64,000 nucleotides of DNA from Promethearchaeota archaeon (lineage in GTDB: Archaea; Asgardarchaeota; Lokiarchaeia; Sigyniarchaeales; SOKP01): the NCBI GenBank assembly GCA_029838195.1, contig JALGVJ010000011.1:48044-112043 (forward strand), read 5' to 3'. The notes beneath the pieces are model-generated. The model did no database searches. It was given only the letters and a program-made list of their open reading frames with translations, and was not told where the DNA came from. Position 1 is the first letter of the stretch. Every line of letters starts with the position of its first letter. Below, piece by piece: positions 1 through 64,000 of the stretch. The position numbers were made by a program, and so were the translations under genes.

Positions 1-2
1 GA

Positions 3-140
3 TTTGCTCCCGAAATCAAAGAAGGCATTGAGAAAAATGCCTCCATTAAAAAAACTTTATCCATGAATGAAACAGAACTAAAAGAATATATCAAACAACT
101 GAAGAACGGTTTATTTAATAATGCAGAAACTATACTATAA
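3..140 (+). CDS. 3' end of a gene entering from the window edge (unknown product)
   Basis: Open frame FAPEIKEGIEKN...NAETIL ending in TAA at 138-140, 19 bp before the GTPase start. Confidence 0.6.
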   Translation, partial: FAPEIKEGIEKNASIKKTLSMNETELKEYIKQLKNGLFNNAETIL

Positions 141-159
141 GGGGTGAGCTAAAAAAAAA

Positions 160-780
160 ATGAATTCTTCCTTGACATCTAAAGATGTATTTGACTTTGG
201 CTCAAGCCTTCTTCAGTTAAAAGTGGTATATTGGGGTCCCGGCGAATCGGGAAAAACCACGAGTTATAACGTGCTCAAAGAAGAGCTTCGTTCTAAGAAG
301 ATTTCTCGAAGTATATCCGTGGAAACCACCGATGGCAGAACGCTCTGGAAGGATTGCATGTATTTATCCTTTTCATTAAAGCTAAATAAGTTCACGTTTG
401 ATGTCGTCGTCCAGGTGGTCACGTGTACGGGTCAAGAACGGTTTCTCTCCACCCGGGAATACGTGTTAGATGGAGCTGATGGGATCGTTTTCGTGGCAGA
501 CTCCTCACCTTTAAAGCGAGAAGAAAACAAGCGGAGTTTTCGGGAACTCATGAGCTTCACGGCTTCGAATAACGTTCCTTACGTGGTTCAATTGAACAAG
601 CGGGATTTATCTGATGCGATTTCTGAAGAAGAGTTTAAAAAAGATCTGGAATTACCGGAGGAAAAAGCGTATCCGGACGGCACGTTGGTGGTATATCCTA
701 CCATTGCCACGGAAAAAGTCAATGTTTTATATTGTTTTAAAGACTTATTGGGGCTTATTTTATTTAAAAACTTCTTATGA
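160..780 (+). CDS. MglA-like small GTPase
   Basis: G1 GPGESGKTT, switch I DGRTLWKD (cf. MglA RTLFFD), TCTGQ in place of DxxG (cf. MglA TVPGQ), GADGIVFVADS, G4 NKRD. Confidence 0.88.
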   Translation: MNSSLTSKDVFDFGSSLLQLKVVYWGPGESGKTTSYNVLKEELRSKKISRSISVETTDGRTLWKDCMYLSFSLKLNKFTFDVVVQVVTCTGQERFLSTREYVLDGADGIVFVADSSPLKREENKRSFRELMSFTASNNVPYVVQLNKRDLSDAISEEEFKKDLELPEEKAYPDGTLVVYPTIATEKVNVLYCFKDLLGLILFKNFL

Positions 781-875
781 ATAAATACATGATTTTATAA
801 AGTTTTTTTATAATCTTTTTTCTATTTCATGATACCTATAATTCAGTAACTTAGAATTTTTTTTATTTATATAGT

Positions 876-1529
876 TTGACTAAAAACTTCAGATTAAATA
901 ATAATATTCAATTAATCATTTACCACCTCGAAAGAAAAATGCCTTCTCTCATAGAATATCCTTCATTAAGTTATAAGGCAAAAAAAAAGCTGAAAATTGA
1001 AATTCTTGACCATTCGTTCAGGAAATATAATTTTCTAATGGAATCCTTGAGCATCTCCCGATTTGCCAAAATTCTACACCATTCTTTTTCTGAACATGAT
1101 ATTTCTGAAATACAAGAAGTTTTAAATAATTTTTCCGATGATTGGAAACGATACAAGATTCGTTTTCAACTCACTACTAAATTATTACCCTTCCACGGAG
1201 AACCCCATTCAGTGCACGATTTGATGGAATATCGGTTCAATGTGTTACAGCAGCATTTAAAAGAACTATATCATATCGCTCCCATTTTCAATTTACAGCG
1301 GGCCACTCATAATGCAAAAGTATTATTAACAATGTTGGATCAAAAAAATTATTGTCCTGTCCTTAGCACGCAGTTGGCATTAATTTTATTTGTCACAGAC
1401 ACTCGAGACTCGTTGGTCAAGGAGGGTAAAAAGAAACCGATTTTACAAGTTAATATTCGGAATTTATGTAAAACTTCTGCTTACGCCTTTCATAGAGCAC
1501 GAAACAAGTTAGGAATAAGTCGATTTTAA
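876..1529 (+). CDS. Hypothetical protein with C-terminal TFIIB/cyclin-repeat-like helical domain (true start may be ATG 939)
   Basis: C-terminus A..LL..LD...QLALILFVTD...ILQVNIRNLCKTSAYAFHRARNKL follows the TFIIB second-repeat/HTH pattern; paralogous to 4946..5581. Confidence 0.55.
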   Translation: MTKNFRLNNNIQLIIYHLERKMPSLIEYPSLSYKAKKKLKIEILDHSFRKYNFLMESLSISRFAKILHHSFSEHDISEIQEVLNNFSDDWKRYKIRFQLTTKLLPFHGEPHSVHDLMEYRFNVLQQHLKELYHIAPIFNLQRATHNAKVLLTMLDQKNYCPVLSTQLALILFVTDTRDSLVKEGKKKPILQVNIRNLCKTSAYAFHRARNKLGISRF

Positions 1530-1607
1530 TCAACTTTGTCTTATTTTTATTCTTTATTTATAATTTTTCACATTTTTAGTCTTTAATGAAAAAATATCAC
1601 GTGATAT

Positions 1608-3644
1608 TTAAAAAAGCGTAACTAACTTTTCATATAAGAGAGATAAATACTGGAAAATTTTTTCATATTTTTCACTACTGATAGAGATGGATTCTCCTTG
1701 AAGTAATTTTTTGTAGAGTGATTCCACGTACTTGATATTGGAAATCGGTGTCAAACGTTTTTTTAACATGTATTCTAATCCCATGAACGTTTCGGCAAGG
1801 TTCATAGTATCGATTTTTTCGGGAGCGATATAAGAGGGAGGCTGACTGCCGTTGAAAAATTTCTTGAATAATAATTTCATGAGTAATCCTAATGCCAACA
1901 TCATGGTGCGAAAAGAGGGCTCATTCTCTCCTTGAGAAAAATATTTCTGACCCTGACAAAAAATGGATTTAACTTCTTCTAATTTATCGTAAATATCAGT
2001 ATTTTTTTCCCTCTCAGAATCCCTTTTTTCATGGACTTGCCGTGAGGTAGAAATACCATTAGAAATGGGTATTTCATAATTTTTTAATTGAGATAAGCGT
2101 TCTTGTAATTGTTTTATTTTTTGATCAATAGAGTTCATGTGGAATCGGAGCGATCGTTCAAGTTCTAACAATGAAGGGACTTTTGGAACTTCAGATTTCT
2201 TAAGAATTTTTTGCTCTATTGGAGATGAATTTTCTTGTAAAGATGGAGAATGTTTTTCTTTGATTTGAGGAGAGAGAGCAGGCTCTTGTTTGATTTGGAT
2301 GGGAGCGGATTCTTGAATGGATCCTTTTCCATTTGAGATGGTTTCATCAGCAAGATTAGAATCAGAATCTAAAGAATCAATATCAATGTGCTGAATTTCT
2401 AACTCAGGAAAAAAAGTTTTCATGTTATTTTCAAGATCATCTTTTTTAAGAAAAGATTTTCTCTTTTCTTTTTCTTTTTTAACACGTTCACGTTTCTTAT
2501 ACGTTAATTCTTGAGGAAAATAATCCTCTTTTGGAGTAAAATTATTAAGATATGTCGAGCTTGATAGGGAAGTAAAAATGGAATCTATTTTATTTGGAGC
2601 AAGACCTAATGATTGTAAAAAAGAGTGAAGATCAAGCACGTGAGCTTCGCAAGGAACAGATTTCAGCCATGTTCTTAAAAAATCTTCGGGCAATCCAAGT
2701 TTCCAATGATGTTGCCGCAAGTAGAGATATCGATTTTCGGGATTAATGAGAACCTTGTCTTCCAAATTTGCTGTATTTACATGTTCCAAACAGTATTCTT
2801 CCATGCAAGAAACGAACATTCGCTTGATAGTTGCTGGTAAATTTTTAAGGGCTCGATATTCCTCTCTATATTGCTGCAAAGGATCCTTTTTCTGAAGGAG
2901 TGGGTCACTTTTACTAATTTTTTCAATAGAAATGGAATCATCATCATTCAAAGAAGAAGCTTTTTTAAGAAGATGGCAAATACGGACATCATAAAAATGC
3001 TCCATAAACCTCAAGATTTTCTCTTGTTCATTCTCATCCTCATGGGATTTAGAAAGAAATTTTTGAATGCTTTTTATTGATTTTCCTTCATTTAACAAAA
3101 TAAAAATCTGTCCTGCTAAATTTTTGATTTTTAAAAGATCATCCCGTAGGAGGTCAAGAGTCGGACACCTTTCAATTATTTTTTTTTCAAACGATAAATC
3201 TCTCGCAATAAAATCGTAATTTAAAAATTTTTTAGTCTTCTTATTATAAAGAATGAGAGGTTGTGAAGTAAGATTTTCAGAAGTGGCAGAAGAAGGAGAT
3301 TGAATTGATGGAACAGCGAGTTTAGGGATAAGTTCTTTGGCATTTTCGCTGGTATTTAAGATGTAATGCAATGAAGGGTATTGCATGATTGCATAGATGT
3401 CTTTTAGATTTAGATTGTAGATGAGATAGAAATTGGGGATCGTGGAGTAGACATTCGCTTCTAAAATGTCATTCACGCTGGTTAGAGCCGTCGCATCGAT
3501 GGGAATGAATGTATATCCTACGGTAAAAATCTCTAAAGCATTTAAGTATTTTAAGTCCACGTGGGGATAAATGAGCACGTTCCTCTGCTTGAAAAAAATT
3601 AAGTGTAGAAATTGGGCCGTGATGAAGTCGCTTTCCGTGTCCAT
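1608..3644 (-). CDS. Large hypothetical protein with low-complexity linker, coiled coil and possible C-terminal HEPN-like helical bundle
   Basis: 678-aa ORF; C-terminal GQKYFSQGENEPSFRTMMLALGLLMKLLF resembles the HEPN N-terminal helix pattern; no Rx4-6H seen. Confidence 0.6.
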   Translation of the reverse strand: MDTESDFITAQFLHLIFFKQRNVLIYPHVDLKYLNALEIFTVGYTFIPIDATALTSVNDILEANVYSTIPNFYLIYNLNLKDIYAIMQYPSLHYILNTSENAKELIPKLAVPSIQSPSSATSENLTSQPLILYNKKTKKFLNYDFIARDLSFEKKIIERCPTLDLLRDDLLKIKNLAGQIFILLNEGKSIKSIQKFLSKSHEDENEQEKILRFMEHFYDVRICHLLKKASSLNDDDSISIEKISKSDPLLQKKDPLQQYREEYRALKNLPATIKRMFVSCMEEYCLEHVNTANLEDKVLINPENRYLYLRQHHWKLGLPEDFLRTWLKSVPCEAHVLDLHSFLQSLGLAPNKIDSIFTSLSSSTYLNNFTPKEDYFPQELTYKKRERVKKEKEKRKSFLKKDDLENNMKTFFPELEIQHIDIDSLDSDSNLADETISNGKGSIQESAPIQIKQEPALSPQIKEKHSPSLQENSSPIEQKILKKSEVPKVPSLLELERSLRFHMNSIDQKIKQLQERLSQLKNYEIPISNGISTSRQVHEKRDSEREKNTDIYDKLEEVKSIFCQGQKYFSQGENEPSFRTMMLALGLLMKLLFKKFFNGSQPPSYIAPEKIDTMNLAETFMGLEYMLKKRLTPISNIKYVESLYKKLLQGESISISSEKYEKIFQYLSLLYEKLVTLF

Positions 3645-3752
3645 GATAAAAATAATATTTTGATATCTTAGTTCTTTTATCTTTAAAATTCAACGGATCT
3701 TTAAAAAGAAAAAATTTATTTTAGCTTCTAAGACTAATTTCTAAAATAATTT

Positions 3753-4853
3753 TTATATTGATTTATTCGAGAAAATCTCATCTAATGTAAGCTGAACATG
3801 CTTGGATTTTTTTCTGAATGTTTCAAACGCAGAAATACAAGAATGATATTTATTAATTAACTTATTTAAATTGTTTTCTACTCGAGCTTGATTGAGATGA
3901 TGGTCTTTACAAAGAAAGGCACGCACTTTTTCTCTTATGGGAGCCGTCCAAGTGAACGGTTCTTTTGGCGTGATTACTTCAGGAAAGAGAAAAATGTTCC
4001 GAACCTTAAAAATTATTTCAGGCGTGAGAGAGGAGAAATAATAATTTTTATTTCTTTCACGGTCAATGATATTTTCAAGTGTTTCATGAGCTTTTATTAA
4101 TTTCAAGGCGGTTTTTGATCCAACATGTTTGATGCCCGGAAAATAATCCGTTTTTAATAATAAGACTAAATCAATGAGTTGAAAGTAATTAATTCCCATT
4201 AATTTAAGGCTTTTCTTGAGGTCATATAACTTAGGCTCAATTTTTTGATAAACCCATTTATTTTTGATCTTTCTTCTCATGGACTTTGTTAAATTCTGAA
4301 TGACGTGAGGACTTCCGAACAAGAGCGAATCAAAATCTTGAGAGTTCATGTAATCCACGAGATGACTTTTTACTAAATGAGCACATTGAGCTTCAGCGGA
4401 AGAAGGAGATTCAATATAAGGTACACCCAATAAACTTAATAAAATTTTAGATTCTTCTACAACGGAAGGCCATAAAAATTCCTTGCTCAATCCGATTTGA
4501 CGAGCTGTTTTCCAATCCTTGTTTTTTAAGGCTTTTTCGTGCATGCGTTTCGCATATCGGAAGTCATTGAGTTGATCTTTAGTAATGATGCGTTTTAACT
4601 CCGAGACTTTGCCATCAAAACAAAACACAGGAAGAATCCGCTTTGAATACAAGAATAAAATCTTGTATAAAATTCCATAAAGGTGATTGATGACTCGCTG
4701 CGTTCTGTCAATGAATAAGGAATCGGTATTCTTAGCAGTGAAATTTAACGTGCTAAATAAAAAATTAGGAGTATCAATTGCAATGACTGTTCCTTCCAAG
4801 GAGGTGAGAGAAATAGGTTCAGCATGGAGTAGGTCAGCAATTTTCACTCCCAT
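3753..4853 (-). CDS. fen: Flap endonuclease-1/XPG family nuclease, divergent
   Basis: MGV start, AIDxxN, PVFCFDG, AEAQCA, SQDFDSLLFG, TDYFPGIKHVG (H3TH), C-terminal PIP box QLTLDEIF. Confidence 0.92.
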   Translation of the reverse strand: MGVKIADLLHAEPISLTSLEGTVIAIDTPNFLFSTLNFTAKNTDSLFIDRTQRVINHLYGILYKILFLYSKRILPVFCFDGKVSELKRIITKDQLNDFRYAKRMHEKALKNKDWKTARQIGLSKEFLWPSVVEESKILLSLLGVPYIESPSSAEAQCAHLVKSHLVDYMNSQDFDSLLFGSPHVIQNLTKSMRRKIKNKWVYQKIEPKLYDLKKSLKLMGINYFQLIDLVLLLKTDYFPGIKHVGSKTALKLIKAHETLENIIDRERNKNYYFSSLTPEIIFKVRNIFLFPEVITPKEPFTWTAPIREKVRAFLCKDHHLNQARVENNLNKLINKYHSCISAFETFRKKSKHVQLTLDEIFSNKSI

Positions 4854-4945
4854 GACCTATCTGTTTTATCCTCATATTTAAAGAAAAAATCAGTATTAGG
4901 GAAAAATCATTTTTATTTAAATAAATTTAATGAGTAGTTAAGAGG

Positions 4946-5581
4946 ATGATGGAAAATGTAAATTATATTGAAAAAAAATTTCATGAAAACAATGTTAATG
5001 GAAATTTTATAAACCTTGGTGCGACTGATTTCAACCAAGAAATAGATAAACATGATGTAATAAATGTTCTATTACGTTATTTCTCTATTCCTGTCCTTAG
5101 AGCTTCTTCTAACCGCATGAAAACAGCAATGGTATCATTTTTAGCTCGAATTCTTAATAAAAATAAATCATGGATTCGTGATTCTATAAACGAATTTTTA
5201 GAAAACTGCCAATCGTTTAAAGAGATTCTAAAACAAGAATTAAAAAAGTTGAAATTGGACGGATGCTTCGACCCCATCGAAACGCACATTAACCTCTTGA
5301 ATCGCTTTCTCGAACAACTTCATTCCTTTACAAATGCGTTCGATATGGAACGTGCCAAGATAAACATGTTAATCCTCATTGATAAATTAGACGCTAAATC
5401 TAAGTTCATGCCTCTTTTTAACCTAAACATTCATCTTGCTTTTTTGATATATATTACCGATGTTAAGGATTACGAGGTTTTGAGAGCTAATATTTCTCCT
5501 CTTAAGTTAGAAAATATTTGCTACATGACAAATTGTAAAGAAAAACAATTGTTTCAATTAAAGGCGATCCTTTCTCCTTAA
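4946..5581 (+). CDS. Hypothetical protein with C-terminal TFIIB/cyclin-repeat-like domain, paralog of 876..1529
   Basis: FDMERAKINMLILIDKLD...HLAFLIYITD aligns with FNLQRATHNAKVLLTMLD...QLALILFVTD. Confidence 0.55.
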   Translation: MMENVNYIEKKFHENNVNGNFINLGATDFNQEIDKHDVINVLLRYFSIPVLRASSNRMKTAMVSFLARILNKNKSWIRDSINEFLENCQSFKEILKQELKKLKLDGCFDPIETHINLLNRFLEQLHSFTNAFDMERAKINMLILIDKLDAKSKFMPLFNLNIHLAFLIYITDVKDYEVLRANISPLKLENICYMTNCKEKQLFQLKAILSP

Positions 5582-5609
5582 AGTCAATTAAAGGCGATCC
5601 TTTCTCCTT
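5554..5609. repeat. Perfect 26-bp tandem direct repeat (period 30) across the stop of 4946..5581
   Basis: tcaattaaaggcgatcctttctcctt at 5554-5579 and 5584-5609. Confidence 0.95.
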
Positions 5610-5648
5610 GAAAAAACTCATTTTATCTAATTATATTTATTACTTAAA

Positions 5649-6404
5649 CTATGGCAAATAAAAGGTAATGCCTTGATCAGTAATTTCAAATTTTAACGAA
5701 ATCTTTTTCTCATTATAATGGATGATTAACCTTCTAAGCCTACCATGTGAATGAGCTTCCATGAGATGAGGTGGAAAAAGCTCAAGAGTCACTCCCTTTA
5801 TCCTCTCAAATAAAGAGGAATAAAAAACATTATCCTGAGAAGTAGTCGGATTCGTAGAAAACTCATGAATGAGAAATACAAGAATATTTTTAAATGAACA
5901 ATAAAATAAGAGAGGCACCAATTGCTTTTCAAAAAAATCATTAATAATAACTTCTCTTATATTCATGTCCTCTTCCATGGATAAACGCAATCGCAAGTGA
6001 TGAGAGATGTTATCCACGACCATACATTTGAGATAAGGAATATTAGGCAAGTATTTTTCAAGAAGTCCTTGAAAAAGTAATTCTTGTTTTTCATATGAAA
6101 GGAGGACAGAACGAGCCGGAAAAATGAAAAAGCGCTCATGAAGGGATGAAGATTTATTATTATAAAATATTTCTAATTGTTTGAGTCGCTTAACGGGAAA
6201 ATGTTCGGAAGCTTGAATCCACGCGCACGCATGACGTGATCCGAGTAAATGATAGACTAAATAGAGAACAAGATTAGTTTTTCCGCTTCCTGCTTTCCCC
6301 TTTACATGAATGACATTTTCTCTTTTTAAAATAAGAGAAATAATTTCCAAGAGGTCTTTTTCATTCAAAATCTTTAAACTTCTTTTTTCTTTTTTTCGAG
6401 CCAT
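5649..6404 (-). CDS. RecA-fold ATPase, RadB/aRadC-like RadA paralog
   Basis: Walker A GKAGSGKT, WIQASEHFPVKRL (cf. DTE..F..RL), Walker B VVDNIS, C-terminal FEITDQGI; no N-terminal RadA HhH domain. Confidence 0.85.
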   Translation of the reverse strand: MARKKEKRSLKILNEKDLLEIISLILKRENVIHVKGKAGSGKTNLVLYLVYHLLGSRHACAWIQASEHFPVKRLKQLEIFYNNKSSSLHERFFIFPARSVLLSYEKQELLFQGLLEKYLPNIPYLKCMVVDNISHHLRLRLSMEEDMNIREVIINDFFEKQLVPLLFYCSFKNILVFLIHEFSTNPTTSQDNVFYSSLFERIKGVTLELFPPHLMEAHSHGRLRRLIIHYNEKKISLKFEITDQGITFYLP

Positions 6405-6762
6405 TATTATTTTCTCTTAAAGCTTGTAAAACCCTTTTCTCAAGATTATCATGAGATCTGTTAGGCAAGATAATAGTATTATCACGCTTGGAAGAATTGT
6501 TTTCCGCATTTTTAAGGTTCATGGCTAATAACATTAAGGGTAACCATTTATCCGTTCCATCAGAAGAATTTCCTTTTATTTTCAAGTGTTTTTTGTATTT
6601 CACGAACAGGAAATAGACGATAATGACGCACGTGATATAAATGACATATTGGGGATTGGTTTGAATGAACACGATTAAGAACATTATCAAGATTAGATAG
6701 AATAAACATTTAAATGTCATTTTTTTGATACTACCTCCTGTATAGTATTTAAATACATTCAT
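6361..6762 (-). CDS. Small membrane protein (2 TM), overlapping the RadB-like gene
   Basis: Two hydrophobic N-terminal segments and a polar tail; same strand and overlapping 5649..6404. Confidence 0.6.
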   Translation of the reverse strand: MNVFKYYTGGSIKKMTFKCLFYLILIMFLIVFIQTNPQYVIYITCVIIVYFLFVKYKKHLKIKGNSSDGTDKWLPLMLLAMNLKNAENNSSKRDNTIILPNRSHDNLEKRVLQALRENNNGSKKRKKKFKDFE

Positions 6763-7343
6763 TCTATATAAAGAAAAAAAGTTCTATCACGCAAATAGAA
6801 GAAAAAATACCCAATTGAACAATGTTTATTTTCTTATGAGAAATTGTATTAAAGAAAAGATTTTATAGAATTGGTTTAATTTAATATAGATCAATCAGTT
6901 TTTGGAAATATTTTTTATTCAATATGCCAAAAAAATGGAAAAAATAAAAGAAAATTATTATTAAACCGTTTTCCTTAAGGATTCAAAAAAGCTCATATTA
7001 TTAAAATTCTAATATTTCACGATGTCTTTCTACACCTAATATTTTGAGAGAAGAACCCAAATTCTCACCAAGATCATCAAATCAAGAAGAGAAGAATTAC
7101 ATTAAGAAGCCTAATTAATTCTGGATTTTGGAAGAGTGTATATTTATATTTAAGAAATGAATTAATGATTAACACATTTAAAAGAATAGCTTTAATTTAA
7201 AAAATTTTGATCTCAAAACAAGCCCAAAAGTGATCAACACTTTTTGTGAGATTGATTTTTTGCTAAATATTGTTCATTTATTAGGACATTAAATGAAATA
7301 ATTCCATCATAAATATAAAGGATATTAAAAATGAGGTCAAAAC

Positions 7344-7358
7344 CGTAAAGTTTAAAAG
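7344..7358 (+). promoter_or_regulatory. Putative BRE-TATA of the TFB paralog
   Basis: cgtaaag-TTTAAAAG about 60 nt upstream of ATG 7417. Confidence 0.4.
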
Positions 7359-7416
7359 GCACACTCCCCCCAGTATATTTCCTTAAGAAAAAATGTAAAA
7401 TGAGTTGTAATAAAAA

Positions 7417-8808
7417 ATGGCATCTAAAACTAATAAAAATTTGGTTTTTACGGAATTCTTAACTTGTGATATTTGTGGCTCGACTGATATTGTCGAAACA
7501 ATGGAAGGTTATACCTGTAGAAATTGCGGTATTGTACTCAACATGCAACGTTTAGAATATCACAGGCCATATAACGAAGCTTGTTTACAGCACGCACCTC
7601 TTAATTCAACCCAAATTGGAACTAAACAAGAACGCTTGAATCATACAAGATCTCCCCATTTACAGAGATTAAATAAACTTCATTCTATTTCCTCGATATC
7701 AAATGAAAAATTTATAATTGAAACCGCCAGAAAAGAAATCTCTCGTCTTTTAGAGATTCTTGGTTATTCTACTTCGGAGATGAATCAAGATATCTTGAAA
7801 AATGTTAAAACTATTTGGCAAAAAATAGAAAAAGGAACAAAATTTAGAAATGTTGAGAAATTAATCCCTGCCGTGATCTACGTTTATTTTAAGATTAAAT
7901 GCCTCTTCATTAATTGGTCCAAACTTTTAGAGAATTCTAAACTCTCGAAAGAAGAATTTCGCGCTGCTTTAATGACCGTCATTCGATTTCTAGACCATGA
8001 GGTGAGAATTGCTTATCTCAAGGGAACGAGAAAACGATATTGCGAGCGAAAAATTTTACGAATAGCAGAAGAATTTGGTTTGGGAATGGACTTTTATCAT
8101 CAAGCCGTGGCGCTCATGTATAAATTATGGAACATTATTCAAAATACGAAAGAAGATGTCATCGTGGGAGTAACATGCAGTCTCATTGCTCTCACATCCG
8201 CTTATCGAGAGAAAATTTCTGTTTCTAAAATATGCTCTTATGTAGGCATTCAGATGTCCACTGTTCAAAGTCAGGTAAAAAAACGCATCATTGAGAGGTT
8301 CAAGATTCCCGGATTTATAAGTCTTGTTAAATCTGCAAACCTCATTGAAAAAATCTTAAAAAAATTGGGCATTTTAAAAGAAAAACTCACTCATCGGAGA
8401 CAGAAAAAAATTCATGATGATGAGAAACAAGCTGAAGAGAAACAAGATATCAAAAGAAATTCGGAGATTAGTTTAGAAGAAGAGGAGAAGGATGCCATTA
8501 GAATAATTAAATCATTTGAATTAGAATTCATGGTTTCAAAAAATAATAACGCCAAAAAGGCATGTTATATTTTAAAGAGCAGTAATGGAAAACACGGATA
8601 TTTATTGTTACTTGATGAAAACGATAAAAAACAAGGTCATTTTCAAGGCTTTAAAAAACGATTTCAGAAAAAATCAATTAGATTAGTAAATCATCAAACA
8701 AAATTTTTTAATAATCCCTTGATACAAGTTAATGCGATTTTAAAATTTAAAACGGGTAAAGGACCTCCTGAAAAAGAACATATAATTTCATTTCACTTCA
8801 TCAGATAA
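7417..8808 (+). CDS. tfb: Transcription factor TFB/TFIIB paralog with long C-terminal extension
   Basis: Zn ribbon CDICGS...CRNCGIV, two cyclin-like repeats (RNVEKLIPAVIY; ISVSKICSYVGIQMSTV HTH), ~140-aa tail containing GKGPP. Confidence 0.8.
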   Translation: MASKTNKNLVFTEFLTCDICGSTDIVETMEGYTCRNCGIVLNMQRLEYHRPYNEACLQHAPLNSTQIGTKQERLNHTRSPHLQRLNKLHSISSISNEKFIIETARKEISRLLEILGYSTSEMNQDILKNVKTIWQKIEKGTKFRNVEKLIPAVIYVYFKIKCLFINWSKLLENSKLSKEEFRAALMTVIRFLDHEVRIAYLKGTRKRYCERKILRIAEEFGLGMDFYHQAVALMYKLWNIIQNTKEDVIVGVTCSLIALTSAYREKISVSKICSYVGIQMSTVQSQVKKRIIERFKIPGFISLVKSANLIEKILKKLGILKEKLTHRRQKKIHDDEKQAEEKQDIKRNSEISLEEEEKDAIRIIKSFELEFMVSKNNNAKKACYILKSSNGKHGYLLLLDENDKKQGHFQGFKKRFQKKSIRLVNHQTKFFNNPLIQVNAILKFKTGKGPPEKEHIISFHFIR

Positions 8809-8986
8809 TAAATGAAGTGAACTTTTATTTCTCTCCTTCCCTCTATTCTTTCACTTTTTCTTTTTATTTTTATCTTTAATTTTTCTATTTTTTATTTTCT
8901 ATTCTAAATTTTTATAACATGAAAAAAATAAATTTATAAACATGAATAATTATATTAAAATAAATATAAAATAAACTAAAAAACAA

Positions 8987-9125
8987 GATTCTCCTCCTAA
9001 ACGAGAAACTTGGATTTTTGTCTTTTGGTTAGCATGCTAAGGCATGCTCTTTTGCGACTTTCTTTTCTATTATATATTTTGATGGGCACTCTTGTTTGGC
9101 CCCTTAACCCGTTTAGGGGAGAATC
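8987..9125 (-). ncRNA. Candidate structured RNA (~140 nt) or MITE-like element
   Basis: Ends pair: gattctcc(t)cctaaacg 8987-9003 with cgtttaggggagaatc 9110-9125; the stem extends via G-U only on the minus strand; internal hairpins agcatgc-taag-gcatgct and gggc..gccc; GC-rich island in AT-rich spacer. Confidence 0.55.
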
Positions 9126-9386
9126 ATTCTTTTTTAGGAGCGTATAATTTTTAATAATTATTTTAAATGATTATTAGGTAACCATCAACTTTCAAATGAT
9201 TTTTTTAAAAGAAATATCGGGAACTATTTTTTTAACTATTTTTTATTTAAATATGATTGATGATCTTATTTTATTGCTAATCAAAAAGTATTCCTAAAAA
9301 CAGAAGGGAGGTGATGGACTCGAAACGTGCTGGGAATATTTTTTGGGCTTCTTTTTTTTTTATTATTGTTATATCTTGTTGCCACT

Positions 9387-12300
9387 TTATTTTTGAGAAG
9401 TCAAGGATGGGTATTGCTTTTCAAAAAATTCATTAAACAATTTAACATTTTTATAAGAATTAGTAATAGAGTCCCATTCTAATGTAGTTAGAGGGTTATA
9501 TTGTTTTAATTCTTTTTCTGAAAAAGGAAGGATTTCAGGAACATCAATAAGATCCGTGAGAAACATAAATTTTTTTATTCCCATGGAGATGAGTACTTGT
9601 TCGAAGGAGGAAATAAGATCTTTGAGGTCCGTGCCCATTGGAATCCAAAAAGAGATAAAAAACCCTTGGAAAAGCGTGAATTTTTGATCACCATAAACGT
9701 AAGACTTTCCTGAAATCTCTTTAATAAATCCAAAATTAAAATATTGAAAAATGGAGATTAATAAATTCTTTTTATCCTTAGGAATGTTTAAAATAAGAAG
9801 GTGAATTTCTTCCGATAAATTTAAATTTTTCAAGTTCATGTAGGGATGAATCAATTTTTTTTTTAATAGAAGGGATAATGCGTCATGTTGTTCTTTCGAG
9901 CATTTATCTGGAGTAAAAATAAAAGAAGATAAGTCTTTAGGTGTTAATCCATGAACTTTTAATAGAGCAGAAAATTCTTCTGAATTTGGAGGATAAACAT
10001 CATTAGAAGGGTATAATGAAAAAGCATGATGCTCGCGGTGTTCACGGTGCTTCTCTGTTAATATGAGGTTAGCGTGGGCTCGAAAATTTTCCGTATTAAT
10101 CCTCCATTCTCCTGCGCTGAAATTATGATCGAAATTGAATATTTCGTGAATGACTTCAGTTTTGAAAAGAATGCATTCTTTTATGGCTTTTTTTGAAAAT
10201 AACAACCACTTTAAATAGCTCAGATTGGGCAAGTCTTGGGGAAATAAATAGGAGATAAAAAACATTGCATCAGGACAATATTCCGCCGCTGAAATTTGAA
10301 CGGTTTGAAAAGTATTGGATAATAATAATTTAAAATCAAGTGTTTCAGGAGAAGTGTCTATAACCCTAATATATAAATAATATTGTTCCAAGCTAAACGC
10401 TTTATAATTTGTGAAAAAAAGAAGGGATTGCAAGTGCGATTGTAATGTTTTTATTAAATTTTCATAATGAAATGGTTTTTTTAAAATATCCTTTAGATTT
10501 TCTCTAATTATTCTTAATTCTCGAATTATATCCATTGATATTAAATGATACTTGTTTTCATTTTCTTTTTGAAGCTTTAAAACACACGCTTGTAATTTTT
10601 CATTATTTAATGCCATCAGATTGTCGTAAACGGAAGGGAAATGGGCTTGAAAATGGTTAATCTTGGGTAAAGAAGAGAGATTTGTAATATTGTTCGCTTT
10701 CAATAAATATTTGACGTATTTATTGAGTTCCTTGAATAAAGAAGCATCGTAAATGAATTCTTTTTTACCAAAATCGTAGAAATTATGGCTTGTTTGAAAA
10801 GAAAAAAATCCATCTGAAATTCCACGATAATAAAATTTAATATCTTTTCCAAAATAATTCAAAAAAAACAAAAACCATTCTTTTTTATTTGAAAGAACGG
10901 AAAGATAACCTCCAATTTGTTTTTCCTTATTATTTTTAAATATAGAAACAAGTAAACGAGGGATTAATTTATTAAATTGAGTTAATTTCTGATTAAAAGA
11001 ATTAAAATTATCAGGAGAGAGAATTGCATCAAATATATATTGACAAAAATGGCTTACTGATAAGGTGTTAATAAAAAAAGGCGCTATTACTTTATTTTTA
11101 AGATATTTTTCATAGAGATGGGTGAGATATTTAATAGTAATTTTACCACTTAAATTTTCTTCTTGAATTTTTTTTAAATATATATTTTTCTGAATTAAAA
11201 ATTTTTGAAATATAGGGGGTTTTCGGATATATTGAATCACGGTATTAACATCAAAGACATTTAATGCTTCTAAGGATGTAATAAAATTGAATAATAAATC
11301 AATCTGTGATTTATCTTGAATATCCGATAAAAAAGGTAAGTTTTTTGAAATTAAAAAATCCGTATTTTTTAAGCATGCTAATTCCATGATGATGTTTTTT
11401 TGTTTTTTTCCCTTTTTTTGAATCAAAGTTTCAAAAGAAGGGGATTCAGAAAAATCTTTTAATAAACATATTATTTCTTTTAAATGAAAAAAACCACCTT
11501 TAACTGATTTTAAAATGGAAAAAAAAAAGGAGCGAACATATTTATTATTTACAATGCCATCATGTCCCAATTTCAAATTCATAAGATTGCTCTTTAAACT
11601 ACTTAAAGCTTCATTTAAATACTTTTGTAGCGTAATAATAGCATCTTTTATATAAGATTGAAAAGAAAACCCCGAAGGCCCCCAATTATTTAATCGATTT
11701 AAAAAAGTATATTCTATTAAATTTAATGAGAGATCTGATTGGTTATTACGTTTAAATTTTCTCTTCAAAATGAATCGATTTTCTATTAATTTCTCTTGAA
11801 TTAATTTATTTAAGAATTCATGATAGTTCATTTTAAAATAGTTTAAATTCAAGCAGTTTTCTGTTTCAATGCTCTCTTTCAAAGAATAGGAGCAAATATT
11901 TAATTTATTTAATTGAATTAAAAATTGTTTTAAATCTCCTACAAATGTGGAGGGAATTACGAAAAATCCCCAATATCGATTTTCTAAAGAATTTAACACT
12001 TGATAATTATATCCATAAAAGGGCATATGTTGTATAATTTTTTTAGGAATTGAATTTAGCAAGGAAGGATGGAATTGAAAAAAACAATAAAAGACCTTTA
12101 TTCCAATTCTCGACCAATCGATAAAATAAGAAGGAGAAAGAGGAGAATATTGAATTAATCTTAAGTTTTTACTAAATTTGCGTAAAGAAAGAGAAGTGTT
12201 AATTTTTCCTACGGATTTATATTCTTTAAATAAAGATTTATATTCTTCATTTGAGGTAAAAATTTTTTTATTGTAAAAAATTTGGGATAAAGCCCAAATA

Positions 12301-13031
12301 GTTTCGATTAACTCTTGATTCCCGTGCATGTTCTTAAAGAAATCCCGAATTTGATCCTTGAATATTAAATCATAAAATTGATCGTTAATGGCAGAAATTT
12401 TATCTCCATGAAGTTGAAAATACTGAAGTATAGCACGTTCATTAGAACTCACATCATTGGATAATGGAACGTCTTGGAACCATTTGTGTAAAAATAAAGC
12501 GGAATATTCTCCTGAAAATAAAGACAATGCTTCTTGGTTCATGTATGCTGCATCCAATTCGTTGAAAAAAGACTTGGGAAGAAATCTTAATTTTTTTAAT
12601 TGAGCTATAGAAAGATGATATAGAGTTAAGGAAATTACCATTAAATGGGATAATTCTGGAGGTATGAAACAATAATAAATTTCTCGTATTAAGATAAAAG
12701 GTAAAAATGGAATCATGGTTTCTGGAATACGGATTTCATGAAGTTCCATTCCCTTTAAATCGTTTATAACTTTTCTGATAATTCCAAAATCCATTAAATT
12801 TAAATTTAAATTTAAACCATTTTCTTTCACATCTGGTGCATTAGAATTAGAAATAAATACAAATTTAACATGATGGAAGGTTTTTAAAGGATCCAATTCT
12901 TTCTTTTTAATTTCTAAGATTTTATTAAAACTTTTTTCGAGAAAACAGCTATCTATTTCAGCAGCCTGCTCTTTTATTTTCTCCAAAATAAATTTTAGAT
13001 CGTTTTCTAAATCTTTTACTTCATTAAGCAT
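9387..13031 (-). CDS. 1214-aa hypothetical protein with repeated Lrp/AsnC-like modules
   Basis: Recurring motif IDWSRIGIKVFYCF / NYKAFSLEQYYLYI / NLKNLNLSEEIHLL, typical of the Lrp HTH-to-RAM junction. Confidence 0.6.
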   Translation of the reverse strand: MLNEVKDLENDLKFILEKIKEQAAEIDSCFLEKSFNKILEIKKKELDPLKTFHHVKFVFISNSNAPDVKENGLNLNLNLMDFGIIRKVINDLKGMELHEIRIPETMIPFLPFILIREIYYCFIPPELSHLMVISLTLYHLSIAQLKKLRFLPKSFFNELDAAYMNQEALSLFSGEYSALFLHKWFQDVPLSNDVSSNERAILQYFQLHGDKISAINDQFYDLIFKDQIRDFFKNMHGNQELIETIWALSQIFYNKKIFTSNEEYKSLFKEYKSVGKINTSLSLRKFSKNLRLIQYSPLSPSYFIDWSRIGIKVFYCFFQFHPSLLNSIPKKIIQHMPFYGYNYQVLNSLENRYWGFFVIPSTFVGDLKQFLIQLNKLNICSYSLKESIETENCLNLNYFKMNYHEFLNKLIQEKLIENRFILKRKFKRNNQSDLSLNLIEYTFLNRLNNWGPSGFSFQSYIKDAIITLQKYLNEALSSLKSNLMNLKLGHDGIVNNKYVRSFFFSILKSVKGGFFHLKEIICLLKDFSESPSFETLIQKKGKKQKNIIMELACLKNTDFLISKNLPFLSDIQDKSQIDLLFNFITSLEALNVFDVNTVIQYIRKPPIFQKFLIQKNIYLKKIQEENLSGKITIKYLTHLYEKYLKNKVIAPFFINTLSVSHFCQYIFDAILSPDNFNSFNQKLTQFNKLIPRLLVSIFKNNKEKQIGGYLSVLSNKKEWFLFFLNYFGKDIKFYYRGISDGFFSFQTSHNFYDFGKKEFIYDASLFKELNKYVKYLLKANNITNLSSLPKINHFQAHFPSVYDNLMALNNEKLQACVLKLQKENENKYHLISMDIIRELRIIRENLKDILKKPFHYENLIKTLQSHLQSLLFFTNYKAFSLEQYYLYIRVIDTSPETLDFKLLLSNTFQTVQISAAEYCPDAMFFISYLFPQDLPNLSYLKWLLFSKKAIKECILFKTEVIHEIFNFDHNFSAGEWRINTENFRAHANLILTEKHREHREHHAFSLYPSNDVYPPNSEEFSALLKVHGLTPKDLSSFIFTPDKCSKEQHDALSLLLKKKLIHPYMNLKNLNLSEEIHLLILNIPKDKKNLLISIFQYFNFGFIKEISGKSYVYGDQKFTLFQGFFISFWIPMGTDLKDLISSFEQVLISMGIKKFMFLTDLIDVPEILPFSEKELKQYNPLTTLEWDSITNSYKNVKLFNEFFEKQYPSLTSQK

Positions 13032-13521
13032 GGTAAATTCTAATCTTTAAAAATTATCTTGCCCGTTAATTCTTATATTAACCTTTATTAAAATGATTTA
13101 TAAATGTTTTCTTCTATTATTTTTTCTATATTTTTTTTATTATATTTTCTATTTTCTTTTTATAAAAACTTCTTATAATTCTTCACGGTAACCAAAAGAA
13201 TAAAATTTAAGCGCCATTTTGATTAGGAGATTTTTTAAATTTCAAAAAAGAGAGAAAGAAGAAAAAGATAAAAAATAATGAATTTCTTAATGAAGATCAT
13301 ATAAAAAATAGATTCCTTCTAATAACGGATAATTCGAAAGATTAAATAAAAATATACTTGATAGAAACTCATTATTTTGATATATTGTTTTGTTATTCTA
13401 TTTATGGAAAAAATTTTCTTTAAAATGGAACATCTAATTTTTTTTCATTTAAATAATAAGAGTAAAAAAAAGATTCAATAAAGGAATAATGAAGAAAAAA
13501 TAAAATAAAAAGGGAATTATC

Positions 13522-13743
13522 ATGATATTAGATTATTATTCTCGTGTTTTAGATGGTGTAGAATTTCTCATTGCCGTTGGCTCTCTCGTGGGCCTTTTTG
13601 GTGTTATCATTGGATTTATTTTATTCATTTTTGGTTCTACTAGATACCGTTTACGTATTTTATTTTTTATTATTATTAGTTGTCTATTATTAATCGCATG
13701 TGGATGGGCCACTGGTTTACGTTATTTTCATATTCGAATATAA
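13522..13743 (+). CDS. Small 2-TM membrane protein
   Basis: 73 aa, two hydrophobic helices joined by a basic loop (STRYRLR); purine-rich sequence upstream. Confidence 0.65.
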   Translation: MILDYYSRVLDGVEFLIAVGSLVGLFGVIIGFILFIFGSTRYRLRILFFIIISCLLLIACGWATGLRYFHIRI

Positions 13744-14389
13744 ATCAATTTTTTATTTATATAGATTTATCGTCTTAGTATTATAGATCTAAATTCATTA
13801 ATAATTCTTCCTGAGTCCGTGGATAAGATGAGTATTAAATTAAAAAATACAAATAAATCTACTAAAAAATCATCATTAAATGTTAAACATTCTTTCTCAG
13901 AAAAAAATAAAACAAGAAAAAACCAAGAGAAAATTTTTTTTTTAGACTTAACAATAATTTTTGAAACTTGTCGCTATTATATTGAAGGGAAGAAAATAAA
14001 AGCATCTAATATTAAATATTTAATCCGATTACAAAATTCTCCTCGAAAAAAGAATCTGCCCCCTTTTTTTAATTATTTACTTCATGAATTTTTAAATAAT
14101 AGAATAAAATCCAGATAATTCTTTTTTTAAAATTTGCTTAATTTGATTTTTAATTTCTTTTGGAGCATTACTAAATTCCGAGCCAATTGAAAAATCAATT
14201 ATTTTCTTAAATTCTTCTCTTTTCTTTATTTTTTTAATTTTTTCTATATTCTTCTTTTTAATAGAAGAAGAATAGATAAGAATATATTGAGAAAAAGCAA
14301 AAATTTCCGCCTAATTGCAAGCTGACAAGAGTGTTTAAAAATGGGAACATTCAAATTGAATATACGCCTACTAAATTTGACCGAAAAAA

Positions 14390-14602
14390 GTGGAAAATGA
14401 ACAAGTTCAGGAGTTATTGAACAAATTAATCAAAGAAACTTTAAAAGGACCAAAAGAATGGACCATTCCGAGCTCGTCAGAAGAAGGTAAATATTATACA
14501 GTAAAAGTAGATGCTACCGGGAAATGGTCCTGCACATATCCTCAATTTATTTATCGTAAAAAAGAGTGCAAGCACATCGTGGCGTGTAAAAAAGAATATT
14601 AA
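14390..14602 (+). pseudogene. SWIM zinc-finger fragment
   Basis: SSSEEGKYYTV...WSCTYPQF...ECKHI: SWIM CxC...CxH with the second Cys changed to Tyr (TAT). Confidence 0.6.
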
Positions 14603-15214
14603 TTGTATTTATTATTTTTTTTATTACTCATGCTAATTAAGCATGTATCACGGGCCTAATTAAGGGAGAACTTTTTTTTGATTTAAATTGTTTCGAGCAT
14701 TTATGATCCATCTCTCGCTTTTTTCCACAATGATCGCCCCCTAATTTTTGACACGTGCGGCTTGTTTTTTCATAGTACGTGCAGGTAGCATTATATTTAC
14801 ATTTCATTTATCTTAATACCCTCTTTTTTTTAATTCTATTTTAATCATTAATAATTGCAATATAAAATGCAATAGTAATTATTCATGAATTTATTTAAAG
14901 GAAAAATTTTTTTAAAAACGTGCTCCGTGAAAGGATTTCTCAATACAATGAATTAATCTTGCTTTTTTTCTTACTTTTTATTATTTTAGTTTAATAAAAA
15001 GCATAAATTAATAACAGGAAGGAAAAAAAAGGAGGGAGGAGATTGAAAAAGATGGACTAAAAAAAATAATATTATTAAGATATGAAAATATTAATTTTAA
15101 TTTTAAATTTTTAAAAATTTTGCGATGGAGAATTTCTTTTTATTTAAATAAACAAGATGATAAATATATATAATCTAATTAAAAAATAATTAAATTTAAG
15201 AACTACAGGAAAAA

Positions 15215-15418
15215 ATGGAAGAAAACATGATTATTGATGATTGGATGGATTTTTCCAATATTAAAAAAATGGACCGGAATACCTATGAAATCTCGGGAAT
15301 AGTGTGGGAGAAAACGTGGACTGAGGACGAGGAATTTATTGATCAATTTGTTGAAATTTTAGATCAATATAAAGGGAAAAAAATTAAGGTTAATATAAAG
15401 ATAGAACTCCAATCCTAA
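15215..15418 (+). CDS. Small acidic hypothetical protein
   Basis: 67-aa ORF with protein-like composition; TATA-like aatatata upstream. Confidence 0.55.
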   Translation: MEENMIIDDWMDFSNIKKMDRNTYEISGIVWEKTWTEDEEFIDQFVEILDQYKGKKIKVNIKIELQS

Positions 15419-15513
15419 AATTGTTATTTCAAAGAGTTTTCTAAATTTTTACTATTATTTGTTTTTTATATTTTTAATTCTTTCCACATTTTAAAGCTAT
15501 TTTTAATTTTAAT

Positions 15514-15816
15514 TTAATCTAATTCTAGTTCACGAAAAATTTGTTTTTGATCAAAAGAGGGAGAAATTTTATAATATTTTTTAGAATAGGAAAATATACC
15601 TTCTCGAAAGAGAAATCCATGAGCTTCGAGAATATCTAATGTCTTCCAAAGGAAATAAAGATAGGAGCGCTCATTGGAAGGAATGTTAAAATAATACCAC
15701 AATTTTTTCGTGTTAATGAAATTTTCGCCTTGTTCATGTAATAGGTTAATAGTTGAGATAATTTTTTTCATTCGTGTCTTTTTAATGTTTTTAATTTTTT
15801 TTAATTGAGGTTCCAC
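15514..15816 (-). CDS. Small winged-helix-like protein
   Basis: LWKTLDILEAHGFL...KYYKI wHTH recognition helix/wing pattern; divergent from the GNAT gene. Confidence 0.5.
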   Translation of the reverse strand: MEPQLKKIKNIKKTRMKKIISTINLLHEQGENFINTKKLWYYFNIPSNERSYLYFLWKTLDILEAHGFLFREGIFSYSKKYYKISPSFDQKQIFRELELD

Positions 15817-15993
15817 TAAGCTTCTCCTCTTTTGGTGGAATTCTTGAGAAGATGAGATACAAATTATCTATTATTTTAAAAAAGTTTGAAATGCGAGAAG
15901 AAATAATAAGAAATCTTTTTTTTAATCAATTTTGAATTTTTTCTTTCCTCATTTTTTATTTAAATAGATTGGTTGAAAAAGGGTTCTTAATCG

Positions 15994-16017
15994 TCTCGTG
16001 ACTAAGTTTTCACGAGA
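15994..16017. promoter_or_regulatory. Inverted repeat, putative operator
   Basis: TCTCGTGA-N8-TCACGAGA between the divergent wHTH and GNAT genes. Confidence 0.5.
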
Positions 16018-16086
16018 TCTCATGATAATGAAGAAAATAACATGAAAAAATGAATAAAAAAATAAAACTTCGAGGGATAACTTTTT

Positions 16087-17322
16087 ATGACCTTACAAGT
16101 TAAATCCGTGTCAAGTTTTCGTTTTGATGAGTTATTTCATGACTATATTAATCAATTTCATGAAAATCTCTATCATGTCATTCCTGATGTGAAAAGTGGT
16201 TCTACATTACCATTACAATTAGTTAGGAACTCTCCCGTGAAAAAATATAATCCTATTATTCAAGCAGCTTCTCCCGATCATGCTCAAGAAATCGTGAACA
16301 TCTACAGAGATATTTACGGAAACACGTATCCGTATAAGGAAATGACGGACGTAGAAGAGGTCAGACGAATGTTGAAAAATAAGGATTATACCTTCATCTT
16401 ATTTAAGGATAAAAATGATATCATAATGGGTTGCTTCACGTTCGTGTTTGATTTTGTCCATCGCCGAGCCTACATGCGGGGATATAACGTGAAACGGAAA
16501 TATCAGAAGTATTTTGACGTGGTAAAAGGGTTCATTGGATCACTTCTTGCCATGATTCATGAGCATCAAGATCGAATATTGATGTGGTATGCGGAAAATC
16601 GAACGGCACATTCTGCCTCACAATATTTTTGTCAAGTAGCCGGCGTGAAAAACGTGGCGTTTCTTCCTAATAAAGATATTTTTTTAAATAAAATTGAATC
16701 TGACATGATGCACGTGGGTTATCACGAGACCATGCTAAAAACCTTGCGATCATCTCGCTTTTTTTGCATTCTTCCGGAAGTCGTGCCGTGTTTTACCTTC
16801 ATTTCTCAACGATATTCCTTTCTTGCCCATTCAATTAATGTTGTAAACCCCGATTTATTCCTAGATCACATCCGAGTTCATGAAAATGTTCATCGTATAA
16901 CAAGATGCATGAAAATGGATGCGTTCGGACATGTGACGTTTACCTTTAAAATTAGGGGTTCTGACAGCTTTTTAAAAGGTTTGTATACCTCTACCATAAA
17001 AAACATGGAAAAAATTAAATATCACGCGGAGTCTTTGGAAGAATTATCCGCATTCTTAATCCATCTGCAACATTTAAGAGAATCTTTAGGCGTGCGATAC
17101 GTGGAGTGCATGGTATCGGCTCGAGAACCATTGCATCAGCGGATATTTTTAAACCACGGATTTTATCCCAGGGGATACATGCCCTCATGGGAATTTGATG
17201 AAGACGAAAAGAAATTTTACGATTGCATTCTATTTAATTGGTTCCTTCCTCCTCTTGCTCCCGATTTAAAACTGATAGATGAGGGGTGGATGTTATTACG
17301 CTATTTGAACTTTATTAATTGA
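16087..17322 (+). CDS. Tandem GNAT-fold acetyltransferase-like protein
   Basis: IYRDIYGNTYPYKE, ENRTAH..SQ, C-terminal QRIFLNHGFYPRGYMP. Confidence 0.7.
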   Translation: MTLQVKSVSSFRFDELFHDYINQFHENLYHVIPDVKSGSTLPLQLVRNSPVKKYNPIIQAASPDHAQEIVNIYRDIYGNTYPYKEMTDVEEVRRMLKNKDYTFILFKDKNDIIMGCFTFVFDFVHRRAYMRGYNVKRKYQKYFDVVKGFIGSLLAMIHEHQDRILMWYAENRTAHSASQYFCQVAGVKNVAFLPNKDIFLNKIESDMMHVGYHETMLKTLRSSRFFCILPEVVPCFTFISQRYSFLAHSINVVNPDLFLDHIRVHENVHRITRCMKMDAFGHVTFTFKIRGSDSFLKGLYTSTIKNMEKIKYHAESLEELSAFLIHLQHLRESLGVRYVECMVSAREPLHQRIFLNHGFYPRGYMPSWEFDEDEKKFYDCILFNWFLPPLAPDLKLIDEGWMLLRYLNFIN

Positions 17323-17810
17323 CATTACTCCAATGTTATTTTCATGAATTATTTAACTTGATGCTTCGACTTCTTTTTTTTCAGTGAATCTTTTAGATTA
17401 ATAATGGCTTTGGAAATAATTGGGTTTTTTGATGGTCTAAGAAGAGAGAGCCCAGAAAGAATGGATCTTACCTGCTAATAATCCCGGAAGGTCTTTCACG
17501 ATGAACAAATTAGCATGCATCCAACAAGAAATCCAGGATTCATGTTGGCGGCATCGAGCATCCATTACATTCGGATGATAAGTTCACGCAATAAATCCTT
17601 AGTAAATGAATTCGCACCTTCCGAATATGTGCTTTCGAATGACGGATATTCTTAAGAAAAGCAAAGTAAGGCGTTATTTTAAAAGTTTGTCGCTAGGGGA
17701 TTTTTGATTTTTTAATGAATTGATTTTAATCATTAATTCTGAGTTTAATACCATTTGTAGATCATTCTTAATCTTTTAAAGATTTCTTCTAGAATTCCAA
17801 GAAAGGAGTG

Positions 17811-18125
17811 TTAATTTCTTTGGGAATGAACGGGTGCCGGAAATCTTCCTTGTCGATTTATGAAAGAATCACATGAAATTTTCTTCACTGGTATGACCAC
17901 GAAACATCCTAATAATCCTCCGAATTCCACCACTTCCCCCGCTTCTTTACCAATAACGAGTATAATTCTAATTTTCGTGGTTTTCCCGTTAATCATGCCA
18001 ATGGCGGCTTCGTCCGCAATAATTCCAGCAATTTTGCTTGATGGTGTGGAGCTGAGGATGCAAATCATATCGAGACCTACGGAACAGACGCTAGTCATGG
18101 CTTCTGATTTTTCGAGCGTGCCTCT
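17811..18125 (-). pseudogene. C-terminal fragment of a DUF711/UPF0210 (PFL-like) protein
   Basis: [19 protein letters not shown]...[16 protein letters not shown]...VEFGGLLG...GRFPAPVHS matches the family C-terminus; in-frame stop just upstream, so the N-terminal bulk is missing. Confidence 0.85.
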
Positions 18126-18456
18126 TAATCAATTCCTTTTTGACTTCTTTTTTCCGGCGTATAAGACTAATTTCGAGGGGAACATGCGGCGAGCAGTGAG
18201 CCAAGCACAGCTTCGTTCCCAACTCAAGATACTTTTTAGCTGAAATGAAGAGCCCGAAAATTAATAAAAAATGAAGAATATAATAAACTAACGTGTTATG
18301 GAGATATTACATGTCTTGGCATAATGATTTACGTGCTATTTTAAAAGAACGAAAATATATTAAGTAAAGCTAAACAAAAAGAGAGAGTATTTCTAATTAA
18401 ATAACTTGTTAATCTAAAATAAACTTAAATTAACTCAAATTATTTGAAATAATATC

Positions 18457-18990
18457 ATGACATTTGATTTTAAAAAAGAAATAAAAGGGATCATCTCTGT
18501 TATCGGAGCAAGTGAAGTAGATGAAAATATTGAGAAAAAAGCTTTACAAATGGGGCGTTTACTCGCTAAAAATGGTTTTGCTGTAGCGTGTGGGGGATTG
18601 TCTGGCGTCATGGAAGCTGTCTGCAAGGGTGCTAAAGAAGGAGGCGGTTTAACAATAGGAATCATTCCTTATAAGGATAAAAGTGCTGCCAATCCGTTTG
18701 TTGATATTGCTATTCCCGTTCCCTTCTCTCAAGCCAGAAACATTGTGGTAGTTCTAACGGGAGATATTTGCGTGGCTATTGGAGGAAAAGCGGGCACATT
18801 AACGGAAATTGCCTTGGCATGGATATATGGGAAACCAATAATAGCTTTAACTAGCGTGGAAGGATGGTCCTCAAAAATAGCGGAGCAAAAAATTGATGAC
18901 CGCCGTTCGGATAAAATTCATGGCGCTGAAACTCCGGAAGTCGTTATAAATAAAATTCATGAAATTTTAAAAAACCACACCATGAAATAA
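18457..18990 (+). CDS. LOG/TIGR00725 family Rossmann-fold protein
   Basis: CGGLSGVMEA, GGLTIGIIP, ARN, GGKAGTLTEI. Confidence 0.92.
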   Translation: MTFDFKKEIKGIISVIGASEVDENIEKKALQMGRLLAKNGFAVACGGLSGVMEAVCKGAKEGGGLTIGIIPYKDKSAANPFVDIAIPVPFSQARNIVVVLTGDICVAIGGKAGTLTEIALAWIYGKPIIALTSVEGWSSKIAEQKIDDRRSDKIHGAETPEVVINKIHEILKNHTMK

Positions 18991-19093
18991 CATGCTTCAC
19001 CTTTTTTAGAAAAAAAAAACCTAAATGTTTTTATTCTCTTCATCAGTGCACGAATTTAATAAATAAGGAACTATATTTGCTAAAAACTAAAAA

Positions 19094-20416
19094 ATGAAAA
19101 TAAATTTTAAAGAATTTTTCATAGTCCATTTAAACTGGTTTAAATTACAATTAAAAATAATTTTTGCATCTCTTCTCTTAGGAGTAGTGTGCGGCTTCGT
19201 AATGGTGGGATTTACATTTTTATATAATTTTTTCAAATTTGGATTTTCCTTTTTACCTTACTTTACAACTCCCATGATAGCAGGAATCTTAACGGGCATG
19301 TTAGTAAAATATGGAAAAATGGAACAAGTTTTAGGTACGGGAGTATCGAGATTTGTTAGAGATGCGAATTTTATTGATTTTTACCACTTACTTGACAAGC
19401 AAGAATGGAAACAAAGAATTAAAAATACAATAGGCAAGACATGTGCAACATCTTGGACATATGGCTCGGGCATGTTATGCGGATTAGAAGGGCCCGGGCT
19501 TTTTATAGGTTCTAGCGTTGGATTCATATTTGCCAAATTTAAAAAATTAGGAATTACCATGAAAGATGGCTTTTTCATTGGAGCTAGTGCTTGTACGGGA
19601 GCCATCTTGAGAAGTCCGATTAGTGGGGCATTATTTTGTGCTGAATTACCCTACTATAATAACATTCGCTATCAATCATTGCTTCCCTCCATTTTTGCGT
19701 CTGTTATTGCTTTTTGCATACATGGAATATTTTTTGGCTTTAAACCTTTTATAGAGACGACTTTTCTTAATCAAAGTTTCTTAATCGTGAATTTTTTAGA
19801 TCTTCTTATTTATCTCATGGTTTTTGGAACGATAATGGGGATTTTCGTATTAGTATTCATGTCTATTTTAAAATTTTATATGAACGCATTAAAAACTAAT
19901 TTTTCTAATGCATCTAAAATATGGATTCTTCCCATTTTGGGGTCAATTGGCTATAGTATTTTATTATTGATTAGCATGCCATTCCTTTCAATTGAAAATC
20001 AAGAACTTCTCTTTTATTCGGGATCCCATTTTATTTCTTTTTTAATGTATTTCTATAGTTCGAATGGAGACATTTGGATAATATATCTAATTTTTTTATC
20101 ATTGTTTATCTTGGCAATATTTTTATCAATTGGTACTTATAATTCAGCCGGAATTATCTCACCCCTCCTCTTATTAGGAGCTCTGTGTGGAGGGCTTTTT
20201 GGAGCAGTATTTTATCCAGAATTTATTGAATTATTCATCTTATTAGGGATGTCCGCCGTATTAGGAGCGGCATTAAATAATCCCATAACTGCGATTTTTA
20301 TAATAATAGAAATGACATGGGCTCCTTTCTTATTCCTTCCCGCCGGAATTACCACGATAATCGCATATATTTTTTCCGGGCCAACCACGATTATTCCAGC
20401 TCAGAGAAAAGATTAA
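19094..20416 (+). CDS. ClC family chloride channel/transporter
   Basis: GTG, GLEGP, GAILRSPISGALFCAE, GIISPLLLLG, NPITAIFIIIEMT. Confidence 0.9.
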   Translation: MKINFKEFFIVHLNWFKLQLKIIFASLLLGVVCGFVMVGFTFLYNFFKFGFSFLPYFTTPMIAGILTGMLVKYGKMEQVLGTGVSRFVRDANFIDFYHLLDKQEWKQRIKNTIGKTCATSWTYGSGMLCGLEGPGLFIGSSVGFIFAKFKKLGITMKDGFFIGASACTGAILRSPISGALFCAELPYYNNIRYQSLLPSIFASVIAFCIHGIFFGFKPFIETTFLNQSFLIVNFLDLLIYLMVFGTIMGIFVLVFMSILKFYMNALKTNFSNASKIWILPILGSIGYSILLLISMPFLSIENQELLFYSGSHFISFLMYFYSSNGDIWIIYLIFLSLFILAIFLSIGTYNSAGIISPLLLLGALCGGLFGAVFYPEFIELFILLGMSAVLGAALNNPITAIFIIIEMTWAPFLFLPAGITTIIAYIFSGPTTIIPAQRKD

Positions 20417-20716
20417 ATAACGAAAGAGAGCAGAAATCTAGTTTAGAATTTTAAATTTTATCCCCCATGAATTATCAAATTTATTGAATTGAATTTAGAA
20501 ATAGAAGTGTTTTTCCTAAAAAAAGAGTGTAAACAATAGAATTAGGAAAAAATGATCAACCACAATATCTTTAAATCTAAAAATTCAAAAGAAATGTTTT
20601 TATTTTAAAAATTATCCTATATCGTGTTTTATTTTTAAGTAATTCAATGATTTTTGAATTAGGGTTGATTGGCAAATTGGATAAAGTAAAATTACACGGT
20701 AAAAAGGTTAAAAACA

Positions 20717-22075
20717 ATGATAAAATTTCATTCTACAAATAGAAATACTAAAGATGTTGATTTCAAAACCGCCATTTTGCGGGGACAAGCTTTGGATAAA
20801 GGGCTTTACATGTTAAATGAAATACCTAAATTGTCCCTCGTAGAAATTCAAGATCTAAAATCAAAGACAATAACTGAAATCGGATTTGACATTCTCTCTA
20901 AGATCATTGGAACGAGCATTCCTGAGAATAAATTAACAGAAATCATAACTGATGCTTTAAATTTTGAAGTGCCGGTGGAGCAAATCGATGGTAATGATTA
21001 TATTTGCTACTTAGATCGAGGTCCAACTTGCAGTTTTAAAGATTTTGGGGCGCGCATTTTAGCTCGCATGATGGAATATTTCTTAGAACTGGAAAATAGA
21101 GACATTATTATCTTAACGGCCACTTCAGGTGATACGGGGGGAGCAGTTGCGCATGCTTTTCATAAAATGAAAAGGATCAATGTAGTGGTCCTTTATCCAC
21201 GTGAAGAAATCAGCGAATTGCAGCGAAAACAAATGACCACTTTAGGAAAAAATGTTCTTGCTATTGGAATCCATGGAAAATTTGATGATTGCCAGCGATT
21301 GGTTAAAATGGCATTTGCCGACCCTGATTTAAAACATTTAAACCTTTCTTCAGCAAATTCGATTAATTTTGGTCGCTTACTTCCCCAAACCTTGTATTAT
21401 TTTTGGAGTTATTCAAGAATTACAAATAAAAATAATGAACAGGTTATTTTTTCAGTACCCTCAGGAAATTTTGGAAACTTAATGGGAGGTTTAATTGCTC
21501 ACGAAATGGGGCTACCTGTTAAAAAATTTATTGCGGCCGTAAATGAAAACAATGAGTTTCCAAGATTTTTAGAAACAGGTATTTATGAAAAAGTAGAACC
21601 CTCTAAAAATTGCATTTCTAATGCCATGAACGTGGGGCATCCCTCCAATTTGGCAAGAGTTATCGATCTGTATGGTGGAGAAATAGATGAATTGGGAAAT
21701 ATCAAAAACATGCCGGACATGGAAAAGTTAAGACGGGAGATTATATCATATTCTATATCAGATGAATTAACTAAAGAAACAATAAAGAATTTTTACATTA
21801 AATATGAGAAAATCCTCGAACCACATGGTGCTGTTGGTTGGGCTGCTTTGAGAAAATATCGTCATACTAATCCTCAAGATAATATTTATAAAGCTGTATC
21901 TTTTGAAACCGCAGATCCTGCCAAATTTCCGGAGGAAATCATTTCACTTATCAAAATATATCCTAAAATGCCGATATCATTGAAATCGATTCAGGAAAAG
22001 GAAGAACACATCGTTTCAGAAAAAATCTCCTCTTATGAAGATTTTAAGAAATTTCTTAAAAAAAATTATTCATGA
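20717..22075 (+). CDS. thrC: Threonine synthase
   Basis: GPTCSFKDFG (PLP Lys), ATSGDTG, SANSINFGRL, VPSGNFGN, EPHGAV, TADPAKF. Confidence 0.95.
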   Translation: MIKFHSTNRNTKDVDFKTAILRGQALDKGLYMLNEIPKLSLVEIQDLKSKTITEIGFDILSKIIGTSIPENKLTEIITDALNFEVPVEQIDGNDYICYLDRGPTCSFKDFGARILARMMEYFLELENRDIIILTATSGDTGGAVAHAFHKMKRINVVVLYPREEISELQRKQMTTLGKNVLAIGIHGKFDDCQRLVKMAFADPDLKHLNLSSANSINFGRLLPQTLYYFWSYSRITNKNNEQVIFSVPSGNFGNLMGGLIAHEMGLPVKKFIAAVNENNEFPRFLETGIYEKVEPSKNCISNAMNVGHPSNLARVIDLYGGEIDELGNIKNMPDMEKLRREIISYSISDELTKETIKNFYIKYEKILEPHGAVGWAALRKYRHTNPQDNIYKAVSFETADPAKFPEEIISLIKIYPKMPISLKSIQEKEEHIVSEKISSYEDFKKFLKKNYS

Positions 22076-22095
22076 AACTTGATAAATAAGCTTTT

Positions 22096-23016
22096 TCAAC
22101 GTTCGATGATCTTCTTTAATTGAACCTTAAACTCTTCGATATACGAATCATTTATTTGCTCATTATCATTTTTAAGTAGAATCAAGTAATAAATCATATC
22201 CAATCCGTCAAAATGGAGTTGTTTAAAAATGAAAAACCTTCCATTATATTCAATAATCATATCTTTAGCAGGTTCGGAAAACTTTTCTTCAGAAGATACG
22301 AAAGAATCATTTAAAAATAATAAATAAGCCATTGACTTATAAAGAATGTTTTTAATTTCTTCAGAAACGTGAAATTCCGCCACGATTAAAGAGTTATCAT
22401 CTAATAAGATGGCCCCTTGCGCATTCATGGCGATAGACAATTTTTCGATTTGTTCATTTATTAATCCAGATTTTGGATGGAGTTCTAAAAAGATCTCAGA
22501 CATCACTCGAATTAAATGTTCAAAATCATAAATTGAGGTTTTATAATAATGAATTTTGTCATAACGTGTTTCTTCAATAATTTTTGATTTAATATAATTG
22601 CATCTCTTTTCAAACTCTTTCTCATGGATCTCTTTCAATTGAGGGTCATATTTATGAAAAAAAATGTAAATAATCGGGTGTAAATTTAAAGCCGTGTATT
22701 TTAATAAAATCTCTTTAAAATAAGCAAGAGATTCCGGAATTCTCTCTTCATTCTGAATATCGATGGTATATATACATATCGCTGTATTATCAAGAAACTT
22801 ATCAGGATTATTTAAATAGGTGATACGAAAGGACGTTTGTCCTCCTAAGTCATGTTCAATTATTTTTTCTCCGAAAAATGAGAAGATCCTTCTCTCAATC
22901 CCTCTTGTAGGTCTGAGATAGGCAATCTTAGATAATTCTCTTTTAAGTACTAAAATAATGGACGTCTTTCCTGCATCATCTAATCCCATGAATACGATTT
23001 TTTTCAATGGATACAC
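22096..23016 (-). CDS. Rag/Arf-like small GTPase with C-terminal roadblock/longin-like domain
   Basis: GLDDAGKT, PTRG, DLGGQ, HKYD (Rag-type G4), TSIYD, C-terminal GAILLDDNSLIV; GTG start. Confidence 0.88.
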   Translation of the reverse strand: MYPLKKIVFMGLDDAGKTSIILVLKRELSKIAYLRPTRGIERRIFSFFGEKIIEHDLGGQTSFRITYLNNPDKFLDNTAICIYTIDIQNEERIPESLAYFKEILLKYTALNLHPIIYIFFHKYDPQLKEIHEKEFEKRCNYIKSKIIEETRYDKIHYYKTSIYDFEHLIRVMSEIFLELHPKSGLINEQIEKLSIAMNAQGAILLDDNSLIVAEFHVSEEIKNILYKSMAYLLFLNDSFVSSEEKFSEPAKDMIIEYNGRFFIFKQLHFDGLDMIYYLILLKNDNEQINDSYIEEFKVQLKKIIER

Positions 23017-23449
23017 GCCACTTTTTAAAATTTTTTTAAAAAAGAAATCAAATTATATCCTCAATCTTAAATTAAAAATGCGATTATTTATTTTTATTTT
23101 TTTAATTTTGATTTATTACATGCTTCATTAAATTAACATCCTTACTTTTTTACTTCAGTTTTTTAGCATTTTAATTAACATGAAATTTAATTATTTTTAA
23201 AATTAAATTAAAAAAACATGTATTTGCCCAAGATTTTAATTAATCAAAGTAGCTTGTATAAATTTAAATAGAACTCATTATTACTTCTTCTGTAAAAATT
23301 CTAAGTGTTGAAAATTTTACAGCTATAAATTATTAATTATCAGAAAAATTATTTTTAAATCATTTTCATGATTCTACTTGTGTCTTGAATTATTCCATCA
23401 AAAAACTCATGATACTATAAAATTCCCCGATAACATGAATATATGAGAA

Positions 23450-24682
23450 ATGCGGATTAAAAAAAATGGTATAAAGAGTTGCAAGGATATTTTCGTTCTT
23501 TTTTTGATATTCAGTCCAATCCTATTATTTTTTGGGTTCATGTTCATTTATCAACGTTCCTTCCCCGATGAAAAGAAGCCATTTGTTCAATTTTCCGGTA
23601 AAAATCCCAATGTTGAAGCGATAATTACTTGGGAAACCACTACTGATGGAAATTCCATTGTATGGTATGGAATTTCAAGAGATTCTCTCAATTGGAAAAA
23701 AGTCTCTGATGAGAAGGTTTTCATTCATCGAGTTCTTCTTACTGGCTTAAAACCGGACACTCTCTATTTCTATCGAGTGGGTTCAATAAATGTGGATTCT
23801 GGTGAAACCATTTTTCGGAGTTTCATTAATTCCTTTAGAACAGCGCCTCTAGAGAAGAAAAAATTTCAATTTATAGCTTATTCCGATTCACAACAAATTG
23901 TTGGAATTGGTTGGCATGCACGGATTTGTAACGCAATTGCTAAGCATTCTGATATTAGTTTCGTAGCAGATGTTGGAGATCTCTGCCAAAATTGGGATTA
24001 CAAACCTGATTGGAATCAATTCTTTTATGAGGCTTCCGTCTACATGAATAAGACTTCTTTTGTTCCCTGTCTGGGAAACCATGATGGCTATTATCCTGAA
24101 GAAGAAGGGGAAGAGAGACTCCATTATTATAAACAATATTTTGGAACCCCTACTGACATGGATAGATTTTATTATAGTTTTGAATGGGGCCATGTTTTAT
24201 TCGTAATAGGAGAGATCTCCACGACTTCCGATGAAGATCCTTCACAATTAAGGAACATGGCTCACGATCTTTGGCTGAATAAAACCCTTGAAAAAGGCCA
24301 GGATAAAACTTTCCGGATCTTGATGTTCCATCGACAAGTCTTTAGTGCAGAAAAAAATAATGAGCAACTTATTTCTCGCATCACTCCGATTGTAAAAAAA
24401 TATAATGTATCATTAGTTTTATATGGTCATCATCATCATTATGAAAGATTTTTACATGAAGGACATACCTATGTATGCTTGGGAGGAGGGGGTGGACAAC
24501 AATTTGGTTCGAATTGTTTTCGTCCCACGGAATTCACGAAAGCGTTTGCCATGGGGCCTTCCTATACTAAAATATCCATATCATTAGAAAAAATAAACGT
24601 TATTACCTATTCTGCTGAAAATGAGATAATTGATAATTGTACTTTAATTTTAACGCAAAATAATACCCTCTTGCTTGAATGA
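23450..24682 (+). CDS. Membrane-anchored purple acid phosphatase-like metallophosphoesterase (FN3 plus catalytic domain)
   Basis: N-terminal TM, HRVLLTGLKPDTLYFYRV, DSQ, GDL, GNHD, GHHHHYER. Confidence 0.9.
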   Translation: MRIKKNGIKSCKDIFVLFLIFSPILLFFGFMFIYQRSFPDEKKPFVQFSGKNPNVEAIITWETTTDGNSIVWYGISRDSLNWKKVSDEKVFIHRVLLTGLKPDTLYFYRVGSINVDSGETIFRSFINSFRTAPLEKKKFQFIAYSDSQQIVGIGWHARICNAIAKHSDISFVADVGDLCQNWDYKPDWNQFFYEASVYMNKTSFVPCLGNHDGYYPEEEGEERLHYYKQYFGTPTDMDRFYYSFEWGHVLFVIGEISTTSDEDPSQLRNMAHDLWLNKTLEKGQDKTFRILMFHRQVFSAEKNNEQLISRITPIVKKYNVSLVLYGHHHHYERFLHEGHTYVCLGGGGGQQFGSNCFRPTEFTKAFAMGPSYTKISISLEKINVITYSAENEIIDNCTLILTQNNTLLLE

Positions 24683-24724
24683 ATAAAAAAAAGATATAGA
24701 CAATTAATAAAATTAAGAACGCTC

Positions 24725-25411
24725 ATGTTTTGGATTCCAAATATCACAACTCTCGTGCTGGCTTGGCTAATTCAATGTATCATCCTCTCAAGATTCATTT
24801 TAACTCGTCATTTTACATGGATTAATCAAAATACTAAGCATTGGTTAATAAAAGGTGGTAAAATCTTCTTTCAATTGACATTAGCCAATTTTTCATTGAT
24901 ATTATTAGATACGAGCGTGAAATTAATAATTCTTTTAATAAGATACGATACTCCTCTTGCCCCTCATCTTTCTTCGATTATATTAACATGCTTCTTAGCA
25001 ATAGAACTCTTAACCCTTATTCTTGTATTAACCCCTAATTTGAAAAAGATAATTATTTTTAGTGTCATGCTAATAGTTTTCCTCATGGTATTCGAATTCT
25101 ATTTGAATGTCGCCAATTTAGACGAATTAAATGTTTTCGGCTCTAAATATTCTCCCATGCTATTTGGAATGGGAGTTCCCCTCATGTTTGGGATAATGAC
25201 CTCCATCTTTTTTACCTTGACAAGGATATTTTTTAAAAATTGCCAAAATTTACTCGCAAGATTAACTACTCCATTTTGGAACAAAACCGAAAAGATGAAT
25301 AAAATCTGGAAAGAAAAGCCCCAATTTATCATTTGGATTTTATTATCAGGAGAAGTAATCTTAAATCTTCAAGGCCTCTCTTTACTATCATGGATTGCAT
25401 TCCTCATTTAA
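24725..25411 (+). CDS. Multi-pass membrane protein
   Basis: About six hydrophobic segments; 43 bp after the phosphatase gene. Confidence 0.7.
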   Translation: MFWIPNITTLVLAWLIQCIILSRFILTRHFTWINQNTKHWLIKGGKIFFQLTLANFSLILLDTSVKLIILLIRYDTPLAPHLSSIILTCFLAIELLTLILVLTPNLKKIIIFSVMLIVFLMVFEFYLNVANLDELNVFGSKYSPMLFGMGVPLMFGIMTSIFFTLTRIFFKNCQNLLARLTTPFWNKTEKMNKIWKEKPQFIIWILLSGEVILNLQGLSLLSWIAFLI

Positions 25412-25714
25412 AAGATCTTGCTCTTTTAATTAAGATTAACGCATGATGATTTTTCATCCATGTAAAAAGAAGAAAATAACTCAACATGGAAGTATGTTTA
25501 TTTCACGAGTAATTTATATGCATTTCGCATGTTGTTCGTTGAATCCAACCATTAATTGTAAACAAGAATGGAATAAAGAAGATTTTTCATTTCAATCGAA
25601 TTTTCAATCTCTTTAAAGCGAAGTAAATTTTTAATTATATAAAAATAGATGAAAGATAAATTTAAGTAAGCTTAATTTTATAATTAATGAAATATTTAAA
25701 ACTTAGAAATAATA

Positions 25715-26674
25715 ATGAGCATCCCTCATCTTGGTGTGAAAAAAAAAGAGGCTGAGGAATCCGAGAAGATTCTATTCACGGGTTTAGATAATGCCGGGAA
25801 AACAACAATCATTTATGCATTACAACGCGAATTTTCGAAAATAGCTCTTTTAAAACCTACAAGAGGCGCGCAGAGACGCATTTTTGATTTTTTAGGTAAA
25901 GAGATTGGTGAATGGGACCTTGGAGGACAATTAAAATACCGTATTAGTTATTTAAAGAATCCAAGCAAGTATTTTGATAAAACTTCAATTTGTATATATG
26001 TCATAGATATCTTGGCAAAATCACGCTATAGAGAATCCATCGATTATTTAAAAGATGTCATTAAAAAATTCGAAGAATTTAAAATTTCGCCTCCTGTATA
26101 TATTTTACTTCATAAATATGATCCTGCCCTAGTGAAATCCGCCGCAAATAAGATGAAAACGTTAGAGCAAGACATTAAAACGATGGTTAAAAAAGACATT
26201 AATTATGACAAGATCTTTTTTTATAATACCACGATATTTGACTTACCCCATATTATTCACGTGATGTCAGAAATTTACTTGAATTTATATCCTAAATCTG
26301 AATTAATAGATAAGCTTATTAAGGATTTTGCCATTAAAGTGTTAGCAAATGGAGTGGAAATCATTGACAACAATTCCTTAATTATTGGTTCGTATTATGA
26401 TAATGAGGAAACAAAGAGCTTAACCTCTCGTTCTAACCCTTATTTTCTAACTTTAAATGAATCTTTTAAAAAAGGAGAAGGAAGGGGAATGAGTACTGAA
26501 ATGAGAAACCATATTTTAGTCCAACGATTTCAAAAATATTTCATTTTCAAGGAAATATCTCTTGGTTCGGAAACGCCCCCCTATTATCTGTTAATTTTGA
26601 AAAACAATCCTAATTTTAACATTGAGGATTTTGAATCGCTCGCTAATTTATTAAAAGAGATATTATACAAGTGA
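25715..26674 (+). CDS. Rag/Arf-like small GTPase with roadblock/longin-like domain, close paralog of 22096..23016
   Basis: GLDNAGKT, PTRG, WDLGGQ, HKYD, TTIFD, IIDNNSLII. Confidence 0.88.
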   Translation: MSIPHLGVKKKEAEESEKILFTGLDNAGKTTIIYALQREFSKIALLKPTRGAQRRIFDFLGKEIGEWDLGGQLKYRISYLKNPSKYFDKTSICIYVIDILAKSRYRESIDYLKDVIKKFEEFKISPPVYILLHKYDPALVKSAANKMKTLEQDIKTMVKKDINYDKIFFYNTTIFDLPHIIHVMSEIYLNLYPKSELIDKLIKDFAIKVLANGVEIIDNNSLIIGSYYDNEETKSLTSRSNPYFLTLNESFKKGEGRGMSTEMRNHILVQRFQKYFIFKEISLGSETPPYYLLILKNNPNFNIEDFESLANLLKEILYK

Positions 26675-26885
26675 GTAGTTTCCATTCCCTATTAATCCCT
26701 TACGTTCAGTGTAAGAGGTGATGCCATGCCATGGATTACCATTGAACTCAATTAAAAAAAATTAAAATAAATTTATATTTCTAATATTTTATCTTTTATT
26801 TAGAGATAAGGATAATCATTTGATAATTTTATAATTTTTATAACGCTTTTTTTTTTTAAAAAAGAAGAAATAAGGTAAGGAATAC

Positions 26886-28076
26886 ATGCGAATTTGCCCT
26901 AATTGCGGTGCAACGAATTCTGAAATGAATGGCAACACGTGTAGGAAATGTGGAGCACTCCTTCCCGTATCGTTTCAACCTCCTCGCTTGAAAATTAATT
27001 TAGGGAAAAAAAAAGAACCCGCAACCCTTTTACCAGAAAATAACTTTAATGAGCAGGGAGAAAATCAAGAATTAACTCCAGGAACCCAACCCATTCCGGG
27101 AGAATTAAAATTTTTTGCCGGTATACAAAAAACCAAGGCACCTACTGAACAAGTTAACTTAGATTTAAGTCCCATCCCTCAAGAATCCAACAATAATAAA
27201 AATGAAATGGAGGTTTTTAAAGAAGAGATTTCTAATGAATCCTTTCAGTCCGAAGAACGGAAGCCTCCTCCAGAAGAGGGGCTATCTCAAGATAAAAACT
27301 ATTTAAAAGAAGTCTCACCTCCTCCTTTTGAAGGATCGTTAATCATTAAAAAGGGAATTTTTAGACCCCTTGCTACTAAAATTAATAGAGAGGATGAAAG
27401 TAAATTAAAAGAAGATTTGCCCAAAATTGCCGAAGGGCTCTCAGAAGAAGTGCCTAAAATCATTATCCCGAATATAAAAACCCCGCCTAGCGAAAATAAG
27501 CCAATAGAAAGAATTCAACCACCAAATGCATCCGAAAACTTCTCCGAAGAGTTAATAAAAGATATGAGATCCCTCCTTTCAAATCTATCAGAAAAACTAA
27601 AGGTACCGGAAGATAAACGGAAAGAAGAAATCCGAAATCAGCAAAAAGTAACTGCTAAGAAAATAATTCCTCCTCAAAACATGAATGATATTTTAAAAAA
27701 ATTATTATCTTTGGATTTACAGATTGAAGCAGCGGCAATAATTAAAACTGATGGAACTATTTTAGCATCCGCTATTTCTTCCATGATTTCCGATGAGATC
27801 TTCATTACAATCAGCAAGAATTTAACTGATATTGGTAATGATATAATCAATTGGTTAAACGCGGGTCCTTTAGAAATGGTTTCCATCAAAGGGAAACAAG
27901 GGATTTTAGACTTGGCACTTCTCGAAGAAAACATACCGGAGCTTCGAGATTTGATTTTAATTATCTTTTCTCATCCAAAAGCAAAAAGAGGCGTGATTAG
28001 TTTAGCTATTAATATCGTTAAGAAGCAAGTATTCGAATATTTAGGAATTATAAAAAAAAATTCTCAAAATAATTGA
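26886..28076 (+). CDS. Zn ribbon, Pro/Glu-rich linker and C-terminal roadblock/LC7 domain protein
   Basis: CPNCG...CRKCG; IEAAAIIKTDGTILAS...LEMVSIKGKQG roadblock pattern. Confidence 0.85.
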   Translation: MRICPNCGATNSEMNGNTCRKCGALLPVSFQPPRLKINLGKKKEPATLLPENNFNEQGENQELTPGTQPIPGELKFFAGIQKTKAPTEQVNLDLSPIPQESNNNKNEMEVFKEEISNESFQSEERKPPPEEGLSQDKNYLKEVSPPPFEGSLIIKKGIFRPLATKINREDESKLKEDLPKIAEGLSEEVPKIIIPNIKTPPSENKPIERIQPPNASENFSEELIKDMRSLLSNLSEKLKVPEDKRKEEIRNQQKVTAKKIIPPQNMNDILKKLLSLDLQIEAAAIIKTDGTILASAISSMISDEIFITISKNLTDIGNDIINWLNAGPLEMVSIKGKQGILDLALLEENIPELRDLILIIFSHPKAKRGVISLAINIVKKQVFEYLGIIKKNSQNN

Positions 28077-28852
28077 GCCTGATAAGATAACCTATTAACC
28101 TTAACCTTGCAGAAATGAGGAAGATTAAGATAAAATTCTTGGAGAAAAGCATTGAATTGATAAATAGATACTAATGGAATGTTTTGTTCATTAAATCGTG
28201 AAGTATTATCTTCTAATGTAACCATGATTGGTACCAAGAAAAATGGCAATCTCAGTCTTTTCATTTTCGACATGCCAATTAAACCTTGAAGCATTGCCGA
28301 TAAAATATTTGGATTATGTTGTAGAGCAAGAATTCTTTGGAATTGTAAATTTGCCGCCTTATTTATTGAAGCATATGAATCCTTTTTTCGCCATTGCTTT
28401 GCATCAATGCATAGCATGTATTTATTGTTAAATCCAATGACATCTATCTCGTATTTCTTTTGTTTCGTTTTATTTTTGAAATTAGATTTATCAGAAAAAT
28501 GAAAATTTCTTAAAGAATAATACCCATTCCTTTTTAAGATTTCTTGGATTAATACTTCAAATCCATGACAATCTAATAATTCAGAGAGAACTTGCAAATC
28601 TTTTCTTAAAAACTCCATTGCTTCTAAAATAAACGCAATTTTATCTATCGAGATGTAGTTCCACCTTTCTTTTCTAATAAACGGAATTTGCCTCAAAAAT
28701 TGATCTCGTTGATATTCATCAAATTGCTTTAAAAATTCGATCTCTGAACAACTAATCCAAGGATTTCTTAATTCTACATCGGATTTAGAGAGAAACCAAA
28801 AGATTTCTAAAAAGAAATCCTTGAGATCAAGACGAGAAGGAAAAAATTTCAT
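28064..28852 (-). CDS. PD-(D/E)xK nuclease-like (Mrr/NERD-type) protein
   Basis: FEVLIQEIL..GY, YEIDVIG, CIDAKQW. Confidence 0.8.
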   Translation of the reverse strand: MKFFPSRLDLKDFFLEIFWFLSKSDVELRNPWISCSEIEFLKQFDEYQRDQFLRQIPFIRKERWNYISIDKIAFILEAMEFLRKDLQVLSELLDCHGFEVLIQEILKRNGYYSLRNFHFSDKSNFKNKTKQKKYEIDVIGFNNKYMLCIDAKQWRKKDSYASINKAANLQFQRILALQHNPNILSAMLQGLIGMSKMKRLRLPFFLVPIMVTLEDNTSRFNEQNIPLVSIYQFNAFLQEFYLNLPHFCKVKVNRLSYQAQLF

Positions 28853-29096
28853 GGGATATCTAAGTCATAAATTAATATTTAAATCTTAAGGGCGTGCTTT
28901 CCACCTAATTAATATATACAATAATTATATTAAACGTTTTTTTGTTGATAAAAGATTCTTTTCAAATCACGTGAGCTCGTGTTAATTTTTAATTAAATTT
29001 TATAACCTAAGCCATTAATAATATTGTTTATCTTTTTACAAATTATATGATCTTTTATAGAGATTAATTGTAATAAAAAAGAAAAGAAGGCGTTTC

Positions 29097-30917
29097 ATGG
29101 AGTTTTTACCTAAAATTTTACCTAAAGTGTATAGAACGGAAGGCGATATGGTGGATTTTGATCCCTCTAAAATATTTGAAAGCATAGTAAAAGAAACGGG
29201 CATGGATGAGAAAAATGCGAATAAAATTACAGAATTAACTACCCGGCGAATTATCAGTTCTGGCATAAAATTCCTGTCAGGCCCACACATTCGCGAAATT
29301 GTATGTTCGATTTTATCCGAGCAACATTTTGAAAAAGAGAGGAAATTGTATACAAGAATTGGAATGCCTCTCATGGATTATGAAGAGATATTAGAGCATC
29401 CTCCCGAAAAATTAGGAGCTTTCCCAGAAAGCGTGCATCAAATTGCAGCTAATCAGCTATCCTTGGAATATACTCATTTGAGGATCTTGAGTGAAGAAGA
29501 GTCAAAGGCTCATTTATATGGAGATATTTACATTCATGGCTTAGAGAATTTTGAGTTGAAACCTACTAATCAATATTGGGATCCCCGCTTAATTTTAAAG
29601 AATGGGTTGCCACCCTTGAAAAATTATCGAAACGGATGTAGACATGCTCCCGCACGCACAATTGAAGAGGCTATTTTGCATCTTACAAAATGGTTGGCCA
29701 TGACTTTCCATGAATTTAATGGCATTCAAGGGTATCTATTCCTGAATGATTTTCTTGCGCCTTATATTAGGGGATTGGATGATGAGCACGTTAAAAGAAC
29801 AATGAAATTGTTAATACATGAACTAAATCAATTAAATCTCACGACAGGGCGTAGGTTACCCATTACATTCATTTCTACTTATCCAGGAATAGTTTCTTCT
29901 CTCGAAAAGCTTCCGGCAATAGGGCCAAAAGGAGAGGAAAAAGGAATATTGGGAGATTTTTCAGAGGAAGGTTTGAAATTATATAATATCATAGTAGATC
30001 TATTCAAAAAGGGTTGCATTGAGAAAAAACCATTAGTAACACCGAGACACTTCATTTACCTTGATGACCATGTTGTTAAACAAGAAAATGATCATGGCTT
30101 TTTCCAAACCACATGGGAGGAGAGCTTAGGGCCTAACATTCCAATATTCATCAATCTTAGAGGGGGCCAACTTCAAGAATTAAAGGAGGAATTTAAAAAT
30201 CCACAGAAATTCTATAATCACGGAATTCTTCAGAAAATAACGTTAAATCTACCGAGATATGCATATTTAAGCAGAAATGAAGATGAGTTTCGGGAAATTT
30301 TACGGGAAAAAATGGAATTAAGTTTGGGTATTTTAAAGAAAAAAAAAGAACTCATTCAGAAAAGGCTGTTAAATAGGCAATTACCATTATGTAGTAGTGA
30401 ACATGAACAAAATGAAAAAATATATAATTTGGAAGATCAAATCCTCGGCATTGGATTTATCGGATTGAATGAAACAGTTAAAATATTAATTGGTGAAGAG
30501 CTTCACGAATCGGAAAATGCATTCGAATTAGGATTGAAAATAGTCAGAGAAATAAAGAAATATTGCACGGAATATTCAACCATTAGGTCCATGAATCTTG
30601 CTCTTTTTGATTGTAATTCGCAAAAAGTCACTTCGAGATTCACAAATTTGGATCTCAAGCATTTTTCTGATAAAATTCAATTACCGCTCAATGGTATCAC
30701 AAGAGTTTACAGCCAATCAAGCAAATTTAATGAGGAAGTAGAAACCGAACTCTTGACATGGATTAAAAAGCAAGGTCAATTTCATGAATTAATTAACCGA
30801 GAAGTCATGGAATATTTCCCTAAAAAGTTCATTGAAGGTTCCATAGAGGAGTTTAAAAAATTTGCTCTTGTTTCACTTAAAGAATCCAAGCTTGGTGCAT
30901 ATACTTTTAGATTTTAA
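29097..30917 (+). CDS. ATP-cone plus class III ribonucleotide reductase (NrdD)-like protein, apparently non-catalytic
   Basis: ATP cone (FDPSKI..SIVKET, IREIV), AHLYGDIYIH, ITLNLPRYA, IGFIGLNE; lacks the C-terminal CxxC/RxxGY glycyl-radical domain. Confidence 0.8.
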   Translation: MEFLPKILPKVYRTEGDMVDFDPSKIFESIVKETGMDEKNANKITELTTRRIISSGIKFLSGPHIREIVCSILSEQHFEKERKLYTRIGMPLMDYEEILEHPPEKLGAFPESVHQIAANQLSLEYTHLRILSEEESKAHLYGDIYIHGLENFELKPTNQYWDPRLILKNGLPPLKNYRNGCRHAPARTIEEAILHLTKWLAMTFHEFNGIQGYLFLNDFLAPYIRGLDDEHVKRTMKLLIHELNQLNLTTGRRLPITFISTYPGIVSSLEKLPAIGPKGEEKGILGDFSEEGLKLYNIIVDLFKKGCIEKKPLVTPRHFIYLDDHVVKQENDHGFFQTTWEESLGPNIPIFINLRGGQLQELKEEFKNPQKFYNHGILQKITLNLPRYAYLSRNEDEFREILREKMELSLGILKKKKELIQKRLLNRQLPLCSSEHEQNEKIYNLEDQILGIGFIGLNETVKILIGEELHESENAFELGLKIVREIKKYCTEYSTIRSMNLALFDCNSQKVTSRFTNLDLKHFSDKIQLPLNGITRVYSQSSKFNEEVETELLTWIKKQGQFHELINREVMEYFPKKFIEGSIEEFKKFALVSLKESKLGAYTFRF

Positions 30918-30994
30918 TAGATCCCTCTTGCAAGTGAATTTTTACCGAAAATGTTAATATCAAAAATTTTATATTTTTTTAATTTACATTATTT

Positions 30995-31076
30995 TTAAAG
31001 AACCCAGAATTAATAACTTTTAAGTTATTAAAAGGAACTTCAATCGACCATGCCTCTTGAATTAAGGGTTCTTTAA
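30995..31076 (+). promoter_or_regulatory. Structured 5' leader candidate
   Basis: ttaaagaaccc (30995-31005) pairs with gggttctttaa (31066-31076) and encloses hairpin taataactt-tt-aagttatta; TATA-like ttttatat ~25 nt upstream; aggag before ATG 31095. Confidence 0.45.
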
Positions 31077-31094
31077 CCATCAGGAGATATAAAC

Positions 31095-32510
31095 ATGAAT
31101 GGTAAAAATGACCAAAACCTCATTCAATCTATTGTATTGAGCATTTTCGAAGAAAATGGGCCTACTTTCGTAAATAAGTGGCCTTCTAGTCTAAGTGAAC
31201 AAGACGCACTTCTTATAGCGATAAAGACAATAAGTCTCTTGATGGGAGATAAAGTATATCAATCGGGAACAGATATTGAGGGCATGAACTATTATGGAAT
31301 TCTTCCTTTTCCAGATTTAGAATTAAATGGGCTTACTTATTTTTTCTTAATCCCCGATAAAATGGCTAGAGGAAATGCTAAAGCTGCTACGATAACCATT
31401 TTAATACGGGAAGAAAATAACACGTTCTTTTATGATAACATGAATTATTTACGCATCCTAATGGATGAAACCGCCTCTAAAATTCAGAAGATTCCCAATG
31501 GCACGAAATACCAAAAAGAAATGGAACACTTTAGATTAGAATTACTGGAATATACCAAGAATTTAAAAGAGATTTTTTCCTCGAGCCGAAAAATTAAAAT
31601 CCTCATAAGTGGTTTGGACCAAGCTGGTAAAACGAGTTTTTTATTGGGCGTTAAGAAAAAGTATTCGGAAATTATAAAATCCACACCAACAAAGGGCATA
31701 TCCCGCACCTCGGAAAAAATCTTTGCCGATCAGCAGTCCATAATTTCCATTTGGGATTTAGGAGGGCAAAAGAGGTACAGGGAGAAATTTCTAGAACAAT
31801 ATAAAGTCTATCTGTATAATATTGATCTTCTATTTTATTTTATTGACATCCAAGATGAAAATCGAATTGAAGAAGCCCTTTTGCTCTATAAAACCCTAAT
31901 TCAAAAATTGAAAGAATTAAATGAATTTCCTTCGATAGTAGTTGTATTAAATAAATTTGACCCCGATCTAAAAGAATCCATTCCTACTCGAAAACGGGCA
32001 GAATACATTAAAAAGGAAATAAAAAATTATTCTGACACCTTTTTCGTAAAGGTGTTTGAGACTTCAATTTTCGATCAATGGTCTTTAATTTCAGCCTACT
32101 CATTTGGGCTTTCTCACTTAAGTCCAAACAGAACATTGTTTAAAAATCAGTTAAAGCAGTTGGCAGAAGAAACTAATTCTAGTGCATTTTTACTGTTAAA
32201 TGAAAATGGAATAATCTTATCGGATTATGCCATGGATCAAATATCCGGAAAAGTGTTTGAAATATCGGCGCCTCATTTTCAGACCCTCTACAAAACATTT
32301 AAAGAATTCAAGATGTTAAAACAAGATTTTATCGTATCTTCGGGCGTCGCGGATGAAGGTAAAAAAATAGTATTCAAAAGAATTAAAGTCGGAAAATACG
32401 ATTTATACCTGCTGTTTCTTCTTGAAAAAGGCGTGGAGATCCAACAATTTGACGATTCGCTCAGAAAATTCTCTCAAAATATTAAATCACTCATTACCAT
32501 GTACATTTAG
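31095..32510 (+). CDS. Longin/uDENN-like domain, small GTPase and roadblock-like domain fusion
   Basis: N-terminal LSIFEENGP...GILPFP...D..ARG; GLDQAGKT, PTKG, WDLGGQ, NKFD, ETSIFD; C-terminal LLNENGIIL. Confidence 0.85.
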   Translation: MNGKNDQNLIQSIVLSIFEENGPTFVNKWPSSLSEQDALLIAIKTISLLMGDKVYQSGTDIEGMNYYGILPFPDLELNGLTYFFLIPDKMARGNAKAATITILIREENNTFFYDNMNYLRILMDETASKIQKIPNGTKYQKEMEHFRLELLEYTKNLKEIFSSSRKIKILISGLDQAGKTSFLLGVKKKYSEIIKSTPTKGISRTSEKIFADQQSIISIWDLGGQKRYREKFLEQYKVYLYNIDLLFYFIDIQDENRIEEALLLYKTLIQKLKELNEFPSIVVVLNKFDPDLKESIPTRKRAEYIKKEIKNYSDTFFVKVFETSIFDQWSLISAYSFGLSHLSPNRTLFKNQLKQLAEETNSSAFLLLNENGIILSDYAMDQISGKVFEISAPHFQTLYKTFKEFKMLKQDFIVSSGVADEGKKIVFKRIKVGKYDLYLLFLLEKGVEIQQFDDSLRKFSQNIKSLITMYI

Positions 32511-32648
32511 GCCTTAGTATTTCTTAAAGATCCAAATGAGATGTTATTGATATTTTCAGGCGTTTTGGGAATGTAAAATATTAAAAAGAAGGCGTTATAT
32601 TCGATAGAATTAAAAATATTAAATTCCATTATCAATGTAAAAAAGCAT

Positions 32649-33317
32649 TTGAATCTATTCATAGTGATATATAAAATCTTTTTAATTGATGGGGAGAGCG
32701 GGATAGCTGTTTTAGAAGTGAGTTTTAAAGAATTCAAAAAACGTAATATAACCAGAACCATTATATTTCCGAACTTCTTCCGTGCTATTAATGATACGAT
32801 TGATAATATCCATGCGGCAATGGCAAAAGGAAGAAAAATAAATGAAATGCTGCGACTCATTGAATCTGAAGATGCTACCATGCTCATTTTTTATCATCCC
32901 CTTTCGAGAATATTATGTTGTTCCATTTCGGACGCAGATGATGATCTCGAACAATTAAAAACAGCCATTCAACAAATAGGGTCACGGTTTTGGAAAAAAC
33001 ATTCTTCTGATATTGAATTTTTCAGAACAACGGGAGAAAAAAGCCGATTTTCAAGCTTTATTATAGATGTTGAAATTCTTACCATGGGAGGTAAAATTGC
33101 GGAAAAGTTCCCTAAATCCCTTTTAAGTAAGAATGTATTGGATAAAGTTTATTCCATGGGAATTATTGATGATTTAGAATATAAGATTGCCTTGGCTTGC
33201 ACGGGAGAGGCATCCTCGCTTAAGATTGCACGCCAATTTCAAAAACCCAGGAAAGAAATTGAAGAAATATTAAAAAAATTAGAAAAATTGGAAATAATCA
33301 TTGAAGAACGCAGATAA
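32649..33317 (+). CDS. Longin-like domain plus C-terminal winged-helix protein
   Basis: IFLIDGESGIAV, FFRAIN, SISDADDD...IGSRF longin pattern; SLKIARQF...ILKKLEKLEII wHTH. Confidence 0.65.
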   Translation: MNLFIVIYKIFLIDGESGIAVLEVSFKEFKKRNITRTIIFPNFFRAINDTIDNIHAAMAKGRKINEMLRLIESEDATMLIFYHPLSRILCCSISDADDDLEQLKTAIQQIGSRFWKKHSSDIEFFRTTGEKSRFSSFIIDVEILTMGGKIAEKFPKSLLSKNVLDKVYSMGIIDDLEYKIALACTGEASSLKIARQFQKPRKEIEEILKKLEKLEIIIEERR

Positions 33318-33494
33318 ATTTTGTATTAATCTCTCTTTACATTATTCTATATTTAAAAATGCCTCAGCCAAAATATTAATATTTTTAATCGAAAACACAT
33401 GGCTTTTTATCTTTAGATATGGTTAAAGGGAAAAAATTAATAATTATCAATAATTAGTGTACATGTTTCTCTAAGAAAAACGAGGTTACTTGAG

Positions 33495-34136
33495 ATGTCA
33501 GAAAAGGTTGTTGCCATGGTAAAATCCTCCTCACGCGATAAACATTTACGAGAAGGAAAAGGATTTTCTTTACCAGAAATACGAGAAACAGGAAAAGATA
33601 TTAAGCTCCTTAAAGAATTAGGGTTAAGAATAGATTATCGGAGAAAAACTATACACGATTTCAACGTGAGTAAACTTAAGGCTCTAGAGGTTCCTAAAAA
33701 GAAAACTGCTAAGAAAGAACCGTTTAAACCTAAAGAAAAGAAGAAGAAAAAGAAAAAAATTAAACCACTAAAAGAAAAAGAAGAAATAAAAGAAACTCCA
33801 GAAGAAACGGGTAAAAAGAGAAAGGCAAAAAAAGAAAAGGAAAAGAAAGTAAAAGTTGAACCTAAGAAAAAAGTCCCCGAACAAAAAGAAGAAATCATTG
33901 AAAAGCCCAAAAAAGAAAAGAAAAAAGAGGAAATTCCTGCAGAGGAGCCTATTCCTTTAACAAAACTTCCCGGTTGCGGGCCTGCTACTGCTAAAAAGCT
34001 TGCAGAGATCGGAATTTCCTGCGTTCAAGATTTAATTGAAGAAGACCCCGAAGAAATTGGAATGTTAATAAAAGGAGTTTCCGCTGAGCGTGTAAAAGAA
34101 TGGCAAGAAGAAGGAAAAAAATTAATAAATAAATAA
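33495..34136 (+). CDS. rpl13e: Ribosomal protein eL13 with Lys/Glu-rich linker and C-terminal helix-hairpin-helix domain
   Basis: REGKGFSLPEI...IDYRRKT...NV..L; LTKLPGCGPATAKKLAEIGI. Confidence 0.9.
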   Translation: MSEKVVAMVKSSSRDKHLREGKGFSLPEIRETGKDIKLLKELGLRIDYRRKTIHDFNVSKLKALEVPKKKTAKKEPFKPKEKKKKKKKIKPLKEKEEIKETPEETGKKRKAKKEKEKKVKVEPKKKVPEQKEEIIEKPKKEKKKEEIPAEEPIPLTKLPGCGPATAKKLAEIGISCVQDLIEEDPEEIGMLIKGVSAERVKEWQEEGKKLINK

Positions 34137-34449
34137 TTACATCTTTAAATTTTTTATTATTCTTGTTTCTTAAGAAAATTAAATGTTTTACTCAATGATT
34201 TTTTTATTTTTAAAATTTAATCCGGATTTTTAACTAAAACATCATGATTTTTCAAAAAAAAATATCTTTTTACTCTTAAATGAAAGAACTTCTCATGACA
34301 TGAAATGAAAAAAGAAATTCCCTCTAAAAATGCTTTTCTTCTTTTAATGTCTCAACACCTATTAAAAAATTTTCGCTTTTTTAAAATTACAAATAAATTT
34401 AATAAATTGATACATTTTATTCTTTCTAAAAATAATGAACTAACCCAAA

Positions 34450-34947
34450 ATGCCGCTGGAAAAAACCACGTATTTTTATGAAAAACCAGAATCTAACATT
34501 AGCATTACAAAAATGCCCATTTGGTTTGAAGAAACTTCCGCAGAAGGAGATCCGGAAAATGGCTATATTTCATGGGAAACTGTTAATCAATACGACGAGA
34601 TCTGGGGCGCTATGGCTAAAATTGATTTACAATATTCAAAATTAGAACGGTTTAAATTCTTTCATCCAAAAGAAGTTCAAAAAACCATCGAACAATTCAA
34701 TGCGATTAATATTACCGTGTCTAAAAAAGAAAATGATTGGATAAACACCCATGAATTAACGATCTGGTATGGAAAACGCAATAAGTTAATAAGGAAGCGA
34801 TTTTATAGAGAAAATTCCATTCATGCGATTTTTTATTGCGACATGTCTGAACGCCTTTTCTCCATTCATGCGTCCCTGATCGAGGAGCATTATGAAGGAT
34901 TTAAACCGTATATTATTAATGCGTTTAAATCCATTAATTGCCATTAA
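34450..34947 (+). CDS. Hypothetical protein
   Basis: 165-aa ORF with normal globular composition. Confidence 0.7.
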   Translation: MPLEKTTYFYEKPESNISITKMPIWFEETSAEGDPENGYISWETVNQYDEIWGAMAKIDLQYSKLERFKFFHPKEVQKTIEQFNAINITVSKKENDWINTHELTIWYGKRNKLIRKRFYRENSIHAIFYCDMSERLFSIHASLIEEHYEGFKPYIINAFKSINCH

Positions 34948-35026
34948 ATAATTAATTGGAGAAATTTATATCATTAATTTACTCATTCTATAATTTCTTT
35001 TCATTTTCGGGAGGATTTCTCTCGCT

Positions 35027-35785
35027 TTAAGCATCAAAATGGTTTTTTTCATTCCATTCTCTTTTTTTAGCTAAAATAAAATAATTATCTTCCTGAGTAG
35101 GACCCCCACTACGTTGAAATTCTATAATCTCAAATTTGGCAAAATAATTCTTAATTTCTCTTTTCGAAAATAGATGATAAAATCGCGGATGGGTTTCCCT
35201 TGTCTTACTTGAAGTCCATCCAACAAGAATGTCTCCAAATTCAAAAAGGTTCTTTTCTCGCTGTTTTTGAGAATAGCCAGGAATCAAAAAGCGTTTTACC
35301 GCATCTCCAATGAAATAATTTTTAAAATTTTTTTGCCATCTTCGCCAAACTGTCATTAAGAGATAACCATCATCCTTTAAGATTTTATAAATTTGATTTA
35401 TTACGGATACTCTTTCCGATTTTCCTCGGATGTGATGAAAAGCAGCGATGGAAAAAATATTCTCCACAGAATTTTCCCGAAATGGAAGATTTAATATATC
35501 TGCTTGTAAGAGATGAATGATCCTTTTTTCTTCTTCATTTAAATCATCGCTATTTTTGAGAGTATTTAATGCGATATTTAATAAGTTCCAAGAATTATCC
35601 ACTCCAATTACCGTTTTACAAATAGTTTTAAACAAGTGAAAATGTCGACCATGAGCACATCCAAGATCAATTAAAATCCCTTTAAAATTAGCACCTTCTT
35701 CCCTGACTTTACTTAAAAATTTTACCAAAGGCCTCCAAGGTTTACTACGCTTGCGGGCATAATCGTCAGCAATAGCATCAAACAT
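35027..35785 (-). CDS. Class I SAM-dependent methyltransferase, Trm9/ALKBH8-like
   Basis: FDAIA..Y..KRSKPW, DLGCAHGR, SIAAFHHI, GDILVGW, RFYHLF. Confidence 0.85.
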   Translation of the reverse strand: MFDAIADDYARKRSKPWRPLVKFLSKVREEGANFKGILIDLGCAHGRHFHLFKTICKTVIGVDNSWNLLNIALNTLKNSDDLNEEEKRIIHLLQADILNLPFRENSVENIFSIAAFHHIRGKSERVSVINQIYKILKDDGYLLMTVWRRWQKNFKNYFIGDAVKRFLIPGYSQKQREKNLFEFGDILVGWTSSKTRETHPRFYHLFSKREIKNYFAKFEIIEFQRSGGPTQEDNYFILAKKREWNEKNHFDA

Positions 35786-36025
35786 GGGAAATTCAAATTT
35801 AAATTTTCGATGAAAATTCCATTACATTATCATGAATCCATGAAATTAAAATGTGGAAAAATAAAAAATTCTCTGCTGTTCTTTCTCCACTAATAAACCA
35901 TAGCCCCTTCTTAAATCAAGATTTTACCTTTAAATCGAATGTAGCAAGTAGATTTTTTAATCAGGATAATTCAAATTCAAATTATAATTAAAAAAAAAGA
36001 AGGTTTTAATTTATTGTTTTACTTT

Positions 36026-36793
36026 CTACTGATTGCGATTTTTTAATTTCTTTCTTACCATTAATCCTCGAGAAGAAAACACCAGAGTATAAATTCCAGT
36101 AGAAGAAGAAAAAATCGTAAAAAAACCCCGCTCGATTAACCATGCTAACGCTGCAAATAAAGTTAACCATTCCGAAAATTTCACGATTTCCTCTGTAATA
36201 AAAGGGATTACTAAAGCACCAAGAGCAATAATATTATAATAAAAATAAAACAAGCTAACGATAAATCCAAAAACAACTTGAAATTTTGGTATTTTTCGTG
36301 ACTTCCGTTCTAGTAACGTATACAAAACACACCAGAAAAAGCTTCCATAGAAATAAAAAGAAGCTGCAATACCATGAAGCGTGGTGGAAAAATCTAATGG
36401 AAATACGCCCACAAAAAATAATCCGGATAAGGAACAAATGCAAGAAATCCAAGTAAGCGTTCTCAGTTTCTTTTGAATCTGTTGCTTTTTTAAATCTTTC
36501 ATTAGGTAATAATGAAAAAAGAACATTAAACAACTCGTACTCATGACGCCCAAATTAAAAACGATACTCGCTCCATTCGGTCCCCTCCCTAAATCGCTAA
36601 TCCAATTAGTGAAAAAATTAAACTCCTCTACGGAAGAGTATAATTTAAATGCGATTCCTATGGAAAGTGCGCTTGTAAGAGCAGAGAATAAGGCAAAATA
36701 TCCCCCATTTAAGTATTTGTATACCAAGTCTAATCTAAAATTTGAATTAAAAATAAAAGCCGATAACTCCTTTATTTTTTTTCTCCTATTCAA
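36026..36793 (-). CDS. DUF998/Frag1-like membrane protein
   Basis: WISDLG, FN.G, VGVFP, LHGIAA..YF, SEW. Confidence 0.75.
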   Translation of the reverse strand: MNRRKKIKELSAFIFNSNFRLDLVYKYLNGGYFALFSALTSALSIGIAFKLYSSVEEFNFFTNWISDLGRGPNGASIVFNLGVMSTSCLMFFFHYYLMKDLKKQQIQKKLRTLTWISCICSLSGLFFVGVFPLDFSTTLHGIAASFYFYGSFFWCVLYTLLERKSRKIPKFQVVFGFIVSLFYFYYNIIALGALVIPFITEEIVKFSEWLTLFAALAWLIERGFFTIFSSSTGIYTLVFSSRGLMVRKKLKNRNQ

Positions 36794-36981
36794 GCTTAAT
36801 AACCCCTACCAATTGACTGAAAAGATATATTTCATACTAAATTAATAACTAATACTTTTAATATTAGGTCAAATATTTAATGAAAAAAAAAGTATTTAAA
36901 TTTAACGAAATGAGAAAATCATGGTGCCCATATGTTCTCGTTTTTCCATGGCAAGGAGAATTCTGAACTGAAAGGAGAATT

Positions 36982-37800
36982 TTAAGAATCCTCTTGCTTA
37001 AGCTCCTGAGGTTTTCTCAATTTTAGTCGAGCAGTAAGTTTTTTAAAAGTAGCCGAATATCTATTTATAATTAGGGAAAGAACTATTATAAGGATGATGC
37101 TTCCGAGCATTGCTCCGGAAATCCAATAATCATTGAATAGGAGATACGAAAGAGGAAAGATTGGAAGACAATAACATGCAATTTGAATGATAATAACCTT
37201 TTTCTTTGGTAAAACTATAAGCGCATATCCCACGGCTAACATGACAAGAACTACCAATAATATACTATAGAGTTCCACGTTTTTTAAAGAAAATTCATCT
37301 GCTTTTTCTACTATTACATATAAAATTGCAATAAAAGATGCAATGGAAATTCCTGCTCCCACGATCGGAATTAATAATAAGAAAATTAAGATAATGACTC
37401 CTGCTATTAATTGGAAATAGTAATCTTGAGTTCTGGGGCCGACATAAATTGTTATTGAATTAATAATTAATAATATTAAAGGTAATAAATATATAAGCGA
37501 TTGTCCTACAAAAAGAGCTTTAATTGGACGATGCTCAAATTTTCGCATTAAATATAAATAGAAAAAAGAGAACCCGATTAAAAGAAGCATCAAAAAGCTA
37601 ATATGAATGTCCTTATCAATGGATCCGCTTATTACGAGAAAATTTTCAACCGTTAAGATGCCGATAAAAATTATCAAGGAAATGATGATTCCGGCAATGG
37701 GAATGATCATTAATAGTGCCAAGATAATGATGAAAAAAAGAATGCTTTCAATAGAACCCGGACGACTGGTAAAAAGATCTAAGAAATTTTGATATAACAT
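36982..37800 (-). CDS. Multi-pass membrane protein with internal repeat
   Basis: Hydrophobic; LMIIPIAGIIIS / LLLIPIVGAGIS and GQSLIYLLP / IQIACYCLP duplicated halves. Confidence 0.75.
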   Translation of the reverse strand: MLYQNFLDLFTSRPGSIESILFFIIILALLMIIPIAGIIISLIIFIGILTVENFLVISGSIDKDIHISFLMLLLIGFSFFYLYLMRKFEHRPIKALFVGQSLIYLLPLILLIINSITIYVGPRTQDYYFQLIAGVIILIFLLLIPIVGAGISIASFIAILYVIVEKADEFSLKNVELYSILLVVLVMLAVGYALIVLPKKKVIIIQIACYCLPIFPLSYLLFNDYWISGAMLGSIILIIVLSLIINRYSATFKKLTARLKLRKPQELKQEDS

Positions 37801-37922
37801 TATGACCCTTTATTCTTTATTTCCTATTCGTATTCTTTTTCGCATTCCCTATTCGATTAATTAATAAAATACGGCTTGCTTAATAAAGAGAGTAATTTTT
37901 TAGATTAATATTGCAAGATGTT

Positions 37923-38558
37923 TTAATCTTCGTGCGGATCTTCCTCCAATTGGAATATTAATAGGAGAAAATTATCCACTAAAGGTCGTATTTTACCTTC
38001 TTTAACGGCTACATTCCAGTTATTTAATAATACCGCATTAGCATTCATTTCCTCAATGGTGATTTTTCCGATTTCAATCCATTGTCGCTCATCAATTTTC
38101 GGGGAGTCCCTGCTTATTCCCACACAATACTCTTTTGCTTTTTCCGCATACCCCATTTTAATTTTCCCCCTTGTTTTATCGTTTTTATTGAGGAGGAGCT
38201 GAAAAGTAAAGGGAAAGGTTCGACAAAACATCGGCCTATCCGGATAAATTTTACATCTTTTTCCCACCTCATCATAAAAATAACAAGCACCAGAGGGTTT
38301 TTTTAAAAGGCCGATATAGGCCATTCCTCTTTCGGTTTTGAGGGGAGTTAAAACCAACTTTCGAGCGTTCTCTTCAGTGATTTGTTCTTCCATCACGTAA
38401 AAACCTAAAACAGCTTTTAGTTCTTCAAAATTTAAATTTAAAGCGTTCTTTATGCGTAAAATATCTAAATACGTGACATTCACTAAAGTATTTTTATCCG
38501 TGCAGCATTTTCCGCATCTTTTACATTCAAATCTAAAATCTTTAATCTCTTCGGCCAT
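37923..38558 (-). CDS. YkgJ/CxxCxxCC family cysteine-cluster protein
   Basis: FECKRCGKCC, CYFY...CKIYPDRPMFCRTFPF, CVG. Confidence 0.92.
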   Translation of the reverse strand: MAEEIKDFRFECKRCGKCCTDKNTLVNVTYLDILRIKNALNLNFEELKAVLGFYVMEEQITEENARKLVLTPLKTERGMAYIGLLKKPSGACYFYDEVGKRCKIYPDRPMFCRTFPFTFQLLLNKNDKTRGKIKMGYAEKAKEYCVGISRDSPKIDERQWIEIGKITIEEMNANAVLLNNWNVAVKEGKIRPLVDNFLLLIFQLEEDPHED

Positions 38559-38910
38559 TGTTATTTCTTTATTTTTTATTCAAGCGTACAACAAGCTTTC
38601 CTCTAAATTTTTAAAATTTTTAATTTCAATTATCCTTTACCTTAAAATTTAATTTGATTTGGCTCAGTTTTTATCATGTTTCAGGTTTGTTTCTTTTATT
38701 AATAAACTTCTTCAAAAAGCACTTGAATCTCCGTTTTATTTAATTCTCATGCCGATCTAATTTATTAAATTGTTGAAGTTTTGATTTTTTTAAAAAATCC
38801 TTAATTTTCAATAATCATCCCGTTCATAAATTATTTAAAAACAGGCATGTTATTTATCTCTGGAAAGTTTAATTTTTTAAAATTAATTAGAGGGGGATGG
38901 AGAATCTACC

Positions 38911-39192
38911 ATGACTAACTTGAAAGAAAACGCCATGAAAATTTATAAAGCTATATTTGAAGGAAAAAAGCACGTAAACATTGACGGAATAGAATATTCC
39001 ATTAAAAAATTTTCTAGCGGGATAAAGTATTTAGATTTATTTGGATACAGGTTTATTGAACAGAATCGAAATAAAAAATCAGAATGGGCTAAAAAAACAA
39101 GAGAAGGACATGAAATCATGTGGGTGTTAAAAGGTCGAAGATATGTCGCGAGAATAATGGATGGTACCTACACGGATCTAATAAAAAAATAA
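38911..39192 (+). CDS. Small hypothetical protein
   Basis: 93 aa, FIEQN..KKSEWA...GHEIMWV; purine-rich SD-like sequence upstream. Confidence 0.7.
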   Translation: MTNLKENAMKIYKAIFEGKKHVNIDGIEYSIKKFSSGIKYLDLFGYRFIEQNRNKKSEWAKKTREGHEIMWVLKGRRYVARIMDGTYTDLIKK

Positions 39193-39259
39193 ATTTAGGT
39201 GTCAAGCCCATTTACGCAGGCGTCATGATTATTTTCTAGAGTCCATATCATATCGTTAA

Positions 39260-39916
39260 TTAATAAATTTTTGGAATAAGCTTGTATTTCACGCAATTTC
39301 TATAATCCACATATCCTTCTAATCCCTTGATGAGTAATTCTTCTTCAAATTTTATCCTGACAATGAGACTAATAACGCCGATTGCAGCTGGAATGAATGA
39401 AATCCAAGATCCTAAGGCGAGGGGAATTGCTATAATCATTAAGATGGCTCCCGAATAGAGAGGGTGTCGAACATGGGCATATGATCCCGTATCGATGAGT
39501 TTTTGATCTTCTTCGAGATCTAATAATTTAGACGCATGAGGATTTTCTAACATGGTAAGATACATGATTAGGAGTCCGATATTTGCCACAATAAGACCAA
39601 AAATCGTCAGAAATAAAGGAACTCTCGTCCATTGAAAGCGGTAATCCAGAGCTGGTAATAAAAATGCACCTATAAATCCAATTGAAATTAAAGGAAAAAT
39701 AATTTTATCCGAGCCAGCAGCTTTACGTGTTTGTTCCGTGATTCTTTCGTTTTTAACTTTCATGCGACTTCGGAGAACTTGAGGGTTCTTCTTATTAATA
39801 ATATGGAAATTTATTGAAATATTTAGCGTGAAAGTTATTATAAAGAGCCAAGCTTCAATCCATATCCAAACACCAGCAATGAGAAAAAGGGGTAATCCAA
39901 TATAGATTAATATCAT
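39260..39916 (-). CDS. Isoprenylcysteine carboxyl methyltransferase/PEMT family membrane protein
   Basis: LIDTGSYAHVRHPLYSG, RIKFEEELL..GY..Y...V.YKLIP. Confidence 0.9.
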   Translation of the reverse strand: MILIYIGLPLFLIAGVWIWIEAWLFIITFTLNISINFHIINKKNPQVLRSRMKVKNERITEQTRKAAGSDKIIFPLISIGFIGAFLLPALDYRFQWTRVPLFLTIFGLIVANIGLLIMYLTMLENPHASKLLDLEEDQKLIDTGSYAHVRHPLYSGAILMIIAIPLALGSWISFIPAAIGVISLIVRIKFEEELLIKGLEGYVDYRNCVKYKLIPKIY

Positions 39917-40000
39917 CTTTTCTCTTATAAAAAATATTTAAATATTACGAAAATTAAAAATTAGCTCTCATTCTCAATTGTGAACAATTTTTTTTAAATC

Positions 40001-40090
40001 TTGAAGAAGAAAAAGAAAAGAAGAGAAGAATTAGAGCATGCCCTTGAATCAATTAAAGCTTAATAAATTTAATAAGAGGCTAAAAAATAA
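40001..40090 (+). pseudogene. Decayed N-terminal relic of an MNT-like gene
   Basis: RREELEHALESIKA**I**EAKK; DNA similar to 40770-40847. Confidence 0.45.
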
Positions 40091-40143
40091 TTTTATTTGG
40101 CACCTTAATTTTTAATAAAATTGATATAAATTGCTTAAGTTAA

Positions 40144-40593
40144 TTGTCAACCTCGCTTTATTTTAAAATGCTATTTGTAACAAATCACTTGCAGTCTAAA
40201 TGGGGATTTAAAGATGGAAAAATCTTTAATGATTTATTAAAAGAGAATATTCCTGAAATCTTTGAAAAAATGAAAGAAGAAATTGAGGCAGATTTGCCTT
40301 GGAAAGATGCCATAGCGATCCAATTTCCTGACCGTCTTTTGGAAATAATTATTAGAAAATATATTTTACCTAAATTGCCCAATAAAATCATTTTACAAAA
40401 TTGGATAGGGCATAATCCCATACGAGCCAAAAGAATAGATGATGTTAGAATTATATTAGATGAGGAGCCACCCCAGTTCGATTTGAAACCCTCCTATATT
40501 AAAGTTGAAGATAACATTATTTTAGAGGAGGCATGGAAATTATGGAGAAATCCAAATTACATTAACATTATTAGAAAAGAATTTTCAGAATAA
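40144..40593 (+). CDS. Hypothetical protein
   Basis: 149 aa, SKWGF.DG and HNPIRA motifs. Confidence 0.65.
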   Translation: MSTSLYFKMLFVTNHLQSKWGFKDGKIFNDLLKENIPEIFEKMKEEIEADLPWKDAIAIQFPDRLLEIIIRKYILPKLPNKIILQNWIGHNPIRAKRIDDVRIILDEEPPQFDLKPSYIKVEDNIILEEAWKLWRNPNYINIIRKEFSE

Positions 40594-40733
40594 TTAAGAA
40601 GACGATAAAAATTATTTTCATTTGACGATATTGTTTTCTAATTAATTAAGAAAATTGTCTACGTGAATTCTCACCATAAAGATTTAATCTTGAAACATAC
40701 TATTTTAATCCAATAATATTATAATAAACAAAA

Positions 40734-40847
40734 TTGTCACGAGTTCAAAACCTTCTACGAAGGAAAAATGAAAGAAAAGAGAAATTATTACATGCCCTCA
40801 AGTCTATTAAAGCTCAACTTATTAAGTTCGGAGCTAAAAATATTTAA
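40734..40847 (+). pseudogene. Truncated MNT nucleotidyltransferase N-terminus
   Basis: TTG-SRVQNLLRRKNERKEKLLHALKSIKAQLIKFGAKNI* stops where GAxKIILFGS would continue. Confidence 0.5.
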
Positions 40848-40894
40848 GAGAAGGTGAAAATTAAATTTTTGATCATGAAGAATATAATCGTTGG

Positions 40895-41677
40895 ATGAAA
40901 GAAGCAGAGAATACTTACAAATCAGCGATTGTTGATAAAGAAAATGGGTTTTATAATTGGTGTTGCTTTAAATGCCAACAAGCTGCTGAATTTGCATTGA
41001 AAGCAATATTATATGGTTTTGGATTAACTCCATTCGGGCATTCTCTAACTAAATTGCTAAGAATCCTCGAAAATCAGAACGTTGATATATCATCTATATC
41101 TATTGCTTGTAAAGTATTAGATTTACATTATATCCCATCTCGCCATGTGAATGCACATTCATCTGGCTCGCCTCATGAATATCATGATGAGCAAATAGCT
41201 GATCTTGCGCTAAAAAATGCTAAAAAAATAATCATATTTATTAAAAAAATAAATAAAATAAATGATAAAGTTAAAGAGAGCTATAATAGGATAAAACATT
41301 TTACCGAAAATCTCATTGAAACTCTAAATCCAAAATGTATTATATTATACGGTTCCTTCGCAAGAGGAGATTTTAATGAGCGTAGCGATATCGATATCAT
41401 CGTAATCGCTAAAAATTTACCTGAAAATTATTTTGAGCGAACAAAATTATTATATGAACAAATAAAAACGCCCGTTCCAATTGAACCATTAGGATACACC
41501 CCCTCTGAATTCATTAAGATGATTTATAAAAGACGTTGCACGAGTTTATTTGCCATGTCTGAGGGGATCCCTCTGCACGGGAAAAAATATTTCTTCTCAT
41601 TAAAGAGAATTCACGACAAAATAATGAAAAAATATAATATTATTAAAAGCGAATCTGCTTGGATTCCAAAACTTTAA
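40895..41677 (+). CDS. HEPN-MNT fusion (toxin-antitoxin-like); true start possibly ATT 40865
   Basis: HEPN: CFKCQQAAEFALKA, GHSL, YIPSRHVNAH; MNT: GSFARGDFNERSDID (GSx10DxD), YTPSEF. Confidence 0.88.
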   Translation: MKEAENTYKSAIVDKENGFYNWCCFKCQQAAEFALKAILYGFGLTPFGHSLTKLLRILENQNVDISSISIACKVLDLHYIPSRHVNAHSSGSPHEYHDEQIADLALKNAKKIIIFIKKINKINDKVKESYNRIKHFTENLIETLNPKCIILYGSFARGDFNERSDIDIIVIAKNLPENYFERTKLLYEQIKTPVPIEPLGYTPSEFIKMIYKRRCTSLFAMSEGIPLHGKKYFFSLKRIHDKIMKKYNIIKSESAWIPKL

Positions 41678-41738
41678 TCTAAAACGATGGTTAACAAGCT
41701 CCAATTTTAAAAATGCCATTTAATAAACCTGTTCTTAA

Positions 41739-42578
41739 TTAATTATCTCTTTTTCCAAACCAGATAAGACTTGTTTGTTTTTGTTTTTCAAATTCAATTG
41801 TTTTTCGAATTTTCGAGATTAAGTAATCCACGCAATAAATTAGGTGAGCATCATTTTTGTAATCATTAATGAAGGTAAGAAAATGTTGCGTTTTTCTATT
41901 ACTTAGTCTTATCTCAAAATCTAATGCTTCATTAACAAGTTGGACGTGTTCCCAATTTCCTTTTTTAACTTCTTTTTGAAACTCGGCAATTTTCTCAGTT
42001 TCTTGTAATATGTTTTCATTTTTCGCAATTAATTTATTATCTTCATCATAAATCCCAATTTGAGTAAAATTATTCGAATCGCTTAAAGATAATAAGAAAT
42101 CATCTAACGTGTTTTTTTTGAACTTGTGATGATTATGATATAATGAATATTTAAAACTAAAAGCATCTATTTTTTGCAATCTTTCTATTATCTCATTAGC
42201 TGCTTCATTCTTCAAAATTTTTTTGCTATAAAAGCACAAGATTCCTTTTTGTTTATTAAAAATTAACTTGATGAGCATGGGGTATGTATAAACTCGGTCT
42301 TGTTCATTACGTCCTTCTTCAAGGAGTTTAAAATAAGATAATTCAGAATTCTTAGAAGGATATATCTTTGTTTCCTTTCGAAAATAATTTGCCACGTGAT
42401 ATCCTGTATTTTCAATTTCATGAAAAATGCGCCCATCCATGCTGTAAAATCCGGAATGGGTGATTTCATCATTTTTATCAAAATGGGCAAAATTATCCGG
42501 ATTTAAAAATAGTTTTTCTTCTATTTTTGATAAATCATTATCAAAATGAGCATCTAAATAAATTCGTAAGGTAGGCAT
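41739..42578 (-). CDS. Hypothetical protein with PIP-box-like C-terminus
   Basis: 279-aa ORF ending QKQTSLIWFG. Confidence 0.7.
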   Translation of the reverse strand: MPTLRIYLDAHFDNDLSKIEEKLFLNPDNFAHFDKNDEITHSGFYSMDGRIFHEIENTGYHVANYFRKETKIYPSKNSELSYFKLLEEGRNEQDRVYTYPMLIKLIFNKQKGILCFYSKKILKNEAANEIIERLQKIDAFSFKYSLYHNHHKFKKNTLDDFLLSLSDSNNFTQIGIYDEDNKLIAKNENILQETEKIAEFQKEVKKGNWEHVQLVNEALDFEIRLSNRKTQHFLTFINDYKNDAHLIYCVDYLISKIRKTIEFEKQKQTSLIWFGKRDN

Positions 42579-42784
42579 GTGAATTATTCTCTTGGTATTT
42601 GAATTTAAGAATTAATTATCAATAATTCTAATATAATTTTTCATTTAAAAATTCGTGGATACCTTAATAATAATTTTATTTTTAATCTTTTATGAACACG
42701 TCTTAATCCGAAATTTCTTTCTTAGAGCCATTAAAGAATTTTAACTTATTTCATGCTATCCTCCAGAATTTTCTAGTTTCTTTT

Positions 42785-42970
42785 TTGCTATTCGGACTGT
42801 TCATTTCAATTTTTAATTTATATCATGCTCATGGTATTTATAAAACTTGCAAAAAGTGTAGATTTTCTCTCGATTGGGAAACTTGTCTTGGAATTAAAAA
42901 ATATAAGGAAGCACTTAAAAAAATTTTAATTAGAAAGAGATTAAAGTATCTGAAATTAAATTTTTATTAA
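42785..42970 (+). pseudogene. Probable fragment of a Cys-containing membrane protein
   Basis: Short hydrophobic stretch then CKKC...WETC; no convincing start. Confidence 0.3.
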
Positions 42971-43133
42971 TATAATGGTGGTTTTTTTTTTTTACCTTGA
43001 CTGCTTAAAATAGCTAAAATTTTTCCAAGATTATTCTATTTTCTTAATAGGGTCTAAAAATTTATTAAAATATCTTTTTCTATTAAAAATAGCAATCAAA
43101 AATAATTTGAATTAAATAAATATTTTATTTATC

Positions 43134-44000
43134 ATGTTTCAAAAGATAAATAGGCGATTTGTACATGAGAACATCGAAAATCTAAAAGAACACTCGTGGA
43201 GTTTTATTTTTTTAACCTATATTCTTTATGGTAGCTTGCTTATTTTCATAATTTTTGTCATATATCAATATGATTTACTCACGTTCATTCAAATTCAGAC
43301 ATTCCATCTCATCCAATTGACACTCCTCATGAGTTTATTGCTTTTTTTCTTAGTGGTATGGTTAGCTATCATTAAAATAGGAAAACTGAGCGTTCGAGAG
43401 CTCGGATTGAAAAAAGAGCAACTAAAAGGAGGGATCTTATTTTACCTCGTACTCTACTTACTTTTAAATCTCGTTTTACTTCTCATTAATTTAATATCCT
43501 TTGGCTCACCATATTATTATCCCTATTGGACCGAGCGGGGCTTAATTTATTCTATAGGAGCTTTATTTGCTCAAATTTTCGGCAATGTATTAGTTGAAGA
43601 AGTATATTATCGGGGATATCTTCTCAATCAAATTACAGGTAAATTTTATAATAAAAATACAGGGAATAATAAAGCCGAGTTCAAAAGTATATTTAAAGGC
43701 GTGGTTTTAAGTAGTACGATGTTTGCATTTCTTCATATTCCAATTAGAATATTTACAGGCGTTTTAGGACTAAATCTCGTGTTAAATATTCTTTTGCTTA
43801 TTGGAATAGGCGTAATAATTGGCCTCATCTATGTCTTTTCCACTAATCTTTTCTTTGCGATGGCAGTCCACGTCATTTCCAATATCTCGTTTGTACTTTT
43901 TGCTCCTGTAGGATATTTGCCATTTTTAAGTTATGGTTTAAGCTTTCTCATAATATTTTGTTTGATTCGATTGAAATATAGATCAAATCCATTAGAATGA
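43134..44000 (+). CDS. CPBP (Abi/CAAX protease II) intramembrane metalloprotease
   Basis: EEVYYRGY, FAFLH, HVISN. Confidence 0.92.
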   Translation: MFQKINRRFVHENIENLKEHSWSFIFLTYILYGSLLIFIIFVIYQYDLLTFIQIQTFHLIQLTLLMSLLLFFLVVWLAIIKIGKLSVRELGLKKEQLKGGILFYLVLYLLLNLVLLLINLISFGSPYYYPYWTERGLIYSIGALFAQIFGNVLVEEVYYRGYLLNQITGKFYNKNTGNNKAEFKSIFKGVVLSSTMFAFLHIPIRIFTGVLGLNLVLNILLLIGIGVIIGLIYVFSTNLFFAMAVHVISNISFVLFAPVGYLPFLSYGLSFLIIFCLIRLKYRSNPLE

Positions 44001-44052
44001 ATACTTCTCAATACATTCTAGCTTCAATGGAAGAGTTTCATTATTTTTAGAG

Positions 44053-45171
44053 TTAAAAATGCCGAAAGATCATTTCTTTTTTGATACGCTCTTCATACCA
44101 ACTTAGGAATAATTCATTTATTTCATATTTGGAAGGATTTCCGGGCGTTTTATGGAAAAAGCCTTTTTTAGTCATTTTTTCGAGATATTTCCAGGCTACA
44201 GAATGTTCAATATCAAATTCCATTAAATGAGACGTAGTAATGAATTTTCCGGGAAGAGAAAAATAAATGCGCAATATTTCTGCTTCTTTTTTGGTTATTC
44301 TTTGGTTTTTCAATTCGATTAATGGGGGCAAAATGGATTTGATAAAAGCACCATCGATAACCCGTACATTCTTGATGAGGGCCTTTTGGTGCAATAATTC
44401 GAAAACTAAAAACGCGATTTTTAAATTCCCATTACAATATGAGGCAATTTCCGGAAGCACGTATTTTTTTAAATTTTCTTTATATTTTTCTGTTAGCTGA
44501 TCCTTTATTAAAAAAGCCTCTACTCTTTTGGTGAAGATATCTATTATTTCTTGCCTCGAATAATTTCGAAAAAATATTTCTTTATTTATTTGAAGATTAC
44601 CGGTAATTAAATAATCATGAAGGGCCCAAATGGAAAAAATTAATCTTGTATTTTCTCGATACTTGTTTAAATTACGAATGAAAGAAGCGGAAAGAAAAGA
44701 AGGACAAGAAAGAATTCGAACATCAAAAGAGTCATTATTAAGCTTTTTTAATTGCTTATCCGAGAGCTCTTCATTCGTTAAGAAATCAAATCCTGTAAGA
44801 TCATAAAATGCGATGTTAATATTCGGATGTGTCTCCGAGAGGATTTGACAGGTAATCTTAAATGTAAGATGCTTACCAATGCCAACTGGTCCGATAATAG
44901 CAACATGTAATGCTGCCGGCAAGTCTTTAACGGCTCCTATATATTTTGAAATCCATTTTATCTCAGAATGGCGATTTACGTAGAGATTTATTAATTCCGC
45001 TGTTAAGCGAGTTTCAGGGTTAAAAGCTTCTAATGGATGAGTCGTATAATTAAAATATCTAAACCAGTATGGCGTGATTGTATTTAATAATTCCCTTGAA
45101 TCTACTCCCTCTTCCACTGATTTTTTTATGAAATCCTTTAGCTCTTGATAAAAATCATTTTTAGGCGTCAT
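44053..45171 (-). CDS. AAA+/P-loop ATPase with C-terminal winged helix (Cdc6-like architecture, degenerate)
   Basis: YVNRHSEI, GPVGIGKH, FRNYSRQEI..I..KR, GNLKIA, wHTH WKYLEKM.KKGF. Confidence 0.75.
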   Translation of the reverse strand: MTPKNDFYQELKDFIKKSVEEGVDSRELLNTITPYWFRYFNYTTHPLEAFNPETRLTAELINLYVNRHSEIKWISKYIGAVKDLPAALHVAIIGPVGIGKHLTFKITCQILSETHPNINIAFYDLTGFDFLTNEELSDKQLKKLNNDSFDVRILSCPSFLSASFIRNLNKYRENTRLIFSIWALHDYLITGNLQINKEIFFRNYSRQEIIDIFTKRVEAFLIKDQLTEKYKENLKKYVLPEIASYCNGNLKIAFLVFELLHQKALIKNVRVIDGAFIKSILPPLIELKNQRITKKEAEILRIYFSLPGKFITTSHLMEFDIEHSVAWKYLEKMTKKGFFHKTPGNPSKYEINELFLSWYEERIKKEMIFRHF

Positions 45172-45493
45172 TTATCTCAAATAAAAATGCCATATTATAT
45201 TAATTCGCAAATACAAATTTAAACCTAGTGATTTTAAAATATAACGACTTTCATCATCTTTTTTTAAACCAAATATTTATATATGATTTATACCATATTA
45301 TGATATATATTTTTAAATATTAATTTAAATAAAAAGACTTAATGAAAGAAACTGTTATTAAGATTATTCAAGAATTCCATGAAATGTAATATTAATAATA
45401 TTTACTTCAATCATAATATAAAACAATAATAGGCAATATTATAAATTTTGAGAAAATTAGATCCCAAAAGATAAAATAACCAAATTAAAATTA

Positions 45494-47371
45494 GTGATGT
45501 ATAAAATGGTAAAAAAATATCCTCCGACGATAGAAGATCTCAAAAAGCGTAGAGAAAAAATCCCCACCTCAGAAATAATATTTTATAAACTATTAGACAG
45601 CTTATCTGATAAATGGTATTCGTGGCATTCCATTAGCTGGGAAAACATGAAAGATGCTACGAGCGGAGAAACCGATTTTCTGATATTTCATCCCGAAAAA
45701 GGTTTTATCGTGGTGGAAGTGAAGGGTGGGATCATTAGCGTGGAAGATTCCATTTTTTACTCCACGAATTCCATTACGGGAGTAAAAACAAAATTAGATA
45801 AAGATCCGTTTGATCAAGCAAAGAATTCGATGTATCAAATCTTGAATTATTACGTGAAAGTGGCTAAAAAGGAACCGGATCCCGACCTCTTATTAAAAGA
45901 AAGCCGACAAGGACTTTATTTTCCCTTGAATTTTGATTACATGGTATTTTTTCCAAATACGCACTTTAAGGAGGAGTTCACCTATTTCCAATATGAAAAT
46001 GATCATGTTTTTGACGAATCGGATTTAAAGCGTCAGCAAGAATGGGAAAACGGTGGAAAAGTGGGAATCTCTCCCTTGGAGCAACAGTTGATTACCCTCT
46101 TGGATAAACATGAGTTCTATCGCGTTTATAAACCGGACGTGAAACGTTTCTTCATTAAATTTTTAGGGACCAACATCCGAAATTATGTTTCTCTTCAAAA
46201 TTATTATCAAATTAGAGAAGAGGAGCTCGCCAGGATTAATGAGGTTCAAGACTTTTTACTGAACGTGCTCTCCGAAAAGAAAGAATGCTTTTTTAAGGGA
46301 AGTGCCGGTTCCGGCAAGACCTTTATCGCCATGAAAAAAGCGCTCATGAATTACCGGCACGGGATAAAAACGTTATTCCTTTGTTTTAATCGAGAATTGA
46401 GAGATTTTATTGAACAATTCCTTGCAAAACAACTGGACCTTGCTCCTGAGCAATTAAAAGGGAATATTGATGTATATTCCATTAATTTATTTCTTTCAAG
46501 CCTCCTACTAAAAGGAACTTTTGATATATATACTGAAAAATATTTGCGAAAATGCCTAGAACAATTCAAATACGCACCCATTTCTCAAAAACTCCAAGAA
46601 CTAAAAGATACAATCCCCTTGAGTTTTAAATATGATGCCATATTAATCGATGAAGCTCAAGATATTGATGAAAGTCTCTGGAATATATTCTCTATTTTCT
46701 TTAATCATCCTGAGGAAGGTATATTTTATGTATTTTTTGATGAAGCTCAAACCATTTTCCGAGAAAATTTTTATCCGAAAAAATTCGGCATGGATGAGAA
46801 AAAAGATTTATTAATTTTGAATCGGAATTTAAGAAATACCGTCCAAATTGCGTCATGGATTCAATCGGAGACCCATTTAGGAAGTTATGAGGCTTTTTCA
46901 GGCATTCACGGCTTCGACGTTACCCACGTGAGGGTTCCGTCAAGACAAGAAGCTCTTGAAAGAGCGATTAAAATGATTAAAAATCGTTTTTATAGCCAAG
47001 CAATCAACCCGGAAAAAATCATCATTCTATCGTATCATAAATTAAAAACTCTTTATCCGGCTTGTACCTCAAATAAAAAGGCAGATTATTATACCTCTCA
47101 GGTAGAAAGAGACGTGATCGTAATTGAACCTCACAGTTTATTTACCATCGAAGAGAACCAGCACTCCAAAGAAATTCAAGGAAAAAACGTGATATATTTT
47201 AAAACCATCACTGCGTTCAAGGGATTGGAGCGTGATATCATTTTCCTCCTGATTCCGACTATTGAAAAATTTAAAAAAACGAATCCCGAACGATATGATA
47301 ATTTTATCAAGCAAATTTACGTGGGAGCTTCACGGGCGAAATTTAAATTACACGTTATTGAATATGATTAA
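45494..47371 (+). CDS. NERD nuclease plus SF1 (UvrD-like) helicase
   Basis: GETDFLIFHP..G..VVEVKGG, GSAGSGKT, LCFN, IDEAQD, NLRNT, FKGLE, YVGASRAK. Confidence 0.92.
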   Translation: MMYKMVKKYPPTIEDLKKRREKIPTSEIIFYKLLDSLSDKWYSWHSISWENMKDATSGETDFLIFHPEKGFIVVEVKGGIISVEDSIFYSTNSITGVKTKLDKDPFDQAKNSMYQILNYYVKVAKKEPDPDLLLKESRQGLYFPLNFDYMVFFPNTHFKEEFTYFQYENDHVFDESDLKRQQEWENGGKVGISPLEQQLITLLDKHEFYRVYKPDVKRFFIKFLGTNIRNYVSLQNYYQIREEELARINEVQDFLLNVLSEKKECFFKGSAGSGKTFIAMKKALMNYRHGIKTLFLCFNRELRDFIEQFLAKQLDLAPEQLKGNIDVYSINLFLSSLLLKGTFDIYTEKYLRKCLEQFKYAPISQKLQELKDTIPLSFKYDAILIDEAQDIDESLWNIFSIFFNHPEEGIFYVFFDEAQTIFRENFYPKKFGMDEKKDLLILNRNLRNTVQIASWIQSETHLGSYEAFSGIHGFDVTHVRVPSRQEALERAIKMIKNRFYSQAINPEKIIILSYHKLKTLYPACTSNKKADYYTSQVERDVIVIEPHSLFTIEENQHSKEIQGKNVIYFKTITAFKGLERDIIFLLIPTIEKFKKTNPERYDNFIKQIYVGASRAKFKLHVIEYD

Positions 47372-47548
47372 TTATAGTAGAGTCCATCCCGCCATGCTCC
47401 CTTGAAATAAAAAACATGAAATGAATCTAAAGAAAAACAAAAATATTTAAAAATGAATTTGATAAGAATTATAAAAAAATTAGTAATAAGGGAATTCGGC
47501 CGGAAAAGGCGGCTCATTCATGAGGTATGAAAAAGAGGAGAGAAATTC

Positions 47549-48727
47549 ATGAATAATTGGAAAGAAAGTTCGGAAGAAATTTTTGAATTTAAAAAAGAAA
47601 AAGAGCTCGAGTCTCCCTTGAGATCTTGTATCGAATTTCTCCAAGCGCATAAAAATGAATTTCAAAACGATGACGTGCCCCATGTCTTGGGTTCGGGAGA
47701 TAAAGTATTTCAAATTTCAGATGAGCGTATTTTTAAACTTCCTGATTGTAATGAGCCCAAAAGAATTGGGTTTGTGGATGGAGGAAACGCTCCTGTATTG
47801 AAAAGTGCTGATTTTTGTATCTGTTTAAATCGAGTTGCGGGAGCTCTTTTCAATGAAAACAAGTATGAACAACTCAGCCAAATGCCTGAGGTAATCGAGT
47901 TCTATAGCGTGACCATATTAACTCGTAAAGTGAGCGGCCCCGTGCAATTTGTTACAAAATTATTTCCTCGAGAAGAGCATCACGCTCGATACTTACCTAA
48001 AATGGATATCGTCATCCCCCTCATGGACACCGTCACGTTCAGGGGGAAAGTGGGATTTTTACCTAAAATAGAAAAATTTGCCTCCATCGCCCGACGTTTT
48101 GCTGAATGGACGTATGGTCGAGAGTTCATTGCTCAAGAAATGAAAGAAGATGAGATTTTTGTAAGAGATGGCTCCTTGCAAACCGGTCAAGCGGGAGAAT
48201 CCATTTTGGCAACTCAACTTTACGAAAAAGCCATAGAAACGGGAGTAATCGTGACGGGACTCTCAAAAACATGCCGCCTTTTTACTAATAGAGGAGATAG
48301 CTTGATTTCTGTAATCGATTCGTTGGCAAGTAACAAATATCCTAAATCACCATGGTATTATCATCCCATCTATAAAATTACGAGGGTAGATAACCAAGCA
48401 GATTTATATTTTGTAAAGCTCCATCCCCATTCCCCCTTTCCTTTTCGTTTTGATATTTATATTAAACAATCAGAAAGCATGACTCAAAAGGAGCGGGAGC
48501 ACGTGATTTCAAATTTAATGAACAATTCAAAAGATTTATCCTTTCCGGGCTATCCTCATGGGTTGATAAAAGTAGATCAGCTTTCACGAGTTGCTTATCG
48601 TGAATTAGATACCCATAAAATCTTGCTTTTATCGGAATTCTCCGATGAGCACCATGAAAAATACATTCTTCCACGGCTTCATTCCATTGAAGCGCATGAC
48701 CTATTGAATAAAATAAGAAAAAATTAA
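47549..48727 (+). CDS. nurA: NurA 5'-3' nuclease
   Basis: GFVDGG, RRFAE, VRDGSL, GLSKT, GYPHGL..VDQLSRV; first gene of the herA-mre11-rad50 run. Confidence 0.9.
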   Translation: MNNWKESSEEIFEFKKEKELESPLRSCIEFLQAHKNEFQNDDVPHVLGSGDKVFQISDERIFKLPDCNEPKRIGFVDGGNAPVLKSADFCICLNRVAGALFNENKYEQLSQMPEVIEFYSVTILTRKVSGPVQFVTKLFPREEHHARYLPKMDIVIPLMDTVTFRGKVGFLPKIEKFASIARRFAEWTYGREFIAQEMKEDEIFVRDGSLQTGQAGESILATQLYEKAIETGVIVTGLSKTCRLFTNRGDSLISVIDSLASNKYPKSPWYYHPIYKITRVDNQADLYFVKLHPHSPFPFRFDIYIKQSESMTQKEREHVISNLMNNSKDLSFPGYPHGLIKVDQLSRVAYRELDTHKILLLSEFSDEHHEKYILPRLHSIEAHDLLNKIRKN

Positions 48728-48797
48728 AATAAAAGCAATTAACCAAAACATTCTGTTAAAATAATAGAAAATATTAAAAAAATAAAAATGTAGAAAA

Positions 48798-50369
48798 ATG
48801 TCAGAATTAGGAAAAATTATCGGGCAATTTGTAGCGGGATCCTTTAATAAATTAATAGTAAGGCAAAAATCAGATCAAGTTTTTGAAATTGGACAATTAT
48901 TCGTATCCGGCAATAGCAAGGATGATTATGCTATTTATCAAATCAATGATTTAGTACATGAAAGTCAAGTCCCTCAAGCGGCATTAGAATTAATGGCGGG
49001 TTATAATTTGGAAAGAGAAAAATCTGATCTACGAATTTATGAACCTGAACTCAGAACGTATGTATTAGCACTCGCCAGACCTCTCGTTCGAATCCAACAC
49101 GATGCCGGACATTATACCATTTTTTTACCCAAATCATTACCTCAATTTTTTGGAAATGCGTTTGAAATCCAAGATGAACATCTAGCATTTTTGAAAGAAG
49201 CCGTCCTCGAAAATCCCATGATGATTGGAACGGTGAGAAGTGGCTCAAAAATTTTAAAAACACCCGTGAGCTTAGAGGCAAAAGAGGTCTTAACTCATCA
49301 TGTCCTCATACCGGCCACAACGGGAAGAGGAAAATCTAATCTTGTAAAAGTAATATTATATAATCTCCTTGAAAACCATGATGTCGGAAAATTAGTATTT
49401 GACCCTCATGATGAGTATTATTCAAGCTTGAAACACCATCCTAAAAGCTCGGAGTTTATTAGATATTACACCACCCGTCATGTACCCCATTGTATTGATT
49501 TAAAATTCAATCTAAAATTATTACATCCCGGGCATGTAGTAGGGACTATCGATCTCACGCCGGCGCAACAAGAAGCTTTAACTGTATATTACAGAAGATA
49601 CGAGGAAGATTGGATTCGCCATATTTTTTTGGATGACCCCGCTCCCGGCGTAAGAGAAGTTACTTTAAATGCATTAAGAAGAAGGCTCGGAATCTTACTT
49701 AATGTAGACGTCGCGATCAATGAAGATGGAGAGGAACAATTGAATGAACATGGAATCTATACATTTAATGGTCATGAAACCATCATTCACGATATTATTG
49801 AATATCTTAAAGACGGGAAAACCGTGATTATCGATACCTCTCTTTTTGGAGGAAATGAAGAAATTTTCGTGGCATCGATCATCACGGAGGCCATTTATTG
49901 GGAGTACAGACAACAAAAGTTTAACGACCAACTAAAAAATCTCCCCGTGATCACTATCGTATTAGAAGAAGCACCCAGAGTAATTGGTAAAAACGTGCTA
50001 GAAACAAGGGAAAATATATTCGGAACGATAGCTCGAGAGGGGCGAAAATTTCAAATAGGACTAATCGCCATTACTCAGCTACCTTCCCTCATACCTCGGG
50101 AAATCTTAGCCAACATGAATACGAAAATAATCCTGGGTAATGAAATGGGACCCGAACGGGATGCACTTATTCATAGCTCTGCGCAAGACCTTTCTCAAGA
50201 TTCTCAAAACATCGCTAGTCTGGATAAAGGAGAAGCCATCATCACCTCCAATTTTACGAAATTTGCCATTCCGATTAAAATTCCTCTCTTTGAAGAGTTG
50301 GTTAAACAAGACTTGGAAAATAGAAAAAAAGAAAACGTATCTTCCGTTAAAAAGAGAAGTCCATTTTAA
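48798..50369 (+). CDS. herA: HerA helicase/translocase
   Basis: [44 protein letters not shown]. Confidence 0.95.
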
Positions 50370-50392
50370 ATTTTAAATAACTTTCAAAGGAG

Positions 50393-51718
50393 TTGAATAG
50401 ATTGAAAATAAAATTTGCCCACGTATCCGATTGCCATCTAGGAGCATGGCGGAGAGAATCGCTCAATGAATTAGGATATCAAGCCTTCGAACAGATGATA
50501 AGCACCTGCTTGGAGGAAAATGTGGATTTTGTTCTCATGTGCGGTGATCTTTATGATAATTCAAATCCAAAAGTCGACGTGGTGGATCTTTCTATCAAAC
50601 AATTGAGAAGATTACGAGATAATGATATTCCGGTTTATGGAATCATGGGCTCTCATGATTTTTCGCCTTCGAATAGAACCATGATCCGCCCATTGATCTC
50701 CGCAGGCTTCTATACTAATGTTTGTCAACCAGAATGGGATGAAAATGAACAAAAATACCCCTTACGATTAAGATGGATCCAAGATGATAAAACGGGCATT
50801 AAACTGGCGGGAATGCGTGCCAGGAAAAACGTCTTGGAAAAAGCTGATTATGAAATGTTAAATCTCCCCGCAATGGAAGGGGAGAGTGGCAATAAAATTT
50901 TTCTGCTTCACACGCTTTTGGCGGAACTTAAAGAGAGTGATTATGAAGAAGTTGAAGGGTTGCCAAGATCTTTTTTGCCAAATAACTGCTGGTATTATGC
51001 TGGCGGACATGCTCACAAGACCATTCCTGATAAATTACGGTTTGGAGAAACGATTAAATTAAATCCAAGCACGGACTTAAAAGAGAGAGTAATTTATCCC
51101 GGATGTCTTTTTCCCACGAATTTCTGGGAACTCGAAAAAATTCAACATGGTGGATTTTGTATCGTGGAAGCTGATTTAGAAAAGAGAACCTTGGAAGTGA
51201 AATTTCATCCATTAAAGATTAAAGATGTGCTCCCCATCTTTATTGATGCATCTAATTTATCTGCACAAAAAGTACTGGAACTAATTAAGAAAGAAGCTAA
51301 ACAGAAAAATATCGAGGATAAAATAATTCCCTTGCGAATAGCAGGAACTTTATCTGCGGGAAAACCTTTGGAGATTGATTCCATGGAAATTACAGAATTC
51401 TTTTTAGAGAAAGGCGCTTTTGAAATCTTAATAAATAAAATTCATTTATCGTCCAAAGAATACGAGCAAATTTCGATTGGGCCTCAAATGACCATCGAAC
51501 AAATTGAAGGCAGATTAATTCATGAACATGCTCAAAAATCCAATTTTAAAGAAATAACTAAAGAAAAGGTAGAAAAGATCATTCATCAATTATTAAAAGA
51601 GTTAGGAGACCCCATGAAAGAGGAGGAAACTAAAAAAGATTACGTACAAAATGCCATCAACATGTTTTATAATATCTTGGGAATTCAAAAAGAAGACATG
51701 GAGGAAAGCAAGATATGA
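50393..51718 (+). CDS. mre11: Mre11 nuclease
   Basis: SDCHLG, GDLYD, GSHD, LLH, GGHAH, YPG. Confidence 0.95.
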   Translation: MNRLKIKFAHVSDCHLGAWRRESLNELGYQAFEQMISTCLEENVDFVLMCGDLYDNSNPKVDVVDLSIKQLRRLRDNDIPVYGIMGSHDFSPSNRTMIRPLISAGFYTNVCQPEWDENEQKYPLRLRWIQDDKTGIKLAGMRARKNVLEKADYEMLNLPAMEGESGNKIFLLHTLLAELKESDYEEVEGLPRSFLPNNCWYYAGGHAHKTIPDKLRFGETIKLNPSTDLKERVIYPGCLFPTNFWELEKIQHGGFCIVEADLEKRTLEVKFHPLKIKDVLPIFIDASNLSAQKVLELIKKEAKQKNIEDKIIPLRIAGTLSAGKPLEIDSMEITEFFLEKGAFEILINKIHLSSKEYEQISIGPQMTIEQIEGRLIHEHAQKSNFKEITKEKVEKIIHQLLKELGDPMKEEETKKDYVQNAINMFYNILGIQKEDMEESKI

Positions 51719-53811
51719 TTTTAAACACTATCAAGATAAAAAATATTCGCAGCATAAAAGAATTGGAATTAACCTTTCCTGAATCCATCATTCTATTTTT
51801 CGGAGATGTCGGAAGCGGTAAATCCTCTGTATTAAAAGCCATAGAATTTGCTTTATTTGGGACCATGGGAGACTTACCCGCTGAATCGTTATTAAGAAGA
51901 GGAGAGAGCCGCGGTTCAGTTGAACTTCATTTTACGCTCAATGGAAAACCGTATAGTATTTATCGTGAACTCAAAAAAACTATAAAGCAAGGTAAAGAAA
52001 GCATCACGCAATCTAAAAAAGGATGGTTGATAGAAGACGGAACTAAAACCGAATATTCTGCTTCTGAATTAAGAAAAAAAATTTTAAACTTACTGAACTA
52101 TTCGACCGAACGCTATAAATCAGCAAATAGAAAATGCGTGGATATTTATCGATACACGGTCTACACGCCTCAAGAAGAAATTAAAGAAATCTTGATAGCA
52201 AAACCGAAAGATCGTTTTAATATTCTCAAGGATGTTCTTGAAATTGAAAAATATGAACACGTGATTGCGAATTTAGAGGAGATAAAAAAGCAACTGAAAG
52301 ACGATCTCAAGACTTTAAAAATAAAAATTAATAATATTGGTAATCCCGAAGAAGAAATTCCCGAAAAAAAGCAAGAAATTGAAACATCAAGCGCTAAAAT
52401 ACAAGAGCTAGCTCAAGCAATAACTAATAAAAAGACAGAATTAGAAACATTAAAAGGAATCAAGGATATGATCGATAAGGACCTCAATGAACTCTCAAAT
52501 AAAATGGGGGAAATGAATGCTCTTCAAGAAATCATCCAGAAAGAATCCCAATCACACCAACAGCAAGAATCTAATCTAAAAAAAAACGATTCGAAACTCA
52601 AACAAACGCAAGAAAAATTAGATGCCCTCCCATTAATTGAATTAGACGAAAAGGTAAATAAAAAAGACTTAACCACGCAAATTGAGGATTTAAGAAAAGA
52701 AGAAATTGCCCTCAGGCAAAAAGAAACACGTTTGAATAACTCGATTGAACAAATTGAACAGCTCCTAGCAGATAATAAATGTCCCCTCTGTAATCAAAAA
52801 ATTCATGAAAAAGAGCGTTTTGAGAAGGAATTAGTCGACTTTAGAAATAATTTAAAAAAAGTCCTCCAGGATTTAGAAAATATTAAAAAGATGCTAGACG
52901 ATAAAAAACAATTGCTTGAAAAAGTGCAGAAACGTTATGAAATCGAAATCGAGAAGAAGAATCTCACGAGTTTGTTGCATGAACAACAAGAGCAACACGA
53001 GATTCTTAAAAATCAAGTGCAATCGTCTAAAGAAAAAATTGAAGAAGCGCAAAAAAAAATGAATGAAATATTAGTTCAATACGAGATTTCTTCCTTCGAG
53101 GAATTACAATCTAAAGAAAAAGAAATAAAAGAAAATTTAAATAAACAAAATGAAAAAATGAATGAAGTCCAAGAGGAATTAACGAATTTAGAAAGAGAAA
53201 AAAGTGCCTTGGAAGAAAATATTAAGCATTTAAACCAAGAATTACTAATTTTGAAAGAAAACTTGAAAGAAAAAGAAAAGCTACTTAAGAGAAAAGCCTT
53301 TAAGACGGAAATACATGATTGGGTTAGTGATCAATTACCCGTTCTTTTCCGCGACATCGAGCGCAATGTTTTAGCAGCTACAGCTCAAGACTTTTCCAAT
53401 TATTTTAGGGAATGGTTCGCTGAATTGGTCCAAGATCCTAACATTGAACTCGAAGTAGATCCTCAAAACCTCCAACCCACTATTTACATGAATGGACATG
53501 AATCGCCCTTTAGGGACATGTCTGGAGGGGAAAAAAGCGCCTTATCCCTGGCATATCGCCTTGCACTAAATCAAATCATTAATCTCAAGCATCCAAACGT
53601 CAAAACAAGGGACTTACTCATCCTTGATGAGCCCACCGATGGTTTCAGTGAAGCTCAAGTAAATAAAATGCAAGAGGTATTTAATAAACTGAACACCAAA
53701 CAACTCATCATCATTTCTCATGAACGCACCCTCGATTCATTCGTTTCCGATATTTTCAATTTTACCAAAACCCACCACGTGACTCGCGTCATGAGAGAAA
53801 CGAAATCTTGA
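51715..53811 (+). CDS. rad50: Rad50 ATPase (short coiled coil)
   Basis: NIRS, GDVGSGKSS, Q-loop PQEE, Zn hook CPLC, MSGGE, LDEPT, ISH; ATGA overlap with mre11. Confidence 0.95.
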   Translation: MILNTIKIKNIRSIKELELTFPESIILFFGDVGSGKSSVLKAIEFALFGTMGDLPAESLLRRGESRGSVELHFTLNGKPYSIYRELKKTIKQGKESITQSKKGWLIEDGTKTEYSASELRKKILNLLNYSTERYKSANRKCVDIYRYTVYTPQEEIKEILIAKPKDRFNILKDVLEIEKYEHVIANLEEIKKQLKDDLKTLKIKINNIGNPEEEIPEKKQEIETSSAKIQELAQAITNKKTELETLKGIKDMIDKDLNELSNKMGEMNALQEIIQKESQSHQQQESNLKKNDSKLKQTQEKLDALPLIELDEKVNKKDLTTQIEDLRKEEIALRQKETRLNNSIEQIEQLLADNKCPLCNQKIHEKERFEKELVDFRNNLKKVLQDLENIKKMLDDKKQLLEKVQKRYEIEIEKKNLTSLLHEQQEQHEILKNQVQSSKEKIEEAQKKMNEILVQYEISSFEELQSKEKEIKENLNKQNEKMNEVQEELTNLEREKSALEENIKHLNQELLILKENLKEKEKLLKRKAFKTEIHDWVSDQLPVLFRDIERNVLAATAQDFSNYFREWFAELVQDPNIELEVDPQNLQPTIYMNGHESPFRDMSGGEKSALSLAYRLALNQIINLKHPNVKTRDLLILDEPTDGFSEAQVNKMQEVFNKLNTKQLIIISHERTLDSFVSDIFNFTKTHHVTRVMRETKS

Positions 53812-54002
53812 AATCATTTAAAAATTAGTATCATTCTCCTAAATCTAATGCATTTCAAATAATTTTGACAAAAATCCAAGTAGTAATTTAACCAAAAATA
53901 AAAACTCATGAATTTGATTAAAATAAAGCAGGGTATTATCCCGAATTCTAATATTAAAAAATTAAAAAAATATTAAATCAAAAAACGTAGTTGATATGAA
54001 AC

Positions 54003-55064
54003 ATGGTCTGGTATTATTGCGAATTCTGCAACATGAATGTCCAAATAAAGGAAGGAGCCCTCAAAAAGTGTAAAACTTGCGGCCATTTCGTTCATGAAAA
54101 GCCCCTCACTAATGAAGAAAGAAAACGAAGAAAACGAGAACGTACTACTTATTGCGAACATTGTGATTTAATGGTATACGCCATTCCCGTTGAATTAGCC
54201 ATGAAAATGGTGCAAGAAGAAACCTCCTATACAGCGAATTTAATTAAAAATCCCCCCAAAGAGCCTTATTTTGTAGAAGATCGGCGCTATAAAGGGGGAT
54301 ATCGCATGACTCCTGCTGGTGAATGCTCATGCTGCCTCTGTTCTATTTTATGTTCTCTAATCTTAATTTTCATCGTTATAGCAATAGCTACCTATGGAAT
54401 TGCATTGATCGGACTCATTCCTGTTTTATATTATTATAAGAAAAAAGCAGACAAGAAAAAAGCAAATCTTTTAAATATTCAACAAGAAGGTCAAAACCTC
54501 ATGAATATTTTGTATTCGATTAGCACGAGATACCGCTTTGTTTGCAGGCGTTGCTTTAATGGCGTTGAGCTAAATAAAGCCCCCAAGCTCCAAATTGATA
54601 AAAAACTCATCGCTTCCCAAATATCCGAAGATAATCGCTCAACTAGATTTTGCGAGCTCTGTGGAACGGAAAATAAAGTTAGCAACAAATTCTGTGTCTA
54701 TTGCGGGAATGAAATGAGATCATTAAATTCATCAAATTTAGAAGCTTCTAATTTGTTAGAAAAATGCGAATCTCCCATTGAAGTGCAATTCTTCATCGCA
54801 GCAATCAAATATATTCCAAATTTAATCCCCCAAGTAAATATCGGGCCATATCGCGTGGATTTCGCTGTTTTAGAAAAAAAAGTAGTAATAGAATTGGACG
54901 GCCACGATTATCACTCGTCGAAAATCCAACGCACGAAAGATGCAGAACGACAGCGATACTTACAACAAAATGGATATACGGTTGTAAGATTCACGGGTAC
55001 AGAAATCCATAACGATGTGAATAAATGCGTATGGGATGTCTTGGAGATTTTAAACAAAAAATAA
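54003..55064 (+). CDS. Multi-Zn-ribbon, membrane-associated DUF559 (Vsr-like) endonuclease
   Basis: Six CxxC motifs, central hydrophobic segment, C-terminal ESPIE, YRVDF, IELDGHDYH, GYTVVRF. Confidence 0.85.
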   Translation: MVWYYCEFCNMNVQIKEGALKKCKTCGHFVHEKPLTNEERKRRKRERTTYCEHCDLMVYAIPVELAMKMVQEETSYTANLIKNPPKEPYFVEDRRYKGGYRMTPAGECSCCLCSILCSLILIFIVIAIATYGIALIGLIPVLYYYKKKADKKKANLLNIQQEGQNLMNILYSISTRYRFVCRRCFNGVELNKAPKLQIDKKLIASQISEDNRSTRFCELCGTENKVSNKFCVYCGNEMRSLNSSNLEASNLLEKCESPIEVQFFIAAIKYIPNLIPQVNIGPYRVDFAVLEKKVVIELDGHDYHSSKIQRTKDAERQRYLQQNGYTVVRFTGTEIHNDVNKCVWDVLEILNKK

Positions 55065-55084
55065 ACTAATTCTAAAAAAAGTAC
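54962..55084 (+). repeat. Direct repeat copy 1 (~120 bp; 3' end of the DUF559 gene and trailer)
   Basis: acaacaaaatggatatacggttgt...aaaaaaagtac, repeated at 56265-56384. Confidence 0.9.
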
Positions 55085-55322
55085 AAACCAAAATAAATCA
55101 AAATTCTAACTTATCATTTATTTCCTCGCTTTTTTATCGTGTTATCTTAAAGAAAAAATCAATAGTTAATTTTTCTCTAAAAACTCAGGAATAGTGTTAT
55201 AAATTTTCGGGTTCTAACAAATTACATTTACTTGGAATATTATTTTATCTATACCAAAGAATATTAAAGAAAAAATAAATTATATTATAATAACATTAAT
55301 TCTATTCAAAATAAGAATTGAA

Positions 55323-55556
55323 TTGAAACAATTAAATTACCGTATTTTACTCCGGAAGGAACCAGAAGGAGGTTATACTGTAATAGTTCCAAGTTTACCC
55401 GGATGTGTTACTTTTGGAGATACTATTGATGAAGCTCTTTTAATGGCAAAAGAAGCCATTTTATTATATATTGAGAGTTTACGAACTCACGGGGAAGAAA
55501 TTCCTACAGAAGAAAATACTCTGGAATACACTATGAGTGTGAACATTGACGCCTAA
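55323..55556 (+). CDS. hicB: HicB antitoxin
   Basis: EPEGGYTVIVPSLPGCVTFGDTIDEAL.MAKEAI. Confidence 0.93.
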   Translation: MKQLNYRILLRKEPEGGYTVIVPSLPGCVTFGDTIDEALLMAKEAILLYIESLRTHGEEIPTEENTLEYTMSVNIDA

Positions 55557-55761
55557 GCTTCCTGCTTTAAAACCAAAAAAAATTATTAAGATATTAAAGG
55601 AAAAAGGGTTTCAATTAGATCGAATTAAAGGGAGCCATCATATTTATTATCACCCAACATCAAAAAAGAGAGTAATTGTACCTGTTCATAAAAAAGAATT
55701 ACCTAAAGGAACCCTAATGGAAATACTAAAACAAGCAGGTATTAAAAAAGATGATTTATAA
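55546..55761 (+). CDS. hicA: HicA mRNA interferase toxin
   Basis: KGF..DRIKGSH...VPVH..ELPKGTL..ILKQAG; overlaps hicB. Confidence 0.93.
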   Translation: MTPKLPALKPKKIIKILKEKGFQLDRIKGSHHIYYHPTSKKRVIVPVHKKELPKGTLMEILKQAGIKKDDL

Positions 55762-56264
55762 TAAGAATTTAAGATCTCGTTTTCCTTGATTTATTTTGAT
55801 TAAATAATTATTTCTTTCCTTGATTTTAAACGCCCAATATCAACATCTTAGCTAAATATTAAAAATTAAACGTGAAGGACTCTTGAAACTTGTTTTCAAT
55901 ATTTTCCTTTTTAAAAACACAAAATAGAACCTTAATTCATGTTATTTCATAAAATAAGAAATATCTTTTCATTAAGGTTATAATAATATTCCACGAAGAA
56001 GGAAAGAAATATCGATAAGCAATTTATACCTATTCCATTAAACACCATACCATTTATTAACCCTAATTTTTTCGAAAAAATAATCCAATCAACTAAAAAC
56101 GCGGACATGATGAGGGGAGGGCTATATCTTCCTATAAAATTAAGTTTTTTTATACCAACATTGAAGAATTAGCGAATTATTTCAATTTATTTTCCTTTGG
56201 AAACATGATGATCTAAATGAGAGAAGTCTACAAAACAATACTTAAATATAAAATTGCAATAAGG

Positions 56265-56384
56265 ACAACAAAATGGATATACGGTTGTACGATTCACGGG
56301 AACCTAATCCATAAAGATGTGAATAAATACGTATGGATCTCTTGGAAATTTTATATAAAAAATAAACCAATTTAAAAAAAGTAC
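56265..56384 (+). repeat. Direct repeat copy 2 (degenerate, frameshifted copy of the DUF559 3' end)
   Basis: Aligns to 54962-55084 with scattered substitutions and single-base indels. Confidence 0.9.
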
Positions 56385-56548
56385 TCAAACAATTTTAAAT
56401 TTAAAAAAATAATAGAAAATGAAAATTAAAATCTCTTTCGTACAAGCTAAGTCTTTTTTCAAGCACTTCTTTTTCAAACAATTTCCTTAATTATTCAAAT
56501 ATTCCTAAATTAGTTTCTGAAAAAAAAGGAAAAAATAAAAAAATCTCA

Positions 56549-57196
56549 TTATTTTAAGGCATTAATGATTAACTTCGCTACTTTTTCTCCCGAAAGAAGC
56601 ATACCTCCGAAAATAGGGCCCATGCGCTGCCCTCCCGAGCAAGCATTAGCGGCCATCCCTGCCACATATAAGCCGGGATATATCTCTTTCGTGGTTTCCA
56701 ATAAGATTTTCTCGCCAATTTCCGCATTCATGGGAAGCTCGCCCATAATGCTCCATGTTGGCGTATTTAATCGGGCTCCAGGTATTTTTCGCAAAACAAC
56801 ATTGATCACGCTACAATCATGCCCCGTCGCATCTACCACGCATTTACTTTCAAATGTCATGGGGTCTACGTGTAATTTCGCCATTTCTACTGCACTCCAA
56901 TTTACTACAACTCCCGTGACACGATTCTGCTCATTAATCTTCACGTCTTCCACCGTAATTAAATTAAAAATCTTGACCCCCGCATCAATCGCTTTCGCCG
57001 TGAGCTTTCCCACGGATTCGATGGCATCTGCCACGTAATACCCCGAAGAAAATTCTTCCGATTTAATTCCATATCCATCCAAAATCCGTTTTGCTTCATC
57101 TTGAACCACGATTTTATTAAACATCATGTCTCCTCCTAACATGCCGCCGCCAATCGAAAGCTTCCTCTTAAAAATTACGGTCTTATACCCCGCCTC
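56549..57196 (-). pseudogene. thi4: 5'-truncated sulfide-dependent thiazole synthase (THI4)
   Basis: LHVDP, DATGHD, RMGPIFGGMLLSG; homology runs to EAGYKTVIFKRKLSIGGG then stop at 57197-57199; N-terminal GxGxxG missing; GGMWGGG degraded to GGMLGGD. Confidence 0.85.
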
Positions 57197-57287
57197 TTAC
57201 TTAAAAGAGTTAAACATTGGGGAAAAAAAAATTTAAAAGAGCGCATTGATATTAATTTTAAAACATTAATTTAAAGAGCTGCCCAGA

Positions 57288-58325
57288 ATGATAATCGAAA
57301 TCATCGCTTTTTTAACAATGTTGATGGCTCTTTTTCCCTGCTTTCTAATTTATAATAAACAAAAAATTAAATCCCTCCTTTATTTAATGATGGGTTTAAT
57401 ACTTTTCGCCTTATGGGCATTATTCGTGATTCTTTCCCTAATATTATTCAGTGCCGTGTTCATGATATTTTCAAGTATCGCAGTAACTACGGGAGCCCTT
57501 TCCTTTTTTCTATTTGCAGAAGAAATTTGGAAAAAAAACCGGCTAATGGAGATGCTCATGCTTTTTTTTCAAGGCGCCTTGATCTATTCTTTATTGACCA
57601 ATCCCGTCCACTTCAATGGCATGTATTGGGTTATTCATCCCTCGTCGACCTTTATTGGAAGCGGTTTATATTTGATTACGGGCTTGACGATTTTTTTCGC
57701 CGGTTTAAAAATGGTAAGAAAAAGTAAAGATCTCCAAAAAAAAAGCATTCGCATCGCTTCTTTCATTTTCATGGCAAATATTATAATTAATATCCCACTT
57801 GGCATAATTATCAACTCCTTATCCATCACCATGCCAGAATTTCAGTCCTTTTATGGCACTCCCTTGATTTCTCTTGCCTTGCTGCTCGTAATCTCTATTA
57901 TAATTAATCCATATGTAGTATATCTCCTACCGGTAAAAGTAGAAGCCCTGTACGTCCTCCACGCATCCGGCATCCCCGTGTATTCGAAAAAATTAACCAG
58001 CAAAATTACCCATGACCCCGTCTTAATAACAGGAGGCTTTAAAGGAATACTCGAAATGATTGGAGCCATTTTAGGCACCAGCAAGACCACAGCCATTATC
58101 ATCGAAAATTTCACGGTTGAAATTGCAACCAGCGACGATTTTCATGCCATCCTCGTCTTAAATAATACCAATGAAATGGTGAGCAAGCAATTGAAAAAAT
58201 TTATCCACGCCGTCGCAAAAACCTGCAAGAATAAAGATGCAGCTTTCTCTGACCAAATGGAAGAAATTATAACACCTTTAATAAAAAAAGAGTTGAAAAT
58301 CTTATTCGAATTATACCTAATCTAA
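57288..58325 (+). CDS. 7-TM membrane protein with C-terminal longin/roadblock-like domain
   Basis: Seven hydrophobic segments, then LYVLHASGIPVYS...DPVLITGGFKGI..MIGAILG. Confidence 0.75.
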   Translation: MIIEIIAFLTMLMALFPCFLIYNKQKIKSLLYLMMGLILFALWALFVILSLILFSAVFMIFSSIAVTTGALSFFLFAEEIWKKNRLMEMLMLFFQGALIYSLLTNPVHFNGMYWVIHPSSTFIGSGLYLITGLTIFFAGLKMVRKSKDLQKKSIRIASFIFMANIIINIPLGIIINSLSITMPEFQSFYGTPLISLALLLVISIIINPYVVYLLPVKVEALYVLHASGIPVYSKKLTSKITHDPVLITGGFKGILEMIGAILGTSKTTAIIIENFTVEIATSDDFHAILVLNNTNEMVSKQLKKFIHAVAKTCKNKDAAFSDQMEEIITPLIKKELKILFELYLI

Positions 58326-58819
58326 CCCTTTTTTTTCCTTACATTTTAAATTCCACTGCATCCCAAAATAAAAATGCATGCCTCTCTTTATCTAAATTCA
58401 CACCCCCCCACTAATCTCTCCTCAAATAAAGAACTTGCCAAATTTCTTCCTTTAATTTCGCCTCCTTGATCCCAATTCACTTAAAAATTAATCTAAAAAT
58501 TAATCGTAAAATTTATCCTCTTCTCCACCGCCTCTGTCTTATATTATTTTCTCTCTCTACCATTACCCCATCTAAAATTTATGATTCCTTAAACTTTTCT
58601 TTACCTTAAATATTAACATGCTGGACGCTATCGCACGTGAAATGAATTACAAGAAAAACAAGAAAGCTATTACTTTTAGATCGATGAAAAAGTAAGATTA
58701 AAATGCAAATATGCAAGCTACAAATATTTTTATGGATGAGAGAAAATAAAAATTATCTTAAAAACTAGCAAGAAAAAAAAGCATTTTAAGGAGGATAATT
58801 TAAATTCATACCCTTTACT

Positions 58820-59125
58820 TTAATGAGGATCTTGTACCCCTAACAACACTAATTTATCATTGCTTTTTATACCTCTTACCTCATTTTTCTCATAATAAAT
58901 GCCGGAACCTTTCTTCAAGGAAAAGGTCTTTGATTCTTTAGTAAAAATACCTGATCCCTGTAAAACAAGAAAAAAAACAGCATAAGGTTCCGGATGAGGT
59001 AGAATTTCTTGATTATTTCCCAAATAGACTGTCACAATGTTGAAATTCCCCGTTTTAAGAATGTCCTTTTTTATGATATTCTCTTCAGAAAGATTCCTAT
59101 CAGAAATGATATTTTCCCATACCAT
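58820..59125 (-). CDS. Cupin domain protein
   Basis: QEILPHPEP..VFFLVLQGSG. Confidence 0.85.
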   Translation of the reverse strand: MVWENIISDRNLSEENIIKKDILKTGNFNIVTVYLGNNQEILPHPEPYAVFFLVLQGSGIFTKESKTFSLKKGSGIYYEKNEVRGIKSNDKLVLLGVQDPH

Positions 59126-59153
59126 GTTTTATCCCCTCTTTTTTTTATTTGAT

Positions 59154-59969
59154 TTATTTGTTTTTATTTTTCATCATCATTTTAGGACCTCCCCCCGGTT
59201 CAGAGAAGCGTTTTGGCATGGTTTTTGCGTGTAATACGAAATTAAGGCCAAATAATGCTAATATCCAGAGGATTAGGATGAGAATACTGTTTCCGCTCGA
59301 AATTATATTAGTTTGGTCGACAGCACTTCTTAAGAGCTCTGTTAAGAACGTTATCGGTGAGAAATAATATATAAAAGCTACAGTAGAAGGCATTTCTTGT
59401 AACGGAATAAAAATCCCTCCAATAAATAAGAGAGGAAATTTTATCAAGTTCATTAGAACCATTATCTCTGATGTTTGATCCGTGGGTTTAGCCGACATTA
59501 AAAGACCTAAAAGAGACCCGAAAATGCCCATCAACACAATTCCTAAAAAAATTAAAAAGTAGGAGATAATTGAAAGCATGAAAAGGGAGAGTAAAGCGAG
59601 AAAAATTATAGCAATTATTGAGGTAATGATCACGGAATAAAGCGTAGATGCAAGAGTAATCCCTAATAAAATTTCATTTAAAGAAAGGGGGGCGCTTAGA
59701 AGTCGTTCTAATGATTTTTCTCGTGTTTCTATGGGTAGAATTACAGGACTTACTGCGGTGGCGGTAAAAAAAGAAGTCATTGCGACAATACTGATAAAAA
59801 TTTGTACAAGAGAAATTGACCTTCCTAGTATCCAAGAGAGAACCATGAAAAAGGGAAACAACAATCCAAAAATTAAAACCGGTCCTTTATTAATATAAAG
59901 AGTAATATTTTTTTTTATTAGAGCCCAAATGTTATTTATAATTTCATATTTCATGATGAACCCCTCCAT
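59154..59969 (-). CDS. ABC-2 type permease (start probably ATG 59954)
   Basis: Six TM, LERLLSAPL, FIGGIFIPL, SPITF. Confidence 0.9.
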   Translation of the reverse strand: MEGFIMKYEIINNIWALIKKNITLYINKGPVLIFGLLFPFFMVLSWILGRSISLVQIFISIVAMTSFFTATAVSPVILPIETREKSLERLLSAPLSLNEILLGITLASTLYSVIITSIIAIIFLALLSLFMLSIISYFLIFLGIVLMGIFGSLLGLLMSAKPTDQTSEIMVLMNLIKFPLLFIGGIFIPLQEMPSTVAFIYYFSPITFLTELLRSAVDQTNIISSGNSILILILWILALFGLNFVLHAKTMPKRFSEPGGGPKMMMKNKNK

Positions 59970-60918
59970 TTGAGTGTGAATCGGTTTTGATCAAATGAAT
60001 AAACACTTCTTCCAAACTGGTTTCCTTTAATGCGAAATCAGATATATTAATTTTATTTTTATTTATAAATTCATTGAGCTTTGAAATATCCTCTAAGGGA
60101 TTATTAGAAATTATACTTATTCGGTTGTTTGACTCTTCTATTATGTTAAAGAAAGTTTTTAGATCGTTTTTCTGTTCTACAGATAAGCTACCTTGAACCT
60201 TGAAAAGTAGGGTTGAAGAGGGTTTGAATTTTTTACGTAGATCATCAGGACTTTCATCGGCAATAATTTTACCATGGTTCATTATAAGGATTCTATCACA
60301 AATTTGTTGAGCTTCTTGCATGTTATGGGTTGTAATTAGGATTGTTTTTCCTTCTTCTTTTAGATCTAAAATTTGTTTACGGACGACTCCTACGGACATA
60401 GGGTCTAACCCACTCGTAGGTTCGTCCAAAATTAGAATCAATGGTTCATGCAACAGAGCTAAGCACAAATTAACCCGCTGCCTTAATCCTTTTGAAAGAG
60501 CCTTTATCTTGGTGTGCATTTTATCCTTTAATTCAAATCGTTCTAATAACGTGCTCGTGCGCGCTGTGATCCTCTTCTTTGATAATCCATAAATCGTACC
60601 AAAAAAAATAAAATTTTGCAACACGGTATAATTAGAGTAAGCATTGCTCACTTCAGGAACTATGCCAAATTGTTTTTTTAATTGTTTAGGTGAATTAGTT
60701 AGATCTTGTGAATAAATCATTACTTTCGCTTCATTCTCTAGTTTAAAAATTCCAGTAATTAATCGAATGGTAGTGGTTTTACCGGCACCATTTGGACCTA
60801 AGATCCCTACGATTTCTCCCTCATTGATTTTGAAGGATATTCTATCAACAGCAACTAAATCATCAAATCTTTTCGTCAAATTATGCGCTTCAATGGCAAT
60901 TTTTTTCGAAGAACTCAT
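59944..60918 (-). CDS. ABC transporter ATP-binding protein (DrrA-like)
   Basis: GPNGAGKTT, LSKG, LDEPT, TTH, SLEEVF. Confidence 0.95.
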   Translation of the reverse strand: MSSSKKIAIEAHNLTKRFDDLVAVDRISFKINEGEIVGILGPNGAGKTTTIRLITGIFKLENEAKVMIYSQDLTNSPKQLKKQFGIVPEVSNAYSNYTVLQNFIFFGTIYGLSKKRITARTSTLLERFELKDKMHTKIKALSKGLRQRVNLCLALLHEPLILILDEPTSGLDPMSVGVVRKQILDLKEEGKTILITTHNMQEAQQICDRILIMNHGKIIADESPDDLRKKFKPSSTLLFKVQGSLSVEQKNDLKTFFNIIEESNNRISIISNNPLEDISKLNEFINKNKINISDFALKETSLEEVFIHLIKTDSHSNGGVHHEI

Positions 60919-60924
60919 CTTTTT

Positions 60925-61077
60925 CTACTTTTTCTCCTTTTTTATAGATTTTAAATAATCTAACCCATGACATTCTATTATTTGCTTTTCAGTACATTTG
61001 GCATCCTTATATGAGTCTCGAATCTCTGGTTTAACACACTCACATTCATGGATAAATTCAATTTTTTCTTCTTTCAT
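60925..61077 (-). CDS. 50-aa Cys/His-rich peptide, first gene of the ABC operon (not in ORF track)
   Basis: MKEEKIEFIHECECVKPEIRDSYKDAKCTEKQIIECHGLDYLKSIKKEKK*, ends 6 bp before the ABC ATG. Confidence 0.7.
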   Translation of the reverse strand: MKEEKIEFIHECECVKPEIRDSYKDAKCTEKQIIECHGLDYLKSIKKEKK

Positions 61078-61139
61078 TTTTTTTAATACCCTTTAGCAAA
61101 ACTATTTTAATTTTATTATTTATTATTAATATATAAAGG

Positions 61140-61197
61140 GAAGTATTTATACTTTCAAGAGTGAAGTATTGAATCAACTTCCCATGTAGGAAGTATT
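61140..61197. promoter_or_regulatory. Putative HxlR operators
   Basis: TACTT-N9-AAGTA (61150-61168) and ACTTCC-N6-GGAAGT (61177-61194); gaagtatt occurs three times between the divergent genes. Confidence 0.55.
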
Positions 61198-61211
61198 GGT
61201 GAAAATTTACC

Positions 61212-61604
61212 TTGTGTAATAATGAAAATACTCATGAAGAAAGGGATACATTAGATTGGCATTGCTTACGACATGAGAATATTAAAGATTGTATTGAAGA
61301 ATGTAAAGTCCAGAGTATATTAAACCTATTTGGAAAAAAATTCGCAATGCCAATAATTCGCTTGTTACTAATTAATAAAAAAATGCGTTTTAATCAAATT
61401 TTAGAGAATATTAAAGGTAGCCCGAAAACGATAACTTCAAGATTGCGGGATTTAGAAAAAGCCGGATTAATTAGAAGAGAAGTGTTTAACGAAATACCGA
61501 TTAGGGTCGAATATTCTTTAACAAAAAGAGGAATCTCTTTGGAAGATATTTTTGAAAGATTTGCTCGTTGGGCTTTAAATACAAACTGGGAAATGCCTGA
61601 ATAG
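61212..61604 (+). CDS. HxlR-family winged-helix regulator
   Basis: MRFNQI, SPKTITSRLRDLE..GLIRR..FNEIPIRVEYSLT. Confidence 0.92.
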   Translation: MCNNENTHEERDTLDWHCLRHENIKDCIEECKVQSILNLFGKKFAMPIIRLLLINKKMRFNQILENIKGSPKTITSRLRDLEKAGLIRREVFNEIPIRVEYSLTKRGISLEDIFERFARWALNTNWEMPE

Positions 61605-61661
61605 GATTTAACAATCTCCAATTTTTAACGACTACCTTTAAAAAATGTAAAAAACTAAAAT

Positions 61662-62015
61662 TTAGAATTTAATAAATTTAAAGGGATCACATTTTGAATT
61701 TTGAATAATTTGCAATGCGAAGGCCAATTCATCATCCAAAAAATTAATCAAAGCATTAAAATCATTTTCAGAAAAAACAGCCTTGTTTCTCGTTGCTTTA
61801 ATTTTAACCTGATTAATCTGCTGTAAGACATTTTCAGAATATTTGGCCGAATTAGAAAGATGAATCCAAAAATCCTTAATTTCTTTTTGGGATGGGATTT
61901 TTACCATCAAATGATTTAAATGATCTTTATTTGACCATTTTCCCGGAAATAAATTAAAAATTCTCAAATCCCGTGAATACAAAAAAATTAAAGTAAGAGT
62001 ATTCACCTCGTTCAC
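61662..62015 (-). CDS. Hypothetical protein or fragment
   Basis: 117-aa ORF, no recognised motif. Confidence 0.4.
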   Translation of the reverse strand: MNEVNTLTLIFLYSRDLRIFNLFPGKWSNKDHLNHLMVKIPSQKEIKDFWIHLSNSAKYSENVLQQINQVKIKATRNKAVFSENDFNALINFLDDELAFALQIIQNSKCDPFKFIKF

Positions 62016-62130
62016 AAACCTAAATACACTTTATTATTTTTTGAACCTTTTTTAAACTTAATTTTTAACGAGTTTGATGGAATATCAAATAAAAGAAAAG
62101 AAACAAGAAAAAGAAAATACGGATAAAAAC

Positions 62131-62246
62131 ATAACCAAAAAAAAAAAATCGTAATTTGCCATGCCAAACGAACCGCAATCGGTACATTTGGAGGATCCTT
62201 ACTGCCTTATAACGCAAGCCAATTGCTAAGCTTTCTAATTCTAATT
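62131..62246 (+). pseudogene. N-terminal thiolase fragment
   Basis: IVICHAKRTAIGTFGGSL matches the thiolase N-terminus (VIV.A.RT.IG.FGGSL); no ATG; runs into tandem repeats. Confidence 0.8.
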
Positions 62247-62297
62247 CTAATTAAAGATTGCAATCTAATTAGAGATTGCAATCTAATTAAAGATTGC
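62235..62297. repeat. Tandem repeats: ctaatt x2 then 18-bp unit x ~3
   Basis: ctaattaaagattgcaat / ctaattagagattgcaat / ctaattaaagattgc. Confidence 0.95.
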
Positions 62298-62307
62298 GGA
62301 CCAGGCC

Positions 62308-62541
62308 TCACCAAAATCTATCATCTATTATCTTCTGTAATCCATAATCAATGAAAATCAATGGAATGACGTCAATATAATCAGAAATAAGGGATTGAGA
62401 GATTTCCAGGATATTTTTTAATCGTTTAGAAAATGCGACAATTTTTTTACCTTCTCTGGATATTGCTATATTGTTTCCATCAAATAAAACATAAATTTTC
62501 CTTAATTTTAAAGATAAACTTAAGAAATTTTTTAATTCCAT
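62308..62541 (-). pseudogene. 3'-truncated NYN/PIN ribonuclease-like fragment
   Basis: VLFDGNNIA...IFID..L...IDD, then an abrupt stop next to the tandem repeat. Confidence 0.55.
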
Positions 62542-62608
62542 GTATTAATTAAGATTTGTTATTTCTGACCAAATTCACTTCTTGTATCCGTCTTCTAAAA
62601 TCCTTGTC

Positions 62609-63361
62609 TTACCTTACTAAATTAGGATAGGTTTTATTATCATCACGAACACCATATCCAGTAAGGATGATATCATATGTAATCTGATCTCCATAATCGT
62701 ATAAGTAAACAAATTTTTGTTTATATCCCAAATTAAGCTCATTTAAAGGAACATCCGTCAATTTGCCATTTCTTTCCACCATTTGAAAATCTGGAGGGCC
62801 AGCATATTCCATTACGGGATCCCAAATATTCCCATTCAGGAAAAAAGAATATAAATGATCATCAAAAAAATCCTCCCCATCGATAAAGAAATGAATAGCA
62901 TCATGAAAGTCATCTAAAGTGTTGGATTCTAATAATTCAAGTTTAATCCAAGATCTTATATAATAATAGTAATATACCTTAAAGAGATATGTCTTTTCTT
63001 TTTTAACCCGCAAATCTTCCTCAGATATGAAGAGAGGATATATATATTCTTGAGGAACATATGGGGCAATGATTGAACGATAATTAGTGATAGATGCGGA
63101 AGAGGTATGGTGCCGCTCAGCAATTTTCTTTTGAGTGGTATTTTTAAAGAAAATTTCGTTTAAGGTATAATCAATCGTTCCAATTAATGCATTTTTATTC
63201 AGCACTTTAATTTTTAGTTTACCAAGGTTGTCTAAAATATTAGTAAATATGTTCTTACCAATTTTTATTTCCGTTTCTTGATACCAATCTTTTAACTCAG
63301 CATCAAGATCAATTAATTCTTTCAAACGATTTCTCTGTAAATTTATTTCTAAATCTCTCAA
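62609..63361 (-). CDS. pRiA4b ORF-3 family protein with N-terminal HTH
   Basis: TQKKIAE...S..SI HTH; TLDDFHDAI, DDHLYSF, FVYLYDYGD, YP. Confidence 0.85.
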   Translation of the reverse strand: MRDLEINLQRNRLKELIDLDAELKDWYQETEIKIGKNIFTNILDNLGKLKIKVLNKNALIGTIDYTLNEIFFKNTTQKKIAERHHTSSASITNYRSIIAPYVPQEYIYPLFISEEDLRVKKEKTYLFKVYYYYYIRSWIKLELLESNTLDDFHDAIHFFIDGEDFFDDHLYSFFLNGNIWDPVMEYAGPPDFQMVERNGKLTDVPLNELNLGYKQKFVYLYDYGDQITYDIILTGYGVRDDNKTYPNLVR

Positions 63362-64000
63362 TTTCTAATTTTTAATTTCTAATTATTAATATAAATTAGT
63401 TGCCCCATTAATAAAATATTTATATTTTATATTAATGAACTAAAGTTCGATAATTTAATGTATCTTGGAACCTTTATAAATCCTCGTATCTTTCTTTTGG
63501 CATGAGGGAGGTTCGCGTGTAAAAAGCATTATATATCACCCTCCTCTTACACGCTTTTATAAGAAAGGAAGATCCCTTTATTTTAACATGATACTCATGG
63601 AAGAAAAAAGAGGGATTTTGTTAGCTCACGGTCCGAGAAGGCAAAATAAATGAATTACATGGATAATGTTTAAAAAAAAAAACTAAATCTAAAAAGTTAA
63701 CTTAAATTGGAATGCTTGGTTCATTTGAGGCAATCATAATTACCCGTTGATTACGTTTAATTGCTTAATGTAGGATCTCTAGGATTGATATTATTATTAT
63801 TATTATTTTTTCTCAAATAATAATTTCAATTCTTTATATTTATTGAGTATTCTTGTTTCAATTTTATTTTTATTTCTTTTAATTATCTTAAGTTTTGTAT
63901 TTTTTTAATGGTTGTTAGTTAGATCTTTTATTTCCTCCTTTTAATGCTTTTCTATTTCATGAAAAAAAGGGACTCGAACATCAAGCGGATTCGGACATCA

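Follow-up and report, generated by a model that had tools for sequence, protein, structure and literature searches.

A chromosomal gene island of Asgard archaea with its own promoter type and a divergent TFB in Lokiarchaeia: a candidate programme for DNA exchange

The 64,000-nt stretch of Promethearchaeota DNA analysed (the window) opens on the right end of a chromosomal gene island, approximately 64 kb long here and about 45 kb in relatives. The reading favoured, somewhat above even, is that this Asgard island serves the exchange of DNA between cells and its subsequent homologous recombination, and that in Lokiarchaeia it is switched by its own TFB paralog. A preliminary description had proposed the 8.7 kb at 160-8808 as a module for a sigma-factor-like programme of damage-induced recombination, DNA uptake or a developmental state. 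All eight of its ORFs are real, at the positions given, and they do cluster; they are not a self-contained unit, as the gene cluster reaches about 46 kb further upstream and 8.5 kb downstream (Table 1). The programme itself is partly supported, the sigma-like element by an island-specific promoter and a rewired BRE helix, and DNA uptake or exchange by a VirB4-fold protein outside 160-8808. Gene order here is rearranged relative to that usual in the family, and the genes are clustered in about 65 Promethearchaeota genomes. Neither TFB nor FEN1 is a sole copy: the genome encodes eight canonical TFBs besides, canonical FEN1 is present in 24/24 family genomes, and housekeeping FEN1, RadA and RadB are likewise encoded elsewhere in this genome. 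The 678-aa gene between the two solo ORFs had been absent from the preliminary description, and a 227-aa upstream gene proved unspecific to the island, occurring in 68/68 family genomes, in several copies. No description of the island was found in the literature that is open without subscription.

Table 1. Features at the right end of the island (positions within the window)
Feature	Position	Strand	Remarks
MglA-type small GTPase	160..780	+	second gene of roadblock-MglA pair
T-tract/TATA island promoter	856..875	+	motif match
Solo cyclin-repeat protein	876..1529	+	helical N-domain and one TFIIB-like repeat (moderate support); probable start ATG 939
Island protein, 678 aa	1608..3644	-	conserved over N-terminal ~330 aa; as a rule co-transcribed behind MglA
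T-tract/TATA island promoter	3698..3717	-	motif match
Second, divergent FEN1/XPG nuclease	3753..4853	-	PIP-like tail; altered at equivalents of E158, Y40 and R100
T-tract/TATA promoter of FEN paralog	4873..4892	-	motif match
T-tract/TATA island promoter, divergent partner of FEN-paralog promoter	4906..4925	+	motif match
Second solo cyclin-repeat protein	4946..5581	+	local duplicate, only in this genome
RadB-like RecA-fold ATPase	5649..6404	-	Walker A intact
Small N-terminally anchored membrane protein	6361..6762	-	coupled to RadB-like gene; probable start ATG 6717
T-tract/TATA island promoter	6763..6782	-	motif match
TFB-paralog promoter	7341..7370	+	purine-rich BRE, TATA, then conserved ACTCC box; no T-tract
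Full-length divergent TFB	7417..8808	+	Zn ribbon, two cyclin repeats, rewired BRE helix, ~140-aa tail ending KGPP
T-tract/TATA site	9236..9255	+	precedes candidate 51-codon hydrophobic ORF 9327-9482
73-aa two-helix membrane hairpin, island family	13522..13743	+	T-tract promoter 13438-13457
Three small ORFs	13819-14118, 14637-14807, 15215-15418	+, -, +	each behind a T-tract site
GNAT-like island family protein	16087..17322	+	T-tract promoter 15949-15968; island's right border

The TFB paralog is a full Zn-ribbon protein, as had been claimed, with four invariant cysteines (C17, C20, C34 and C37), although its match to PF08271 is weak and its two cyclin repeats score below the Pfam PF00382 threshold. 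It is approximately 18 % identical to canonical TFB, alignment with the genome's canonical TFBs spans 261 columns and both repeats (hhalign 98.8%, E 9e-17), and its best PDB matches are TFIIB/TFB. The B-reader region also aligns, but is shorter and different. Within the BRE-reading helix, the canonical TQ...TEVT.R.R is changed to VS...MSTIQSQ. With contact residues numbered on 1d3u, the equivalents of Q268, V280 and R283 of Pyrococcus woesei TFB, which we take to be the residues that read the BRE, are S/N/K, an invariant S, and Q/H/N/Y, respectively; all three positions are thus replaced, and the new form of the helix is itself conserved.

A corresponding change is seen in the promoters. Of 578 island upstream regions in Lokiarchaeia, 474 have a T-tract at the BRE position ahead of the TATA box, mostly 40-80 bp before the gene start, compared with 8% of 383 control regions and just 12% of the regions upstream of the TFB paralog. 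On the contig studied, 26 sites fall within the 64-kb island and one in the remaining 46 kb. The distinct promoter of the TFB paralog recurs in 19 of 24 relatives, and the two top matches of a genome scan with it were both TFB-paralog genes. In the cultured Promethearchaeum syntrophicum MK-D1 only a looser variant of the T-tract motif is visible. The canonical BRE of the family could not be cleanly derived, the tRNA promoters yielding none (most tRNAs were missed by ARAGORN). Genomes scored TFB-positive hold 10.5 motif sites per genome and TFB-negative ones 6.7, a modest difference that is confounded by assembly gaps and kinship, since several negatives still hold island genes. Taken together, the island-specific T-tract promoter, the replaced BRE residues and the TFB's own purine-BRE promoter make it likely, at the level of sequence, that the island TFB acts as a sigma-like switch on T-tract promoters.

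With regard to the two solo ORFs, these are indeed mutual paralogs (E 7e-8). That at 4946-5581 is a local duplication, since 14 relatives have a single copy each; in related loci the gene as a rule immediately follows that for FEN. The TFIIB/cyclin-repeat-like ending ascribed to them has fared less uniformly. An AlphaFold model of the 876-1529 protein (pLDDT 86) displays one cyclin repeat at residues 110-217, for which the seven best structural matches are TFIIB, Brf or TFB (Z 6.4-7.7, all under 8), whilst neither hhalign of the solo proteins against TFB nor Foldseek with the model returned anything significant. The predicted TFIIB-like repeat therefore has moderate support.

The island harbours a recombination toolkit of RadA, a RadB-like protein, RPA, FEN1, XPF, Hef and Hel308, and every DNA enzyme tested has a clear housekeeping copy elsewhere, with the exception of the Hel308-type helicase. 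The FEN paralog, described earlier as a PIP-box FEN1 with altered catalytic residues, proved to be just that: XPG-N and XPG-I domains are present and a C-terminal PIP-like QxTLD is kept, with a score of 273 bits against TIGR03674 (cut-off 352). Six of seven metal-binding acids are retained, the E158 equivalent is lost in 64 of 65 homologues and Y40 in all, and R100 is kept in 17/65. The RadB-like ATPase has a RecA fold lacking the N-terminal domain, overlaps the small membrane gene to which it had been said to be coupled, and matches TIGR02237 below cut-off (E 1e-8, 35 bits versus 172), and C3 carries another RadB-like gene. The MglA-type GTPase contains the expected motifs. Its gene is preceded, at a distance of some 20 bp, by a roadblock gene that lies for the most part before the window and was assigned by pattern and position, with no Pfam match. 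This pair is kept in 26-27 of 31 long loci and in Freyarchaeum. A roadblock gene directly before an MglA-type GTPase recalls the MglA-MglB polarity module, unlike which the island pair is embedded in a recombination operon.

The membrane module of the island is centred on a 1300-aa protein with a whole VirB4 fold (entire chain: Foldseek E 1.7e-16; Z 25.8, 626 aligned, rmsd 13.4 Å; ATPase domain: Z 24.5, rmsd 4.0 Å), in which Walker A was found in 0 of 45 sequences. Three conserved membrane proteins, which are co-transcribed and of which one contains a helix-hairpin-helix DNA-binding domain, matched no family in sequence searches, VirB6 and CedA included. Further membrane or surface genes encode small hairpin proteins, a HEXXH membrane peptidase and one or more large surface proteins. 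The 73-aa hairpin resembles pilin in size and topology only, with no pilin sequence match, and no match to ComEC was detected among island proteins. Among the unassigned proteins, families of pilins, CedA, VirB6, phage or defence were matched weakly or not at all, a result that excludes none of them. SPO22 (E 0.08) and MEIOB (E 0.05) were matched weakly in Pfam, which we attribute to noise.

The Lokiarchaeal promoter type and altered TFB suggest a switchable programme for DNA exchange between cells. An inducing signal would lead to expression of the TFB paralog from its ordinary-type promoter, whereupon the paralog, with TBP and RNA polymerase, would read the T-tract before the TATA box through its altered helix-turn-helix and turn on 20-25 island units. 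The VirB4-fold pseudo-ATPase, three membrane proteins, hairpins, HEXXH peptidase and surface protein may then form a contact or transfer site, positioned by MglA-roadblock. From their families, the helicases and nucleases would make single strands for RPA to coat, the RadB-like protein would assist in loading the RadA paralog, and flap trimming would fall to XPF and the PCNA-binding FEN paralog. The solo cyclin protein, under a T-tract promoter, might, speculatively, act at TBP as a co-factor or as a competitor in feedback. A broader version, tentative and considered unlikely, sees an ancestral Asgard mating programme in which a domesticated conjugation scaffold, surface-contact proteins, a polarity switch and a dedicated second recombinase set effect regulated chromosome exchange between cells, a prokaryotic analogue of specialised, meiosis-like recombination, under a true sigma-like TFB in Lokiarchaeia.

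The island is common to at least six Asgard lineages. Its core occurs without the TFB paralog in Thor-, Freya-, Hel-, Jord- and Baldrarchaea; the Lokiarchaeal type of TFB paralog was not found in the Freya and Thor islands. The part conserved across classes comprises RadA, Hel308, FEN and the VirB4-like protein, often in one run of genes. Also in favour of the main reading, the paralogs of TFB, FEN, solo cyclin, VirB4-like protein, roadblock and RadA are all absent at once from four near-complete genomes, in which motif counts are at background; one of the four retains a truncated border gene. An active or recently integrated conjugative element or provirus, with its own replication and recombination genes and a late-type transcription factor, would account for the VirB4 fold, twofold faster evolution, patchy presence within genera, and extra partial copies, some adjoining a HerA-type ATPase with intact Walker A. 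Against this, the FEN paralog tree tracks that of host FEN1 (rho 0.73 within the family, 0/2000 permutations), no tyrosine integrase (PF00589 only) was found near the islands of five genomes, GC is like that of the genome (GC3 slightly higher, 0.35 versus 0.31), the same core recurs across classes, and none of ten tested proteins belongs to a structural phage family. For the main island copy a mobile element is thus largely refuted and very improbable; the island is likely vertically inherited, chromosomal and domesticated, with an ancient origin in a conjugative element.

Two further readings accept a co-regulated island. Switched by the TFB, it might drive a state of development or stress (encystment, dormancy or cell remodelling), the VirB4-like scaffold secreting or positioning envelope proteins and the second toolkit repairing or protecting the cell's own chromosome, with no DNA from foreign cells. 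In favour of such a state, the island pairs an alternative initiation factor with a polarity GTPase and encodes a HEXXH membrane peptidase, large surface proteins and numerous small membrane proteins; the VirB4-like protein and FEN paralog also appear to be weakened in catalysis. It is nevertheless considered unlikely, as a cross-class core that ties a strand-exchange kit to a conjugation-type fold fits transfer better, and no coat or spore-like family was found. Alternatively, the T-tract might be read by a canonical TFB, or be another regulator's operator, the TFB paralog being a passenger or a TFB3-like co-activator. Eight other TFBs are available in the genome, TFB-negative genomes still carry motif copies, and other Asgard classes keep the island without the paralog. 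However, the tract abuts the TATA box, where the second repeat of TFB sits, the BRE helix of the paralog has diverged to a new form that is itself conserved, and only the paralog's own promoter is without the tract; many TFB-negative genomes also retain other island genes, an indication of assembly gaps. This alternative is accordingly judged rather improbable.

The favoured exchange programme can be set beside several known systems. Streptococcal ComX (SigX) is an alternative initiation factor with a private promoter and a competence regulon that contains DNA-uptake membrane genes, including a helix-hairpin-helix protein, an SF2 helicase, a single-strand binding protein and a recombinase. The likeness is one of logic only, as the membrane machine of the island resembles VirB4 and not a type IV pilus/ComEC, and no sequence homology of island proteins to ComX, ComEC or DprA was found. 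A precedent within archaea is the Ups/Ced DNA-exchange response of Sulfolobales, controlled by TFB3 (PMC6101594, PMC11868833). The island is similar to Ups/Ced and Ted in combining a TFB paralog with an integrase-free chromosomal VirB4-like module and small two-helix membrane proteins, and in the homologous recombination that follows, proposed here from the genes. TFB3, which DNA damage induces, is truncated, lacking the C-terminal helix-turn-helix (PMC6101594), and acts with TFB1, whereas the Asgard island TFB is full-length and its new BRE helix is paired with a matching promoter. Unlike Ced, the island's VirB4-like protein is without Walker A, no CedA/VirB6 or Ups pilus is recognised, and the block holds a duplicate recombination kit and MglA-roadblock. 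Haloarchaeal TFB paralogs are close to each other, and their promoters overlap. These multiple TFBs have been proposed to direct gene subsets (e.g. PMC2396416); the island TFB differs in lying inside its presumed regulon and in the pyrimidine, rather than purine, BRE. Whether any archaeal TFB works in the manner of a sigma factor is an old question, for which a changed BRE helix, matching promoter class and defined regulon provide a sharp test case. We know of no described route for DNA exchange and recombination in Asgard archaea, the closest relatives of eukaryotes, for which the island names candidate genes. Both core and TFB paralog are carried by strain MK-D1 at C1:1.73-1.76 Mb (TFB, DSAG12_02155; FEN, DSAG12_02146), and the proposal is therefore testable in culture.

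The preliminary description placed a module of a TFB paralog, two solo TFIIB-repeat ORFs, a FEN1, a RadB-like ATPase and an MglA GTPase at 160–8808. Its genes are indeed clustered, but these bounds are too narrow: the real unit is an island at 1.7–65.4 kb of C89, the contig from which the window is taken (C89:48044–112043; genome size 4.5 Mb), beginning some 46 kb before the window and ending at window position 17322. The island is real, conserved and so far undescribed within the literature open to searching, in which no account of it was found. Before the window it encodes roadblock, RPA, a Zn-ribbon protein, a RadA paralog, a 1612-aa surface protein, Hef-type and Hel308-type helicases, a solo ERCC4/XPF protein, an HEXXH membrane protein, small membrane hairpins and a 1300-aa membrane protein. 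The genome has Promethearchaeota (Lokiarchaeia) MAGs as relatives. The usual order in relatives is FEN – solo cyclin – RPA – roadblock – MglA – 390-aa protein, with TFB divergently oriented to peptidase – membrane gene – RadB – RadA, and 13 to 27 of 31 long loci have these neighbours no more than 10 kb from the FEN gene; a four-gene operon for an HhH protein, two membrane proteins and the 1300-aa protein forms the opposite end. The order is rearranged in the present genome, which also harbours two partial extra copies, on C49 and C50, one of which could be a binning artefact given a contamination score of 7.9 %. A 1214-aa protein with neither a family match nor a T-tract promoter is inserted in the island, and its homologue adjoins a second partial island copy in genome G024 (L075). 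A 227-aa protein with a conserved FFGQK/WEKP N-domain occurs in one to five copies in all 68 of 68 family genomes; it has no match among solved structures, and single-stranded DNA binding is a guess.

Locations of the features discussed (G, genome, G000 being the present one; C, contig; L, locus)
Feature	Location	Strand
First solo cyclin protein	window 876–1529	+
FEN paralog	window 3753–4853	-
Second solo cyclin protein	window 4946–5581	+
RadB-like ATPase	window 5649–6404	-
TFB paralog promoter	window 7341–7370	
TFB paralog	window 7417–8808	+
1214-aa protein	window 9387–13031	-
Two Rag/Arf-like small GTPases, outside the island	window 22096–23016, 25715–26674	
227-aa protein	L039:16790–17473	
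HerA-like ATPase of extra copies	L040:7608–9644 (G000:C49), L231:5577	
Membrane-anchored HhH protein	L081:747–2699	
Truncated border gene	G006:C70:4669–6269 (L235)	
ThiF-family gene pair	L073:8302–10530	
MFS-like gene	L234:5369–6706	
Divergent Borrarchaeum TFB	L269:6234–7592	

Every ORF originally named is present. The TFB paralog is, as described, a full Zn-ribbon TFB of 463 aa with invariant Zn-ribbon cysteines; both cyclin repeats align with the genome's canonical TFBs (probability 98.8 %, identity 18 %), and TFIIB and TFB are its nearest solved structures. Sequence comparison bears out the two solo ORFs as mutual paralogs, the second copy being a local duplication. With moderate support, a confident model of the first predicts one cyclin repeat, placed in the C-terminal half, and its seven best structural matches are TFIIB, Brf and archaeal TFB (Z 6.4–7.7). 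The ATPase resembles RadB, and its Walker A is intact. Altered catalytic residues in the FEN paralog were also correctly noted: the E158 and Y40 equivalents are gone family-wide and R100 mostly, whereas canonical FEN1 retains all three. Six of seven acidic ligands are kept, and nuclease activity may be reduced or altered. These are not the sole housekeeping copies, as canonical FEN1 is present elsewhere in the genome (and in 24/24 family genomes) alongside eight canonical TFBs and further RadA, RadB, RPA, Hef and XPF genes. The genome may have no Hel308 beyond that of the island, the other Ski2-family helicase being of unassigned type.

Language-model features place the 1300-aa protein nearest HerA/TrwB/CedB clusters, and the best match of its model (pLDDT 82) is the entire VirB4 protein of plasmid R388, with the N-terminal domain covered (E 1.7e-16; Z 25.8). 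None of 45 sequences of this VirB4-like family carries a Walker A motif, and the protein therefore probably serves as a scaffold. Homology to CedA/VirB6 or to pilins was not demonstrable among the island membrane proteins. By eye, the centre of the membrane-anchored HhH protein resembles a degenerate PD-(D/E)XK nuclease domain. In certain extra copies the VirB4-like gene has a HerA-like ATPase nearby whose Walker A is intact, possibly a motor or the sign of a more mobile variant.

The VirB4-like family occurs in 129 of 301 Asgard genomes, with no match in several Asgard families among them. P. syntrophicum MK-D1 has the island and TFB paralog, with a looser T-rich promoter variant. VirB4-like genes of Thorarchaeota and Freyarchaeum neighbour RadA, Hel308, RadB-like and a second FEN, joined in Freyarchaeum by MglA–roadblock; Hel308 and FEN occur in 4/4 long Thorarchaeota loci, RadA also in three. 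Both lineages have canonical FEN1 elsewhere, and no TFB paralog was detectable in either. Partial sets adjoin the gene in Hel-, Jord-, Baldr- and Borrarchaea. The conserved core combines a strand-exchange kit with a membrane scaffold of the conjugation type. Island FENs lie outside the FEN1 clade on long branches, which leave their common origin unproven. Borrarchaeum may have recruited a TFB independently, as ~3 kb away from its VirB4-like gene there is a different divergent TFB with a Zn ribbon, a TFIIB repeat and a winged helix. A Loki-type island fragment (G259:C266, L250), T-tract promoters included, sits in a genome from a different Asgard family and reflects mis-binning or transfer; bins named Patescibacteria and Anoxychlamydiales also contain island fragments (L109, L122), most likely mis-binned contigs.

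An unbiased word comparison of island and flanking upstream regions yielded a single motif, TTTTTT(C/A)TTTA(A/T)ATA on the gene strand, which combines an archaeal TATA box and, in the usually purine-rich BRE position, a T-tract. Upstream of island genes it is found in 474 of 578 cases, mostly 40–80 bp away, against 8 % of 383 controls, although homologous loci do not count as independent. The present contig has 26 strong sites in the 64-kb island versus one in the remaining 46 kb, and all eight exact matches in the window fall within its first 16 kb. TFB paralog genes are the exception (12 %); their promoter has a purine-rich BRE, TATA and then a conserved ACTCC box in 19/24 relatives. In the paralog, residues at the P. 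woesei Q268, V280 and R283 positions are all changed, with the new helix conserved. The paralog probably recognises the T-tract. Strict motif copies average 10.5 per genome with the paralog versus 6.7 without (reversed control 3.9 versus 3.2), but assembly gaps account for several of the negatives and blur this contrast. In the four genomes cleanly free of the island the copies number 2, 6, 4 and 3, versus 2, 2, 3 and 1 in controls. That another factor reads the T-tract appears unlikely. T-tract promoters also precede a ThiF-family gene pair and an MFS-like gene, possible further regulon members.

The simplest reading, held with modest confidence, is that the island serves regulated DNA exchange coupled to recombination, in likeness to the Ced system (PMC11868833), the TFB and T-tract promoter having been added in Lokiarchaeia. 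A developmental or stress state involving no DNA transfer seems rather doubtful. The present analysis gave no link to DNA damage. That the island is a mobile element, as extra copies might suggest, is quite improbable. In the tree of the FEN paralog all genera are recovered; it mirrors that of FEN1 (rho 0.73; 0/2000 permutations), at twice the FEN1 rate. Island GC agrees with that of the genome, and no tyrosine integrase was found near five islands. The TFB paralog is carried by 80 of the 101 family genomes, and four genomes that are 95–99 % complete lack all tested markers, one of them retaining a truncated border gene. The history of the island is one of vertical descent with block losses, and not of a currently mobile element. 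The truncated border gene in the otherwise island-free G006 is likely a deletion scar.
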